A DNA stretch of 64,000 nucleotides. Origin: Squalus acanthias. Its lineage: Eukaryota. This document shows positions 1-64,000 of the stretch, one piece after another. The number at the start of each line of letters is the position of its first letter. The stretch's first letter is position 1. The stretch lies in contig CM059446.1 in NCBI GenBank assembly GCA_030390025.1, positions 42,532,001-42,596,000 on the forward strand, in the 5' to 3' direction. A program made the position numbers and the translations under genes. The notes beneath the pieces were generated by a model. The model ran no database searches. It was not told where the DNA came from and was given only the letters and a program-made list of their open reading frames with translations.

Positions 1-100
1 GGCAGAGGCGGGCAAGTAACGGAGGTGTAAATAAGCCATCTTGGTGATGGAACGTTTGGTTTGAAGCTCAACTCAGGGTTGAGCAGGATGCCAAGGCCGA
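1..100 (-). mobile_element. L2-like LINE fragment
   Basis: The reverse strand encodes LGILLNPELSF, resembling the L2 RT motif LGVxxDxxLSF. Short and degenerate. Confidence 0.45.
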
Positions 101-199
101 GTGTGTGTCCGGGGAGGGGGATGATTTGTGGCTTTGGTCTTGGCATATTACGCTGGAGGAAGTGGTTATTCACTCGTAACTTACTGGCAGATAAGCAGC

Positions 200-685
200 G
201 TAAAAGCATGGAGGCAGTCGAGGGATTTAAAGAAGTGGCAAGGACATGGCCTGCGCTTGAAGTTGGGTAAATTCAAAGCTAAGCTGCAGAAGCATTATTT
301 CAGTGAGCGAGTGTTAAATCTATGGAACAGGCTCCCTGGGGAGACAGTGTGAGCAGATAGTGCTGATTCACTGAAATGCAAATTAGATAAGACTTCTTTC
401 AGAAAATATTGTGGGATACAGCAAGAGTAATTTTAGACAGGACGTGTGGTAAGTGTAGCATCCCTGTGAGAAACAAGTGGCATTGGACCGATGCTTCCCA
501 AAGCTTTCCATCACCGGGGGGGGGCGCGGTCCTCGGCTCATGTCTGGGTCTTTTGTTGACTAATTGATCGAGAATGATTACCGTGATTGGTCACCAACTC
601 CATTATCATTGTATCATGCAACTACCAGGATGGTAGAAGGCAAACTCGATGGACCTTGGTCTTTATTCGTCTAGCAATTCCTACA
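200..685 (+). mobile_element. CR1-type LINE 3' fragment
   Basis: ORF 128-352 ends in GHGLRLK...KHYFSERVLNLWNRLPGETV, the typical CR1 ORF2 C-terminus, followed by 3'UTR-like sequence. Confidence 0.7.
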
Positions 686-1889
686 GCGAGAGGCACAGCT
701 AGATCTTAAATGGTCAGAACCGGTAGAAATGGCAACAAGCACCCCTTACTCAGCTAAGAATTTAACTGGGGTTTACGTCTTGCAATTAAGATACCACACC
801 TGGAGAATGGCTGCACATCCTAGTAATCAATTAAGGAAAAACCACCAACAAAGGTCAGACAACTGTGGGCCACGTTTCAAAGATCAGTCAAGAAACTAAA
901 CGTACACACTTCTGTCAGAATTTGAAGCTTGATGCTACCTTTAAATTTGACAACTAAGATGAGGTTCAAGGAGTCGAAATGCCCTCATCTTCCTCAGCCC
1001 AGGGGCAGGGGGAGAATAAGACCAGAGGAAAGCCTTTACACAATACATGCAAAGGGAAGAGTCAAGATGTTGACTTCTGATATGATATCAGGAATGTCTT
1101 AAAGTATGCGATATCTCATTTCCTCTGGCTTGATGTTTCTGGTAGACAGGGGATGGCTGAGGCATTTACCAGCTCACCCACATTATTTAAATTTTATAGC
1201 GCCTCTCAGACTCACATGACATGTAAGAGGAAAGAACCTACTAATTAGTCATTCAATACCAATGCTGTGACGTTAATGAAATGTGTCGTTAAACAATTGT
1301 GCAATAAATCAATAACTCATGTTAGAAATTAGTGCTCAACAATGGATCTGTGTAACATTCAGAATTGCCCCATGATGATGGGGGGGGGGGGGGGGGGGGG
1401 GGAATACCAACTCACCGACTCTACTTTTCACAGCCCTGTATGTTTAGTTTTTTTTATTAAATGCCTGTGTTGAATTTTCCTGCTCTCATTATAAAATGTT
1501 GTCCACTCGCCACCACCCAGCGGTCGCTGCAACTCTCCCGTCACATATAAAGCGACAGAAGAGTTTCCAGTTGTTTGGCCCTGTCACTGGTGAGCTCCCC
1601 AGTCTCTCCCCCTCGCCCACCACACAAAAAATAAAATCCTACCTGGCTCCCAAAATATCCTTCTTCGCAAGGCCAATTCCAGTGAAAATTTTCACTCTCA
1701 AAATTCGAGATCCTTCCTGCAAGGCACAAATACATCGGTCAGTGAACAGAAAGCTCAAGAATCAACAGCCAATACAATGGGGCTCACTGGCTTTGAATTT
1801 TATTTGGGGGGGGGGGAAGTCAGCAAGCCCCCCCCTGGTCCAAGGAATGCCAGCACCGACTGCCCTTGTTTGTGAGGCCTAAAGCTCTG

Positions 1890-2520
1890 GGAGGATGAGG
1901 GGCTGCTTCCCTCCTTTCCCCCGGCGGCAGTGGGCTGAGCTACAAGCTGTGGAGGAAAGGCCACTTGCCGGGTTCACTGGGGAGCCCGGCTCCTGTGGCC
2001 GCACCACCACCACCCAGCCCAGGGACAGCAGGAGCAGATTGTCTGGACGATTCTCTCCACTGGACGTGGAGAAAGTTACAACCAATTGGAGAAGAAAAAA
2101 ATTTGGGAGGAGGAGGGGGGGGGGGGTGTTTTTTAAAAATTAAAAAGGTAAACACAATCACTAGAAAATTACCTCATCGGTGGAGAGACCGCGGACTTCG
2201 GGAAACGCTGCCATCACCGTGCGGAGGAGAAGCAGCTGGAGGAGGTTCGGCGAATGTATTCAAAGGTTCGGCCGTGCTGCTTCAAGTCTTCTCTTTCGCC
2301 CCCCACACACACACCAACCAACCAAAAATAAAACTCGGATTTTCACTCGTACACCAGCCGTGCCGAGGAAACTTCCCGAGTGGGTCTCGCCGGGGCAGCC
2401 CAGCCAGTGGGAGAGGAAACACGGTGACATCAGCGGGCAAGCAGCCACTCGCCAACCTCCTGCACATCACATGGCGCACACATTGGCTACTCCAGGCTCC
2501 AGCATCAGCAAGAACAAAGT
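1890..2520 (-). promoter_or_regulatory. CpG-island-like promoter / 5' UTR of NEDD4
   Basis: GC and CpG content are clearly higher than in the AT-rich flanks and surround the ATG exon. CCAAT on the minus strand at 2482-2486. The TSS cannot be determined from sequence. Confidence 0.6.
2173..2214 (-). CDS. NEDD4: NEDD4 E3 ubiquitin ligase, first coding exon (MAAFPEVRGLSTDE); gene continues beyond position 1
   Basis: ATG at 2214-2212, 14 codons, then a phase-0 donor GAG|GTAATT (2172-2167). The peptide resembles human NEDD4 exon 1 (MATCAVEVFGLLEDE) as I recall it. It lies in a CpG-rich region downstream of RFX7 on the same strand, matching known RFX7-NEDD4 synteny. Confidence 0.8.
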
Positions 2521-2668
2521 GACACAAAACTAAGTTGCCTCTGCTCCAAAAGGCCACATTACTGTAACTTACAGTTAAAAAGGTCCATTGAGGAAAAAAA
2601 AAACTTAATTTTAAACACTGCCAATCTGGGGGGAAAAAAAAGTCTCAGAAGTAGACAGTAAATCAATC

Positions 2669-2931
2669 CGTTTCGTCTGTCTCTTCAACCTTGTTCATCT
2701 TCATTGCTTTCTGTTTCCCTTCTTGTGTTTGCCCCTTTGTTCTCTCCTCCCCTCCTCCCTGCCCCGGGCTTAAAAATCTCTCTTCTCTAACCTTTTCCAG
2801 TTCTGACGAAGGGTCCAGGACCCGAAACGTTGACCGTTTCTCCTCTCCTTGATGCTGCCTGACCTGCTGAGTGTTTCCAGCATTTTCTGTTGTTGTTTCA
2901 GATTTCCAGCATCCGCAGTATTTTGCTATTG
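2669..2931 (+). mobile_element. Penelope-like element 3' end (family B), single arm, with hammerhead motif
   Basis: Flanked by agtaaatcaatc (2657-2668) and agtgaatcaatc (2932-2943), a 12-bp TSD with 1 mismatch. Homologous to both arms of 51886-52319. A degenerate second copy follows at ~2985-3120. Confidence 0.7.
2798..2836 (+). ncRNA. Minimal type I hammerhead ribozyme motif
   Basis: CAGTT-CTGACGA-A-GGGTC-CAG-GACCC-GAA-ACGT-T-GACCG: catalytic core, 5-bp stem II, palindromic stem III and stem I. Confidence 0.65.
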
Positions 2932-3231
2932 AGTGAATCAATCAGCATCTGAAAAGATAACTTAGAAATTCTGGCTCTCAACTCTGGATTCTGATGAAGG
3001 ATCTGCATCTGAAGTATTAAACTTGGGTTCTGTCAAAGGATTCACACACAAAACTTTACAGTGTACCTTTTCAGATGCTGATGAATTCACTGTGTATCCC
3101 CAGTATTTTCTGTTTTTATTTTTTAATTTAAACTTGTGACATTGCTCACAGACAAAGGCAAAGTGCTTCTCTTCCCGTCACACTTTATATGCTTCTTTTC
3201 CACTCTGATTGTTTCTGTGTTTTTGTTTTTG

Positions 3232-3500
3232 TTCTCAGGATGTGGGTAATGCTGGCAAGGCCAGATATATTGTGCATCTCAAGTTGCCGAGTAGGTGGTG
3301 GCGGGCCTTTCCCTTGAACCACTGCAGTTCCTTGTGGCGATGCTGCTCCCACAATGGTGTTAGGTAGGGAATTCCAGAATGTTGATCCAGCAACAATGAA
3401 GGATGGATGATATATATCCAAATCAGCGGGTGATTTGGAGATGATGGTGTTCCCACAATATTGCTGCTTTCGTCTTTCTTGATGGTAGAGGTTGCAGTGG
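3232..3500 (-). mobile_element. CR1-clade LINE 3' fragment
   Basis: The minus strand encodes SFIVAGSTFWNSLPNTIV (xWNxLP motif). Its 3' end is shared with the SINE at 5840-6215 and the fragment at ~60080-60150. Confidence 0.6.
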
Positions 3501-3973
3501 AGGGAGGTCGTGTCCCTTCCTGTCTGTGTTCCAACCTTCCTTTCTCAGTTTGTGTAGCTGTCACATGCTTTTCTCATTGTGGTGTCTTCTGTGAGAAAAA
3601 TAGGAACTTTTGACTTTTGTTTTATACAATTTTAAATAGTTAGGGTAACTCTGTAATTAAAAGTGGGCAACAACCACCTGTATCTCTAGGACAACTTTAT
3701 GAAATTGCCTTTGCATTGTGTAAAAGTTAGGCTGTGGAGGATGAATTCACACAGCTGATTGCAAAGCCTTCATCACTGAGAATTTGATTAAAAACACTTT
3801 GGAATATTCAAATTGAGCCTTCTGGTAATTGAATTTATTAGAACATAATATTGTTTTGATCATTCGTATGGATGTATGCACTTTTAGATTGAGAGAGTAA
3901 TATTAGTAGATCTGGCGTTCCAATATCTGTGAATTAGTTGCTGGAAACATACAGCCATTTGTTCTCAAACTAG

Positions 3974-4052
3974 CTGATCAAGCAAGGATCCACTGATCAA
4001 GCAAGGATCCACTGATCAAGCAAGGATCCACTGATCAAGCAAGGATCCACTG
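3974..4052. repeat. Minisatellite, 19-bp unit CTGATCAAGCAAGGATCCA x4
   Basis: Four perfect tandem copies plus 3 nt, read directly. Confidence 0.95.
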
Positions 4053-5839
4053 TAAAGTGTAGCTTAGGATTGAGGTTTTTGTCAAGGGGGGGAAACACTA
4101 TTGTTGCTTTGATGTTCAATTTGATAGAGTTTTAAGGGCAATACAATCTTTCAAGAATCTTTAAAACCCAAGAATGTCCTAGGGTTTCTGTTCATTGCAG
4201 CCATTATATGTACAGAAGGTGGATAGAGGTATGTAAACAGTGCACCACCAAAGAAGTGTCTTTGAGAGTTCACCAGAAGAAAAAGTGACACTTTTAAACA
4301 GCCAACACAGTTGCATGTAGTGTCTATTACTGATTGTGCTGTATGGTATCCTGCTTATGATTTTTTCTTGTCAATATTTAATTTTTTTTGCTTGTTAATT
4401 TCTAAAGCTATTGTACATTTTCAATACATGCGTTTATGGGGTGAGTACATTGATGCATTTAGCTTTCTGGGCATGGCTGTGCCCTTGGAGCAGTGTGGGT
4501 TTGGGGTTGGGGATTGAGAAAGCGTTTTTAGTCCTGGTCCCTGGGAATCAGGTGAGTGTGTCGGTGGGGGGAACATGGAGGGATATGCCCTGCCTACAGC
4601 AATAATCTCAGTGGTTGGGGTCATTGACCGTCAGTGGGTGGGTCTTTGTACTCGGCTGGGGGGAGGGTCGCACATGAGCCTCCAAAAATAGGCACCAGGC
4701 TGCTTGGTATTTCTCTAGTTTCAGGTGGAAGCCAAACGTCACTCATTCTAATTTAAATATAACCTACATGTGCTTCAGCCACTTGTTTGTTGTGGGAAGC
4801 GCTAGATTCCATGACAGTAGGGGGATGCAATTCATCTTCTAGCAGCTGGTAGCAAAGTCTGTGTTAATCGGCTTGTTGTGGAAGCGCTCATTGTCCAGCA
4901 GAGAAGCCAACAAACATTGGACTAAGCCCTCTAGCATTGCAAGGTCAGTCATGATTTGTGTTGTCTCCTCTATCACCATCCAAAATGACTGAAATTGGAG
5001 TATTACCTGGACACATGTTGGAGGGTCCCCTTCTGACCCTCGTCCCTCAGCAGTTGTCTGGTATAGATGAGTGAACTTGTGATGTTTGGGCAGAAAGTGG
5101 CTGATCAGGATTAAGTTTGGGGGAGGATAGGGACCCTAGACACGTGAACGTGGGCCTACACATTAGGAGTAAAAACAAGACCAAAATAACAGAGGGTGAG
5201 AAGTGTGACTGGGGAAACCAGACTCTCAAAATAGCAAATGGACATATCAGTTGTTCAATAAACTTAAATTATCTAATAAACAACCCCGAATATTGGGATG
5301 TCTTGAAAGGTGTTATATAAATGCAAGTTCGTTCTTTCTTTCTTCTAATAGCTAGCTTTCCTTTCTGTCATGTTACCTCACAACAGTTCATACTTTACAC
5401 TGTATTCATTTTACATACCAAAAAAAACAAATTTATTTTTACCGTCAGACCCCCAAAATTGTGTTCTGTCCTTGTATTGTCAAGAAAGGATTGTGGGAAG
5501 TGAGGAAGTAAGGTTTACCAACAGCAAATTCTGGTATGCTCCGTGAATGGCCCATCTTGCTGTCAGCCATCGAAATTTCTAGAATTCCAAAAAAAAATTA
5601 CAACAGAGATCCAGGCCTGCAGATTCAAAGTTAAAAATCAAACCAGATTATTATTTCAGAGAGTAGTTGAGATTTCCTGGTGAGTGGATTGAGTATGTCT
5701 GGAACAGAATATGAAAACTTGACTGCATGAACAAACAAAAAACCACACCTATTTTCTAAAAACACAGAAAAAACCAACTACCATACAGGTTTCAGGGCAC
5801 TTCCATCAATGGAGTGGAAGGGACAGAGCTTTTTTGTAT

Positions 5840-6215
5840 TTTCATTCTTGGGATGTGAGCATTGCTGGTAAGGCCGACATTTATTGCCTATGCCTAGTTG
5901 CCGGATAAGGTGATGGTGGCCTTCTTAACCGCTGCAGTCCATATGATATTCTTTGTAACGGTTTGATGCAACTGAGTGACTCCAGAGAGCAGTTAAGAAT
6001 CAATCACGTTGGCATGGGAGTCACAGAGGCCAGCAGGCTTCCTTCACTACAGGACATTAATGAACCAGTTGGGCTTTTACAACAATACAACTTTTACTGT
6101 TATCAGTATTTTAATTTCTTCTTAAACTGAATTAAAATTCTCAATCACACATTCTCTGCATAATTAGTCCAGTCCTCTGGGTTACTAGTCTGATAACATA
6201 ACGACTACACTACCT
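5840..6215 (-). mobile_element. tRNA-derived SINE (HE1-like)
   Basis: The minus-strand head GTAGTGTAGTCGTTATGTTATCAGACTAGTAACCCAGAG is tRNA-like, and the tail matches the LINE 3' end at 3232-3330. Confidence 0.55.
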
Positions 6216-6657
6216 ACCATACTGTATTACAAACAGCTAGGCCAGGCATGCTCTGATTGTTCCTTAGATTCGGGAGGGTAGTTCCTTAATTACATTGTGG
6301 AGTCAAAGTTAAGGGAGAGAGACTTTCCATGATTGATATGGGCAGCAATTAATCAGGAAGAACTGAAACATTTACAGATAAACAGCCAGCAAAGACCTGC
6401 TGAATAATTCAAGCTCAATCAATGTTGAGTGTCTAGCCCACAATGCAGGAATATGGTTTCTGGAGCTTTACAATACCAAAAAGGTAATTTTATGAGTAAG
6501 AATAATATGGATTTCTTGTTAATTATTACTTTTATCTATAAATTTCAGTTGAGGTAAAAAATACAAGATGGTGACTCAGATTAATCACACCATTTTTGGA
6601 ATGATTTGCTCGGTTCAGATTCTCCTGCCTTTTATTTAAAGGTTTTCCTCACTGCTG

Positions 6658-8185
6658 ATAAGAACATAAGAAATAGGAGCAGGAGTAGGCCATTTGGCCC
6701 CTCGAGCCTGCTCCGCCATTTAATGAGATCATGGCTGATCTGATCTTGGGCTCAGCTCCATTTCCCTGCCCGCTCCCATAACCCTTCACTCCCTTATTGT
6801 TCAAAAATCTGTCTATCTCCACCTTAAATATATTCAATGACCCAGCCTCCACAGCTCTCTGGGGCAGAAAATTCCACAGATTTACGACCCTCAGAGAAGA
6901 AATTCCTCCTCATCTCAGTTTTAAATGAGCGACCCCTTATTCTGAAACTATGCCCCCTAGTTCTAGATTCCCCCATGAGGGGAACCATCTTCTCTGCATC
7001 TACCTTGTCGAGCCCCCTCATTATCTTATATGTTTCAATAAGATCACCTCTCATTCTTCTAAACTCCAATGAGTATAGGCTCAACCTTTCTTCATAAGTC
7101 AACCCCTTCATCTGAGGAATCAACCTCATGAACCTTCTCTGAACTGCCTCCAATGCAAGTATATCCCTCCTTAAATAAGGAGACCAAAACTGTACGTAGT
7201 ACTCCAGGTGTGGTCTCACCAATACTCTGTACAGTTGTAGCAGGACTTTCCTGCTTTTATACTCCAACCCCTTTGCAATAAAGGCCAACATTCCATTTGC
7301 CTTCCTGATTACTTGCTGTACCTGCATGCTAACTTTTTGTGTTTCATGCACAAGGACCCCCCAGGTCCCTCTGTACTGCAGCATTTTGTAATCTCTCTCC
7401 ATTTAAATAATGATGCGGAGATGCCGGTGTTGGACTGGGGTGGACAAAAATGAGAAGTCGCACAACACCAGGTTACAGTCCAACAGTTTTATTTAAAATT
7501 ACGAGCTTTCGGAGCTGCTGCCCCTTCGTCAGGTTTTACCTGACGAAGGGGCAGCAGCTCCGAAAGCTCGTAATTTTAAATAAAACTGTTGGACTATAAC
7601 CTGGTGTTGTGCGACTTCTCATTTAAATAATAATTTGCATTTTTATTTTTCCTACCAAAGTGGATAACCTCACATTTTCCCACATTATACTCCATCTGCC
7701 AAATGTTTGCCCACTCACTTAGCCTGTCTCTTTCACTTTGCAGATTCTTTGTGTCCTCTTCACACTTGCTTTCTCACCTATCTTTGTATCATCAGCAAAT
7801 TTGGCTACATTACACTCGGTCCCTTCATCCAAGTCATTAATATAGATTGTAAATAGTTGAGGCCCCAGCACTGATCCCTATGGCACCCCACTAGTTACCG
7901 TTTGCCAACCGGAAAATGACCCATTTATCCCGACTCTCTGTTTTCTGTTAGTTAGCCAATCCTCTATTCATGCTAATATATTACCCCCAACCCCGTGAGC
8001 TCTTATCTTGTGTAGTAACCTTTTATGTGACACCTTATCGAATGCCTTCTGGAAATCCAAATACACCACATCCACTGGTTCCCCTTTATCCACCCTGCTC
8101 GTTACATCCTCAAAGAACTCCAGCAAATTTGTCAAACATGATTTCCCTTTCATAAAACCATGCCGACTCTGCTTGATTGTATTAG
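6658..8185 (-). mobile_element. CR1 LINE, 5'-truncated, interrupted by a fold-back insertion
   Basis: ORFs encode GKSCLTNLLEFFEDVT...YLDFQKAFDKV and LYRVLVRPHLEY...RRMRGDLIETYKI. (TTCTTATG)-type tail at ~6658. Confidence 0.9.
7410..7624. mobile_element. Penelope-like fold-back insertion (family A, copy 1)
   Basis: Arms 7451-7534 and 7538-7621 are inverted copies (1 mismatch, TTT spacer). One arm has a ~40-nt extra tail. TSD catttaaataat at 7400-7411 and 7620-7631. Hammerhead motif at 7536-7573. Confidence 0.8.
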
Positions 8186-9856
8186 GATTGTTGATTCATT
8201 ACTTTCCGACATGCTTAGTGGTTCCTCTTTGGTGGTAATCAAGCAGCTTTGCTGAATTTTGATCTGTGCAAATGGTTCATGTTGAGTTGTGGTTTGTTGC
8301 TGTTTTTATGAATGTGGAATTTGAGTCAATAAGAAAGTGAGACACCCGAAAGTATCACCAGAAGTACTAAACAGGAAGTGTGATAGACAGGGACAGACAG
8401 AGAGACTGATAGAAATAGTCTCAGTTGTGCTGTTGTTGGGAAGCATCGAGTAGAAATCAAACGTCTCTTTGCAAAAGGGCTGGAGGAAATTAGAATGAGG
8501 AGATTCTACCTTTGATAGCCCGAATAGAGACTTACTCATTCTGCCTTCTTGGAGAAGTTATACGTTCAGGAACAAGGAAAGTGAATTTTTTTTTTAAATA
8601 AGGGTGTAGTCCTTCAAAAATTAAGAACATTTCCCTTTTCTAATGGGCCATTCACCATACTCCAGCCAAGGGGCTGGGCAGCCATCTTGCTTGTAAGCAA
8701 TATGAAGTGAAAGGGAGACTTTTCCATCAATTTTATTTCCCTCCTTATGGGGAGCATTTTAGCCTCCTTGGCCAGTGTTCAGATTGAACTGGTTGGAAAA
8801 CATAAGCAACCAATACTAATTAATTTGCCTGTGAAAAAATTATCTAATGGGCGTCATGACAGGACACAAAATATAAGTCAGCAATTTATTTCCAAACTGG
8901 TTTGAGCAAAATACAGATTTTCGTGGTTGATGTGTATAATGGTGTTCGGTCACAGAGACATTTTGTAGCACTCTACAACACTGATTTTATGAAATCATGA
9001 TCGTTTCCCAAAATGTACTCCTGACGGGCAAGGCTTCCTGCTGGGAGGATAATTTTGTAAAATTGATCCTTACCTGTTCAGCTTTAAGAAGTTCCATTTC
9101 TTGCTGTTGTGGTGATTTTTTTTGAACTTCCTATATGGAGAATCTAGCATTTCACTTCTGCCTCTTTAATCATCTGGGTTCTTTTGTCAGTGCTCTTCCA
9201 TGTTTTAGTCATCTTCATTGACTCACATTGAGGTGGTACCATTGATTTACCTGCAACTGACAATCTGCAGAGAAACAATTACCCTCTCGTTGACCTCAGA
9301 GTGTGCCTAACAGGAAGGAGCATGTTATTGACCTATTTACAGCAATTGGACTGTGATCTTAAAGCAGCAGTCTAAGTTACACAGAGCTTTACCTTAGCAG
9401 CAGAAACTATTAAATGGACAATGCTCCTGTCCTTACAAAACAGCATATTATCCAATTTAGCATGAGCAATAACATGGGGGAGATACATTAATATTTGTTG
9501 AAAATAATTAACTGTTTTCTCGTGAGCTATGCCTATTAGCATCTCAAAAATCAGCATTTTTATATACGAAGGGAATTTGCAAAAGGCATAGGAAAATCAT
9601 TTTTTGACTGTCTATTTAATAAAACCATCAATAAAATGGTTAAAACAGGGGCAGAAAAGTTTTGCATTTGTTTCAAATGCTTCCTTTTCGTTAGGGGTAG
9701 TTCATTTTTTGAAGTGATTCCCATAATTGTATACTCCCATAGCTGCATGGTATTCTCTGCATATCATAGTACATTGGATTCCTATCCTCTTTCCCAGTAT
9801 CGCTGTTCCTCTTCTTCCTTCCAGTGTCATGTGTTACATTTTGTACTCTCAACACC

Positions 9857-10553
9857 TCTCTTCTCTTAGGCAGTCCCTCAGAACCGAGGATGACTTGCTT
9901 CCACACTAAAAATGAGTTCTCAGGTGACTGATGAGTCCAATGCGGGACCTACAGTCTCTGTCACAGGTGGGGCAGACGGTGGTTGATGGGGCAGGTGGGT
10001 GGGGTGCCTGGGTTGACGTGCGCTCCTTTCGCTGTTTGCGCTTGGCTTCCGCTTGCTCCCGGTGAAGAGACTCGAGCAATTGGACTGTGATCTTAAAGCA
10101 GCAGTCTAAGTGCCTTCCCGGATGCTTCTCCTCCACTTTGTGCGGTCTTGGGCCAGGGATTCCCAGGTGTCGCTGGGGATGTTGCATTTTTTCAAGGAGG
10201 CTTTGAGGGTGTCCTTGAAGCGTTTCCTCTGCCCACCTGGGGCTCTCTTGGCATGTCGGAGCTCCGAGTAGAGCGCTTGTTTTGGAGAGTCTCGTATCGG
10301 GCATGCGGACGATGTGACCCATCCATCGGAGCTGATCGAGCGTGGTCAAAGCTTCGATGCCGGCCTGAGCGAGAACACTGATGTTGGTGTGCCTATCCTG
10401 CCAATGGATTTGCAGGATCTTGCGGAGGCAGCGTTGGTGGTACCTCTCCAGTGCTTTGAGGTGCCTGCTGTACATGGTCCATGTCTCTGAAGCATACAGG
10501 ACGGCAGGTATCACTACTGCAACACCATTCAACCTTTTGCTGCAGACCATCAT
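9857..10553 (-). mobile_element. RTE-clade LINE 3' fragment
   Basis: ORF 9906-10571 encodes AVVIPAVLYASETW...LERYHQRCLRKIL...QLRWMGHIVRM and ends in CPTCDRDCRSRIGLISHLRTH. Frameshifted, with an (AAGAG)-like tail. Confidence 0.85.
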
Positions 10554-11221
10554 GTCATCGCTGTAATCCATTCACTGGGTCACAACAGCTCTTTCTTTTT
10601 TGCACCAATTTTATCTAATCAAGGTAAGCCAGAGTATATTGGATATATTATAAAAAGCATAGCATGATTGGGCGATTTGTTACTAATGTGTGCCTGTTGG
10701 TATTCAACTTGGACCCCAAGATCATTTTAGGACTGCATACAACCTACCATTATTTTATATTTAGTTAATATGCTATTTCTGTCCACGTTAATAGATTTAG
10801 GAAAGAATACTAGAGGAAAAAAGCATCCATTCTTTGCAAGGAATCAGTATACAAGCGTAGACTACAACATTTCGTTGGGTTTGAATTATACTTTGATAAA
10901 AATAGGTCTCATTTGGTTACTATTTCAATACATCTGGGACTGTTCATTTGCATTATAATCCAACAGAATTTAAAATCTGCTGGCAGAACTGCCATGGAAT
11001 GCTGTACCAACCTGCTGTGGAATGGTAGAATGTTGGTGATTTGTTGCAAAACGACTGCTGGTCAGTTCAGTGGGAATGAAGTAACTGAGCCGGAGCTAAG
11101 TAGTTCTCTACATCAGTGTGAGGAAGAGGAGATAGAAAGCAGTGCTGCCCATACATTCTCAAGCTGTTCTTTTCAGCCAATATCGGCAGAGCAAGTTGCT
11201 TTTCTGCCTTACTTGAGGAAT

Positions 11222-11522
11222 AAAAGTGAGAAGTCGCACAACACCAGGTTATAGTCCAACAGTTTTATTTGAAATCACAAGCTTTCGGAGCGGCTGCTCC
11301 TTCGTCAGGTGATGGATGCTTTTTTCCTCTAGTATTCTTTCCTAAATCTATTAACGTGGACAGAAATAGCATATTAACTAAATATAAAATAATTCTTCAC
11401 CTGACGAAGGAGCAGCTGCTCCGAAAGCTCGTGATTTCAAATAAAACTGTTGGACTATAACCTGGTGTTGTGCGACTTCTCACTTTTGTCCACCCCAGTC
11501 CAACACCGGCATCTCCGCATCA
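11222..11522. mobile_element. Penelope-like fold-back insertion (family A, copy 2) with captured local DNA
   Basis: TSD ttacttgaggaat at 11209-11221 and 11523-11535. Inverted arms carry hammerhead motifs at 11275-11312 (-) and 11397-11434 (+). The 82-bp spacer is the reverse complement of 10749-10830. Confidence 0.85.
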
Positions 11523-12074
11523 TTACTTGAGGAATGGAAGGGACTAAGCAATGGAGAAAAATACATTTTAGAAATGATAATACTAAAAAGAAAAAAAATC
11601 ATGGAGGTACATTGTGTTGCAAAAGCCATTTCTTGACACTTCTAATGCGCTTCCAATTACTATTGTCACATTTTAGTGATGCTCACAGAAGAACTTTTCC
11701 TGAGCCAGAGATATGGCATTGAATGTTCAAGTGTGACCGCTGCCGTTAGCAATTGGAGAGTGGGGAATGAGATTTTTTAATGATATTTCTGGCTCAGGTG
11801 ACATTGCTGACTTGGAGCTGGTCACTGCACGTGTACATTTGACTTACTTCATTCCACGAGTGGGAGTGTGGAATCAGTAAAAATGATGTATGACAATGTA
11901 GAAATTGCAGAGAGGAGTAGCTTTTATACCCCATTTGCAGTGACAAACAATGGGACATTTAACAAACTAATAATTTCCCAATTGGATTCTGGTCATTAAA
12001 AGAGGTGGCCTCTAACCCAGGTCAATGCGGAGACGGGTGGATTCCAGTTCATATAAACCGAAAAGTTATGCCTA

Positions 12075-12934
12075 GGACCTGGAATTTGTGGTTGTACCGA
12101 TGGCAAAACTGTCAGCGCTCACCGTCATTACTGTGTAAAACTGACAGCAACTTCTGGAGTACGCACGTGCGCATTAAACACGGAACTTAAGAAATAGGGG
12201 CAGGAGTAGGCCATTTGGCCCCTCGAGCCTACTCCGCCATTCAATAAGATCATGGCTGATCTGATCTTGGCCTCAACTCCACTTTCCTGCCCGCTCCCCA
12301 TACCCTTGACTGCCCTATAGTTATAATCCGGAAGTTGCTGTCAGTGATACTCTGCTCCTCCACAGGGTGCGCTGTTGCAGTCCTCGCAGATGCAATCAAC
12401 ACAGAATCAGTGATTTGACGTGAACTTCAACTTTTTACGCACTATTCTCGCTGTAAAAACCATTGAAAGAGTTCAGCCTTGTAGAATGAGGTGTAACTAA
12501 GTTTTTAATGGTGTACTAAAATCATAATTACTGCTGAACCACCTCTCTGGCCCTGAAATACCAATTTTATAAATGTGGACTGTTTTATAGTTTGTTGATA
12601 TTTCAGCTTCTACCTTAATCCCATGTCCCAATCTTTATTTCACTTTCGTAAAATGATTAAAAAGTGAATTATAATCTGTGCTTTTTACTACCTGGTTTGC
12701 TGTCTGAGAATTCTTCAATCTGATTGGCTGCTCAGCCTGCTTGGTGACTTCACTGATGTCAGATTCCCTATAGATGGTGCCAGATTGAAAATCACATCGG
12801 AGTGGGGGGGGGGGGGGGGGGGGGGGGGCGGGGGGGAAACGACGCTCTAGAACCCGCTAAATTTTTGTGAGCAGCTTTCTTCGAGGTCAGCGGCGAGCAC
12901 CATCCCTTCGCCGCTGACCGCAAAATCCAGGCCA
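12075..12934. mobile_element. Non-autonomous DNA transposon (MITE), interrupted by a CR1 3' end at ~12188-12322
   Basis: Imperfect TIRs ggacctggaatttgtggt / accgcaaaatccaggcc and an internal inverted repeat tgacagcaacttc / gaagttgctgtca. Superfamily uncertain, possibly PIF/Harbinger. Confidence 0.55.
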
Positions 12935-12951
12935 TTGTCACATTCCAGCAC

Positions 12952-13216
12952 TAGGGTTGCCAACTTTTGCTGGATGTTATCCTGAAGGTTTCATCACATG
13001 ATTTTATGCCTCCACTGCCCCGCCCAGTCAGTCAAAGACTTTTACCCCCAACCTCCAATATTTTTAAAATTAATAAACAAGTGTTCAAAGAAAATTTAAT
13101 AAAACATTGTTTTTAATGCTTCCGATTTTTCTCCCAGGTTGCTCACAGCAGTGTCTGGGAGATTAATCTTCAATGCCTGGAAGCTCCAGGGCAATCCTGG
13201 AGGATTGGCAACCTTC
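12952..13216. mobile_element. hAT-family MITE
   Basis: TIR TAGGGTTGCCAA / TTGGCAACCTTC and 8-bp TSD TCCAGCAC (12944-12951, 13217-13224). Confidence 0.8.
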
Positions 13217-13739
13217 TCCAGCACACAAACAACTTGCCTGACCATACCGCAACTGTTCCCTCATGTTTTTGCAGTTTTGCTCAGTTTCTGTATAAATGTA
13301 ATCTACAAAATGAATATGAAGTCTTAAAAAGTACATGAATGGGTCTGCAAAATGCATGCAAACATTTTGTGGTGTGTAGGAAGACAGAATTTTGTTTTCG
13401 TTGACTATTTTGAGTAATGATGATTGTGTGGTAAAGGGCCATAATGCATTCTGGGCACTTTACGTGGAACAATAGGTGGAAATAAACAAGTTTTGTTTGC
13501 TGTGGGTGTGTATGGGCATAGTTTACACTTGCTATTAGCTATGAGGAAATGATCGGCTTGGAATCTAACTGAGGTCAACACCTTTGCACGTTAAAATATT
13601 CCAGTAACAAAATTAACAGCATATACAAATTTTCAGACGGTCTTGTTGAAATGGTTATTTCTAGCTTCTTGACTCAGATATAAAATATAAATTCTGTTGT
13701 GTTGATGTGAGCAAAGTTCCTTGCTACTGTGGGCATAAC

Positions 13740-14485
13740 TAAATGCTAACGGGTACAATTTTAAAGGGGGTGCAAGAAGAGAGACCTGGTGGTGCCTGTG
13801 CACAAATTTTTGAAGGTGGCAGGACAGATTAACAAAGCAGTTAATAAAGCATATCCTGGGCTTTATAAATAGAGGCAGAGAGTACAAAAGCCAGAAGTTA
13901 TGCTAAACCTATATGAAACACTAGTTCGGCCCTAGCTGGGAGTAGTGTGTCCAATTCTGGGCACCACACTTTAGGAAGCATGTGAAGACTTTGGAGAGGA
14001 TACAGAAGAGATTTATTAGAATGGTTCAAGGAATGAGGGATTACAGTTACGTGGATAGACTGGAGAAGCTGGGGTTGTTCTCCTTGGAGTAGAGAAGGCT
14101 AAGAGGAGATTTGATAGGTGTTTATTTACACTATCTAAACCCTTAATAATTTTAAAGAGAAACTGTTTCCAATGGCTGAAGGGTCGATAACCAGAGGGCA
14201 CAGATTTAAGGTGATTGGCAAAAGAACCAGGAGGGGAAAAACTTTTTTTTTTTATAAACGCAACGAGTGGTTAGGATTTGGAATACACTGCTTGATAGGG
14301 TGGTGGATAGATTCAATAGTAGCTTTCAAAAGGGAATTGGATAAATACTCGAAGGAGAAAAAATTGCAGGGATATGGGAAAAGGGCAGGGGAGTGGGACT
14401 AACTCGATTGCTCTTCGAAAGAGCCGGCACAGACTCGATGGGCCGAATGGCCTCCTTCTGTGCTGTACTATTCTATGATTCTATG
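13740..14485 (+). mobile_element. CR1 LINE 3' fragment
   Basis: Encodes EGSITRGHRFKVIGKR...FKRELDKY, with a CR1 3' UTR and (TTCTATGA) tail. Confidence 0.85.
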
Positions 14486-17400
14486 GTGATACCCTATTAC
14501 CTGTATGAAGTGCCTTGGGATGTTTATTACATTAAAGCACAATAAGTTGTTTCAAACTATTGAAGCTTTTGGTAGTCCTTGGGGGGAAAAAAGAATTGGA
14601 GATTTTGACTTATACCCAAGTCCGCCAGTTACGGACCCGGAGTAATGATATTTTCTCAAGGTAAGCATTTCATTTTTGTAGCCTCCGAGTAAGATTGCCA
14701 AGCCAGTGACAGGTTTGTGATGCAGATCCACTGGACGAAGACTCCCAAACTTCATTTCATATGGAACCCACAGAGAGGATACCATCTGTGTGGGCTAGAA
14801 ATGCAGTATGCTAACCTAATTCTGCTAAACTTTTAAAAATAAAAATTGAATGTATTCTGCTTTGATTTTTCATTTCATTGAAATGATTGAGGGATTGATT
14901 CCATTGGTATTGAAAGCATGATTATCCTCCACTTACAAGGATGTTGATTCATCAGAAGCTGTTGCCCTCTAGAATGATCAGCTACAGAACCAAATCCTTA
15001 CCCAAACAGTGTTTCCACTGGATTTGTCCATGTGAGGATGAATGATGTCTAGAACAGGAGGTAGATTTGAATTATGACATACAATTACATTATAGGGAAA
15101 AACAGCTCAATATATGGGGACATACTTTCCAGACCAGAATGTAGTACAAAATTTTTTTATTGGTTTTTGAAACCATTTACAAAACTTCAACAATATCTGT
15201 GAGCACTTTCAATAAGAAAAAAAAACTAAGCTGAAATGCTATTCCAACATTATTGCACTACTGATTTTTCCAGCAGTACAACAGACAAACACCATTAAAA
15301 AAAACAGATTCTACACTAAATAAAATTGTGGTACAGGCAAGCATTACCTTGTGATGTAGTAAGGAGTTGGGATTTGCTGTTGTTTGTAGCTTCACTTGAT
15401 GGGCATTAGTTATGACTGCTGAAACCAGTTCCTTCTCATCAGCTCATATTCATTAACGGCAATTACTTTGCAAAAATATATGTATAGCAAATTACTGTAG
15501 GAACTTCTTCCACAATAGTTTACCAAATACTAATTCTCAAAATCAACTGAACAAAATTGAAAACTGAACATATTCAACAATGTTTCTAAGGTGAATTAGT
15601 AAACTTCAAAAAGGTACATAACGTGTAATGTGTATAACTGTGCATCCCTGGCCATTAAAGAACCAGATTCACTTCAGCAAAAAGTGGTTACAGGAATATA
15701 CCTAGCACTGTACAATATAATTCAACAACACACATGCACACTTGTGATCATTTATTAACATGGTGAAGCAAATTGAACTTTAAATTTTCATCCTGTTTTA
15801 ATATTCTCATACAAGAGAATCAAGTAAAACAATTATCTCATTGAGATCAATGTACATTGCTACATAAAACAATCAAGATCTGTCATTTTGCAGATGACAT
15901 TTCACTTTTTTGTATATTGACTCATTTCCTAAAATCTTATCAAATTAAATCTTTGTTGCCTGTAACGATTACCATTTGTCCTAAGAGATGTGCCAGGCCA
16001 GAGACTCCCTTTAAGCATCTAGTGCAAAAGATAAACATCAAAACGTCCACTGAACACAGAATTGAATATGAACATCTATTTTAAAATGCATCTCCAATTA
16101 TACTTAAGGTGCAAACATATGTCTGACACTTTTGCTGCAACGTTTTATTATGCAGTGTTAAGTTCAGCACTGATTCAGCTTGACCAAGCAAATTCAGCAT
16201 GTGCTCCATTGACCAGTTCTGGTCTACTAGACCACAACTGTCAACTACTCTGCGAATCAGTCATCTGTGAAGCGTTAAAAATTGACGCTGCTACTAAAAC
16301 AATGAATCAGAATAGAATTTGTTCATCCACAAGTTATCCTGAAAGGACCCAACTTATGGGAGGTTACCGAAATTATTATTATTTTTTTTTTTTTAGTGCT
16401 GCCTCGTGTACTCATTAGAAAAAAAGGATTATCTTAAAAAAACACAATTACAAGACAGTTACAGAAAATTAGAATTTAAGATTTCAAAAGTTTTTAATGG
16501 GTCAATATTATGAACCTTTCAATTGACCCATTAGCTAAAACACACACACACACACAAAACAACTGCTACAGTTTCCGAGAAAACATTTAAAATCTCTTAA
16601 AAACGGAACAGAATTAAAATCAAACATTGTGGTGCAGAGTCTGGTACTGCATGTAATCCCTCCCTCTAACCACCTATACAGTGCATTACCTTCAAAGCCC
16701 AATCATCAACTAGATTAACGCGTTAATCAAAATAAAGGATTTCTTCCTTTTATTATGGTAGATCTCGATGTCAATTCTAACAGAATGCACTGGCCATTTC
16801 AAGTCCTTTGACCACTGGGCCCAGCAGCAATGCTAATTTCTCCTGGCTGTTTAGCCTGTTACTTCAAATACCAACTTTAGAAAAGCATACTGCATGTGCT
16901 AGGATAAATTTGTTTCTCCTCCAAAATATTTTTTAAAAATTAAACACTTCTCAACATAACCAAAAGAAGTGACAGTAGTCATCTTTTAGTATCAAATTAC
17001 CAAGTTACCCCAAGATAAAAAGCAAACTTAATTTTATCAAATGTTATCAGCCTTTATATACTGAACTGTCAATCATGAGGTTCTGACCAGAGACATAAGC
17101 TGCACTGGGCTGGAACTTCTCTCCCAATTAACTAGTGAGAATGTCAAAAGATGTACAGAAGGCTTTTTTCTATTATTGAGTGAAAATGACTGATGGGTTA
17201 ACTGTATAGAAAGAAAAAAAATATTTATCTGACATAGCAATAAGCAAGATTTCCACTATTCTATTAGAAACTCTTTAGTCTCTTGGACAAGAAAAGGTAT
17301 TTTGCATATATTCATGAGAGGCCTGTTCTTATCTTGAGGTGTGAACCATTATGGAAACTTCATTCTTCCTAAAATTGTCTGTAAATTGGTTAACTGGTTA

Positions 17401-17517
17401 CTGATCATATTCCTTTACATAGGAAATAAATTTATCAATAGATTTTTTAGACACCTTAGTAAAATTAGAGCCTAGAAATGGCTGTGTGCAGTACTAGCAT
17501 ACAAATACTTAAATGTA

Positions 17518-17873
17518 CAGGGAACTCTCGTTTAAACGGCACCTAAATATCCGGAATTCTCTAATAACCGGCAGAATTCATACTCCGAAAACTACAGTAT
17601 ACAGTCGTTTTAAGTTTTGTTTTACTGTTAAGTAATTAAAGAGTTATGGATTACCCTCAACTGGCATTACTGTACTTAATCAAGCATCTTCCACCATCCA
17701 TTTAACACAACATTCTGCAGGGGAATACCCAATTATACTGCGCATTTCTTGATTTTTTTAAATTTTTGTTTGTTAAAAATAGCCTCGGTAGATATACCTC
17801 TCCGTTATCCGGAATTTTTAATCAACCGGCACCATCCCGGTCCCGTCGGTGCCGGATATGAAAGAGTTTCCTG
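17518..17873. mobile_element. Tc1/mariner Tigger-like MITE
   Basis: TA|CAGGGAACTCTC ... AAGAGTTTCCTG|TA. The interior is the reverse complement of part of 36811-37377. Confidence 0.85.
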
Positions 17874-20864
17874 TATTTGTACGACATTCCAGTCGGCTGT
17901 TTTAGTTGAAATGTCAGAGGAATGTCATATAGAGAAGTTCAGTGCTCAGACACTAATATCACAAACAGTAATTTATAGGCTTAGGTTTTTTGTATATATT
18001 AGTGAAATTTTAATCTAGAAATTGTTGTGATATTAGTGTGTGAATGTTTAATGCATTCATACATCATTCCTCTATCCATCGTTCAACTCTCATTAAGATG
18101 AAACTAACAGCAGAGCTAAAACAACTATTGTTGACCAATGCGATGTAATTAGTAACAATTTTGAAATCCATAGCCTAAACCACCCAGCTGAAAGATGGGC
18201 AATCTGGAGGCTGAGGAAAGGTGACAAAAATAAGTACTAGTCTTCTAAGAGGTAGAAAATACCCACATATTTTAAACAAAAAACTGAAAAGCTAACAGCC
18301 TAGAAACACTGGGTAGTGCAGACAGAAGAATTCACAAACAGGTAACAGAAAGTAACGTGAGAAAAATATGATGATCCAGTGAGAGCAAGAATAAGCCATG
18401 GTTTGTTCTTAGAAATAAACAATTTCCTGAAATTTGGTATGTGTGTTTAAATGCTTTATATAAGAACGGTTAAATTTAAGTTTTTTTTGTTCAAGTCCAT
18501 TATTGTAAAGATGAATTAACATCGACAAAACCTTTAAATTATGCTCTTTTTCCCTTCAGTTAAAAATAATGTGGTTAAAATATAAACATTTCAGATTCTG
18601 CATTTGACCAATGCAATGTAATTAGTAATAATTTTGAAGTCCATAGCCTAGTCCATCAAGCAGTCGACTGCAGATATGTACCCAAATTCTAAAGATCCTT
18701 GTTCTCAGCCTTGCTGTTAGTGGATTAAGAAAGTAAAAATATGATGCCACCTTGCCTGCCTTCTTCCTTGGTTGGAGAAGGATATCTGGGGAGGGAGGAG
18801 GCAAAGATGATACACAATGATAGGAAAGCAAAAAATGAATTTTAAAAAATATTTATAAAAGTCAATCACTAACTTTAATTGGTTAAATATATATTTTGTT
18901 GATTCATGATTCCAAAGTACAGAGTTGAAGCTATAGCTTCAGAAATGAACAGGTCTTGTGCACAGAACTGTTTGTTCAAATTATTAGAAATGTAATTTAT
19001 TAAATCTCGCAAAAGACAAAATATGAAAAACAGAAAGGATTAAGACTCCTGTACTACACATGTCTATTCCTGCAAACTAGTTTTCCCAGTTTCTATATGG
19101 AGTTTCGAAATGCAATGCAAGGATGACAGTTCTCCACTGGTCATTATTTCTGACGTCTGTAGTCACACTCTTCATGATTGACAATTTAACACGCATTAAT
19201 CATAATAACTGAATCAGAACTGGCAAATTGTTTTTAAAATTACTGTTTGAGAAGTATTGGTTAAAAGAAACAGGAGGAACACACCTTTCATTTCATCATC
19301 ACACACAACCCAGTTGTTTCAAGCGAGATTGGGAAAAGATAATCAATGGCCAAAAGAAATTTAATTTCATGATAATACTAACTATAACTGCACTTTGACT
19401 TTGAGGTAAACAGATAAATTCCACTGCAAGCCTAGATATTATCTAGTATCACAGACTGTCATCTTCATCAAGTATTTAATTTTTCCCTTAAAGTTTATGT
19501 AGGCAGACAAAATTCAGTTTATGCTGTCTTTGACTCATTAAGAATTTTGGAATTAAAGACTGCATTTTGAAGATTTGTTATAAATCAGAACGGAGTGATC
19601 AGCTGCTCAGATGGCTTCACTTGGAACAGAAACACTGAATTAGCAATGAATAAAAAAATTAAAAGTAGATTAAAATAGAGCACCATCTTGTGGGCACACA
19701 CGTGCATAAATCCAATGGTAAAATAGCTCAAATAGAGATCCACAGCACAAGCTCTTGTTTCAAAGTTGATTTTTTTTTTAAAATACTACAATTTGTTTTT
19801 CTATATACCCATTTTTCATAAATTTTGGATGGCTAAAATTTGCTGTTAAAAAGGATGTGTGTGTTTATAAGCATTAGTTTTACTGCTCACTGCTAATTGT
19901 AGAGATGATGTTTGGAATTCCATGTGCCCCCAAATTAAGATCTGAGGGGTAAAAAAAAGTTTAAAACTACAAGAAAATTTGGTGCCACATACCAGCAATC
20001 CTGTAGAATTCAAAATTTCAGCTTGTGCACAATTGACATTTTATGCATATGGTTCAATTGTGATTAGGATCCAAATTTATACCAGATTTGTTCTTATTTG
20101 TTTCCCAATTCTTATTTTCATCATTATACATACATTTAGTCAGAACAGTTATTGTGGAAGGTGAATTTCTTCACCACCTTAGTTATGCACGTCAGGTAGC
20201 AAAATGGTTCTCTATAACCCACTACATCACAGGGGTATGGAGCAAGCACCTTATCGCAGTACAAATAGGCCACCGTAGAATCAATAAAATTCAGATAAAG
20301 GAAATTTTCCAAAATTGCTCTAGAAAGGTACTGGGAAACATGACAGTTCCAGGTGGTTCATAAAGTCTTGGTTCAGTAGCAAAATTTGGTAAAATTATGT
20401 GAAAATGATTATTACAGTAAATCATTAAGATTTATACAAGTATTTGTTACAAACCACTGGAGATGTCCCAGTAACATTACACTTCTGAAATATCTCAGTT
20501 CAGTAAAGCTAGAATTCTGGCAAAGTGGTCTTTTTACAAGTACTTTTTCAAAATTCACATCTTTTCTTGGATGTTTTACAGACTTTATATGTGGAAAAAA
20601 GCTATTTTATCAGTATGTTTTTTTGAATTTAATTTTAGTTTGTTGACCATTTCTGTTCAAAAATATGCTTAACAATTGATTCAGGTGACCAATAATCTAT
20701 ATATTATTAGGAGATATACATCATTAAACAGACTGTTTGCAATAATTAAAGACTGGGATAAAATTACAGAAATTTACTATACATTGACAGTTATAGAATT
20801 TTGTTATTTTCTTTACCTTTCTGATTTTCTCCCCCTTATCCCACTTCTCTTTAAAGGTGGTGAC

Positions 20865-21017
20865 CAATGTTCCTTGTGAGCTGCGCTTTGTTCTGCGCGG
20901 CCTGTTTCTTTTAATGCGCGGTCCCTTTAAATTTCTGCGCATGCGCGGTATTTACAACGTAAAAGCCGGTGAGCGGCCTGCGCGGCCGCATGCACATGCA
21001 CCTTAACGGGAACATTG
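20865..21017. mobile_element. hAT MITE (153 bp)
   Basis: TIR CAATGTTCC / GGAACATTG, perfect 8-bp TSD GTGGTGAC (20857-20864, 21018-21025), CpG-rich interior. Confidence 0.85.
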
Positions 21018-23560
21018 GTGGTGACTTGTACTAGGTTACAGTTCCATAGTGCACTGAAGCCCTCTGGTTATCTTAACCAAATGAGCATTCTTCAGGTGAG
21101 AGCTTGGAGTCAGGTGGGTTGTTCAACTGTGGGGCTTGTCAGTCAAGCTCAATCCTCTCTTTTCTTGTAGTATTCTTAAATCTACAAGTTCCAGTGATTG
21201 CTCAGTGGATAAATGCACCACAAGATGTGGTACAGAACTTTACAAATCAAAAAGGTTTTATGTTCAAATTAGCAATTTGTGCTGAATCAGCCACTCTCAG
21301 TTAAGATGGAGAGAAGGGGAATATTGAAATATACATATGTACTTTCAGCAGAAGTCAGTGATAGCAATCTGCAGTCAGAACCCTGTCTGATTTTCCACTC
21401 CACCCACAAAAGCATAGAATTTTACATCACCTGAAGCCATTCTGCCCGTCTTGCCTGTGTCAGCTCACTGAAAGAGCTATCCACACAGCCCCATTTCCCT
21501 ACCTTTCCCCACTCCCTTCCAAATTTTTCTTAGACAATTATTTCTCCACTTCCCTTTTAAAAACTATTCTGGATTCTCTTTGCACCACTGTTTCTGATAG
21601 GGTATTCCAAGCCCCACATAGAATTACATAGAAATTACAATACGGAAACAGGCCATCATCCCAACCTGTCTGAATTGTTAGGATCACACTGTGTGTCGCA
21701 TTTACCCGCTAAGCAATCAGGGAAGATTTTAATAAAGATACATACTCCAGGGAGAAATAAAGTATGTAAATTATACCAGGGCATAGTTAAAATCAATTCC
21801 AATTTGTTAGATTAAAAATGAATATTAACCTTATTTGATCTTAAAGAAATGTAATCCTTTTAGGAAGAAGTTTGAGTTTATCCACCAACAATCCTCCGTC
21901 ATATCCTTTAACCCACTGCCTGTTGCGTTGTGGAGTGCTGTATGATACTGCCCAGGAAAATATTATTCCATCCTTCTAGTGGCGTATTCTGGGATGAATA
22001 AATAAGCTATTTCTTAGATTGCTTCGCATTTGAATGCTTTAACAAAAAATATCCAAACCTTTATCACAGAAGTACTTTTTTGAATCTAAAGCCAGACATT
22101 TTGATATATTTCCCTCTCTTTAGGGAAAGCGATTAAAATCAACTTCTAGTAAAGGAATTTAAATTTAAAAGATATATTACAGGATATTTTTTATATAACA
22201 AAGAAATATGGGTGTAGTATTGATTTTTTGCCATTAGAGGTAGCCACTGATTCTCCTAAATACTATACTCTCTTTTAGGAAGGTTACGAGGGGTTTAAGT
22301 CCCACTGTCCACTATTTTTAGTGCGCTGGTTAATAGGTTCATGTTCAGTTCCAGTCTGCACTATTTTAACACAGTTGTTAACCTGCTTAAAATAAATGGG
22401 TTAACACTCCTGTTAAAATACTGCAGAGGAATTTAGCACGTACAAGTTCACCGGTGCAATAAAAATAGTGCACAAGGGATAAAACAGCTAGTGGAATAAT
22501 ATACGACTGCGCATACATTACCAAATCACTATGCATGAGGTGCTGATGCCTCCACGTTAAAAGACAAACATTACATTGCTGACAATTGAAAAGAAGTGTA
22601 TCTGACTTAATTGTCACATAACTCTCTAAATGTCAAAGGCAGATATCTGCACTCTTTACCGCAGTTTCTCAGTGTTTCCCAGTTATTGTTTTATCCTTTA
22701 AAACCAGTTACAGGCAACCTGGAATTTTGTGGAAAACATCGGATATTTGAGTGATATCATGAATGAGGAGTGCAGCCCACAGTTCCCACTCATGTCACTG
22801 GAGAGCTGCTTCAGTTTTCTACATAATGCTTATTTCCAGATGGCTCCAATGAGTAGTATTAAGCAGAGAACAAAATAACGAAGGGTGACCGAGATACACC
22901 AGTAGGTGCATAAATATTGCCTCTTATAACAGAGTTATGGAAAATTCAGTAGAAACACTTAGTAAATTGGACGCATTAACTTAATGTGCAGCCAACAAGA
23001 TCTGCATTCGCAGTAACTAGTTTTTTTTTTAAAAAGCCAGTGATGCAGGATGGAGGCCTAGGATTTTATCTTAAAAGACCCTGGGCTGAAATTATAGTCA
23101 ACTAAATCATATGGTTGATGTTAAAGAAGTTAGGAGGGCAATGAGTGAAAGTGATTCTGTACACGAGATAAAAATTGACCTAAACTGAGCAGGATTTTAT
23201 CTCACACTGTTGATCTTAAAAAGGCTCGAACTGAATTTACATTTTACTGCAGCAATCTCTACCTACTGACAGACAGCCCAGCTTGTAAATGAACCTAATT
23301 CCATAAATGGACAACATACACACACATTTGCTTATATTTGCGGTAAACCATGCAGGATGATGTCAAATACTGGCACCTAAAATGAAAGAATTTTGGACAC
23401 AAGATTAATGAAACTTAAGTATGCAGAGCAGTTAGTTTTCTCCTGGAACACACTTGTTCAGGAACAAATGTTTCTCTAAAGGCAGGCACATCTGTTAGGC
23501 CAAATATGATGTGTCAGAAAATGAAATTTGTGTGCTATATATTTAACAGTACTCTTTGAT

Positions 23561-26500
23561 TTAACCTAACATTTCAACTGTAGGATGATCTTTACTTTCC
23601 ATCCAGTCAAAACCTGAAGACTGCATGGAGTTCATGGATTCATTACAGATTTGCTGGAACACTGCATCATCATTCAGTTCCTCCAGTGTAGTATCAACAT
23701 CTTGTCCCTGTTGTTTACTCGGGTCAAACAGCAGATTTGTATCTAAAGTGCTCAGATCGTTTATGCTGCCTGAAAGATCAGAGGATAACCTGAGATCACT
23801 GGAGAAATCAGAGGCAACATTATTAAGATCTGACGGTACTTGACCAACCACTTGCTGGTTTGGCTGTAGGCTGTCTTCAGCCAGAAAGTCTTTGACTGTA
23901 TTGTTGAAATCCAATGATTGCTCTCTGGTTTCTGTTTGTGCTTGATTATCCTCAGAAATATAACCCATCTGATCATTATTGATGTGTTTTGTGAGGTAAC
24001 TAGGCTTCTGGAATTCAAAGACAGAAGAGCTTGAATTAATCATTGGTTGCTGGTTGGCACTACCAAAACTAGATGTCGTCTCCAATATCTGAGTAAGATT
24101 CATTCTTGCTGTATAATTGGAGGGCAAGTTGTTTATTCCTAGACCTCTTACTGCATCATCACTGTCTGAATCAAGTTTGCTTAACAACACATTTGTAATT
24201 TTCTTAGTGTTGGTTTGCTTCTGGTAAGATGGGAAAGGAGTCTGCATCATAACAGACAAAGGGACAGATTGGCTTCGTTGAGCCATACTGTTGGCACTGT
24301 TATTTGAAAGATTGTTAACAAAGGTGTTGTGAACCTCAGGTGTTACTGGGCTTCCAAAAGATGCCAAACTTGTCCTTGGCAGGTTAATCACTGGACCTAG
24401 AGTACTTCCACTAAGATTACGTTGACGATGAACAGCAGGACTGACACTGCGACACCTAAAATTATTGATTAATGAATGTATTCCTTTGTTGTCAAGAGGT
24501 GCTGGAACTGCAAAGCCCTCCTGCTTATTGCCATTAGCCATAGAAGCTCCCTGGTGTGATACAGGTGAAACTGGAGTCAAACGACCCAACTGAACATCAT
24601 GATGTCGAGACTGTAACTGCATGGCATTATGGTGATATGACTGCATCGTTTGTCCAGGAACAGCAAAGGCATGTGGTTTTCTAAAGTGGTCCTCAGCCAG
24701 TTCCTGATAACTGGGAAGAATACCAACACCACTGCTGGAAACTGCAGAGTTGCTTACTCCAGTGTTGTATCCATTATTCATCCATTCAATTTTTGTTTTG
24801 TCTGGGTGAGTGGCCATAGGCCTCTGCATTGGTTTAACAGGGCTGCTGGAAATGACACTAGCATCCTGGTATGTCATGCTGGAGCTTATTGGAGTAAAAG
24901 CAAAAGGGTTCCTGCATTCAACAGGGCTAGGAGGCACACTACTACTACAGTTCGAATGAGGAGTGCCAATTGGTGTATGTCTGCTGCTGCCAAGAGCGCT
25001 ATCTACAGGTGTTGTTTGAGCCATTCTGGAACTAGGACTTGAACAAGTTTGAGAGCCAATCATTTCTGATGTAGGTGTTGGATTGGGTGTAGGAGTTGGC
25101 GTTGGTGTAGGAGTTGGGGTTGGAGTGCCACTGCTATGGATTGGATGATAGAATTGTCCAGCTTGATGAGATGACATCAGTGTGCCATGACCTACTGTGG
25201 AATGACTATGAGTAGGTATTCCCAAACCAGTTCCATAACCAACATTCAGGGACATTTGCTCTTCAAATAATACTAATTCTTCTACAATACTGTCCTGTGT
25301 GAGATCTTCATCAAATTGAAAGTAGTTTTCATTGGTTTGTGAACCTGAAGGTGTGAGCTCCATCAAATTATCCTGCAGAGGTAACTGGTTTGACGACTGT
25401 GCTTGATTTAGTCCTTGCAGCTGAACTGAAGTAGAACCTTGTAGCTGGTTCTGAGCCTGCATTTGCTGATCATAAGACTGCTGATCCAACCCATTACATT
25501 GTACTGGCTCCCACGCAGACACTTGAAAATCAATGGTCCCCGAATTCCCAATCATATTAGCATTTATAACTTGCTGCCTTTCTGTGTCAGTCAAAAAACA
25601 CTGGTGATTCTTTTTGATATGCTGGATGTCAGTATGATTAGCGATCAGTTTTGTACTTGTGTTTCCTTGCAAACTGAATGAACCCATTTCCAAATCTGTA
25701 GTTTTGTTTTCCCGAAAGGTAGACGTTTGTTCTGCAGCAGTCTGAAGGCAATCCAGGGTTACTATTTGAATATCGGATGAAGGGTTTGCTAATATACGGG
25801 TTATTCCTGTTGTATTCAGTTTAACAGTAACTGTACTGGGTGCCTGAATCATTGCTGGTGTGTTTTCACTTTTTACTAGTAAAGCTGCAGATGGTTTTGG
25901 AGATGTCATTACTGCAGTGCCCTGGCAGGCCTTCTGATGTTCTGCACTACCTGAAGTATGTTCTAAAAGCATAGCTTTCTTCACAGGAGGCACCTGTGGT
26001 TCAAATGCTGAATTAGAGGGAGAACGTTTTCTTGGACTTTTTGGGCACATCCCATTGTCTTTATGAGACCTGGCAGTATCAGTAATGGATTTTGAATTAA
26101 TGCTGGTGCTAGTGAAATTTGAAGCGGAGGAAATAGAAAAAGCATTTTGATTATTTCCCACGATTGAAAAGGCCAGATTTTCACTGTGTACAAACTTGCC
26201 TTCATTTTTGGTCTTTTTTCCTTCCGTTTTCTGACCATTACAGACTTTTGCTGTCTTCTCATTAGCTGTTTTCCCATTTGATATCTTCACTTTTGTGCTA
26301 GCTTCACTATTACTTTTCTGTCCACATGGAGAGGAACCAACAGTTCTTCTAGGATCCTTCAAGCGACTTGAATGATCTTGGCACAGAGTCTGCTTTTCAT
26401 CACTTGATATTGCTTCATGTTCAGACTTGATGACCTCAGCAGTAGGTGTAGTTGTGGCACTACTTGTTCTGGATCCTCCAGCAGGAAGGCAAGAAGTTGC

Positions 26501-26929
26501 GCCAACTCTCAATGTTGGACCAGTTTTTAATTTGTCTGCTGTTGCCATACTGTTGTTTGCTGATGACGTGGGTTTGGGAGATGCACCAGTGTTAGGTGGG
26601 AGAGATATTGTCGTCATCTTCACCATATTCAGGGAGCTAGCGTGGGATGTTCCAGAAACAACAGTTTTTATTGGGCTACCGGCCAAGAGTACTGTAGTTG
26701 GAGAGCTAAGAGTAAGTGTGCTGGTTGAGGCTGGTTTAGGCAAGATTTGATGGTAGCGAGGTCTTGAGCGATCATTGTGTGGACTGGCAGGGACATTCTG
26801 GACAGTCTTCTGTTGCTGCTTGACTGACTGCATGTGTTGAGCAACAACCTGAACGTTCAAAGGAAGAACCTTGCTTTCTGATGGACCTAACGGACTTGGT
26901 GATGTCATCATCTGCCTGCTTCTTTGCAT
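23561..26929 (-). CDS. RFX7: RFX7 terminal coding exon (exon 10), 1122 aa; the ORF-track Met is internal
   Basis: Acceptor TTTTTCAG at 26937-26930. Encodes [11 protein letters not shown] repeat, [28 protein letters not shown] and the C-terminus [12 protein letters not shown], all characteristic of RFX7. TAA at 23563-23561. Confidence 0.97.
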
Positions 26930-27562
26930 CTGAAAAATTCAACGTAAAAGGCCTATAAAAATTATATTTAAACATAAGAACGAACAAACTCCTCAGAGTG
27001 AAGCAAGTGTTTTTTCTTGCACTTCACATCAAATGTAAACAGAAGACTGAACTCCCAACAGTTTTGCCATATATTACTTTCCTGTAATGTATGGCAGGTA
27101 ATGAATTACAGTAAATAGGATAAACGCATTCAATGGAACTACGGTAAAAGTATTCTATTCTTATTTACAGAGCTAGTTTCAAAATTAAAATTACTGTACC
27201 CTCAGTTATTGAAAATATCTCAGTTAATTACATGAACTGAATTCCATGTGTGCCACCAACAATCTTTTTCCCCCATTTTAATTTTCTCCGTAATTCATAC
27301 ACAAGTTTCTGCAGTGTATCATATTCAACCACTTTTTGGTAGTTTTACTGATAATATTGATATTGAATTGAAACATTAGAAATAGCTTTTATCTTGTGTC
27401 GTGGAGAATTTGGGGGGGGGGGGGGGGGGGGGGGGGGCGGGAGTGCAATGCCCTGCATCACAGAATGATACAGATATGGTTGTTAGTCATGAATTTCCTG
27501 CCGAATTCGTAGTAATACTGGGGCAATAGGAGGTGTACATAACAAAAGGCCAACCATTTATC

Positions 27563-27757
27563 CATGATGTGGAGATGCCGGTGTTGGACTGGGGTGGACA
27601 AATGTGAGAAGTCGCACAACACCAGGTTATAGTCCAACAGCTTTATTTGAAATCACAAGCTTTCGAAGTCACCTGACGAAGGAGCAGCGCTCCGAAAGCT
27701 TGTGATTTCAAATAAAGCTGTTGGACTATAACCTGGTGTTGTGCGACTTCTCACATT
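27563..27757. mobile_element. Penelope-like fold-back insertion (family A, copy 3)
   Basis: TSD caaccatttatc at 27551-27562 and 27758-27769. Inverted arms; hammerhead motif at 27669-27705 (+). The minus arm is truncated inside the motif. Confidence 0.85.
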
Positions 27758-27989
27758 CAACCATTTATCAACAGAGTGCACCACCTTCCCTCTCCCCTAC
27801 AGCATGCCTGCAAGCAATCAACTAGACTCGGATCGGAAGAGGCCTAGGAACAAGCCAAAAAATAACAAGGAAATAAAAACAAAAATTGGAAATTAAAAGA
27901 AATATTGTATTTTTTTTCCTACTTCAAGACACTGTTAAATATTCATATTTGCTGGTGGCACTAGTAGTATTTGTTAACAAAATAAAAGA

Positions 27990-28380
27990 AAGTACTTGCA
28001 TTTATAGAACATCTTTCAAGACCGTCCCAAAGCATTTTACAGCCAATTAAGTACTTTGGAAGTGTTTGCGCACAGCAAGGTCTCACAAACAGCAAAAGCT
28101 AATAACCAGATAATCTATTTTAGTGATGTTAGTTGAGGGATAAATATTGGTCAGGACACTGGGGAGAAATACCCAGCTCTTCTTCGAATCGTGCCATGAG
28201 ATCTTTTACGTCCACCCGAGGGGGCAGTTGGGCCCTTGGTTTAATGTCTCATCCGAAAGGCAGCACCTCAGACAGTGCTGTAGTGTCAACCTAGATTAAG
28301 TGCAAGTCTATGGAGTGGGACTTCAACCCACAACCTTCCAACTCAGAGGTAAGAGTACTACCACTAAACCAAGGCTAACA
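27990..28380 (-). mobile_element. tRNA-derived DeuSINE-like SINE
   Basis: Homologous to 61795-62175, with minus-strand A/B-box-like head TGGTTTAGTGG...GGGTTGAAG. Confidence 0.65.
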
Positions 28381-29665
28381 CTTAATAGCCCTGTGAAATT
28401 TTAAACGGGAGACAGAGAAAACGGAGGTAGCTTGAATGAGTATTATAGTCCCCTTCTTCATTTGTAAAAATCTCCATCAGAAGTAAAAAAAATTTTTCCA
28501 AATTAGTTTGTTTGATATATCAGGACCTCTGATACGATATACTTTTCACAAATTTTCTACTCTTCTCCCTGAAAGTGGTGATTTGTGCTGGGATTATTCC
28601 TCATGAACATCAGCAGGCCTATGATGTCTTGACCAGATCCAGCCAATGAGTGTTGACATGCTGCATGACCACAGAAAGCATCACAGCTGATCCCAATGCT
28701 GCCTTCACCAAACATCCACACATGTATTTTCCAGCAGGATTGCAATCAGAAGCTGGAATCCTAACTGAGTCTTCCTCCCTGAAGAAGTCAAAAGCATTGT
28801 CACCCATGTTGATATCAGGTAACTTCTCACAGGCCAAGGATTGAGTCTGGAGCCTTCCTGATCTGTACAACTCAGAACCACATTATATACTGCAATTACC
28901 CCCACAGACATCAGGCATTCATATATTTTTATGGCTTCTTTGCTGGTAGAAAGTCATTCTGAAACAATCTCTTTCTAATGTATACTTTGTGGCTTTATAT
29001 AGGGTGGATTTATGGTATTTAAGTTTGGAGGGAAAATATCCTTTCAGGCACTGTATAAATACATAATGAGTAACAATGGAATGCTAGGCCTAGTCCACAA
29101 GAGAGGAAGACTCAACATCTTGTGTGCCCTTGTATTAAAATATTACATGCACACACTTAGATAAACAAGCAGAGTGGAGAATCCCCATTTTTCCCCCTTT
29201 TTTGGTTCCCCCAGTGGTTTAACACATCACTATACTGGGAGAGGAGGAAAGTGGGGAACAAGAAGTGTAATCACCATCAACACTATTCCGTTAGGAAAGC
29301 ACCAACGGTGTAATTCTATGGGGTAGGCCAAAATATGGTAGGTCTCTGAAGTGAAATACTTTGTTGTTTATCACTACTCATCATATGAACCAGCCATTTA
29401 AGCAGGGAAACTATGAAAATTAAGGCAATTTGAATGCAACTTAGGGCTTGCAACTGGAAGTACAGTGCTAGAGCAATTAAACCACCAATTACCACCAGTA
29501 AGTGCTACATACCTAAACTATGTAACTTTGCCAATGAAAACTGACAAGTAATTCACAGCCCAGATAATGCATTTTTATTCTGGATTTCTGACTTTTTTCC
29601 CCCACAGCCCTCGTTTTGCTATTCCTTGACTATTCGGTCTTAATATTGAACCGTGAATAACCTAC

Positions 29666-29970
29666 TTGGATAGGACTGGGAACGGTTGCCACCACAATGC
29701 CAATGGTAGGTTGAGGAGAAAGCAGAGCAGGGCTTCCATTGGGGATGTTGGCCACTCCCCCAACAGTGGCACCTTCTAGTTTCTTCACTTGTTGCTCGCC
29801 TGGTAGTGGAGATTGCAGTTTCTGCTCTTGTTGTTTCTTCAGTGTATTTTGTTGAATTTTACGCTGCAACTGTTGCTTGGCATCTATTGATGGGGAAAGC
29901 AGAGTCTTCACCTGGGGCTGAAAGGAATTGCTTTCAGCCATGGGCACAAAAGCAGAAGGTTGTTTCACTC
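29666..29970 (-). CDS. RFX7: RFX7 exon 9 (305 bp)
   Basis: CAG acceptor 29973-29971, GTAGGT donor 29665-29660. Encodes [23 protein letters not shown]...[10 protein letters not shown]...VPSPIQ. Phase is consistent with its neighbours. Confidence 0.95.
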
Positions 29971-30974
29971 CTGCAAGAAAGAAAATTATATCAACTTCTG
30001 AAAAAGATGCACACAGATAACAACAGATGCTTAGTAGGTCATTTAAACACAAGAACCACTAACAATTGTGGGAATGTGCAGCTTTGAAATGTGCAATTTC
30101 TGATTTTGTTAGCTATGTTTTTCATAAAGAGCAATTTCACCCACTTCGTGCCTTTGGCTTGGTTTGTTTGTTCTCTAACACTAATGGAAACCTGCATAAT
30201 GATTATGGAAAGCAATGATGCTGCTTCCACCAATTCCTTTGAGCATATTAGGCTCATATACATCTCCATTTTATTCTGCAACTTGTTGTAGAAACAGCAG
30301 CTCCATGAGCCCTACACAACTAAAAGGAATTCTACTTATCTATTTTTCCAAGCCATTAGTCAGGAAATACAGAAGAGCAGCATTGGTTTCTGCATATTCA
30401 TTTTCATAAATAACATTTAACCTATACTCAGGACGTTCAGCCGTGCTTGTGTGGTGTCTGTTGCAGTTACTAGTTGTTTCTTGCATGTGGACTGTTTCAG
30501 TGACAAAGCTTTCAGGTGTAATTTGGTTCTTCAAATTATTTTTATATGCCATAAGAAATAACAACTTGTCCCTTTAGTTTTTTTAATGCTCAATAAGGAT
30601 GTCAATGCCGGGAATGGAGCACTTTCCAGTTTTTGCATCAAGCACGTCCAGGTATAGTATAGACCAGATGCAGAGCTCTTGCCTAAATGAGGCTAAACAG
30701 CGTAAGGTAAGCAATGAGGTCTCAACACCCTGTTCTATATAGCAGGATATCTCCATTTTTTGGAAAAAAAAGAATGTTGGCAAAATGGAATATATTACAG
30801 CAACTCAAACAATAAATGGACAAGTACTGGTTTGTTAAACTCTTATTCAGTAAACTAAAGCAGGTTATGATTAATTAATATTTTTGACAAAAATCAAAAG
30901 GAACAGAAAGTGTCAGAGAGGGGTACTTTCAGTACTCCCTCATTTTAAACTTGTAAAAACATCAATGTTCTTAC

Positions 30975-31033
30975 CTACAGGGAGGCTTTCTCCCTGCTAA
31001 GCTATGCCGTGATGAACGATGGGCAATCACCCA
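30975..31033 (-). other. Candidate 59-nt cassette (poison) exon in RFX7 intron 8
   Basis: TCTTTATTTTCAG acceptor and AG|GTAAGA donor. In-frame TAG at 31004-31002 when joined to exon 8. Confidence 0.35.
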
Positions 31034-31215
31034 CTGAAAATAAAGATTTTCATGGCTGTGCCTCTCCAGATCAGCTCTCAGGCTGGCCTGAAGTTGTAGC
31101 CCTGGGTGTTTTCAATAAAGCCACTCTAATGCACAGGGCAGTGACTACCCACTGGTGATGTCACAGAGCAGCCGAGTAGTGATGGAGACCCGACGAGACA
31201 AGTCTCTCTGGAGGT

Positions 31216-32612
31216 TAGAAATCATAGAATGGTTACAGCATGGAAGGCGGCCATTCGGCCTGTTGAGCCCGTGCCAGCTCTCTGCAAGAGCACTTCAGCT
31301 AGTCCCACTCCCCCACCCTTTCCCCATAGCCCTGCAAATTTTGTTCCTTCAGATACTTATCCAACTCCCTTTTGAAAGCAGTGATTGAATCTGCCTCCAC
31401 CACCCTTTCAGGCAGTGCATTCCAGATCTTAACCAGTCGCTGTGTTACGTCGCCTTTGGTTCTTTTGCCAATCATCTTAAATCTGTGTCCTCCGGTTCTC
31501 GACCCTTCTGCCAATGGGAACAGTTTCTCTCTATCTACTCTGTCCAGACCCCTCATGATTTTGAACACCTCTATCAAATCTCCTCTCAATCTTCTCTGCT
31601 CCAAGGAGAACCACCCCAGCTTCTCCAGTCTATCAATGTAAATGAAGCCTCTCCTGGAATCATTCTCGTAAATCTTTTCTGTACCCTCTCTAAGACCTTC
31701 ACATCCTTCCTAAAGTGTGGTGTCCAGAATTGAACACAGTACTCCAGTTGGGGCCGAACCAGTGTTTCATACAGGTTCATCATAATTTCCACACTTTTGT
31801 ACTCTATACCTCTATTCATGAAGCCCAGGATCCCGTAAGCCTTTTTAACTGCTTTCTCAACCTGCCCTGCCACCTTCAACGATTTGTGCACACATACCCC
31901 CAGGTCTCAGTTCGTGCACCCCCTTTAGGATTATACAATTTAGTTTATATGTCCTCTCCTCATTCTTTCGACCAAAATGTATCACTTCACACTTTTCTGT
32001 GTTAAATTTCATCTGCCACGTGTCCACCCATTTCCCCAGCCTGTCTATGTCTTCCTGAAGTCTATCACTCTCCTCCTCACTGTTTACTATACTTCCAGGT
32101 TTTGGGTCATCTGCAAATTTTGAAATTGTGCCCTGTACACCCGCATCCAAGTCATTAATATACATCAAGAAAAGCAGTGGTCCTGGAACCTACCCCGGGG
32201 AAACACCACTGTATACCTTCCTCCAGTCCGAAAAACAACTGTTCACCACTACTCTGTTTCCTATCACTTAGCCAATTCCGTATTCATGCTGCCACTGTCC
32301 CTTTTATTCCATGGGCTTCAACTTTGCAGGCAAGCCTATTATGTGGCACTTAGTCGAACGCCTTTTGGAAATTCATGTACACTACGTCAACTGCATTACC
32401 CTCTCTGTTACCTCATCAAAGAACGCAATCAAGTTAGTTAAACACGATTTGTCTTAAGGAAAGCCAGCATGGATTTGTTAAAAGTAATCCACACTCATCC
32501 AAGTGACTGTCAATTTTGTCCTGGATTACTGTTTCTAAAAGCTTCCCCACTACCGGAGGTCAAACTGACTGGCCTGTAGTTACTGGGTTTATCTTTACAC
32601 CCTTTTTTGAAC
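31216..32612 (-). mobile_element. CR1 LINE, 5'-truncated
   Basis: Encodes YINDLDAGVQGTISKFADD, LVRPQLEYCVQFW and RRLRGDLIEVFKI, with a 3' UTR tail. Confidence 0.9.
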
Positions 32613-34920
32613 AACTTTTTTGAAAATTGGCAGTAAGAAAAAACTATCAGACAGATTTCAGGAATTTTGATAATCTAATTGTAGTGGATTTCTCATGGCA
32701 TTGCTCACAATAAATCAGAGCACACCATTTTATAATGGCAGATGTGTTATATTGTGTATTACACAATATATTACATAATGAACGCAGTGTTTATGTCTTC
32801 AAAACCATTTCCTAATAGGTGTAAAGAGGTTGTCTTGAGGAAAGTTCTTGGCTACCAAGATCAAAATGAGTTGAACCTAAACTGTTTCTTTCAAGCAACA
32901 AATGGTAACTTGAGCAGAAACCAGATCTACCTGCTCAGCTCTCCCTGTAGGAAGTGCTTTATAAATAGGCAAGAGGATAATTACTGTTGCCAAGAAGTTT
33001 GTTTGTAGATTAGCACCAGCTTGTAAATCCGTAATTCCGCCACCTGGGGACAGGCCAGGTTAGCAAGGTCAGAAGAAACCAGTAGAAATGACTGGGTTTT
33101 TTCTCCTTTTCTTTTGTAGCACTTTTTGAGATTGTTCAGTTGTGATTTGTTGCCGTGTGACAATTCCAGGTGTGATGGAAGTGCCGGGTGCAAGACTGCT
33201 ATTGTATGTGCAAATAGCTGTGGGTTTCTTGTGGAGTCACTCTTGGTAAATCAGATAGTATGCTGTTTAGAGGTGAAAGGTTAATGTTTAAGTACATAGT
33301 GTTTTTAAGACACGCAGCCTGATGCACCGATGGTTTCCAGGATGTCTACTTTCACAAGTAACCGGTGATAAAACAAAATTCCAAAATTAATAGTTATTGA
33401 GGCATTTATGCATCACTTCTTTCAAAACACATGAATAGTCCAACTCACCCTCATTTTTGAAAATAATTCAGTGCCGAATAAGAAAATACGTAGGAGTTAA
33501 TATGTGACAATTTAAAATTTGTGGACGGAAGATTGATGGTACAGAGCATAAAACATTAGTAAGGCTATACAATGTTTTATGCTATGTAGCATGCAATCTA
33601 GCATCAGGGTCAATAATTTACAGCAATTAAGTTAAATTCTGTTTTTTATTAGAGGATTGTAGGAGCTTGTGTATTTTTTAGCTTAAATTCTATGATTATG
33701 TGTATTTTACATGGAAACTGCAAATCAGTCACCTTGATTACTATTCAAAAAGTCTGTTCAACTATGTAGTTAATTTTATCATTTACTTTCTGTGAAGCCT
33801 AGATTACAGAGGAAAATGATAGCGAAGATGTTCCAGGTTGGGAGGAAGGAGGCTGTCGGAACTGCATGTAGTAGTGGTGGAGAGCTGGGGTGTCTTGTGG
33901 ATTGGGTGTTTTGAGAGGGTAGCAAGATGGTTGGAGACTTGTGTGTGGGAAGGACACGAGGGGGAGGGGGGGGAGGTTTGCAGGATGTCGAAGCACTGGG
34001 AGAGGCTGTTATAGTTTTTGGAGCATTCGGTAGGGTGTACCAAGGTCTTCTAGGCGTGATAGGGTATGCCAACACAGGGGAGAGGTCTGAAATGTCGGAA
34101 CTCTGGGAGGGGGTTGTGGAACTCTGACCAAAGTATGGTGATAGCAGCTTTCTCAGGCTGTAGTCAGTGTGGAAAAGATATAGGCATTCAGCATAAGCAT
34201 GCAAAAGATTACAGTAGGGAGTTCAGGAATTAAGGTATAGGTGCTCAGGGTTGAACGGGTCTTAGAGGAAGATGGTCATTGGGTCCTGGGGGAGAGGGGT
34301 AACTAGATGTTTTTTCTTGAGATTCCCGAGCACTGAATTCAAGATACCTATATTATTTAAATTACAGCTCAATTTTTAAAAATAATACACATTTCCCCAC
34401 TATCGAAGAACCTGTTAAAACAAATCCTCCCCCCGCCCCCTCAGATGCAACTGGCCAACCCCACTTCCTCACACCAACCAGATCCTGAGAAAATCTCTAG
34501 GTTGGATGTCGGGAAAGGGAAGGGATCTCCCAAGTATTTCCCCAACAATGGGGGCTTGAGGTCCAGTTGGAGATTTGGGGGGAGGGGGGGGGGGAGCAGG
34601 ATCAGGGAGCTAATTTAGGCACTGTACTTAAAACCCTCGACATGAATGGTAAATACCAATCCAATTTTACAATGGCCCGGATCTTGCGTTAATAATAATG
34701 GTGAGGCTAACATCCGGTCTCATACCGATACAGATTACATACCTGAATTTCATATCCAATATTTCTTACAACATTTAATGTTTATCTACTTGACAACCTG
34801 TTGGCAAAGCTCATACTTTAACCACCTGACCATGTCAACTGATAAAAAGCAGCAGCGTAGTCTTGAGTAAATTAAATGGAGACAGGCTGGGGGAACATTC
34901 CAAGGAATACAGTTACTCAC

Positions 34921-35128
34921 CTGAAGGCGCACCAGCCATCACAGACAATGCAGCAACAGACTTGGTGCCAATATAGTGACTGGTAACAAGGAAACGAGCT
35001 AGATCGACCACTGAATCAAATTTTCGGATTAATACTTTCTGGGCCCACTCACACACCAGACTGCAAGCCGCAGATCTGACCTCTTCATCAATACTGTGCA
35101 GCTGGCCTGCACAGTCTGATCCTTCAGA
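34921..35128 (-). CDS. RFX7: RFX7 exon 8 (208 bp)
   Basis: TAG acceptor 35131-35129, GTGAGT donor 34920-34915. Encodes [57 protein letters not shown]. Confidence 0.95.
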
Positions 35129-36810
35129 CTAGAAAGCAATATAACCAAACATTAGACTATAAATATTGCTATAGTAAAAATACACTTAAAAAAAGACAAA
35201 CGAAGCTAAAATTCTCAAATTAAGCAAAATTAGCAATTCAACAGGCTACAGTTTGTTACTTTCTACCACAAAACCACTTGAGATTGGTCCAATTCAGTGA
35301 TGGGAATTAATTGTTGAAGCAATTTAAAAAATAAAAGTAAAATTGAGGGCATTTTTCACTCAGTAATACAAAATCCAATGGTTGGAGCACCACAAATATA
35401 ATCGGCTTTAAAGCAAACAAGTCAAATGTTAATTTATGCAAAAATAACAATATTCCCTTCAATACAACACAACTTATATTTGACCCTGGGACAGTCATAC
35501 CCCAACTCCAGCGGCTTTGAAGGTAAATTAGCAACACAGACTATGGCAGTTACTTATTGAAGACATGCAATTTTGAATAATATAAATAAGTATTTGACAT
35601 AGAATAAAGTTTGACTCCATAAAAGTCTCCCATCAAGTAGAGAATATTTACTTAAAAAATGCAAAATTAAACATTTCATAATTCTTCCCAAATATATTTG
35701 CATACAAATTTCAATTTGCAGACAAACAAGTTCAACCATTTGATTTTTCTGATTCTATTCCAAATTTAAGTAGGAAAGAAACTAGCCATAAGCTGGCAGG
35801 TAGGTAACAGAACCAGGATTGGGAACAGGACAGTTAGGAGAGAGGGTGCAAGATCAGCTCTGGCTGCAAGATGATAATAACTTAGAAATCCCTTTGGAAG
35901 CCATACAACTGCACCAAAAGGCAATTTGGGTGAGGGAGGAGAGAAAGGTGGTACATCTGTAAAGATTACTCAGAAGTTTATATAAGCATCTTCTTTTTAA
36001 GACGGTCAATATACAAATCAACACATTTATAGTATTAACATAACTAGGTCAGGCAATTAAAGAGAGAGTTGTTTTCTGTAGACTGTGCAATGTTTCATGG
36101 AAATTCAATACTGTAAAGGCTAAATTACCACCACCGATTTCCCTGAACTAGTAAGATCAGAGAGGCAATATAACAAACTAGATTGAAGACAAATAACATG
36201 ACAGTCAAAATGATATAGATACAAATCAAATATGGAGCTATTCCCTGTCCAGTAACTTCATGTTTTGAAAATCCTTTGACACCAAAGTTTTAAAAATTCC
36301 AAGGTAGCTGAAACCCCATTTAAGTTCAGAGTTTGGTCTATATCCTATTTGAGAAACAGCCTTGTTTATACTGCAAAGCAGTTTAATCAATAGGATGGAA
36401 ACGAAATGTTGGCAGTCGAAGAAAAAATGGTCACTACTAGCCAATAAGTAAACTATGTGAGTTTGAGCCTATATGCCAAGGACAACACCAAGTCCAGATG
36501 TGCATCCTACCCTGTAAGCAAGGGGTCAGTCATCAATGGTTTCTCTCTCATGACATTGCCCACCTCTTGGTTAATTTACTGCCCTGGGTACAGTGTCTGT
36601 TATGCATCATTGTGCAAATAGTTTTAATTGCACTGGTCTCCTGAATAGACTTGCTTTCTGTACCATGAAATTGGTTGCAAACAGTTGCCCCAGATTTCAC
36701 AAGCAGCATCAAGCCTAAGCAGCATCAAGCCTTAATTTCAGTCCTTCTAGGAAATGAACATCTGAACTTCACAGTCCTCAAACAGTGGTATTGCAGCTAT
36801 AATCAAAGTA

Positions 36811-37377
36811 CAGGAAACTCTTTGGTATCCGGCACCGACGGGACCGGCGTGGTGCCGGTTGATCGAAAGTTCCGGATAACAGAGAGTTATATCTACCGAG
36901 GCTATTTTTAACAAAGAAAAATAAAAAAAATCAAGAAATGTGCAGTATACAGTATTTGGGTACTCACCTACAGAATGTTGTGTTAAATGGATGGTGGAAG
37001 ATGCTTGATTAAGTACAGTACTGCCAGTTGAGAGTAATCCATAACTCTTTAATTACTTAACAGTAAGTGAGACTCCCGGCAGCGCGGGAGAATCAACTCC
37101 TGCTACTGCAGTGTTTCGGACTCCTGACAGCGCCAGGAGGCCGAGTAGTGGCACTTTTGAAAACTACCCCTACTGACTAAATCGGCGTTCGGGGACTCGG
37201 GATCGGCAACATTGCCGGTTATTTGAGAGGAGTTTTCGGAGTACTCAGCGTTCGCGGAGACTCGGACTGCGACTCGGCAACATTGCCGGTTATTTGAGAG
37301 GCGTTTTCGGAGGATGATTTTTGCCGGTTAAGCGAGAATTCCGGATATTTGGGTGCCGGATAAACAAGAGTTTCCTG
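36811..37377. mobile_element. Tigger-like MITE
   Basis: TA|CAGGAAACTCTT ... AAGAGTTTCCTG|TA, with an internal direct repeat (tcggcaacattgccggttatttgagag x2). Confidence 0.85.
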
Positions 37378-38187
37378 TAGTGTTAAACTGGTTTCAATGA
37401 AAAATAGGTCCTGCACTAGCTGTGGCTGGGATTTGTCTTGATTTGCAAGGAAAGCCCAGTCTCAAAACAAGCTGACCAGCTGTCTGTGCAGAGTTCTGAG
37501 GAATTCTGATGAAGTCACCCAAGGCACAGGCATGATGGGCCGAATGGCCTCCTTCTGTGCTGTATGATTCTATGAAGGCTAATGTCGTTTTGAGAAGACC
37601 AATACGCTTTCTAAACTGGAAGCTAAGTAGGAGAAATTAAACAATAGACTTGTCTGGGTTGAGCCATAAATAATTTCTGTAAGATCTGGAATTCCAATAT
37701 GCAAGTCCTGGTCCTTGCAGTTCATGGTGAGCAGCTTGTCCCCTGAATGCATTCCTGCCCCACTGAGCTAACTATGGTATTGCTGATTTGAACTTTTTCT
37801 TCAAAATGAAGAAGCTCAAGACCTTTAAGTCCTCTAGGGCTTGATTTCTCCAGGTTCATCCTTGCTGGCCTCCCATTCTTCACCCAGCCAATTCATAACA
37901 CTACCACCTTTGGGCCATTACTGCAAGCAACCCCAAACTACATCCAATTCTCCTTCTGAACTGGAAGCATGTTTCACAGCGGTTTTGAAATTCAGATTTC
38001 TGGATAGATGATCAAGGAAGGCTTCATGGAAACCAAACAATCATAATCCTTTTTGCGGAGTTTGGAGCAGATTACATACTTCTGGAAACTGGGCTATGTC
38101 AGTAGACAATAAAATTATCATGAACATTGTTCATTCGGAAGGACCCATTAAGTTTTGATGCAGATCTTGAAATCTGAGCAAAGCTGA

Positions 38188-38254
38188 CTGAAATAGAAGA
38201 GTACTTGACCTGAAACAGAAGACTACTTGGCCTGAAACAGAAGACTACTTGGCC
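38188..38254. repeat. 22-bp tandem repeat x3 (CTGAAACAGAAGACTACTTGGC)
   Basis: Two perfect copies and one diverged copy, read directly. Confidence 0.85.
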
Positions 38255-38953
38255 AAATACGTGCCCACGTGAATGCAAGATAAATGTAACTCTGCCAAGA
38301 TCAAAGTATCCATTGTATTAGAGGTGGCATTTTGTTGAAAAAAATACTGGAAAACTTATTATATATGGTTATGTATGGATTGTTGCAATATTTGATAACA
38401 ACTTGCACTTCTATAGCATCAATGGAGGTTGGTTAGGACAGATAATGCAAGTGTGGGCCTTGGCAGAGTTCTGGACGAGTTGGAGTTTACGCAAGCTAGA
38501 GCTGAAGAGGTTGGCGAGAACAGATTTGGAGAAATCCAGGCATGGATGAGGATTCTGGCATTGGTGGATGAAGAAAGGGACGAGATAGACTATGTTAGAA
38601 AGGTGGAAGTTGGCAATTGTCCACAGACAACACTCATGGCTGTTGCCAATAATGGAAAAAAAAAGTTATGTGGGGGGGGGGGGAATAAGAGAGTCCACCT
38701 GACCAAGATAGTTGTGTAGGGTGTGAAACTCCTAAAGACAGAGTCCCCAAATGACTTCCCCTGTTGGACGAGGGAAGATTTATTTGCACATGGATGAAGA
38801 ACAAATGAACATTTATTGTAACTTTTATTCAGTATTGGAGAAGCTTCAATTCTGCTATGTGCAAATTTCTCCATTCTTTGCCATTACACTTAGCAATATT
38901 ATACAGTAGTTTATCTTCCCATTTTAATGGTCATGAGTATAGAAGATTATTAC

Positions 38954-39038
38954 CCCTTCTCCAGTTTTGTGAAAATCCAGACTTGGTAGAGACGGCATGT
39001 GAACAAAAGCCTTTTTCCTCAGACCACTATAGCAATAT
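38954..39038 (-). CDS. RFX7: RFX7 exon 7 (85 bp), end of the DNA-binding domain plus PxLPxL motif
   Basis: AC acceptor (39040-39039), GTAATA donor. Encodes (K)[28 protein letters not shown]. Confidence 0.95.
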
Positions 39039-40919
<1,881 letters not shown>

Positions 40920-43821
40920 TCACACCACAATTTTAGAACAGTGCAAACGTAACAGTACACTTAAAAATAATAAGGTTTTTAATTCACCAACTTACAGAAA
41001 AAGCAATTAAATGAAGGGAGGAATACTTCACTTGATATACACGAAACACCGTCCAGTCAGACAATTGACAAAACTCATGGACTTAAGTATCCTATATATA
41101 ACTGACAACAAAGAGGACCAAAATACCAAGTATTTTTGATTGGTTCCCATTTTCCACCATCCCCCCAAGACAGAATGGACTATTCCATCAAATAAGCTAC
41201 AATTAGAGGTTCCACAACATTAATCATGACTTATGAATCTCAGACCAAATGTGATAAACAAGTGTCTATATGTTGGAATCAGGCCAGTGTCGGAGTATAA
41301 CAATTCTCCAAGGAAGAATCTTTCAATACATGGTGAGGCATTCCTGAAGCACAGATAGTACACAATTCTTTCCAAATAAGTATCTTGCAAAGCTTTTGTA
41401 CTCTGCTAAAAAGGCTAGGAGCTCTCTGTGCACCTATTTGCCAAAAACAAGCCAAATGCACCAAATTTTAACTGGTGAACTCAGGCAATGACATGACTAA
41501 GTAAAACATCAGCTTGCTGGATTATCATCCCAATATATTTATGCTTTGGAGTGTATCCAAATCAGTGTGCCAAAATATAATACCCTCAACCACCTGTCTG
41601 TTCAAATTAGTACAAAATGTAGGACTTCTGAGTTGTCCTTCAGTGAAGTGGCTTTTGATGGATACTGCAAATATGTTCTTGCATGCCTCAAAAATATCTG
41701 TATATAAACAGTACTTTTAAAACTGTTGCAGAGTTGACAGAATAGATTTGAGGTAGAAATCTCTGAAGTAAAACACAAATCCAATTTTCGATTCTTGACA
41801 TTACAATGGTAAATTTAAAAAACTGGTGTTGGCATAATTGAGTTATGGCAAAACTTTGTATCTTATTTTCCTATATAGATTTTAGAACAATGTGATGCTG
41901 AAGCAATTTTTAAAAATGGTGTACTATATGTACATTAGGTTACCTAGTATAAGTATTGCTTTCCTTGTTCTTTAGAGTTCATCTTCCAAATGCAGTGAGG
42001 ATTTGCCAATATCCAAAGAGGAGAGCTCACCTAAAGGATGCTGTCCCTTTAAAGAAAATTATGTCCTTTATCCCTAGGCAGTCACTTTTGTCAGGTGATC
42101 TTCCATCAACCAACTAAGGCCCTATTCTGAATTGTATCCTTCGTTCTTGGACTGGAAAGAACACACTTTCATTTAGATAGCGCCTTTCACATCCTCAGGA
42201 TGTCCTTTGAAGTGTAGTCACTGCTGTTATGTAAGCAAATGCAGCAGCCAATTTGCACAGAAGGGCCCACCAATACCAAGAGATGAATGACCAATTAATC
42301 TGCTTGTGATGTTAGATGATGGATAAATATTTGGCAGAATCTTAATTCCCTCAACCATGACCACTAAAGCGGCAGAAAAAATTATTAGAGACAGTGCAAA
42401 CAATGCAACACAAATTCAAACTAGCAGCACCAGACTAGGGAGAGAACTGTGGAGCACATTTACAACAATTTTCAACGTGGAGACCAAATTTCTATCAATG
42501 ACGAGTCCGACGATACTTGCCACAAGTATTTGAACATTCTTTCACAGACATTTAAGATTATACCAAAGTAGTACAGAGACTCTGAAGACCTAAAAGTTCA
42601 GGTTAGTTGGGAGCACTTTATTTTCAAAGTGCTTGTTATTGTCAGTTATCAAAACAAGATGATAACACTTGATGCAAATTGCTCCAGGTAGCTGCCTTCC
42701 AGTGCTGGGAAAAATCTTCTGCATGTTGGCACACAAAGTGACCTTGACACTAGTAGATAATCTCAATGTTCTCTGGTGGTTCCTGATCTACTAGGGAATA
42801 ACACAAGCAGTTATATTATACAATCCAATTCTCTAATCTCAGTATACTGATGAATTTACCGAGCCTTTGTTCCTTTGAAGGAACAACTGCATGAACAGGC
42901 AAATACTTGAGTTCCAAGGAAGAGGCAAGTTCTAGGTACAAGGCGACACTTCCTTTCAGTGGAAGAAATGTGAGGTGACAAATAACATTTCAGTTCTACA
43001 GTTTTCTGAGACAAGTGAAACTCGCTTAAATTTTCAGCAAAACTGAAGATGTGTTCTTACAATTCTACTCTGTGCCAAACAAGATCCAACGGGTCTACCA
43101 AAGTGCACATCACTACTCCACCCACACGCCCCCCCATTCCCCCAACTGAAATCAGGACCAACAAAACCAACTGTAAGTAAAATTTGGGGCCATGGGTTCA
43201 AATGATTCGGACATCATTTTTTCTCCGAACCAAATTCCAATCCCAAGTAGGAATTAACTGAACAAATAGCTTGACGTCCCAGGCTCCTTTCATGAACCTG
43301 GGTGATCTGGAATTAAATTTTCTACCATTGACAAAAGAAAACGTGCTTATATTTGCCACACAGACTCTTAATAAGCTTGGTGAAAATTCCCAGACATCAA
43401 TCAACTGTAATGCTGCACTGCAGACATTATATAGCTGGAAAAGTTCCATTCCAGTGGATTATTGTTTTGCTTTAGGCATCACCTTCCCCATTTGGCACCC
43501 CATGTCTTCAAAACGGTCACTTTATTTGCCAAAAATGGTTCAATCTCAAAAGTCATCCTATCGAAGGGAGGATGCCAGCACATCACTATTTGTGAGAGTG
43601 AATAAAGTCGGTGTTGAAAGCATCCACTGTGATGTTCTCTACCACAGCAAAAGTGCTGAGCAAATGATCTCGTGAAATTTTCACTGCTCCGACATCAAAT
43701 TGTCATATATTGCTGATGTTATTTGTCTATATGTACACCAAAAGGACACAATATACTACCAATCTTTAAAATAAAATGAACTATTTTCACAAAAAGAATT
43801 GCTGAAAATTATAGGGATGTA

Positions 43822-44186
43822 CAGGAAACTCTTTATTAACCGGCACCGACGGGACCGGCGTGGTGCCGGTTAATCAAAAAGTCCGGATAACGGAGAGTTA
43901 TATCTCCCAACGTACGAGAGCCCCGTACACATTGACATGCGCCTGCATTCGGAGCTCCGTCTCTCCGGGGACCGCCAGCTGACCATCTGTCGTGTCCGCT
44001 GCCTACCCGGGCTGCACATTCCCCTCCCAATCTACACGCTCCGATACAAGGCAAACGCCTCGGGGGTTTTTTTTAAAGTTAATTTTAAACGAGAGATGAA
44101 GGAAAACCCCGGTTACCTACTCAAGAATTTTGCCGGTTAAGAGAGATTTCCGGATATTTGGGTGCCGGTTAATAAAGAGTTTCCTG
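43822..44186. mobile_element. Tigger-like MITE
   Basis: TA|CAGGAAACTCTTTATTAACCGGCACC ... GGTGCCGGTTAATAAAGAGTTTCCTG|TA, a perfect 26-bp TIR. Confidence 0.88.
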
Positions 44187-45004
44187 TAGTGTGGGCAGAT
44201 AACAATCTTTCAACTACTGTCATTTGCTTTCAGAAACAACTACATTTTATAAATATTCTAAATATTCCAATATTCAACTTGGCTTCAGAATTACCTCATT
44301 TATTTAACGAAGATTTCAGATGATGAAAATCAATGTATTAGCATTATTATCTTCCTAGTAGAACAAATGTTCCATTTACCTCCAGGGGTGTTTTGCTTAT
44401 TCAACACTGCAACCAAAATGTTTTACAAACTCCTCACGTCTTTACGCAAAGGCCTCAACAGAAGAACTGAAATCCTGAAATATGCGGTGGTGCTTTTAAA
44501 AAATGTATAATTACTGTTACTCGTCAAAAGCTAAATGCAATAATTTGAACATTTTTAAGATATTGGATACATAATGTCAGGGGACTGTTCCTTGACATTA
44601 TTACCATACCCATTTTTGTTTTAATAACCATGGTTAGATAAACTGATGGACACTATTGGTCAAAGGACTGCAGAAGGGGAGAAATGAGAGATATCTGCCA
44701 TTATGGTTCTGACCAGTAATGTTAAATCTTAAAGAACTATAGAAGCAATCGAAGAGAAAAAACAAGTTGAAGATCACAACTGCAACCTAAAAACCACTTT
44801 AAGGTTAACAAAATAAGCCTGTAAACCTCCAAATTAATCTGAAATTACCATATTTAAAAACAGAAAAAGTCTAATGAAAATAATAACTAAGAAAACACTG
44901 GAACATTTATAGACAATAAAGAATGTAAACCACTACAGAAAAACTGTTCACTAATGCATCATATAAAAAATTCAACCCATTATTAAACTGTGCTTGTTAA
45001 TATA

Positions 45005-45256
45005 CAGTAAACTCTTGTTTAAACGGCACTAAATCATCCGGAATTCTTTAATAACCGGCAAAATAGATAACCGGTAATCTTGCCGAATCCATTCATTTTT
45101 CGTTTTTCCGAGTCCGAGTTTCCCACGGTGGCCAAGTTAGTCCGTGGTTTTTATTTTTTTGTGTGTTAAAAATTGCCTACCTCTCTGTTATCCGGAATTT
45201 TTCATCAACCGGCACCATCCCGGTCCCGTAGGTGCTGGATACGAAAGAGTTTACTG
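45005..45256. mobile_element. Tigger-like MITE
   Basis: TA|CAGTAAACTCTT ... AAGAGTTTACTG|TA, about 60 bp from the exon 5 donor. Confidence 0.85.
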
Positions 45257-45318
45257 TATATTTCTGATGAAAAGCAGCATAACTTATGGCTATTCAGGTC
45301 TGCTAATGCAATACTTAC

Positions 45319-45441
45319 TTGTATTCATCGTAGACTTCTTGTTTGGGCAGTGAAGTATCTGGGTGGTCCTCCAAATGATTTCGGATCCAGTTAAAAGCAT
45401 GCATTTGCTGGGTACGACTGGACGATAAAGAACTTGGATTG
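45319..45441 (-). CDS. RFX7: RFX7 exon 5 (123 bp), start of the DNA-binding domain
   Basis: CAG acceptor 45444-45442, GTAAGT donor 45318-45313. Encodes [40 protein letters not shown]. Confidence 0.96.
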
Positions 45442-47306
45442 CTGCAAACAATGAAGAAATGTCCGTTCAGTGAAAAAAAAAAATCATGCAAACCGTGCTG
45501 CAGCTGTTCCTCCACTTTAATAGATATTTACCAAGAAATTATGAAGACTGATAATATTAAATGCATCCTTATTTGCTTCCCATGACAAATTAATGAAGTT
45601 ACTGGTGAATTAATTGGGCAATTTATCATATAATTTCAATCACTTTCTACTTTGAAAAGTTTCTGGAAATTGTGTTAATCCTCATTTTACAAAATTCCCA
45701 TTTTTCCTTTCTCCAGTTAACAAATCAGGAAATATTGGTCAAACACAAATCTTTTTTATGGTCATCTATCTTAATACTTAACCTAAAAGCTCACTTGTAA
45801 TTTACTACATTACTCAATGTTTACTGCATCAATAAGAACACATGTTTAGAATCTACTTTGTGGCCAGTTAAGAAGTTAAAGTTATTGAAAGCTCAAAAGA
45901 AACAGATCTTCAAGAACACTACTGCACTTTCTTAAATAATTTAACTTCCTAAAGGTGGCTTTAACCCTCTATTGTTTAATGGCAGAACCTCAATTGGAAA
46001 TGTTTATACTGTGATGTACAAACCTGAAGGAAAATATCTAAGTTCAAAATAATTTAGAACACGGCCCTAAATAAGCAAACTAGCTGCAAAACGCAGCAAA
46101 TATTATCTCTGAATTCAGCATTTCTTCAGAAGCCACAATGGAATTTGTACCCTTGAGTCAGTCAATTGACAAACTGCACTTGGATCATTGCACAAAATAT
46201 AAGTTAATAAAAAGTTGCTCATTGGTCACTGTTGCATATTGATCATGTTAGAACTGCATCAATATAGTATCTAGATACCGAATTTAGTTTTTGGAAATAT
46301 TTGGAATGAAATACACATGAATTATGATAAGCTACCATACAGTAAAAGGTTGGACTCCCCGGTCAACCCTACTGGTTGCAGCTTGTTGTAATAGTGTAAA
46401 GGTGTGGTGCCATTTATCACAAAACTGAATTAGTCAACTGCACTGTATTTCTATGTGCGTGCATGTATCACTGGACTCACTCATGCTTGCAGAGATATAT
46501 GGGCTCAGCAGAAATAATCAGCTGGATAGAAAGAGTTTCAAAAGAATTTTCCCCCAGCCAAAAACAAAATAATTCAGTTACTTTAACAATAATTAGCGCA
46601 TGTTTGAGACAAAATTGAAAATTTGCAATTGTGAATGGCCCCCATCAGAGGTATGATGATTATTCTTCAAATCTAGTTTAACCATAACATACAAATGAAT
46701 AAACAGTCATCCAAATGAGAATGTGGTTTAAATTATGTATAACTGAATGAACTTCCAAGATAGGTAATCTAACATTCATCCCAATTTCTTCAGCTTCCAC
46801 AAAATGAACCAGAATCATTCCAGAGTAAAAACAGAGGAAGGAAGCTCTCTGATTTAACAGTGGGAGAATGCAATATTGAGGCCAGCTTGTGAGCACTGCA
46901 GTACTCAACCACTTGTTCATCTGAGCTGTCAAACATTTACAGTAATGCTGCAAAGCACATAAATTACACCACGTGTCTGCCATGTAGATAGCATCAAGAA
47001 AAACCTTTTGCACAATGACACCGGATGTAACCATAACACAAATAGAATGAACTGTGCTTTTCAGGTGGCTCATGACCAGCTCAAGAACAATACATCCTAC
47101 CACCCAGTTAGTTAAATGCTATTTAGTCATGATTCTACGCAGGTTTTGTTGCCCTGAATAGATTGGCGCATGTGCTTAGCTCCATCTACAAAGGGCAATA
47201 AGGTCACAAATATTGATATTACATTTCTCTTTTAAATAGAGGATTGTGTGGCAATTAGAAGTTTGGCACAGTGAATTCCTAAAATACAAGAAAATTAATC
47301 ACAATC

Positions 47307-48016
47307 GCAAGTTCCAGGTTTAGGCATGCAAAGCACATGCGCTGAAACCCGGAACTTGCAATGTCAAGAATTCTCTTGACAGATCATCCACATACCCAAG
47401 AAAAGTGCCTCTGCGGGTAGAGAATTGTGCTATTTGCTCAACTTCCGCCTGCTAAAAAAAGGCCATAGATTTCTTACGCCTGGTAAAAGCAAGCGTAAGG
47501 CCTGCTTTTACCAGCATAAGAGTTTTAAAAAAATAGAAAAATAAGATTTTATCACTCACTTATAAATTAAAAACCCAGTCCAATAAGGTAAGGTTGTATT
47601 AAGTCCCGCTAAAACACATTAAAAAAAATTTAAATTTTTTTATTTTTGTTTAACATTTAATTAAATGCCATTTTAATTAATTTTATATATGTAATGGTTT
47701 TTATTTATTTATTTCAGTGTGTTGGTGCATTTTTGCAGTCATCCCCATTCTCACTTGACAGTTCCGTAAGTACGGAACTGTCAAAAGTATGAAGGGGGAT
47801 TTCCCTTCTTCCATTGGTTTGCCATGGCCCACGTGATCCCAGGGGCGCTTGCGAACCGCATGTGCCCCTGGGATAAGTGGGCCTCTGCGCATTTCAAAGA
47901 GGAGAGACCCAGGAGCGGAAACCTCGGTATCTATGGAGCCAGCAGGTAGGTTCGTAGAAATTTCTCTGATCGGAGGCATCCGCCCGCAGGAAGCCTCCGA
48001 TCGGAAATTCAGGGCC
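47307..48016. mobile_element. One-ended non-autonomous DNA transposon relic
   Basis: Ends in GAAATTCAGGGCC, similar to the 12934 terminus. Begins at an internal hairpin and is bracketed by a ~95-bp direct duplication. Confidence 0.55.
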
Positions 48017-50546
48017 ATTGATATTACATTTCTCTTTTAAAGAGGATTGTGTGACAACTAAAAGTTTGGCACAGTGAATTCCTAAAATAGAAGAAAATTA
48101 ATCACAATCTTATCAGCAATACATGTATTTAGATTGTCCAGCTTTAGAGGAAGAGGCATTTCTTTTGTAGTACAGGAAGCTTCATACCCAAAATCAAAGC
48201 AGTTAGCCAAGGAGGGCAAAAAGGCCCCAGAAAGAAAGCACCATCAGCTACTGTCTCCACTTCCATGCCCCAGGACATTAAAGGAGGTAGCAAAGCAATT
48301 GTTGAGGTGATTAAAAGAGATGTGATATCATCTGAGTGGAGTGTCAGGGTTAAGGGGAGTTGGAGTGTGTGAGGGCTTGTGAGAGAGTTGGGGATAGCCA
48401 TTTCCAGTGGTGGAAGATAATGATGGAGATAGCCATGGTACTTCAAAGTTGGTCATTGTACGTGGAGTACTTTGAGACAGTTCTGAGACATGTTAAGGTG
48501 CTACATAAATGCATTCTTTTTCTTCTGTCAGCAGGCAATATAACCATGGACGACATCACAGTAATCACCCAATGTTCACGTGTACTTTCCAGTATTCAAC
48601 ATTGGCTGGTTATTTTCTCGCCTTCCCAGCCCAGGGATAGTCAAGCTAATAGGCCCACTCCAACTATTACCCCAGCTCAGAACAGCTAACAGCACAGGGC
48701 AATGATTCAACATGCAACCCTTTGGTCTCTATGTCTTAGTACCACACCATGCTGAAGTCTTCTTTCAATAAGCTTTTGAAGAGTGCGCCCTGGTAGTCAA
48801 CTTGTGCCAACACTTATGGGAAAGGCATTGGTGGGTCAATGAATGTAACTCTGAAGAACAATGAGGGGAGACATGAACAACCTCAATGTTCGAAGTGAAA
48901 AGGTATTAGCTGATAGCCAACTGACTGCTGTGGCAAACTCACAGTTGATAGAAGATGAGATAGTTGTCAGCAAGGCACTGGATAATGATCCTGCAACCAA
49001 ATGCTTTATTAATAAGACAAGTTTGCTTACTTTTGTCTCTTTTCCGCTTTGATTCTTGCTTGAGTTTGGTGCTGGTGGGAGTTCAGACCAACACTACCTA
49101 CAATTTAAATTTAAACACAGAGGGATAGCATTGCAGGGAAGCCTCGTGATGTGTGCAGAGTGTGATACATCGGCCATCACAATTCCTCCGTGTAAGCAGA
49201 AACCGAGTCTCTAGGGCAGAGGACCATTTGGCCACACCTTACAACATCAGAGAGGTTGAGGGGTTTCTGGATTATACTCTCCAGAATGTGGTAATCCAAA
49301 ATGCCGTGCTAGACAATTCAGGACACATGGATAGTGCAGCATGAGAGAAGTGGTGACCATCAACCAGAGTAGCAAGGAAAGGCTATACTAAAAGGATGGC
49401 CTCCACCTGAACCAAAATCCTTGCAGAGAGGGTAAATGGGAATTAAGCTAATATGGTAAGGGGTGGGGATTGTCTAGCTTAACACGAATAAATGTGTGGG
49501 GGAAAAAACTACTGAATGTTTCCTGCTGCATTAAGAAAACTTTGATCAATGATATAAAAATAAATCTGGGCACACTTACAGCAAAACCTGCATCAGATAT
49601 GGGAAGAACCTTGTTACCAATATTACCACTATATAATATCAGGGTCTTAGAGGGGAAATTGTCCCAGTGTTTCCTCTTTTTCTGCCTACCCCCATTTTGG
49701 ATGTCAACATATTCATCTACTGGGGGAGGGTGAACAAGTTAAATTAAAAAAAGGAATGCATTTTCTTCCATTATTAGTGCCTCCGGAGCTGTGCACCTCC
49801 AAAAACAGGAAGTCATGGTAGGTGGCCGGCTTCCAGCTTACCAATACCAATCTCAAGTGGCTGCTAGGGCTGCAAATGACCATGAAGGCAGCCCATCTGA
49901 TTTAATTTCCCTCCCTTCCCTGCAGCAGCAAGGTTGAGATTAGAAACTTAGTGGAGTGAATCCTCCACTAATCCTCCATTGCTCAATGACACCAAGGGTG
50001 CTTCAAACTGCAGTGCCATTCTGAAACCTTTTTTTGTCCTGCAAGTTGGTCGTCCATTTAAAACTTCAAAACTGAATGTTCAAAAGCTAAATTGTGAAAA
50101 TATTTAGCCGAATTAACGTGAAACACTTTTAAGCTTAGTTTCTCTTGTAATGAAGAATTGCTACAGCCCTCAAAAGGTTAAGTATATTCACTTATGAATC
50201 CTGCAAATGTACAATAACATGATAAATATAGGTAGCTAAAATTAACAGTCTGTGGTATTTTTCCAACATGCTTGGAACCTTTTAACATTCACTCGTCCAA
50301 GTAAATTAGAAAGACACTATTAATTATTTTTCATTAGATTATGGTTTCTGCACTTCATATATACAATTCATTTTATAACACTTAAAATAACGGATTTCTC
50401 CTCCTCAAAATGTTTAATTTATTTGATAGCACAAGCGTCAGAGAGCATTTGTTGCTGCTCATTTTGTACAACTAGTTACTATTTATAAACAGTCAGTTCC
50501 TTGAAAAGCTAAATAAAGAGCAACAGAATATGGATGTTGGCTTTAC

Positions 50547-50629
50547 CTTTTGTTTCCATTGCTAGGACCAGAAGGCAACTGAAGGTAGAGGTAGAGTTTT
50601 TCTAGATCTGTAAACTTCATCACTTCTTG
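50547..50629 (-). CDS. RFX7: RFX7 exon 4 (83 bp)
   Basis: CAG acceptor 50632-50630, GTAAAG donor. Encodes [27 protein letters not shown]. Confidence 0.95.
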
Positions 50630-51885
50630 CTGAAAGCAAAAAAAAAAAATTAATTAAAAGTACAAATATTTTTTGGGAAGTAAATTAAAAGCACAAGACA
50701 AGAAAGATAAAAAATAAAAACGGGATAAATTCCGCTGTTAAAATGAGACTTCCAAACCAAGTGTGGCACCAAATTGGAGACACGGGTCTCATCAGCGACA
50801 TCTCTACAGGAAAGCAGCCAGCAAAGGCTGAGCACAACCGTCTGACTGTGCACTATTTACCACCTTTTCAGGTAGACAGAACATGGTTGGCATTCGAAAG
50901 GATCTCTGGTGCAAGATATCTTTAAGGGGTAATTCTTAATCCCATTATACACATTCTTACGCAAGGCATGCACAAGGGTGCAGGTTTCAGTTCATAGGAC
51001 ATCTGTTTATGAAAACTGCCTTTCTACCATGAGCACGAGTTAAAATTGTTGGAAGAAATACAACCCTCATCACATTTTTATAGGGTACATAATACTGTTT
51101 ACATCAAAATAGGCAGATTTTGAATGTACTTTTAAGCCAAGTTTAAAAATCTCCATCCCATTACTCAAGTGTTTCCACTTGGGACCTTGTTCAGTTGTGC
51201 ATATACACACACAGAAAGAATAATGTTTTCCTCTGCAACATGTAATCAGTATCTTAAAGAGAGTAAGCAAATTATTCAAGGAGAAAGGGAAAACATTCAA
51301 AATATCCAAGTCAGACAACTTAAAAGACAAAAATGCACTTGACAGAAGAAGGGAGTACTGAGTGTGTTCAGTGCACTAAGTATCATTATTGACACAAAAG
51401 AGCTTCGACATGGATTAGCTATACTGTTTAAAATCCTACTCAACTATGTTGCAATATACCAACCAAATTTCTGGGAAAAGCTATACAACCTCACTCCAAC
51501 ACATGCAGCTTTGTCAATGATGCTGGGAACAGCCAACCCAGAATGCACCTCAGGAAGAAAATAATTTCTCTTAATTTCAGAATATTTGGCAGAGCATCTA
51601 CTAGCTATACAATTATGGTGTTGTATATAGATCATGTCACACCTAATGTGAAAGTAGCATGGAACATCATGTTCCACTTTTGTGATTGGCTGAAGTAATT
51701 TCCTGTTTCGTTAAACATGTTGATTTGCTCAAATACTGGCAGGTATTTGCCAGCACTACGAAAAAATGCACAAGGAACGCATGTAAAACTAATCAATTTA
51801 CTCAAAACTTTTTCACACCTACCAATCTGAAAGTACTACAACTAAATTCATTTTGGTCAGCTCAGCTGAATTACTTCACTCCCTT

Positions 51886-52319
51886 ACAAAAGCAAAGTAC
51901 TGCAGATGCTGGAAATCTGAAATAAAAGCAGAAAATGCTGGAAATACTCAGCAGGTTAGGCAGCATCTGTGGAGAGAGAAAAACAGTTAACGTTTCAGGT
52001 CGATGACCTTTCATCAGAACTGGAAAAAGTCAGAGATATAACAGATTTTAAGCAAGTTCAGAGGCAGGGAAAGGGGGGCAAGAACAAAAGGGCAGGTCTG
52101 AGATAGGATGGAAGGCAGGAATGATTAAATGACAAAAGGTATGATAGTACAGAGCAAAAGGAGATGGTAGTGGACCCTTCCCTTTTGTTCTTTCCTCTGT
52201 TCCATCTCTAACTTTTTCCAGTTCTGATGAAAGGTCATCGATCTGAAACGTTGACTCTGTTTCTCTCTCCACGGATGCTGCCTGACCTGCTGAGTATTTC
52301 CAGCATTTTCTGTTTTTAG
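51886..52319. mobile_element. Penelope-like fold-back insertion (family B)
   Basis: TSD ttcactccctt at 51875-51885 and 52320-52330. Inverted arms, one with a ~37-nt extra tail. Hammerhead motifs at 51984-52022 (-) and 52220-52256 (+). Confidence 0.8.
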
Positions 52320-52577
52320 TTCACTCCCTTGTTGTCGGTTCTGAACTAGCCTGGCCGCTTCAGTCATCTATATCCCTTCTGTGACAAGTCACTCTTGACA
52401 TTGTCTATCCAGCGCTTCCTTGGTCTATCTCAGCTTCTTGTTCCATGTACCTCTGTATGCAGGGCCATGAAAGGTATTCTAGATGTTTCCATTCTTGAAA
52501 GGTGTCCAAACCATTACAGTTGTCTTTCTTGGATCTTCTGTATAAGCGTTGTTGCTTGTCCAAGCCATGCTATAAAA

Positions 52578-52757
52578 ATCATAGAGCACAGAAGGAGGCC
52601 ATTTGGCCCATCGTACCTGTGCAGACTCCTTGAAAGAGCTATCCAATTAATCCATCTCTCCATCTCTTTTCCCATAGCCCTGCAAATTTTTCCTCTTCAA
52701 ATATATAGCCAATTCCCTTTTGAAAGTTACGATTGAATCTGCTTCTACCACCTTTTC
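52578..52757 (-). mobile_element. CR1 3' end fragment
   Basis: Similar to 31216-31410. Related short tails occur at ~21415-21610, ~55185-55390 and ~60240-60460. Confidence 0.7.
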
Positions 52758-53315
52758 AACCCAAGTCATCCCAAAACATGCTACCCATTTTTAATCCATC
52801 TATCTATGCATATGTGGAGTCATTTTTTTGAGATTGTGTTGATCCAGCATCTTTTATTGACAGGGCTGTCAAATAATGGGCAAAAATTAGAATACCTAAT
52901 CACACATCAACTAAGATGGTTAACAATCCAAACTAATTGGAATGCGCGTAACAGTTACCACAAAATAGTCAGTCGTATTTTTTCCAGTAGATATTACCAT
53001 ATTATAATCTGCTGCATCTCTTTCCTTTCTTCCTGCCCCCAAGCAAAATATACCCGTCCCAGGCACCACCTTTGCATATACTCTGTGCCCAGGCACAAGC
53101 CTTGGCCTTACGTAGGTCCACTCCTCAGAATGCATCATCATGCAATTATATGAAGTCAGCAGTGCATTCAGTCCGACTTAATTTTCAAACTTATCATTGC
53201 TGAATTAAGTAATGAAGAAGTTCAGTTAAACAAACTCCCAACTCCAGCCCGGGAAGCACAGCACTGCACAACACACCAGGAGGTGGGAGAGAGTTCACAA
53301 AGAACAATGCTGTTT

Positions 53316-54440
53316 AAGAACATAAGAATTAGGAGCAAGAGTAGACCACACGGCCACTCGAGCCTGCTCCACCATTCAATAAGATCATGGCTGATCTTCG
53401 ATCTCAACTCCAATTTCCTGCCCTATCCCCATATCCCTTAATTCCTCTGGAGTCCAAAAATCTATCAATCTCAACCTTGAATATACTCAACGACTGAGCA
53501 TCCACAGCACTTTGGGGCAGAGAATTCCAAAGATTCACAACCCTCAGTGAAGAAATTCCTCCTCATCTCAGTCTTAAATGGCCAACCCCTTATCCTGAAA
53601 CTATGCCCCCTAGTTCTAGACTCCCCAGCCAGGGGAAACAATCGCTCAGCATTTATCCTGTCAAATCCCCTCAGAATCTTGCATGTTTCAATGAGATCAC
53701 CTCTCATTCTTCTAAACTCGAGAGTGTAGGCCCAATCTACTCAATCTCTCCTCATAGGGCAACCCTTTCATCCCAGGAATCAATCTATTGAACCTTCGTT
53801 GCACTGCGTCTAAGGCAAGTATATCCTTCCTTAAATAAGGAGACCAAAACTATGCACAGTACTCCATGTGGTCTCACTAGAGCCCTATACAATTGTAGCA
53901 AGGCTTCCTTACTCTTGTACTCCAACCTTCGAGCAATAAAGGCCAACAAGCCATTTGCCTTCCAAATTGCTTGCTGTACCTGCATGCTAACTTTGTGTTT
54001 CCTGTACAAGGACACCTAAATCTGATCAACACTTAATAGTTTCTCACCATTTAAAAAATATTCAGTTTTTCTATTCTTCCTACCAAAGTGAATAACCTCA
54101 CATTTCCCCACATTATACTCCATCTGCCAACTTATTGCCCACTCACTTAACCTGTCTATATCCCTTTGCGTCCTCCTCACATCTTACTTTTCCAATAGCT
54201 TTGTATCGTCAGCAAGCTTAGATGAAGGGACCGAGTGCAATGTATCCAAGTCATTAATATAGATTGTAAATAGCGGAGGCCCAAGCACTAATCCTTGCTG
54301 CACCCGTTTATCCCTACTCTCTGTTTTCTGTCAGTTAATCAATCCTTTATCCATGCTAATACAATAACCCCAAGCCCATGTGCCCTTAATCTTACGTAAC
54401 AACCTTTTATGTGGCACCTTATCGAATGCCTTTTGGAAAT
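53316..54440 (-). mobile_element. CR1 LINE fragment
   Basis: Encodes MRGDLIETCKILRG...ESRTRGHSFRIRG and LYRALVRPH; collinear with 6658-8185. Confidence 0.88.
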
Positions 54441-55959
54441 ATTTGAGGGTTTGTGGAGGGAAAGAATCAGATGCTCTTAAGGGGAGAATGATGTCAGGGA
54501 GAGGGAGCGATTCTAGTTATGAAGTCGGAGGGAAAATTATCTCTGGCTTTGCTGAGGTCACAAAGAAAAGTTAATGGGCCCATATTGTAATACCGCATAT
54601 CCTCCGATTCACTTTGAACAATGCCAGGGGCAAACCACTAGTAATTTAATAAAAAGGGTAGACAGAAAAACACTTTTTAAAACGAATTACCAACCATGAT
54701 AGATGATCAAGGAACACAAAATTATCCTTGATTGAAGGTGATAATATCGTTCAACTAGTCAAACCAAAGGCTTCACTGGCATCATTTCAAGTTGCTTCTC
54801 TTTCAAGTTCCACACACCATTCTCCAGGCAAAAAGGGAACTCTGCAGCTATTACCGTTTCAAAATCTCTGCCAGGCCATTTTTGGAGGACTAACTAAACC
54901 AGAACCAGGGTAAAAGCCGGAAAACCAGTGATCAACGTCTCTTTCCAGACTGAACCAGTAACTTTCCTTTGAAAAATGATTCATGGTTCAGTGAGTTTAA
55001 ACTCGAGTAGCTGACTCACACAGACCAGGAAAAGTTCCAGCTTTGATCTTCATCCTGTGGTGAAATGAGTGCGTCTCAGCGGCAGGGGGTTGGAAGCGGA
55101 TGAGGGGAGGGGGGGGCAGGGGGAGAAAGAGAAGGGAAAAAGAAACGAGAATTTAAAAATTGGTCAGGGTTCCTTCTCAGCAAGTTATAAACTGGAACAC
55201 ACTGCCTGAAAGGGTGGTGGAAGCAGATTCAATAGCAACTTTCAAAAGGGAATTGGATAAATACTTGAATGAGAAAAATTTGCAGGGCTATGAGGAAAGA
55301 TAGAAGTGGGACTAATGGATAGCTCTTTCAAAGAGCGAGCAAAGGCACAATGGGCCCAATTGCCTCCTTCTGTGCTGTATCATTCTATGATTAATTGCTA
55401 TCCTGCAACTGCTGTTACAAACAGAGCTGTGTGAAGACAGGGTCAAGTTTGGCTATGATGCCCACTGCAGCCAAATAATTTGCCAACATTCACCATCAAG
55501 TCTCATATGAATAATGGCCACTTAGAGGAGGTACCAGAGGATGATCAGCAGCCATGGAACTGTACCCCAATCATCAAGAGGAGAGGGGGTGGGGGGGAAG
55601 GAAGAGAAAAACAGGAGTAAATTGGTAGAAAGGGAGGGGGGGGGGGGGGAAGTGATTCAGCATGCTTCTCAACAAAAAAGTCAGAAGTGAACAAAGTTAG
55701 CAGTTTAGTTGTGTTGAGCAGTGTTGCACACGAAAAGCATTAGCATGAACAGACTAAAAAGATTTTTCAGAATAAGATGCTTCCTAGTGAGAACTGAAAG
55801 GTGGCCAAGTCTGAGGAAATTAGGTTTCTTTTTAGTATTTTTTTTGGGGGGGGGGGGGGGGGGGTGGCGGAAGAGGTGTATTTCTAGTTTGTATATGGAT
55901 ATGTAGGGATGAGAAGTGAAGGTGTCTGGATTTTAGTCAGGTTGGACCTTAATCTAGGG

Positions 55960-56325
55960 AGACAATCCAGTGCAGCACTGAGACAGTGCTGTACAGTTGG
56001 AGATACCATCCTTTGGAAAAGATAGCAAATCAAAGTCCTATCTACCTGTTCCAATGGTTTATACTGATTGTTAAAGATCCCATTGCACAACTGGAGGAGC
56101 AGGAAGATTTCCCAGTGTCCTGATCAGTATTCCTCTCTGAACTACCACCATTAAAAAACAGATTAGCTGGGCAATCATCTTAATCCTGATTATGGGATCT
56201 TATGTGCAAAATTGCTGTTGTGTTTTCCTGCAAATGAGTCACAGCACTTGAAAATAATTAATTGCATTTGAAGCACTTTGAAATGGGTCTGAGAGATGTA
56301 AAAAGACACTATATAAATGTCTTTT
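55960..56325 (+). mobile_element. Degenerate DeuSINE-like SINE
   Basis: Similar to the body and tail of 61880-62175. Confidence 0.5.
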
Positions 56326-56522
56326 TTCACTTTTTCCATCATCATAGAAATAGCCTCCATCAACACCATGCAAAGTACCTTCTCTCAGGTCATCATAGCA
56401 GCATTCTTTGGTTAGAAGTGTGCAATATTCAAAAGGTCAGTACTTACAATTACTGCAAAATATTAATTCAAAATAACATGGTAAAAATTGAAAAAGGTTT
56501 CATTCGCATATAATGCACTCAC

Positions 56523-56556
56523 CAAAATGCAGTCCACTTTTGATTGTACAGTTTTG
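56523..56556 (-). CDS. RFX7: RFX7 exon 3 (34-bp micro-exon)
   Basis: TTTCTCTCCACAG acceptor and GTGAGT donor (56522-56517). Encodes KTVQSKVDCIL, joining in frame to QEV of exon 4. Confidence 0.92.
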
Positions 56557-57784
56557 CTGTGGAGAGAAAGAAAATTCATTAGTAACATCCTGTAACTACA
56601 GCTAACCTCGGCAAATGACCAAAATAAGTTGCAATGTTGAATTCGTGAACTTTATAGAAAAATACAAATTTATAGCGGTGCACTCATCCTTGCTCCTCGA
56701 AGAGCTGAAACATTTTGACTAATGTGGTGCCAGTTTTGTACTATCAGTGCATGATACTGCTCTCCTGAGGCACATTACCATAATGGTTTTATGATTGGTG
56801 TGCATTTGAAGATAATGCCTTGGAGACCGAGGCGTTATCAGTTCTGTTTTTAATTTTTAAATACAATGTACAATTTTGTTGACGTTTTAGCAGGCTGTCT
56901 GCTCTAAAAAGTCTACATAAAATTCTAGCCAGAGATCCAAAGACATCTTTTTGAAACATTGCACAGGAAAGAAGTCAATGCCACTTCCATGATTTAATTA
57001 AGACTAACTTCAATTTTTATGCAAACTAACAGAAATTGAAGGTGGAAAATACACTTATTGACGTGGCCATACATAGTCTTTTCATTCCTGGAATAAATTC
57101 TGTATCCGGTGATATGACATCATGCAATATTATTCAAACAAAGATAACAGTCAACGAGAGAGAGAGAGAGAAATCAAATATTTTTCACAAAGGCAAGTAC
57201 AGAGGCGGGAAGTTATTCAGCCCACAGCCAACACCATATCTAAAATCTTCCTTTCCTCTCTGAAGTTCTGGAACGAGTTATGGTTTTGCAAATATGCTTC
57301 CAACTCTCCTTATCAGAGTCCGTTCAACCCAGATTCCAATTTGTCCGCAGTACTGAGATTACATTGGTCAAAGTCATATTAATTGTTTTCTTACAAACAG
57401 CTCTCAGGTGCTGACAGAGAGTCGAAGTAGCAGTACACTATAGAAAGTATTATACAATATATTTTATGCCCTGTGGCATTGCTCACAGATGAAAAATAAA
57501 GGGTTTAGTACTCGAGACAGAAATTCCTTCGCTCAAATCTTTTTCGTGAACCACCCCCTCCCCTCCAAACACACACAAGGTCACAATATATCGGACCAGT
57601 TTCCAATCTGTGCCTTGCCTGTTTGACACAATAGGAAGCTTTGGTTACAGGCAGCTCTGTGTTATTCTGAGCCTCTAAGTTGCTCTACATTGTAGTGCGC
57701 TTGGATGTGCAACTAACATATACTGCGAGGTCACATTTCCCAGCACTGGTTGGGTACTTTGGACTATGGCCTAGCTTGCTCCCC

Positions 57785-57900
57785 AATCAGTGATCTGGAT
57801 GAGCCAAAGCTTCCTCCAGCTCAATGCTAGTAAAACTGAGGCCATCCTCTGCAGCACCTCTCACCACCCCCCTCCTCAGGTTCATCAACGTCCCTGGCTG
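57785..57900 (+). mobile_element. L2 LINE fragment
   Basis: Encodes WMSQSFLQLNASKTEAIL, the L2 RT motif WMxxNxLxLNxxKTE. Confidence 0.55.
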
Positions 57901-58084
57901 CCATCTCTTCAGCCCACACAAAAACTAAGCACCGTCAGACAAACCATTCCCAGGCCTTCAAAATTGTTCAGAGCCTAAACTGTCTGCAAGGTAGTTTATG
58001 AAAGTGACCTAAAGCTGTATCTCTCTACCCTGAATACACCTGATCTAATAACAGGCACTAACATCACAATACTGCTCCCCACTG

Positions 58085-59020
58085 GAACTACCTCAACTCC
58101 ATTTATCAGCCTTTGCTCCATATCCCTCGATATCCTTACCGATCAAAAATCTATCGATCTCAGCTTGAAAATTTCAATTAATCCAGCATCCACAGTCTTT
58201 TGCTGGAAGAGAGTTCCAGATTTCTACTACCCTTTGTGTGGAAAAAGTGTGTCCTGATTTCACTCCTAAGTGGCCTAGCTCTAATGTTAAGATTGAGCCC
58301 CCTTGTTCTGGATTCAGAAGAAAATCAGAGGAAATAGGTTCTCTGTACATACCCTATTGAATCCCCTTTATCATGTTTAAGACCTCTTTTAGATCACCCT
58401 TCAACCTTCTAAACTCAAGGGAATACAAACCAAGTTTATGAAACCTGTCCTCATAATTTAAGCCTTTAAGCCCTGGTACCATTCTGTTGAATCTGTACTG
58501 TACCTCCTCCAAGGCCAATATATAGTTCCTGACATTTAGTGCCCAGAACTACTGAACCATCACTTCCTCACTTTTGTATTCCAACCTCCTTGAGATAAAG
58601 GCTCACATTCCATTAGCCTTTCTGATTACTTTTTGTACCTGTGCACGAGCTTTCAGTAATTTGTGTACCCTCCACAGCTCCTGGTCTCTCACCATTAAGA
58701 AAATATTTGTCTTTCTCAGATCCAAAATGGAGAACCTTACACTCATCATATTGAACTCCACCTGCCATAGTTTGGCCCACTTAGTCTGTCTATGCCTCTT
58801 TGTAACTTCCTGCTCCCATCTACACAACGTACTGTTACACAACCTAACTTAGTGACATCTGCAAACTTGGATATACAACTGTCTATTCCTTCCTCCAAGT
58901 CATTTATATGATGAAAAGCTGATGCCCCAGTACCGATCCCTGAGGAACACCACTTGCCACATCCCGCCAATCAAAGAATATTCCCTTTATCCCTACTCTC
59001 GGTCTCCTACCTCCCAACCA
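58085..59020 (-). mobile_element. CR1 LINE fragment, degenerate
   Basis: Encodes HINDLEEGIDSCISKFADVTKLG and QVQKVIRKANGM. Confidence 0.8.
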
Positions 59021-61334
59021 ATGGATAGCCTGCTGGTACTCAATGGTACAATTCACAAATGAAGAAAGTCAGAGGACTATCATTGCTAGTGGGACTATAT
59101 CCCAGTAAAAATCACTGCCTCAGAAGGGAAGGGTTAAGGAAAGAAAATGGACTGGAGAGATACTGTTCCCTAGAACAGCTGCTACAGCTTGTACAGTACA
59201 TTTTACCATTACAACCCAGTGCTTGGATACCAAGCATTGTTACATATTGGAACAAGGGGTGTGCTCTTGTAAATATCCAGTGACATAGCATGAAAAGGTT
59301 GGGAGTAAAGGTCCAACAAACTTATAAACAGTGGTAATGTTATAATTGAAGAGGGTTATCATGAGGGTGTTATGCACGATGAAATAACACATTCCAAGCA
59401 AGGAGTCAGACCTAAACTTAATGAAAACTTGTTCCCGTTAAACACTGCAGAAGAAGATACCAATTTTTCTGAGTTTCATTGCTAGACAATGTTTATAATG
59501 AAAGTAGGCGATTATAAAAGATGCATGCAGTTTTGAAACAGTCTGACATTACACGGGAATTATCACAATTTCAAGACAAATGAGCGAGGACAAAATATCT
59601 GAGTAAACCATTCTCTATTTCAAGTCTTAGTGGGACTTACTCCTCAGCTGATTCACCGGCACTCTGACAGACCAGTGGGCTGTGGATGATAGCATTACTG
59701 GTTGACTCCGTTTTCCCCCCCCTCTAACGTTCTTCTCTCATAGTTGTGTGGTGCAACGAACTGATCAGTGGCCGAACATTCTGCAGCACTGGATGTTCAA
59801 TGTTTTTTTTTTAAATATCCCAAATTCTAATGGCCTTTTTTGCTCATTTACAAAAATTGTAATTACATTTAGAAAACACATGCATAGCTGCTAAGCTACA
59901 AACAGCTGTCAACAGTTAGCCTTGACTGTTACTAGAGTGTGATTTGTTATGTGCACCACAATAAAAGAGTATAAACGCTTTTTTCTATACCAATTTACAA
60001 ACCTATACGAACTACTTGACCCATTTTGGGTGCAGCATTACAAGGACTTCATGGGTTCAAGTTGACTTGCAGACACCATCACCTTCTCAGGGCAACTAGG
60101 GATGGACAATAAATATAGCCTTGTTAGGGTCACCCACACTCGAAGAACATAAATAAAACAAGGAGTCAGTAATGAGGGTTCGCCAATTTAAAACTGTGAC
60201 GAGAGAAAGAGCGAGACAGAGACAGACAGACATTCTTTAGTTAAATGATTGTTGCAACACGAAATGTTTTGCCACAAAGAGTGATTAAGGCGAAGACTAT
60301 TACATCTTCTGAGAGAAGACTGGATAAATATTTCAAGCCAAGGAAGATACAGGACTATGGGGAGATAAAAGGGCAGGGGGTTAGTTGTAAAGTATTTTAG
60401 CAAAGAGTCAGCACAGACACAAAGGGCTCAATGGCCTCCTGTGCTGTAAACTTCAATGATTTATCATCTAGAAATCTCAATAAAATTATGTTTTAGTAAT
60501 CACTTGGAATCCACTAAACTTCATAAGATATAAAGTGCTACTTTTATTCAGTAACTTCTCCAATCACGAGACTGCCTACATTACAGTACATGACTACACT
60601 TAAAAAAAGGACTTCATTGGCTGTAAAGCGCTTTGGGACGAAAGTCCGGTGGTCGTGAAAGGCGCTATATAAATGCAAGTCTTTCTTTCTTTTCTTTGCC
60701 ATACACTATTTTCCAGGTAAATATCTAGCAATTATCCCAACATTAAAAAAATTCCAAGATATAACATATAACCATATGGCAAATGCAATAGTCATAATGG
60801 TAATCAGTTGTTTCAGCTCAATATATCCTGTCAGAAAATAATACATTTTCCAGCAAAAACTCTTGGTCTAACGGCAATTGTGTACTAAATAAATCTGCCA
60901 CTTGATTCCAAGATGCATGGCAAAACTGAACAGCCATAATAGCTGCGAATAAAAATACTGCAACAGCAACAATTCCTCAGGAAAGTTCATAAATTTAGAG
61001 GGTGCCCCATGGACTAACATACAGAGTCAATCCAAAAGCTGGTTACTGATGGTTCAGTGACAATTTAAACTCTTCACTTCCACATCAAATCAGCCAGTAC
61101 GGATTTGTACCGTACTCCAGTCACGCTTAATATTTCTGTATTATTCGAAAGTCTTATGCAATCGTGGGTTATTGGTTGGGCAACTAATTAATGTAGTAAA
61201 TTAAAAATGTAGTCTGAATGTGCAAAGGTTTATTCAGCAGGATATTAACACTTTATTGTGCAAGATACTAAACACTTACTCAAGTGAACGCCGCAGCATT
61301 TTCATATTGGATTGAAAGCATCCAAAGAACAAAC

Positions 61335-61762
61335 CAACTTCCATTTATATAGTGCCTTTTACATCCTCAGGATATTCAAAAGCACATTACAAGCAATGGA
61401 TTACTTTTGAAGTGCTGCAAGTGTTGTTATATAGGCAAACATGGCAGTTAACTTATGCATAACAAGTTCCCACAAACAATAAATAAATGAATGATCAAAT
61501 AATCTGTTTTGGCAGTGTTGCTATGTTGGCCAGGACACCAGGAGAATTGTCTGCTCCTCTTTGAATAGTGCCGTAGGACCTTTTACATCTAACTGAGGAG
61601 GTAGACAGGGCCTTGCGTGTAATGTTGCATCTGAAAGACAGTGCGTCCAACAATGCAGCACTCCCTCGGTACTGCATTGTGTTCCAGTCTGCAGTGGGGC
61701 TTGAACCTATAAACCTTCCAACTCAGAGGTGACAGTGCTGCCAACTGAGTCAAGCTGACACT
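61335..61762 (-). mobile_element. DeuSINE-like SINE
   Basis: Reverse-complement homologue of 61795-62175, head GTGTCAGCTTGACTCAGTTGG...GGTTCAAG. Confidence 0.7.
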
Positions 61763-61794
61763 GCCAAGAACATGAACAATCAAATACATTAAAG

Positions 61795-62175
61795 TGTCAG
61801 CTGTGGCTCAGTGGTAGCGCTCTCGTCTCTGAATCAGAAGGTTGTGGGTTCAAGGTGCAGAGACTTGAGCACATTATCTAGGCTGACACTTCAATGCAGT
61901 ACTGAGGGAGTGCTGCAATGTCAGAGGTGACGTCTTTTGGACGAGACGTCAACCGAGGCCCTCTCAGGTAGATGTCAAAGATCCAACGGTATTATTCGAA
62001 GAGCAGGGACGTTCTCCCAGTGTCCTGGCCAACATTTATCCCTCAACCAATACCTAAAACAGATAGTCTGGTCATTTATTTTATTGCTCTTTGTGGAAGC
62101 TGGCTGCGCACAAATGGATGTAAAGCGTTGGGGACGTCCTGAGGTCATGAAAGACGCTGCATAAATGAAAGTCGT
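61795..62175 (+). mobile_element. tRNA-derived DeuSINE-like SINE (SacSINE1-like)
   Basis: A box TGGCTCAGTGG and B box GGTTCAAG, central CAGTACTGAGGGAGTGCTGCA domain, L2-like tail AAAGCGTTGGGAC...ATAAATG. Confidence 0.72.
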
Positions 62176-64000
62176 TCCTTTTTTCTTTACATAATTTACA
62201 AACTGCAAAGACCAAAACCACAGTGCTGCTTCTTTTAGGTCCCAACTTGAGAAACATTTTTTTTGGCGTAGAGAATGATGAACCAATGGAAAATGAAGAT
62301 AACTGCAATATAAAATAAAATATAAAGCAAAAATAAAATGTCTCGGACAAGTGTACTTGATTGGGAGAAAAACAATTATAGGAAGATAAAAAGTCATTGT
62401 GCCCAGATTAATTGGAAGCAAAAGCTAGTAAAATGTACTACACATTAACAATGGAAAATGTTTAAACAGGAAATGGAGGGGGTGCAAATTAAGTTTATTT
62501 CAATAAGGAAAGAGGGAGTGTATTGAATAATGGGGTTCCATGGATGAATAGGGAGATTACATCAAATTTGAAACCTTAAAAGAAAAGCAGTTGGCATTTA
62601 CAGAGCAAATAAAAATGAAAAATAAAGGAAAATTACAAAAGAAGAAATTTGAAATGTCAAATCGATATATGAAAGAAAATGAGCAAAAAAGACAAAGTTT
62701 TTTTTAAATGAACGCATTAGTACTAAGAGGATAGTTGGGGTTGGGCCAAGAAGAGGAAACAAACCCATTGTAGAGAAAGAATGCCAGCAGGTATTGGATA
62801 GGTACTTTACCTCAGAAAGGGGGAGGTAAATATTGGGATTGTAGAATCACAAAATTAAAAGGAGGCTGCTATTCAAAGAAAAATGACACTAAAGTTAGTC
62901 AAACTTAAAGTAGAGAAATCACTGGAATCTGATGGTTTATATCCGAGGATTAGTGTTATAAGGCATGAATCCTCGAAGATCCAAGGGTATTGCAAAAGCA
63001 AAGGGACTGTTCGGATGTATTCCAGGACGATTAAATAATAAACAAGAAATACTGTACTGTCATTGTACAAGGCATGTGCTGCCAGACAGGACTTCACATC
63101 CTCCTCAATCCCAACCACCCTAATTGCTCCAGATCCTGGGCCTAACCCAGTACTCCTAAACTTCAGCATTACCCAGTACTCCAGAACCCCACTTTGCAGA
63201 GTACTGACAGACATTACAATCAAGCTTCCTCCAACCCTACCTGTTGAGTGGTCCTAGATGCCAAATCCACTTGTGCACCCAAGGCTCAGACACCAGGCTC
63301 CAAGACCTCACCTTCCATGAGTATTCCAAATTAGCACCACCCACTACAAAACTGCCTCCCAGATCCAGTCCATTGGTCCACTTCTCCCATGCGTCAACCC
63401 CAGGCCTTACCACTCCCCGCATCACTATTCATTCCAGCCTGAGTTCCAGTCCCCCTCCCCCTTTCTCTTTTGTGGGTTCCACCATCTTCTGGCTAGCTTC
63501 GCCCTGCTTGATCCTGGTACTTCAACATAATGAATATAGCCTACCGTCTTGCTGCGTACCTTCGGTTTCAAAACAGTAAAAAGATAAAAATACATTTGTC
63601 AACTAAAATGTACAAGAGTGAGAGATAGATTGGGAGAGATACAGAAGGCAAAGCAGAGACTTGCACAGTGAGTGAAAGAATTCAAGAGACATTAACCACA
63701 ATGAGAAAAAGTGTTGGAAATGTAGAGAGAGAACAAGAGAGCAACACAAAGAATGAGAGAGTAGGAAAGAGAGTTGCAAGAAAAGAGATAATTTTGCTTT
63801 TGTTTTTCTCCAGGGAAGAGGAGGCAGAAAGGGAAAACTTAAGGTAGGAGAGTGTAGGGGGAGTGAAAGGGATAAGGTGGGCAAGTTGCAGTAGAGCAAT
63901 TGAGATGCTCTAGTATTATTAAAAAGATGTTTCCAGACATCTCCTTGATCTATGGCAATCAGGTGACGGTTAATATATTCATCGGCCGTGTGGTTACTAA

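Follow-up and report, generated by a model that had tools for sequence, protein, structure and literature searches.

The 64,000-nucleotide window of Squalus acanthias DNA analysed here contains three short insertions, each folded back on itself around a hammerhead ribozyme, and thereby raises the question of what these insertions are and how two inverted arms came to lie within one target-site duplication (TSD). According to the analysis below they are probably tiny, inactive, hairpin-shaped remnants of a ribozyme-carrying Penelope-like element (PLE). Sources marked "in part" are cited for the sections available.

Architecture and boundaries of the insertions

All three insertions (family A) proved to be real: as described in the first-pass annotation, each has its own exact TSD of 12–13 bp and two inverted arms, one of which is longer by a tail of about 36–43 nt (~37–40 nt in the annotation). 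The chance of a flanking 12-mer repeat was 0.0002 (20,000 random window positions), and once the element of copy 1 and one TSD are taken out, the remaining sequence aligns with a paralogous LINE fragment near 54,050 and shows no gap over the insertion site, indicating that insertion and duplication are genuine. The long arm of copy 2 (11397–11522, 126 nt) served as reference unit, on which all unit positions are counted. The window was searched with this unit, which the annotation had named for a search of the genome; it matched exactly six arms (E ≤ 2e-34, next match E 0.07), and nhmmer agreed. The features are listed below.

Copy 1
7400..7411, left TSD, 12 bp, its final 2 nt matching the tail end as well; empty-site alignment
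7412..7534, minus strand, long arm; hammerhead (C3 7532, H17 7503) with stem I of only 2 bp, AATAAA; body-tail helix 7477–7485 with 7428–7436, tail about 7412–7445
7535..7537, centre, 3 nt; 7536–7537 probably stem I of the short arm (compensatory U-A pair)
7538..7619, plus strand, short arm; hammerhead C3 7540, predicted cut after 7569; possible extension to 7624 via 5 nt common to the TSD
7620..7631, right TSD, 12 bp
Copy 2
10749..10830, plus strand, host DNA, template of the spacer; no other match in the window
11209..11221, left TSD, 13 bp
11222..11312, minus strand, short arm; hammerhead C3 11308, H17 = U at 11279
11312..11393, minus strand, spacer; 82-bp exact inverted copy of 10749–10830, 1 nt (11312) common to the arm
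11394..11396, 3 nt after the spacer
11397..11522, plus strand, long arm; hammerhead 11397–11434, C3 11401, predicted cut after 11430, AATAAA 11440–11445; helix 11448–11456 with 11497–11505, tail 11488–11522
11523..11535, right TSD, 13 bp
Copy 3
27551..27562, left TSD, 12 bp
27563..27665, minus strand, long arm without the first ~22–25 nt of the hammerhead; possible extension to 27668 if one mismatch is allowed; helix 27631–27639 with 27582–27590, tail end ATG
27669..27757, plus strand, short arm; full hammerhead, C3 27673, H17 = U at 27701; possible start at 27665, which would make stem I 8 bp
27758..27769, right TSD, 12 bp
Family B (comparators)
51886..52319, two-armed insertion of other sequence and the same layout; tailed long arm in minus, short arm in plus orientation; hammerheads C3 52017 (minus) and 52224 (plus); 11-bp TSD 51875–51885/52320–52330
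2669..2935, plus strand, solo long arm; hammerhead C3 2803; exact 8-bp TSD 2661–2668/2936–2943

The lengths between the TSDs amount to 208, 301 and 195 bp for copies 1, 2 and 3, close to the 195–300 bp reported before, when the limits of copy 1 had taken in bases shared with the TSD. Every insertion consists of an inverted, 5'-truncated copy joined at its 5' end, and the element 3' ends adjoin the exact TSD at both outer junctions in all three as well as in the one two-armed family-B insertion. The tail is confined to one end (3/3), its length range being set by microhomology. The short arms, formerly thought to stop at ...CTTCTCA, in fact end at unit positions 91 (copy 2), 90 (copy 3) and 84–89 (copy 1, 5 nt being common to the TSD), and two of the three short-arm junctions are without microhomology. 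The TSDs are 67–92% AT, no A-tract was observed at the insertion ends, and the sense frames of the unit are all interrupted or short, so that no ORF remains.

Between the two arms of one copy only 1/87, 2/91 and 0/65 positions differ, while the arms of copy 1 differ from those of the other copies at 4–7 positions. The earlier observation of private variants common to both arms of copy 1 thus stands, and both arms of a copy derive from one source lineage with low divergence since insertion.

The hammerhead ribozyme and the body-tail helix

The full core of a minimal type I hammerhead (CUGANGA and GAAA boxes, UH cut site) with the palindromic AGCU stem III was found in 5/6 family-A arms, and stem I comprises at least 4 bp in 4/6, the left arm of copy 1 being the one reduced to 2 bp; motif, AATAAA and predicted cut after 11430 are as first described. 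The hammerhead searches proposed at first pass gave divided results. A descriptor scan of the window unveiled seven loci, compared with a mean of 0.03 (maximum 1) in 100 Markov controls, while the Rfam models returned no hammerhead among eight matches at E ≤ 1, likely because minimal forms are not modelled. All eight relaxed descriptor matches carry an additional nucleotide that separates position 9 from 10.1 as well as a palindromic stem III, and seven of them G10.1-C11.1. The five family-A cores combine the extra nucleotide, G10.1-C11.1 and a palindromic 15.2–16.2 without exception, i.e. the characters given for minimal PLE hammerheads (extra nucleotide after 9, G10.1-C11.1, palindromic stem III; PMC4209133, in part). 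Furthermore, in the copy 1 lineage both sides of stem I are changed, and an A-U pair of stem II has become G-U.

A single arm folds no better than shuffled sequences (z −1.28). In all five whole-insertion folds the probability of stem I was ≤ 2e-14, and the hairpin of the insertion is accordingly predicted to lock the ribozyme off; low or absent self-cleavage is common for such hammerheads (PMC4209133, in part; bioRxiv 10.64898/2026.07.22.740005, in part). The cut site, which lies 91–94 nt upstream of the long ends, is located inside all six arms with sequence present on both sides. Consequently, the template was either uncut or cut and re-ligated, and a mobile unit bounded by the ribozyme cut, as initially proposed, finds no support.

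Downstream of the cut the body pairs with the tail in a helix of 9–10 bp that starts 18 nt after the cut in 3/3 family-A long arms (p 0.003, <0.0005 and 0.0075), values which refer to a helix spotted post hoc in arms that are not independent of each other. In family B, the copy at 51.9 kb possesses a 9-bp helix that begins 20 nt past the cut (p 0.0065), and the second copy a weak one (7 bp, p 0.047, pair probability 0.04). For comparison, a 7-bp helix beginning 21 nt after the cut can be made out by eye in the RNA of the anole PLE. The helix, flanked by both presumed RT start sites, is predicted to be the probable protein-recognition element; as a candidate for the RNA signal by which the two starts are placed, it is open to mutation.

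Formation of the two-armed insertions

We consider it likely that the three insertions are extremely 5'-truncated products of a PLE (RT + GIY-YIG) primed from both target strands. The endonuclease would nick the two target strands 12–13 nt apart, a spacing suggested by the TSDs; one 3'-OH would prime reverse transcription at the tail-end start and the other at a second start ~36–43 nt upstream, as the orientation and the ends of the arms suggest. The template, read from its sequence, would be uncut RNA, unless it was cut and re-ligated. Both cDNAs would halt near the 5' edge of the ribozyme, either at the RNA 5' end or at a roadblock, and would then be joined head to head by end-joining. For copy 2 one cDNA would first have copied 82 nt of nearby host DNA, a step of which the sequence is observed and the timing presumed. 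The finished copies would be dead ends, hairpin-locked and with a single sense ribozyme per strand, and they would stem from a locus elsewhere that bears tandem pLTRs, an autonomous PLE being a more likely source than a dedicated short RNA.

Several of these steps have precedents. In vitro, the protein of the anole PLE cuts the two strands and extends them, two adjacent internal starts defining the tail (PMC11167929); two start sites together with two-strand extension have been demonstrated in vitro for this PLE only. In the same system cleavage is dispensable, ribozyme mutants still insert and unprocessed RNA is the main substrate (PMC11167929), which fits the uncut template proposed here. 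An inverted 5'-truncated copy with a 30–40 bp tail at one end is the standard PLE layout (PMC8557442 and PMC3846280, both in part), snap-back onto nearby DNA is documented for R2 (PMC11371274) and twin priming with TSDs of 12–18 bp for L1 (PMC11702581).

The central sequence is different in 3/3 insertions. In copy 2 it is local DNA: the spacer 11312–11393, missed at first pass, equals the reverse complement of host positions 10749–10830 ~380 bp upstream at 82/82 positions, compared to a longest chance match of median 8 and maximum 63 in 150 random tests. This indicates that copy 2 was made at its present locus; a weak point of the copying step is that the template switch shows no more than 1 nt of microhomology. 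In copy 3, the short arm carries ~22–25 nt which the long arm lacks, favouring two separate cDNAs over one that folded back, although the spacer of copy 2 and the asymmetry of copy 3 could also reflect later repair of a fragile palindrome centre. Folding back of a single tail-start cDNA that copies itself, with trimming by endonuclease or end-joining leaving the one-sided tail, appears quite improbable to us. It would directly account for the private variants shared by the arms of copy 1 and for the 3-nt loop there, it has a parallel in the cDNA snap-back of R2 (PMC11371274), and self-priming has been proposed for head-to-head palindromes (PMC3846280, in part) and endonuclease resolution for the tail (PMC8557442, in part). 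However, a fold-back copy cannot exceed its template, so the extra 5' nucleotides in the short arm of copy 3, and probably 2 in that of copy 1, demand an additional later deletion, and the common end point of the short arms in two families is left without a reason. Inverted arms, a TSD, the missing ORF and the similar size would also suit a DNA transposon of fold-back or MULE-like type (MITE) that has long terminal inverted repeats and moves in one piece, but we regard this as very improbable indeed. The tail on one side only, ends varying by several nt and differing centres (one of them local DNA) do not match a DNA-transposon TIR family, the counter-case named in the annotation; the hammerhead is structurally conserved, and the layout recurs in an unrelated hammerhead family including a solo arm with its own TSD.

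The 5' ends bear on the nature of the source. Five of the six arms stop at the ribozyme 5' edge (unit positions about −3 to +3), in line with the clustering of arm starts at the motif noted before; the exception is the long arm of copy 3, which begins at unit position ~23–26 and thus lacks the first half of the ribozyme. Under uniform truncation over 60–200 nt such a clustered stop has a chance of 0.0005–0.03, taking three independent insertions, and plain random truncation does not explain it. Family-B arms run ~45–175 nt further upstream, so the stop is family-specific. In addition, the boundary is kept across lineages differing at 4–7 sites. These observations would also be expected from a dedicated non-autonomous RNA of ~130 nt that comprises no more than the ribozyme and the RT-start module, either linear and with a start of its own or circular and derived from a tandem retrozyme array, moved in trans by a PLE protein, a source we judge rather unlikely and with which two-strand-primed integration would still be possible. 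PLE-derived non-LTR retrozymes with monomers have been reported from vertebrates, including one chondrichthyan (bioRxiv 10.64898/2026.07.22.740005), and no PLE ORF was found in the window: GIY-YIG was absent from 348/348 window ORFs of 55 aa or more, and the two RT matches lie inside LINE-like repeats. A parent with an RT + GIY-YIG ORF on this pLTR was likewise not found, the searches outside the window not covering the Squalus acanthias genome, and the PLE identity therefore rests on architecture (inverted arms, tail and TSD, as recognised at first pass) and not on homology to a named element. On the other hand, an autonomous element whose transcription starts there, or on which the RT meets a roadblock, yields identical clustering. 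None of the nine tandem arrays in the window contains the family-A unit, nor does the window hold partial-tandem direct pLTRs. The label "retrozyme" used before calls for hammerhead-bearing units in head-to-tail tandem and finds no support within the window. The bases before unit position 1 vary from arm to arm, and the continuation into the tail end that a circle predicts is not consistently seen (one arm matches 2 nt). Reported retrozyme monomers measure ~150–450 nt and have canonical hammerheads, the minimal type being attributed to PLEs (PMC7229834, in part), and known PLE tails lie at the ORF start (PMC11167929; PMC3846280, in part), to which the ATG at the tail end of copy 3 corresponds weakly. 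In its most reduced form, which we think unlikely and slightly more so, family A would be a minimal parasite of the PLE machinery whose ~130-nt linear or circular RNA has only the hammerhead and the two-start-site helix, each two-strand-primed integration ending as a dead fold-back. The fixed 5' stop would then represent the terminus of this RNA or a single lap around a circle, the unit would be smaller than the retrozyme monomers of the cited literature, and its copies would form a large natural record of PLE inversion and tail formation.

Relation to known elements and significance

Family A resembles the truncated PLEs of Cervera and de la Pena 2014 (PMC4209133, in part; Schistosoma described; fish, coelacanth, frog and reptiles surveyed) in its opposite-strand minimal hammerhead pairs ~100–700 bp apart, the extra nucleotide after 9, G10.1-C11.1, the palindromic stem III and a stem I of 4–5 bp; stem II has 5 bp in family A versus 7–8 there. 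Junctions, TSDs and the fixed 5' stop are analysed here and do not figure in the available part of that source. The anole Poseidon PLE PAc (PMC11167929, Frangieh et al. 2024) likewise has a hammerhead followed by two RT starts within ~90 nt, cutting and extension of both strands, AT-rich targets, an uncut RNA substrate and, by eye, a similarly placed helix, the distance from cut site to long end being 91–94 nt in family A and 82–89 nt (by eye) in PAc. In contrast to family A, PAc forms tandem repeats and has a protein-coding region that begins within the hammerhead; in family A no ORF remains and the arms stop at the ribozyme 5' edge.

Penelope, Naiad and rotifer PLEs (PMC8557442 and PMC3846280, both in part; PMC2377424) share the inverted 5'-truncated copy, the one-sided 30–40 bp tail and the head-to-head palindromes, but their inverted pLTRs flank long bodies, whereas family A consists of two arms only, one centre being local DNA; TSDs measure 8–10 bp in the rotifer examples compared to 12–13 bp here. 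Non-LTR retrozymes (PMC7229834, in part; bioRxiv 10.64898/2026.07.22.740005) are, like family A, short, non-coding, PLE-related and equipped with a type I hammerhead and a TSD >4 bp. They are nevertheless head-to-tail repeats of ~150–450 nt that carry a ribozyme in each unit and are processed into circles, whereas in the head-to-head family A one transcript cannot present two sense ribozymes. L1 twin priming (PMC11702581) also gives inverted insertions with intact TSDs (12–18 bp), and in R2 snap-back (PMC11371274) the cDNA end copies nearby DNA before joining, as in copy 2. The second L1 primer, however, anneals through microhomology at internal sites that vary, with the two parts abutting, whereas in family A the two starts are fixed, the arms overlap nearly completely and 2/3 short-arm junctions are without microhomology.

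Such elements are to be expected in the genome of a cartilaginous fish and agree with the published anatomy of PLEs; added here are the local-DNA spacer of copy 2, the arm asymmetry of copy 3 and the body-tail helix in two families. Their value is mainly mechanistic, the junctions hinting at how PLEs insert. The formation of PLE inverted ends and tails has been called undefined (PMC8557442, in part) and the steps beyond first-strand synthesis not yet validated (PMC11167929). Two-armed insertions lay open the two priming junctions as well as the central join, so that tabulating them genome-wide can discriminate two-strand priming from self-priming without work at the bench. A limited literature search by title and abstract returned no PLE mechanism via twin priming, prior publication being possible. 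With three family-A and two family-B insertions in 64 kb, the density in the window suggests a high copy number and hence many intronic perfect hairpins. Copy 3 sits within the last RFX7 intron (the gene runs on the minus strand) and is predicted to give a perfect hairpin of ~65 bp in the RFX7 pre-mRNA.

Insertions and hammerhead ribozymes of family A

Each of the three family-A insertions (copy 1, 7412-7619; copy 2, 11222-11522; copy 3, 27563-27757) consists of two inverted hammerhead arms around a centre and is flanked by its own exact target-site duplication (TSD) of 12, 13 and 12 bp, respectively, compared to a background of 0.0002, corroborating the fold-back insertions reported in the first-pass annotation. 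Furthermore, the empty site of copy 1 was recovered as a gap-free alignment with a paralogous LINE fragment. Searching with the 126-nt unit (11397-11522, the tail-bearing long arm of copy 2; unit positions are counted from 11397) matched six arms and nothing else within the window. An assembly artefact was ruled out by the exact TSDs, the empty-site paralog and the three independent loci, and a DNA MITE reading of family A was also rejected.

Across the 243 positions compared, arm pairs inside the same copy exhibited 3 differences altogether, of which two are CpG transitions, whereas copy 1 differed from the other copies by 4-7 sites per arm pair and copy 2 from copy 3 by 2-3. This low divergence within and higher divergence between copies indicates one source lineage per insertion, in agreement with the earlier proposal for copy 1 that both arms came from one template; homogenisation of the arms after insertion would be the alternative. 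At least two, probably three, source lineages were active. LINE paralogs in the window share 60-90% identity, relative to which the family-A copies are young. Substitution rates are slow in cartilaginous fishes.

For the ribozymes a descriptor was built after PMC4209133. At its loosest setting eight loci were found in the window, five in family A and three in family B. With a stem I of at least 3 bp seven loci remained, whereas 100 Markov controls averaged 0.03. Family B is a second minimal-hammerhead family with an ACGU stem III and the same layout of long arm, short arm (without tail), tail and TSD. It is represented by one two-armed and one solo copy:

51886-52319, two-armed copy of family B
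2669-2935, solo copy of family B

Next to the solo copy, at about 2985-3121, lies a further family-B-like copy, which is old and degenerate and whose hammerhead has decayed (nhmmer E 6e-5).

In all five family-A cores an additional A follows position 9, the pair G10.1-C11.1 is present, stem II has 5 bp and stem III is the palindrome AGCU. In the copy 1 lineage stems I and II were kept via one two-sided change and one wobble change, as would be expected if the fold was under selection in the source, judging from this one lineage only. As the DNA alignment of the eight hammerheads misregistered family B, base pairs were tabulated by motif anchoring. Two results speak against the ribozyme: whole-arm stability was not higher than that of shuffles (z -1.28), and an Rfam search gave no hammerhead match; its matches (miRNA precursors, mraW, SscA, sX13), all under the gathering score, were dismissed as hairpin artefacts. 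ARAGORN detected no tRNA head on the unit, which speaks against a tRNA-SINE identity.

Cofolding of two ribozyme fragments resulted in an extended stem II duplex and not in a double hammerhead. An active dimer is beyond what the folding program can model, and the outcome speaks neither for nor against it; dimer cleavage of hammerheads from Penelope-like elements (PLEs) is described in PMC6765202. Once inserted, the two ribozymes of a copy occupy opposite strands, and folding predicts that stem I is absent (P<=2e-14, five of five folds). Consequently, the inserted copies should be incapable of self-cleavage.

Arm ends, template and origin of the fold-back

Predicted cleavage would place the 5' end at unit position 35. 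All six arms begin before this position: five start between about -3 and +3, and the sixth starts at about 23-26, on the 3' foot of stem II or slightly within it. The earlier suggestion of a mobile unit bounded by the ribozyme cut was therefore rejected. Since all six arms span the cut site, the template was either uncut or cut and re-ligated. The anole PLE (Poseidon PAc) acts likewise in vitro, where its ribozyme mutants insert normally and RNA that has not been processed serves as the main substrate (PMC11167929).

In five of the six arms the stops fall in an interval of about 7 nt at the 5' edge of the ribozyme, a clustering with a chance of 0.0005-0.03 under uniform truncation for three independent insertions and an assumed truncation range. 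Family-B arms reach roughly 45-175 nt further upstream than this stop. Candidates for the stop are a transcription start, a roadblock, a splice boundary or a source RNA of ~130 nt; in the first case, transcripts initiated at the start sites' 5' copy would give a short run-off product. With respect to splicing, the intron in D. virilis, located 46 nt after the start (PMC2377424), extends to the 5' end of helix I (PMC4209133). Family B exhibits a 3'-splice-site-like run at this place, whereas in family A an AG is present there in only one, ambiguous, arm. All three family-B hammerheads have a branch-point-like motif with a pyrimidine run and a terminal CAG that stops 2 nt ahead of C3, an arrangement which recalls the D. 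virilis intron. A motif scan revealed only these occurrences in the window, the motif being chosen post hoc and the copies being related:

2787-2800 (+), family-B splice-like motif
52208-52221 (+), family-B splice-like motif
52020-52033 (-), family-B splice-like motif

A circle test, in which bases upstream of the arms would continue into the tail end, was not supportive.

Every arm 3' end abuts a TSD, short arms ending at unit positions 84-91 and long arms at 125-128. These ends are probably PLE start sites, and the family-A tail corresponds to the 30-40 bp tail of PLEs (PMC8557442, PMC3846280), which was mapped to two reverse transcriptase (RT) start sites in PMC11167929. Body and tail of family A can pair in a 9-10 bp helix, whose body side lies 18 nt after the cut and whose tail side lies 9-10 nt in and 16-19 nt before the end (shuffle p = 0.003, <0.0005 and 0.0075, post hoc and for arms that are not independent). 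In family B, whose sequence is unlike that of family A, one copy forms a helix of 9 bp with corresponding distances of 20, 12 and 17 nt (p 0.0065) and the other a weak 7-bp helix (p 0.047). In the anole RNA (PMC11167929), counting by eye places the start of a 7-bp helix 21 nt past the cut and its end 11-18 nt short of the reported start region; the stem-loop drawn in that paper may include this helix. The junction of short arm and TSD shares 5 nt in copy 1, 4 nt in family B and none in copies 2 and 3; microhomology may be helpful at the second start site but is not needed there. In copy 1 the host DNA at 7390-7411, which covers the TSD and the bases just before it, is similar to the end of the short arm, including the 5 shared nt.

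The centres differ among the three copies. That of copy 2 is an inverted copy of 10749-10830 (82/82), a segment whose end lies 378 bp upstream of the left TSD and which matches nothing else in the window. Being copied from local DNA, this centre was made at this locus. By the simplest route, the left cDNA end would fold back onto its own strand before joining, in parallel to the fold-back reported for R2 (PMC11371274); for L1, inserts templated by genomic DNA are reported, as are inversions by twin priming with TSDs of 12-18 bp (PMC11702581). Alternatively, the spacer of copy 2 could stem from later repair of the palindrome centre. The fold-back as a whole might also originate from a self-primed cDNA copying itself. 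The short arm of copy 3, however, contains ~22-25 nt which are not present in its long arm; self-copying cannot yield this excess without an added deletion, and the excess thus discriminates against this model. The simplest account, and to our judgement a fairly probable one, is that two cDNAs, each separately primed, were joined head to head, as suggested by three insertions and one family-B case. The anole PLE protein cuts and extends both strands (PMC11167929).

Classification and search for a parent element

In all four PLE architectural tests run, family A behaves like a PLE insertion, a putative assignment by architecture that reaches the level of PLEs but not of a clade. Its description as retrozyme-like did not stand within the window: non-LTR retrozymes (PMC7229834, bioRxiv 10.64898/2026.07.22.740005) have tandem units, whereas family A lacks tandem arrays there. 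Opposite-strand paired minimal hammerheads from truncated PLEs were reported in 2014 (PMC4209133). A link to the ancient human 'Eulor' hairpin repeats was sought in the accessible text of PMC5753468 and not found. At the level of listings, and for sources other than Repbase, Dfam and most subscription journals, the literature held nothing on family A or on two-strand priming as origin of PLE inversions. Given its abundance, family A is probably already catalogued in Repbase or Dfam, and the supplements of bioRxiv 10.64898/2026.07.22.740005 may list the chondrichthyan families. The value of family A lies in a testable insertion mechanism more than in the element itself.

Pfam analysis of all 348 window ORFs of at least 55 aa gave two RVT_1 and two RFX matches and no GIY-YIG. 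Translations of the arm frames gave no match, a weak blank which could catch only spurious ORFs through the pseudo-LTR. Bacterial and archaeal genomes, scanned twice with exact patterns in case they contained contaminating host DNA, gave 0 matches to family A, and plasmid and phage sequences gave 0 blastn matches to the unit. The parent element was thus not found in the window or in these sets.

RFX7 locus and neighbouring repeats

The window represents the RFX7 locus of cartilaginous fish, with RFX DNA-binding exons on the minus strand. The RFX7 exons were assigned by Pfam RFX matches and protein similarity:

23561-26938 (-), RFX7 exon
29630-30058 (-), RFX7 exon
40755-40919 (-), RFX7 exon
45318-45527 (-), RFX7 exon

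The long last exon shares 88% identity with Callorhinchus milii RFX7, 84% with Narcine and at most 73% with other named vertebrates among the 120 matches listed. According to the splice contexts copy 3 lies within the last RFX7 intron. The other two copies are situated past the stop codon, and copy 1 is embedded in a LINE-like fragment. In the RFX7 pre-mRNA the only sense family-A arm is the long arm of copy 3, which is also the one without a ribozyme core (n=1).

A paralog of the host LINE of copy 1 at 54214-54249 carries an internal inversion of ~33 nt relative to the copy at 7.8 kb; the two align collinearly apart from this stretch, which matches on the minus strand. A 221-aa open frame (9906-10571, -) with a weak C2H2 zinc-finger match at its end (E 0.003) is probably a LINE 3' end and is located just upstream of the segment that was copied into copy 2. 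A dispersed repeat family at 17509-17879, 36806-37386, 43817-44192 and 45178-45261 (segments of ~70-125 bp, 83-95% identity, both orientations) is possibly a MITE, and a perfect 19-bp tandem repeat of 4.2 copies is located at 3974-4052.

Follow-up and report, generated by a model that had tools for sequence, protein, structure and literature searches.

An 82-bp inverted copy of flanking DNA at the arm joint of a Penelope-like head-to-head insertion, with a template switch during integration as its likeliest origin

The window, that is, the whole 64-kb stretch of DNA that was analysed, contains a short inverted insertion at 11209-11535. The features of this insertion, of the flanking segment that matches its centre and of two sister insertions are as follows:

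10749..10830, + strand: donor of the captured segment; unique flank DNA, 26% G+C
11209..11221, + strand: left copy of the 13-bp target-site duplication (TSD)
11222..11312, - strand: short arm, a 5'-truncated pseudo-LTR without tail
11275..11312, - strand: minimal hammerhead motif of the short arm
11312..11393, - strand: captured 82-bp inverted copy of 10749-10830
11394..11522, + strand: long arm, a 5'-truncated pseudo-LTR with tail
11397..11434, + strand: minimal type-I hammerhead motif of the long arm, with features as in PMC4209133
11397-11400/11431-11434, + strand: hammerhead helix I (4 bp), with core 11401-11407 and extra A 11408
11409-11413/11418-11422, + strand: hammerhead helix II, with GAAA at 11423-11426 and a predicted cut after 11430
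11488..11522, + strand: 35-nt tail, on one arm only
11523..11535, + strand: right copy of the 13-bp TSD
7400..7631: sister insertion A of the same family; arms head to head with up to 3 letters separating them, one of them tailed, and a TSD of 12 bp
27551..27769: sister insertion C of the same family; arms head to head without a spacer and a TSD of 12 bp

The inverted arms (11222-11312 versus 11394-11487) are identical at 89/91 positions, and both differences (2/91) fall at CpG-type sites. The arms are only ~90-130 bp long, and the copies contain no ORF; a parent element of the EN+ Penelope-like type would have one with a telomerase-like RT and a GIY-YIG endonuclease. The 3' end of each arm abuts a TSD copy, and the + strand of the short arm reads as cDNA primed where the left TSD ends. 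Other copies align from 11395; base 11394 may be one extra base.

The insertion is located about 12-12.7 kb downstream of a minus-strand frame of 1125 aa (23561-26938), whose first Atlas match is an RFX-family cluster (score 0.94), a match of low recognition value with the RFX domain on 18% of the members. We take this frame, a serine-rich long last exon, to be RFX7; 29630-30058 (-) is a probable upstream exon of the same RFX-family gene, and a Pfam search gave no match for either piece. A 146-aa frame over the left flank (10814-11254) also lacked a Pfam match and was taken as chance. Four short MITE-like elements with TIRs and TA ends, all related to each other and presumably Tigger-like, are present at 17516-17878, 36806-37379, 43817-44188 and 45003-45261. 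In addition, two direct duplications were observed: one of 95 nt, 94% alike, around ~710 bp (47212-47306 and 48017-48109), which may be an unusually long TSD, and one of 58 nt, 88% alike and 473 bp apart (18131-18188 and 18604-18661), which is perhaps an older local copy.

For comparison with other samples, we used four of the 24 listed runs, all consisting of short-read contigs: X1 (sample S1), X5 (sample S2, from another study), X6 (organism B) and X22 (organism L). Rows X9-X21, which have small shares, were left out of this comparison.

All three copies of the family in the window consist of two inverted arms between TSD copies, which measure 12, 13 and 12 bp. In each of them one arm extends to the end of the tail, the other stops 35 nt short of it at a fixed site, and both abut a TSD copy; the inner arm ends vary among the copies. 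Many head-to-head joints with variable ends were found in 4/4 runs (15 of the 126 joint rows are listed). In copy C, the tail is present only on the long arm and the hammerhead core only on the short arm. Copy A lies within a LINE fragment (frame 6824-7402), and its short arm shares ~5 letters with the TSD. According to PMC8557442 and PMC3846280, insertions of Penelope-like elements (PLEs) are marked by an inverted 5'-truncated copy, a tail of 30-40 bp at one end and a short TSD. The first-pass annotation had called the unit a fold-back element; what we find is instead two 5'-truncated pseudo-LTRs of a Penelope-like retroelement, arranged head to head. Judged from its sequence, the unit behaves as a doubly truncated PLE insertion would and very probably is one, and not a Foldback or MITE transposon. 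A second Penelope-like family is represented by an inverted unit at 51876-52329, which has its own hammerhead-like motif, a TSD of 11 bp and one tailed arm, and by a single-arm relative at 2730-2931. The centre of the inverted unit (52030-52200) showed no match longer than ~20 nt elsewhere in the window and is not flank-derived.

The hammerhead core is present in 5/6 arms of the three copies, the long arm of copy C being cut within it. PLE hammerheads are described as having an extra base before helix II, a G10.1-C11.1 pair, a palindromic 15.2-16.2 and a helix I of 4-5 bp (PMC4209133); the corresponding features here are A11408 before helix II, the pair G11409-C11422, the palindromic GC at 11427-11428 and a helix I of 4 bp. 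Helix II has 5 bp, versus 7-8 bp given for Schistosoma in the same source, and its start is located 114 nt from the tail end. The pairing is kept in 40/40 cells over four arms, with one compensatory and one G-U change. This covariation is not significant, as 131/500 shuffles reach the same pairing, and the sole compensatory change falls at the joint of copy A and is therefore weak evidence. That change is the compensatory pair by which helix I of copy A differs. An Rfam search of the window at gathering thresholds gave 0 matches, and single-strand folds of single arms neither recovered the hammerhead nor stood out from shuffles (z of -0.6 to -1.4). Searches for other copies in viral contigs, metagenome contigs and prokaryote genomes yielded 0 loci. 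Tandem hammerhead repeats are the subject of 10.64898/2026.07.22.740005.

In the assembly, the 82 bp at 11312-11393 are the reverse complement of 10749-10830 at 82/82 letters, and the match ends there on both sides. The chance expectation for such an inverted match in a 64-kb window is ~1e-37, and except for the donor, no common word of at least 13 letters was found between the spacer and the rest of the window. The spacer sits exactly at the arm joint, inside the 13-bp TSD, as the first-pass annotation had seen, and the distance that it had put at ~380 bp outside the insertion is 378 bp when measured from the donor end to the left TSD copy. Base 11312 fits both the short arm and the donor, which gives a microhomology of 1 nt at the left joint; the right joint is blunt, with 0 nt shared. 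The 1-nt overlap is equalled by 306/1012 flank positions, and a search for better priming sites in the flank did not support microhomology at the observed site. The donor is present in 4/4 runs, with single-copy depths of 16.3 in X1 and 21.8 in X5.

The first-pass reading would have failed had the 82-mer belonged to the element consensus. It does not: both sister copies lack it, and the bin that contains only spacer (11343-11389) has a depth of 7.14 in X1 and of 0 in X5, X6 and X22 (zeros that are no proof of absence, X5 having been read to ~55%), versus 0.5-3.6 million in the arm bins 11249-11295 and 11437-11483 of the four runs. Other copies join their arms directly or via 1-8 letters (12 of 170 joint rows listed, in tables that are blind to long unique spacers at other loci). 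The spacer-less joint of 11312 to 11395 was found in 4/4 runs, with 10 contigs in X1, and as far as can be told, these joints belong to other loci. Within the window, a long spacer is present in one of the three family copies, and none is present in the second-family unit (51887-52318).

The contigs also cover the outer joints of the insertion. In both X1 and X5, a single contig spans 10476-11245 with 0 other letters, passing the left TSD and reaching 24 letters into the arm, and another contig of X1 over 11499-11850 crosses the right TSD, again with 0 other letters. These overlaps are shorter than the 31 letters set for a bridge. They fit an insertion that is present in both samples, S1 and S2. 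The lack of cover in X5 at 11578-11765 has no meaning, as this run was read to ~55%, and X6 has no cover at the site and cannot date the insertion.

The spacer joints are a different matter, since both rest on the assembly and are unconfirmed in the contigs of other samples. Among the listed contigs of the four runs, none crosses either spacer joint, and neither these joints nor a locus-specific spacer-less allele were seen. The donor contigs in X1 and X5 run through without a break, whereas a graph of 31-mers would be expected to branch at an exact repeat of 82 nt. Moreover, S1 holds 0.94 of the sampled words; the expected share is 0.939 with both spacer joints and a 2-letter indel absent, and 0.98 for the indel alone (P about 0.01). 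The depth of 7.14 in the spacer bin of X1 could stem either from a single-copy joint contig (12.9 over 26 bases) or from a chance extension of another copy. Contig building commonly prunes short connections between unique DNA and a very deep repeat, and such pruning, a spacer-less allele or an artefact would each explain the missing joint contigs. The indel concerns two letters after 11114 that are absent from the window and carried by 4/4 runs, two other organisms included; it is either a private allele or an assembly slip.

The perfect identity of spacer and donor had been read as a sign of a recent event, which is an overstatement. Zero differences in 82 letters allow up to 3.6% divergence at 95%, the arms differ at 2/91 positions, and the left joint of the element is common to two samples from two studies. 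With the mutation rate of the epaulette shark, another species (7e-10 per base per generation; PMC10587355), the 3.6% bound corresponds by simple arithmetic to ~25 million generations. Organism L (X22) has 32 other letters in ~715 and shows neither joint; its left contig fits until 11206 and its right contig from 11523. At three donor positions organism L has other letters than the window, and at all three the spacer agrees with the window. Taken together, the missing joints and the donor differences place the spacer copy probably after the split from organism L; the element is shared within organism A. The insertion is young on the scale of species and not a fresh event. In X22, 26 and 39 letters beside the site do not match the element or, in the listed contigs, the other flank; organism L may carry a different small change at the same spot.

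We favour, with a probability of about 0.6, the reading that both nicks primed cDNA and that one free 3' end copied 82 nt of the flank before the ends were joined. The PLE would cut both strands 13 bp apart, and each 3' end would prime cDNA on the element RNA, the long arm, with its tail, starting at the distal site and the short arm, without tail, at the proximal site. Both cDNAs would stop just past the hammerhead. Their free 3' ends would then have to be joined head to head, and before this happened, one of them would copy 82 nt from the left flank with hardly any base pairing. This could occur in two ways. The short-arm cDNA could fold back on its own strand through a 482-nt loop, in which case that strand must be unpaired, or the long-arm cDNA could invade the left flank, copy toward the break and in the last step jump to the end of the short-arm cDNA through the single base that they share. 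Only the donor + strand, which carries the short-arm cDNA, can have served as template for the + strand of the spacer, and this would correspond to the fold-back route; in the other route, the long-arm cDNA would copy the opposite strand of the donor. The final sequence would be the same for both routes and does not separate them. The copying enzyme might be the RT of the element or a host repair polymerase.

Several observations are consistent with this proposal. [quoted passage not shown] In copy C, each arm has sequence that the other lacks, so that neither would have been copied from the other, unless a later central deletion trimmed this copy. Most simply, the centre of the palindrome would be the place where two cDNA 3' ends met. 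Other copies have the same two arm ends joined without a spacer, so that the unit need not have lost any arm sequence. The lack of microhomology would suit an RT jump or end joining better than microhomology-primed repair (PMC11331408, PMC11724301). Counting against the proposal, templates at L1 insertions are mostly at most 15 bp from the site and here the distance is 378 bp; the case is a single one, and no PLE ORF linked to the arms was found. The unspanned spacer joints, the unbroken donor contigs, the word share of S1, the 37-nt copy nearby and the lower divergence of the spacer than of the arms also speak against it. The first-pass annotation had suggested that a polymerase switched template while the arms were being joined at integration. 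This is partly supported: there is a local templated copy at the arm joint that is absent from the element, and a switch during integration is the likeliest origin of the spacer. Its timing is less secure, since a later event at the centre of the palindrome would yield an identical product and since a 37-nt local copy nearby lies off insertion ends. What the first-pass annotation lacked is the identity of the element as Penelope-like, with arms that would be two cDNAs, and it is this that makes the joint informative.

This 37-nt copy (10075-10111) is an exact direct repeat of 9341-9377, 734 bp apart, and lies 0.6 kb from the donor in a LINE fragment (9906-10571), which we take to be RTE-like and whose best homolog is from the shark Pristiophorus japonicus; by this match, the window resembles a locus of a cartilaginous fish. 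It makes an 11-residue insertion that is absent in 5/5 aligned homologs (five of nine matches were aligned). As it is located off the ends of that LINE, local templated copies can arise here away from insertion ends. Together with the fragility of palindrome centres, this keeps alive an account in which the element landed as a near-perfect 90-bp palindrome and a later break at the hairpin tip, or a template switch in replication, added 82 nt. The patch would then have come from 480 nt away, and the spacer would have stabilised the palindrome. We judge such a later origin to be unlikely, with points on either side. The centres of palindromes are prone to breakage and revision, which spacers of 35-52 bp suppress (PMC8701086); moreover, templated fold-back inversions of up to ~150 bp occur in yeast at ordinary breaks (PMC11724301). 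The arms differ at 2/91 positions and spacer and donor at 0/82, which is the direction that a later capture predicts (P about 0.16 at equal rates), and a spacer-less allele would explain why no spacer joints appear in the contigs of S1 or S2. However, deletions made up 93% of 118 revisions of a mouse palindrome (PMC8701086) and here both arm ends match a joint type that other copies show; copies A and C persist without spacers; and the microhomology-primed fold-backs of yeast used inverted microhomologies of 10 nt (PMC11724301), as against 0-1 nt here.

An artefact of assembly or library, in which a hairpin centre that is hard to sequence was filled by a local read, appears quite improbable. 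It would account for the unspanned spacer joints, the unbroken donor contigs in X1 and X5, the word share of 0.94 and the two letters that are missing after 11114. But the spacer joints overlap by 0-1 nt, which leaves an assembler nothing to join on, both outer joints match X1 contigs without other letters, and the X1 depth in the spacer bin is what a single-copy joint contig gives (a chance extension would give it too); the pruning described above could likewise account for the missing links. PLE inverted structures are known to cause trouble in short-read assemblies (PMC8557442).

Even less probable, in our view, is that the RT jumped from the element RNA to a local host transcript and copied its 82 nt from RNA instead of DNA. 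Joints with an 'extra template' exist for R2 (PMC11331408), a blunt joint suits an end-to-end jump to RNA, and read-through RNA of the right sense is possible at a site 12.7 kb downstream of the minus-strand RFX-like exon. A free RNA, however, need not originate within 0.4 kb, and none of the 24 listed runs is recorded as RNA, in a search directed at DNA. Finally, a Foldback- or MITE-type DNA transposon with the 82-mer as a regular internal segment, a type that inverted arms with a TSD would resemble, has a negligible chance: it is refuted by the spacer versus arm depths in the run contigs, the sister copies lack the 82-mer, the ends are unequal (tail on one arm) and the inner ends variable, unlike equal TIRs, and the spacer is unique and not a shared internal sequence.

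The completion of PLE integration and the formation of the inverted units are described as open questions in PMC11167929 and PMC8557442. If target-flank DNA was laid down at the centre of the unit at integration, a free 3' end was available to the joint at the target, and this would favour two-ended priming over a self-primed hairpin. As a generalization that we hold to be doubtful, head-to-head Penelope palindromes could be separately primed cDNAs joined on the chromosome, and not hairpins formed beforehand, with an RT that jumps without homology to host DNA hundreds of bases away. In that case, flank-derived spacers would be a recurrent footprint across a very large PLE family, and the side and strand of such spacers would map how integration finishes, a step still described as unvalidated. 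The captured spacer is of value in that it suggests a cheap genome-wide test of how PLE insertions finish. As a single case, it is a small addition to the known L1 and R2 junction types, and there is no sign of a host function. Both the copying slip and the element that holds it belong to known kinds; the combination, flank capture at a PLE head-to-head joint, was not found described in the openly available literature.

Among known systems, fold-back insertions at double-strand breaks (DSBs), made by Pol delta together with end joining in yeast and by Pol theta in mammals, resemble the present case in that they are inverted local copies of up to ~150 bp whose second end is captured with 0-5 nt of microhomology (PMC11724301). 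They start at a clear inverted microhomology beside the break, whereas here there is 0-1 nt at a distance of 480 nt, and Pol theta products are typically up to ~30 nt long, versus 82 nt here (PMC11724301). In the 'snap-back' 5' junctions of R2, a cDNA 3' end is likewise extended on a strand of nearby DNA, so that the added sequence is its reverse complement, and the joins have little microhomology, but one cDNA is joined to the target, while here the copy lies between two cDNAs (PMC11331408). For L1, 22 templated insertions are reported, most of them shorter than 250 bp and no more than 15 bp from the site (10.1101/2024.08.27.596794); PMC11702581 adds another three. Common to L1 templated insertion or twin priming and to the present unit are a short local duplicate, arms from both nicks and a TSD that is kept; the L1 arms are different parts of one RNA, whereas both arms here are the same pseudo-LTR, and the typical L1 template distance of at most 15 bp contrasts with 378 bp (10.1101/2024.08.27.596794; PMC11702581).

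The closest likeness is to PLEs themselves. The anole PLE protein, Poseidon PAc, nicks and extends both strands in vitro without a need for homology, and it starts at two internal sites that bound the tail (PMC11167929). Its distal start is located 111-118 nt from the start of helix II, compared with 114 nt here; the joining of two cDNAs and the copying of flank are not treated for PAc in the part of PMC11167929 drawn on here. The head-to-head insertions of EN+ Penelope-like elements (Penelope/Poseidon, Neptune and Pen of Adineta vaga) have the same truncated inverted copy, tail, TSD and hammerhead (PMC8557442, PMC3846280). The tail of 35 nt in 3/3 copies falls within the 30-40 bp of known PLEs (PMC8557442, PMC3846280), and the TSDs of 12-13 bp compare with 8-10 bp in A. 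vaga (PMC3846280). For head-to-head palindromes, PMC3846280 favours self-priming on an antisense template. In A. vaga, unrelated host DNA is captured between solo pLTRs inside TSDs and, in the parts of PMC3846280 cited here, is not traced to the flank. In the unit at 11209-11535, in contrast, the captured DNA is traced to the flank of the target site.
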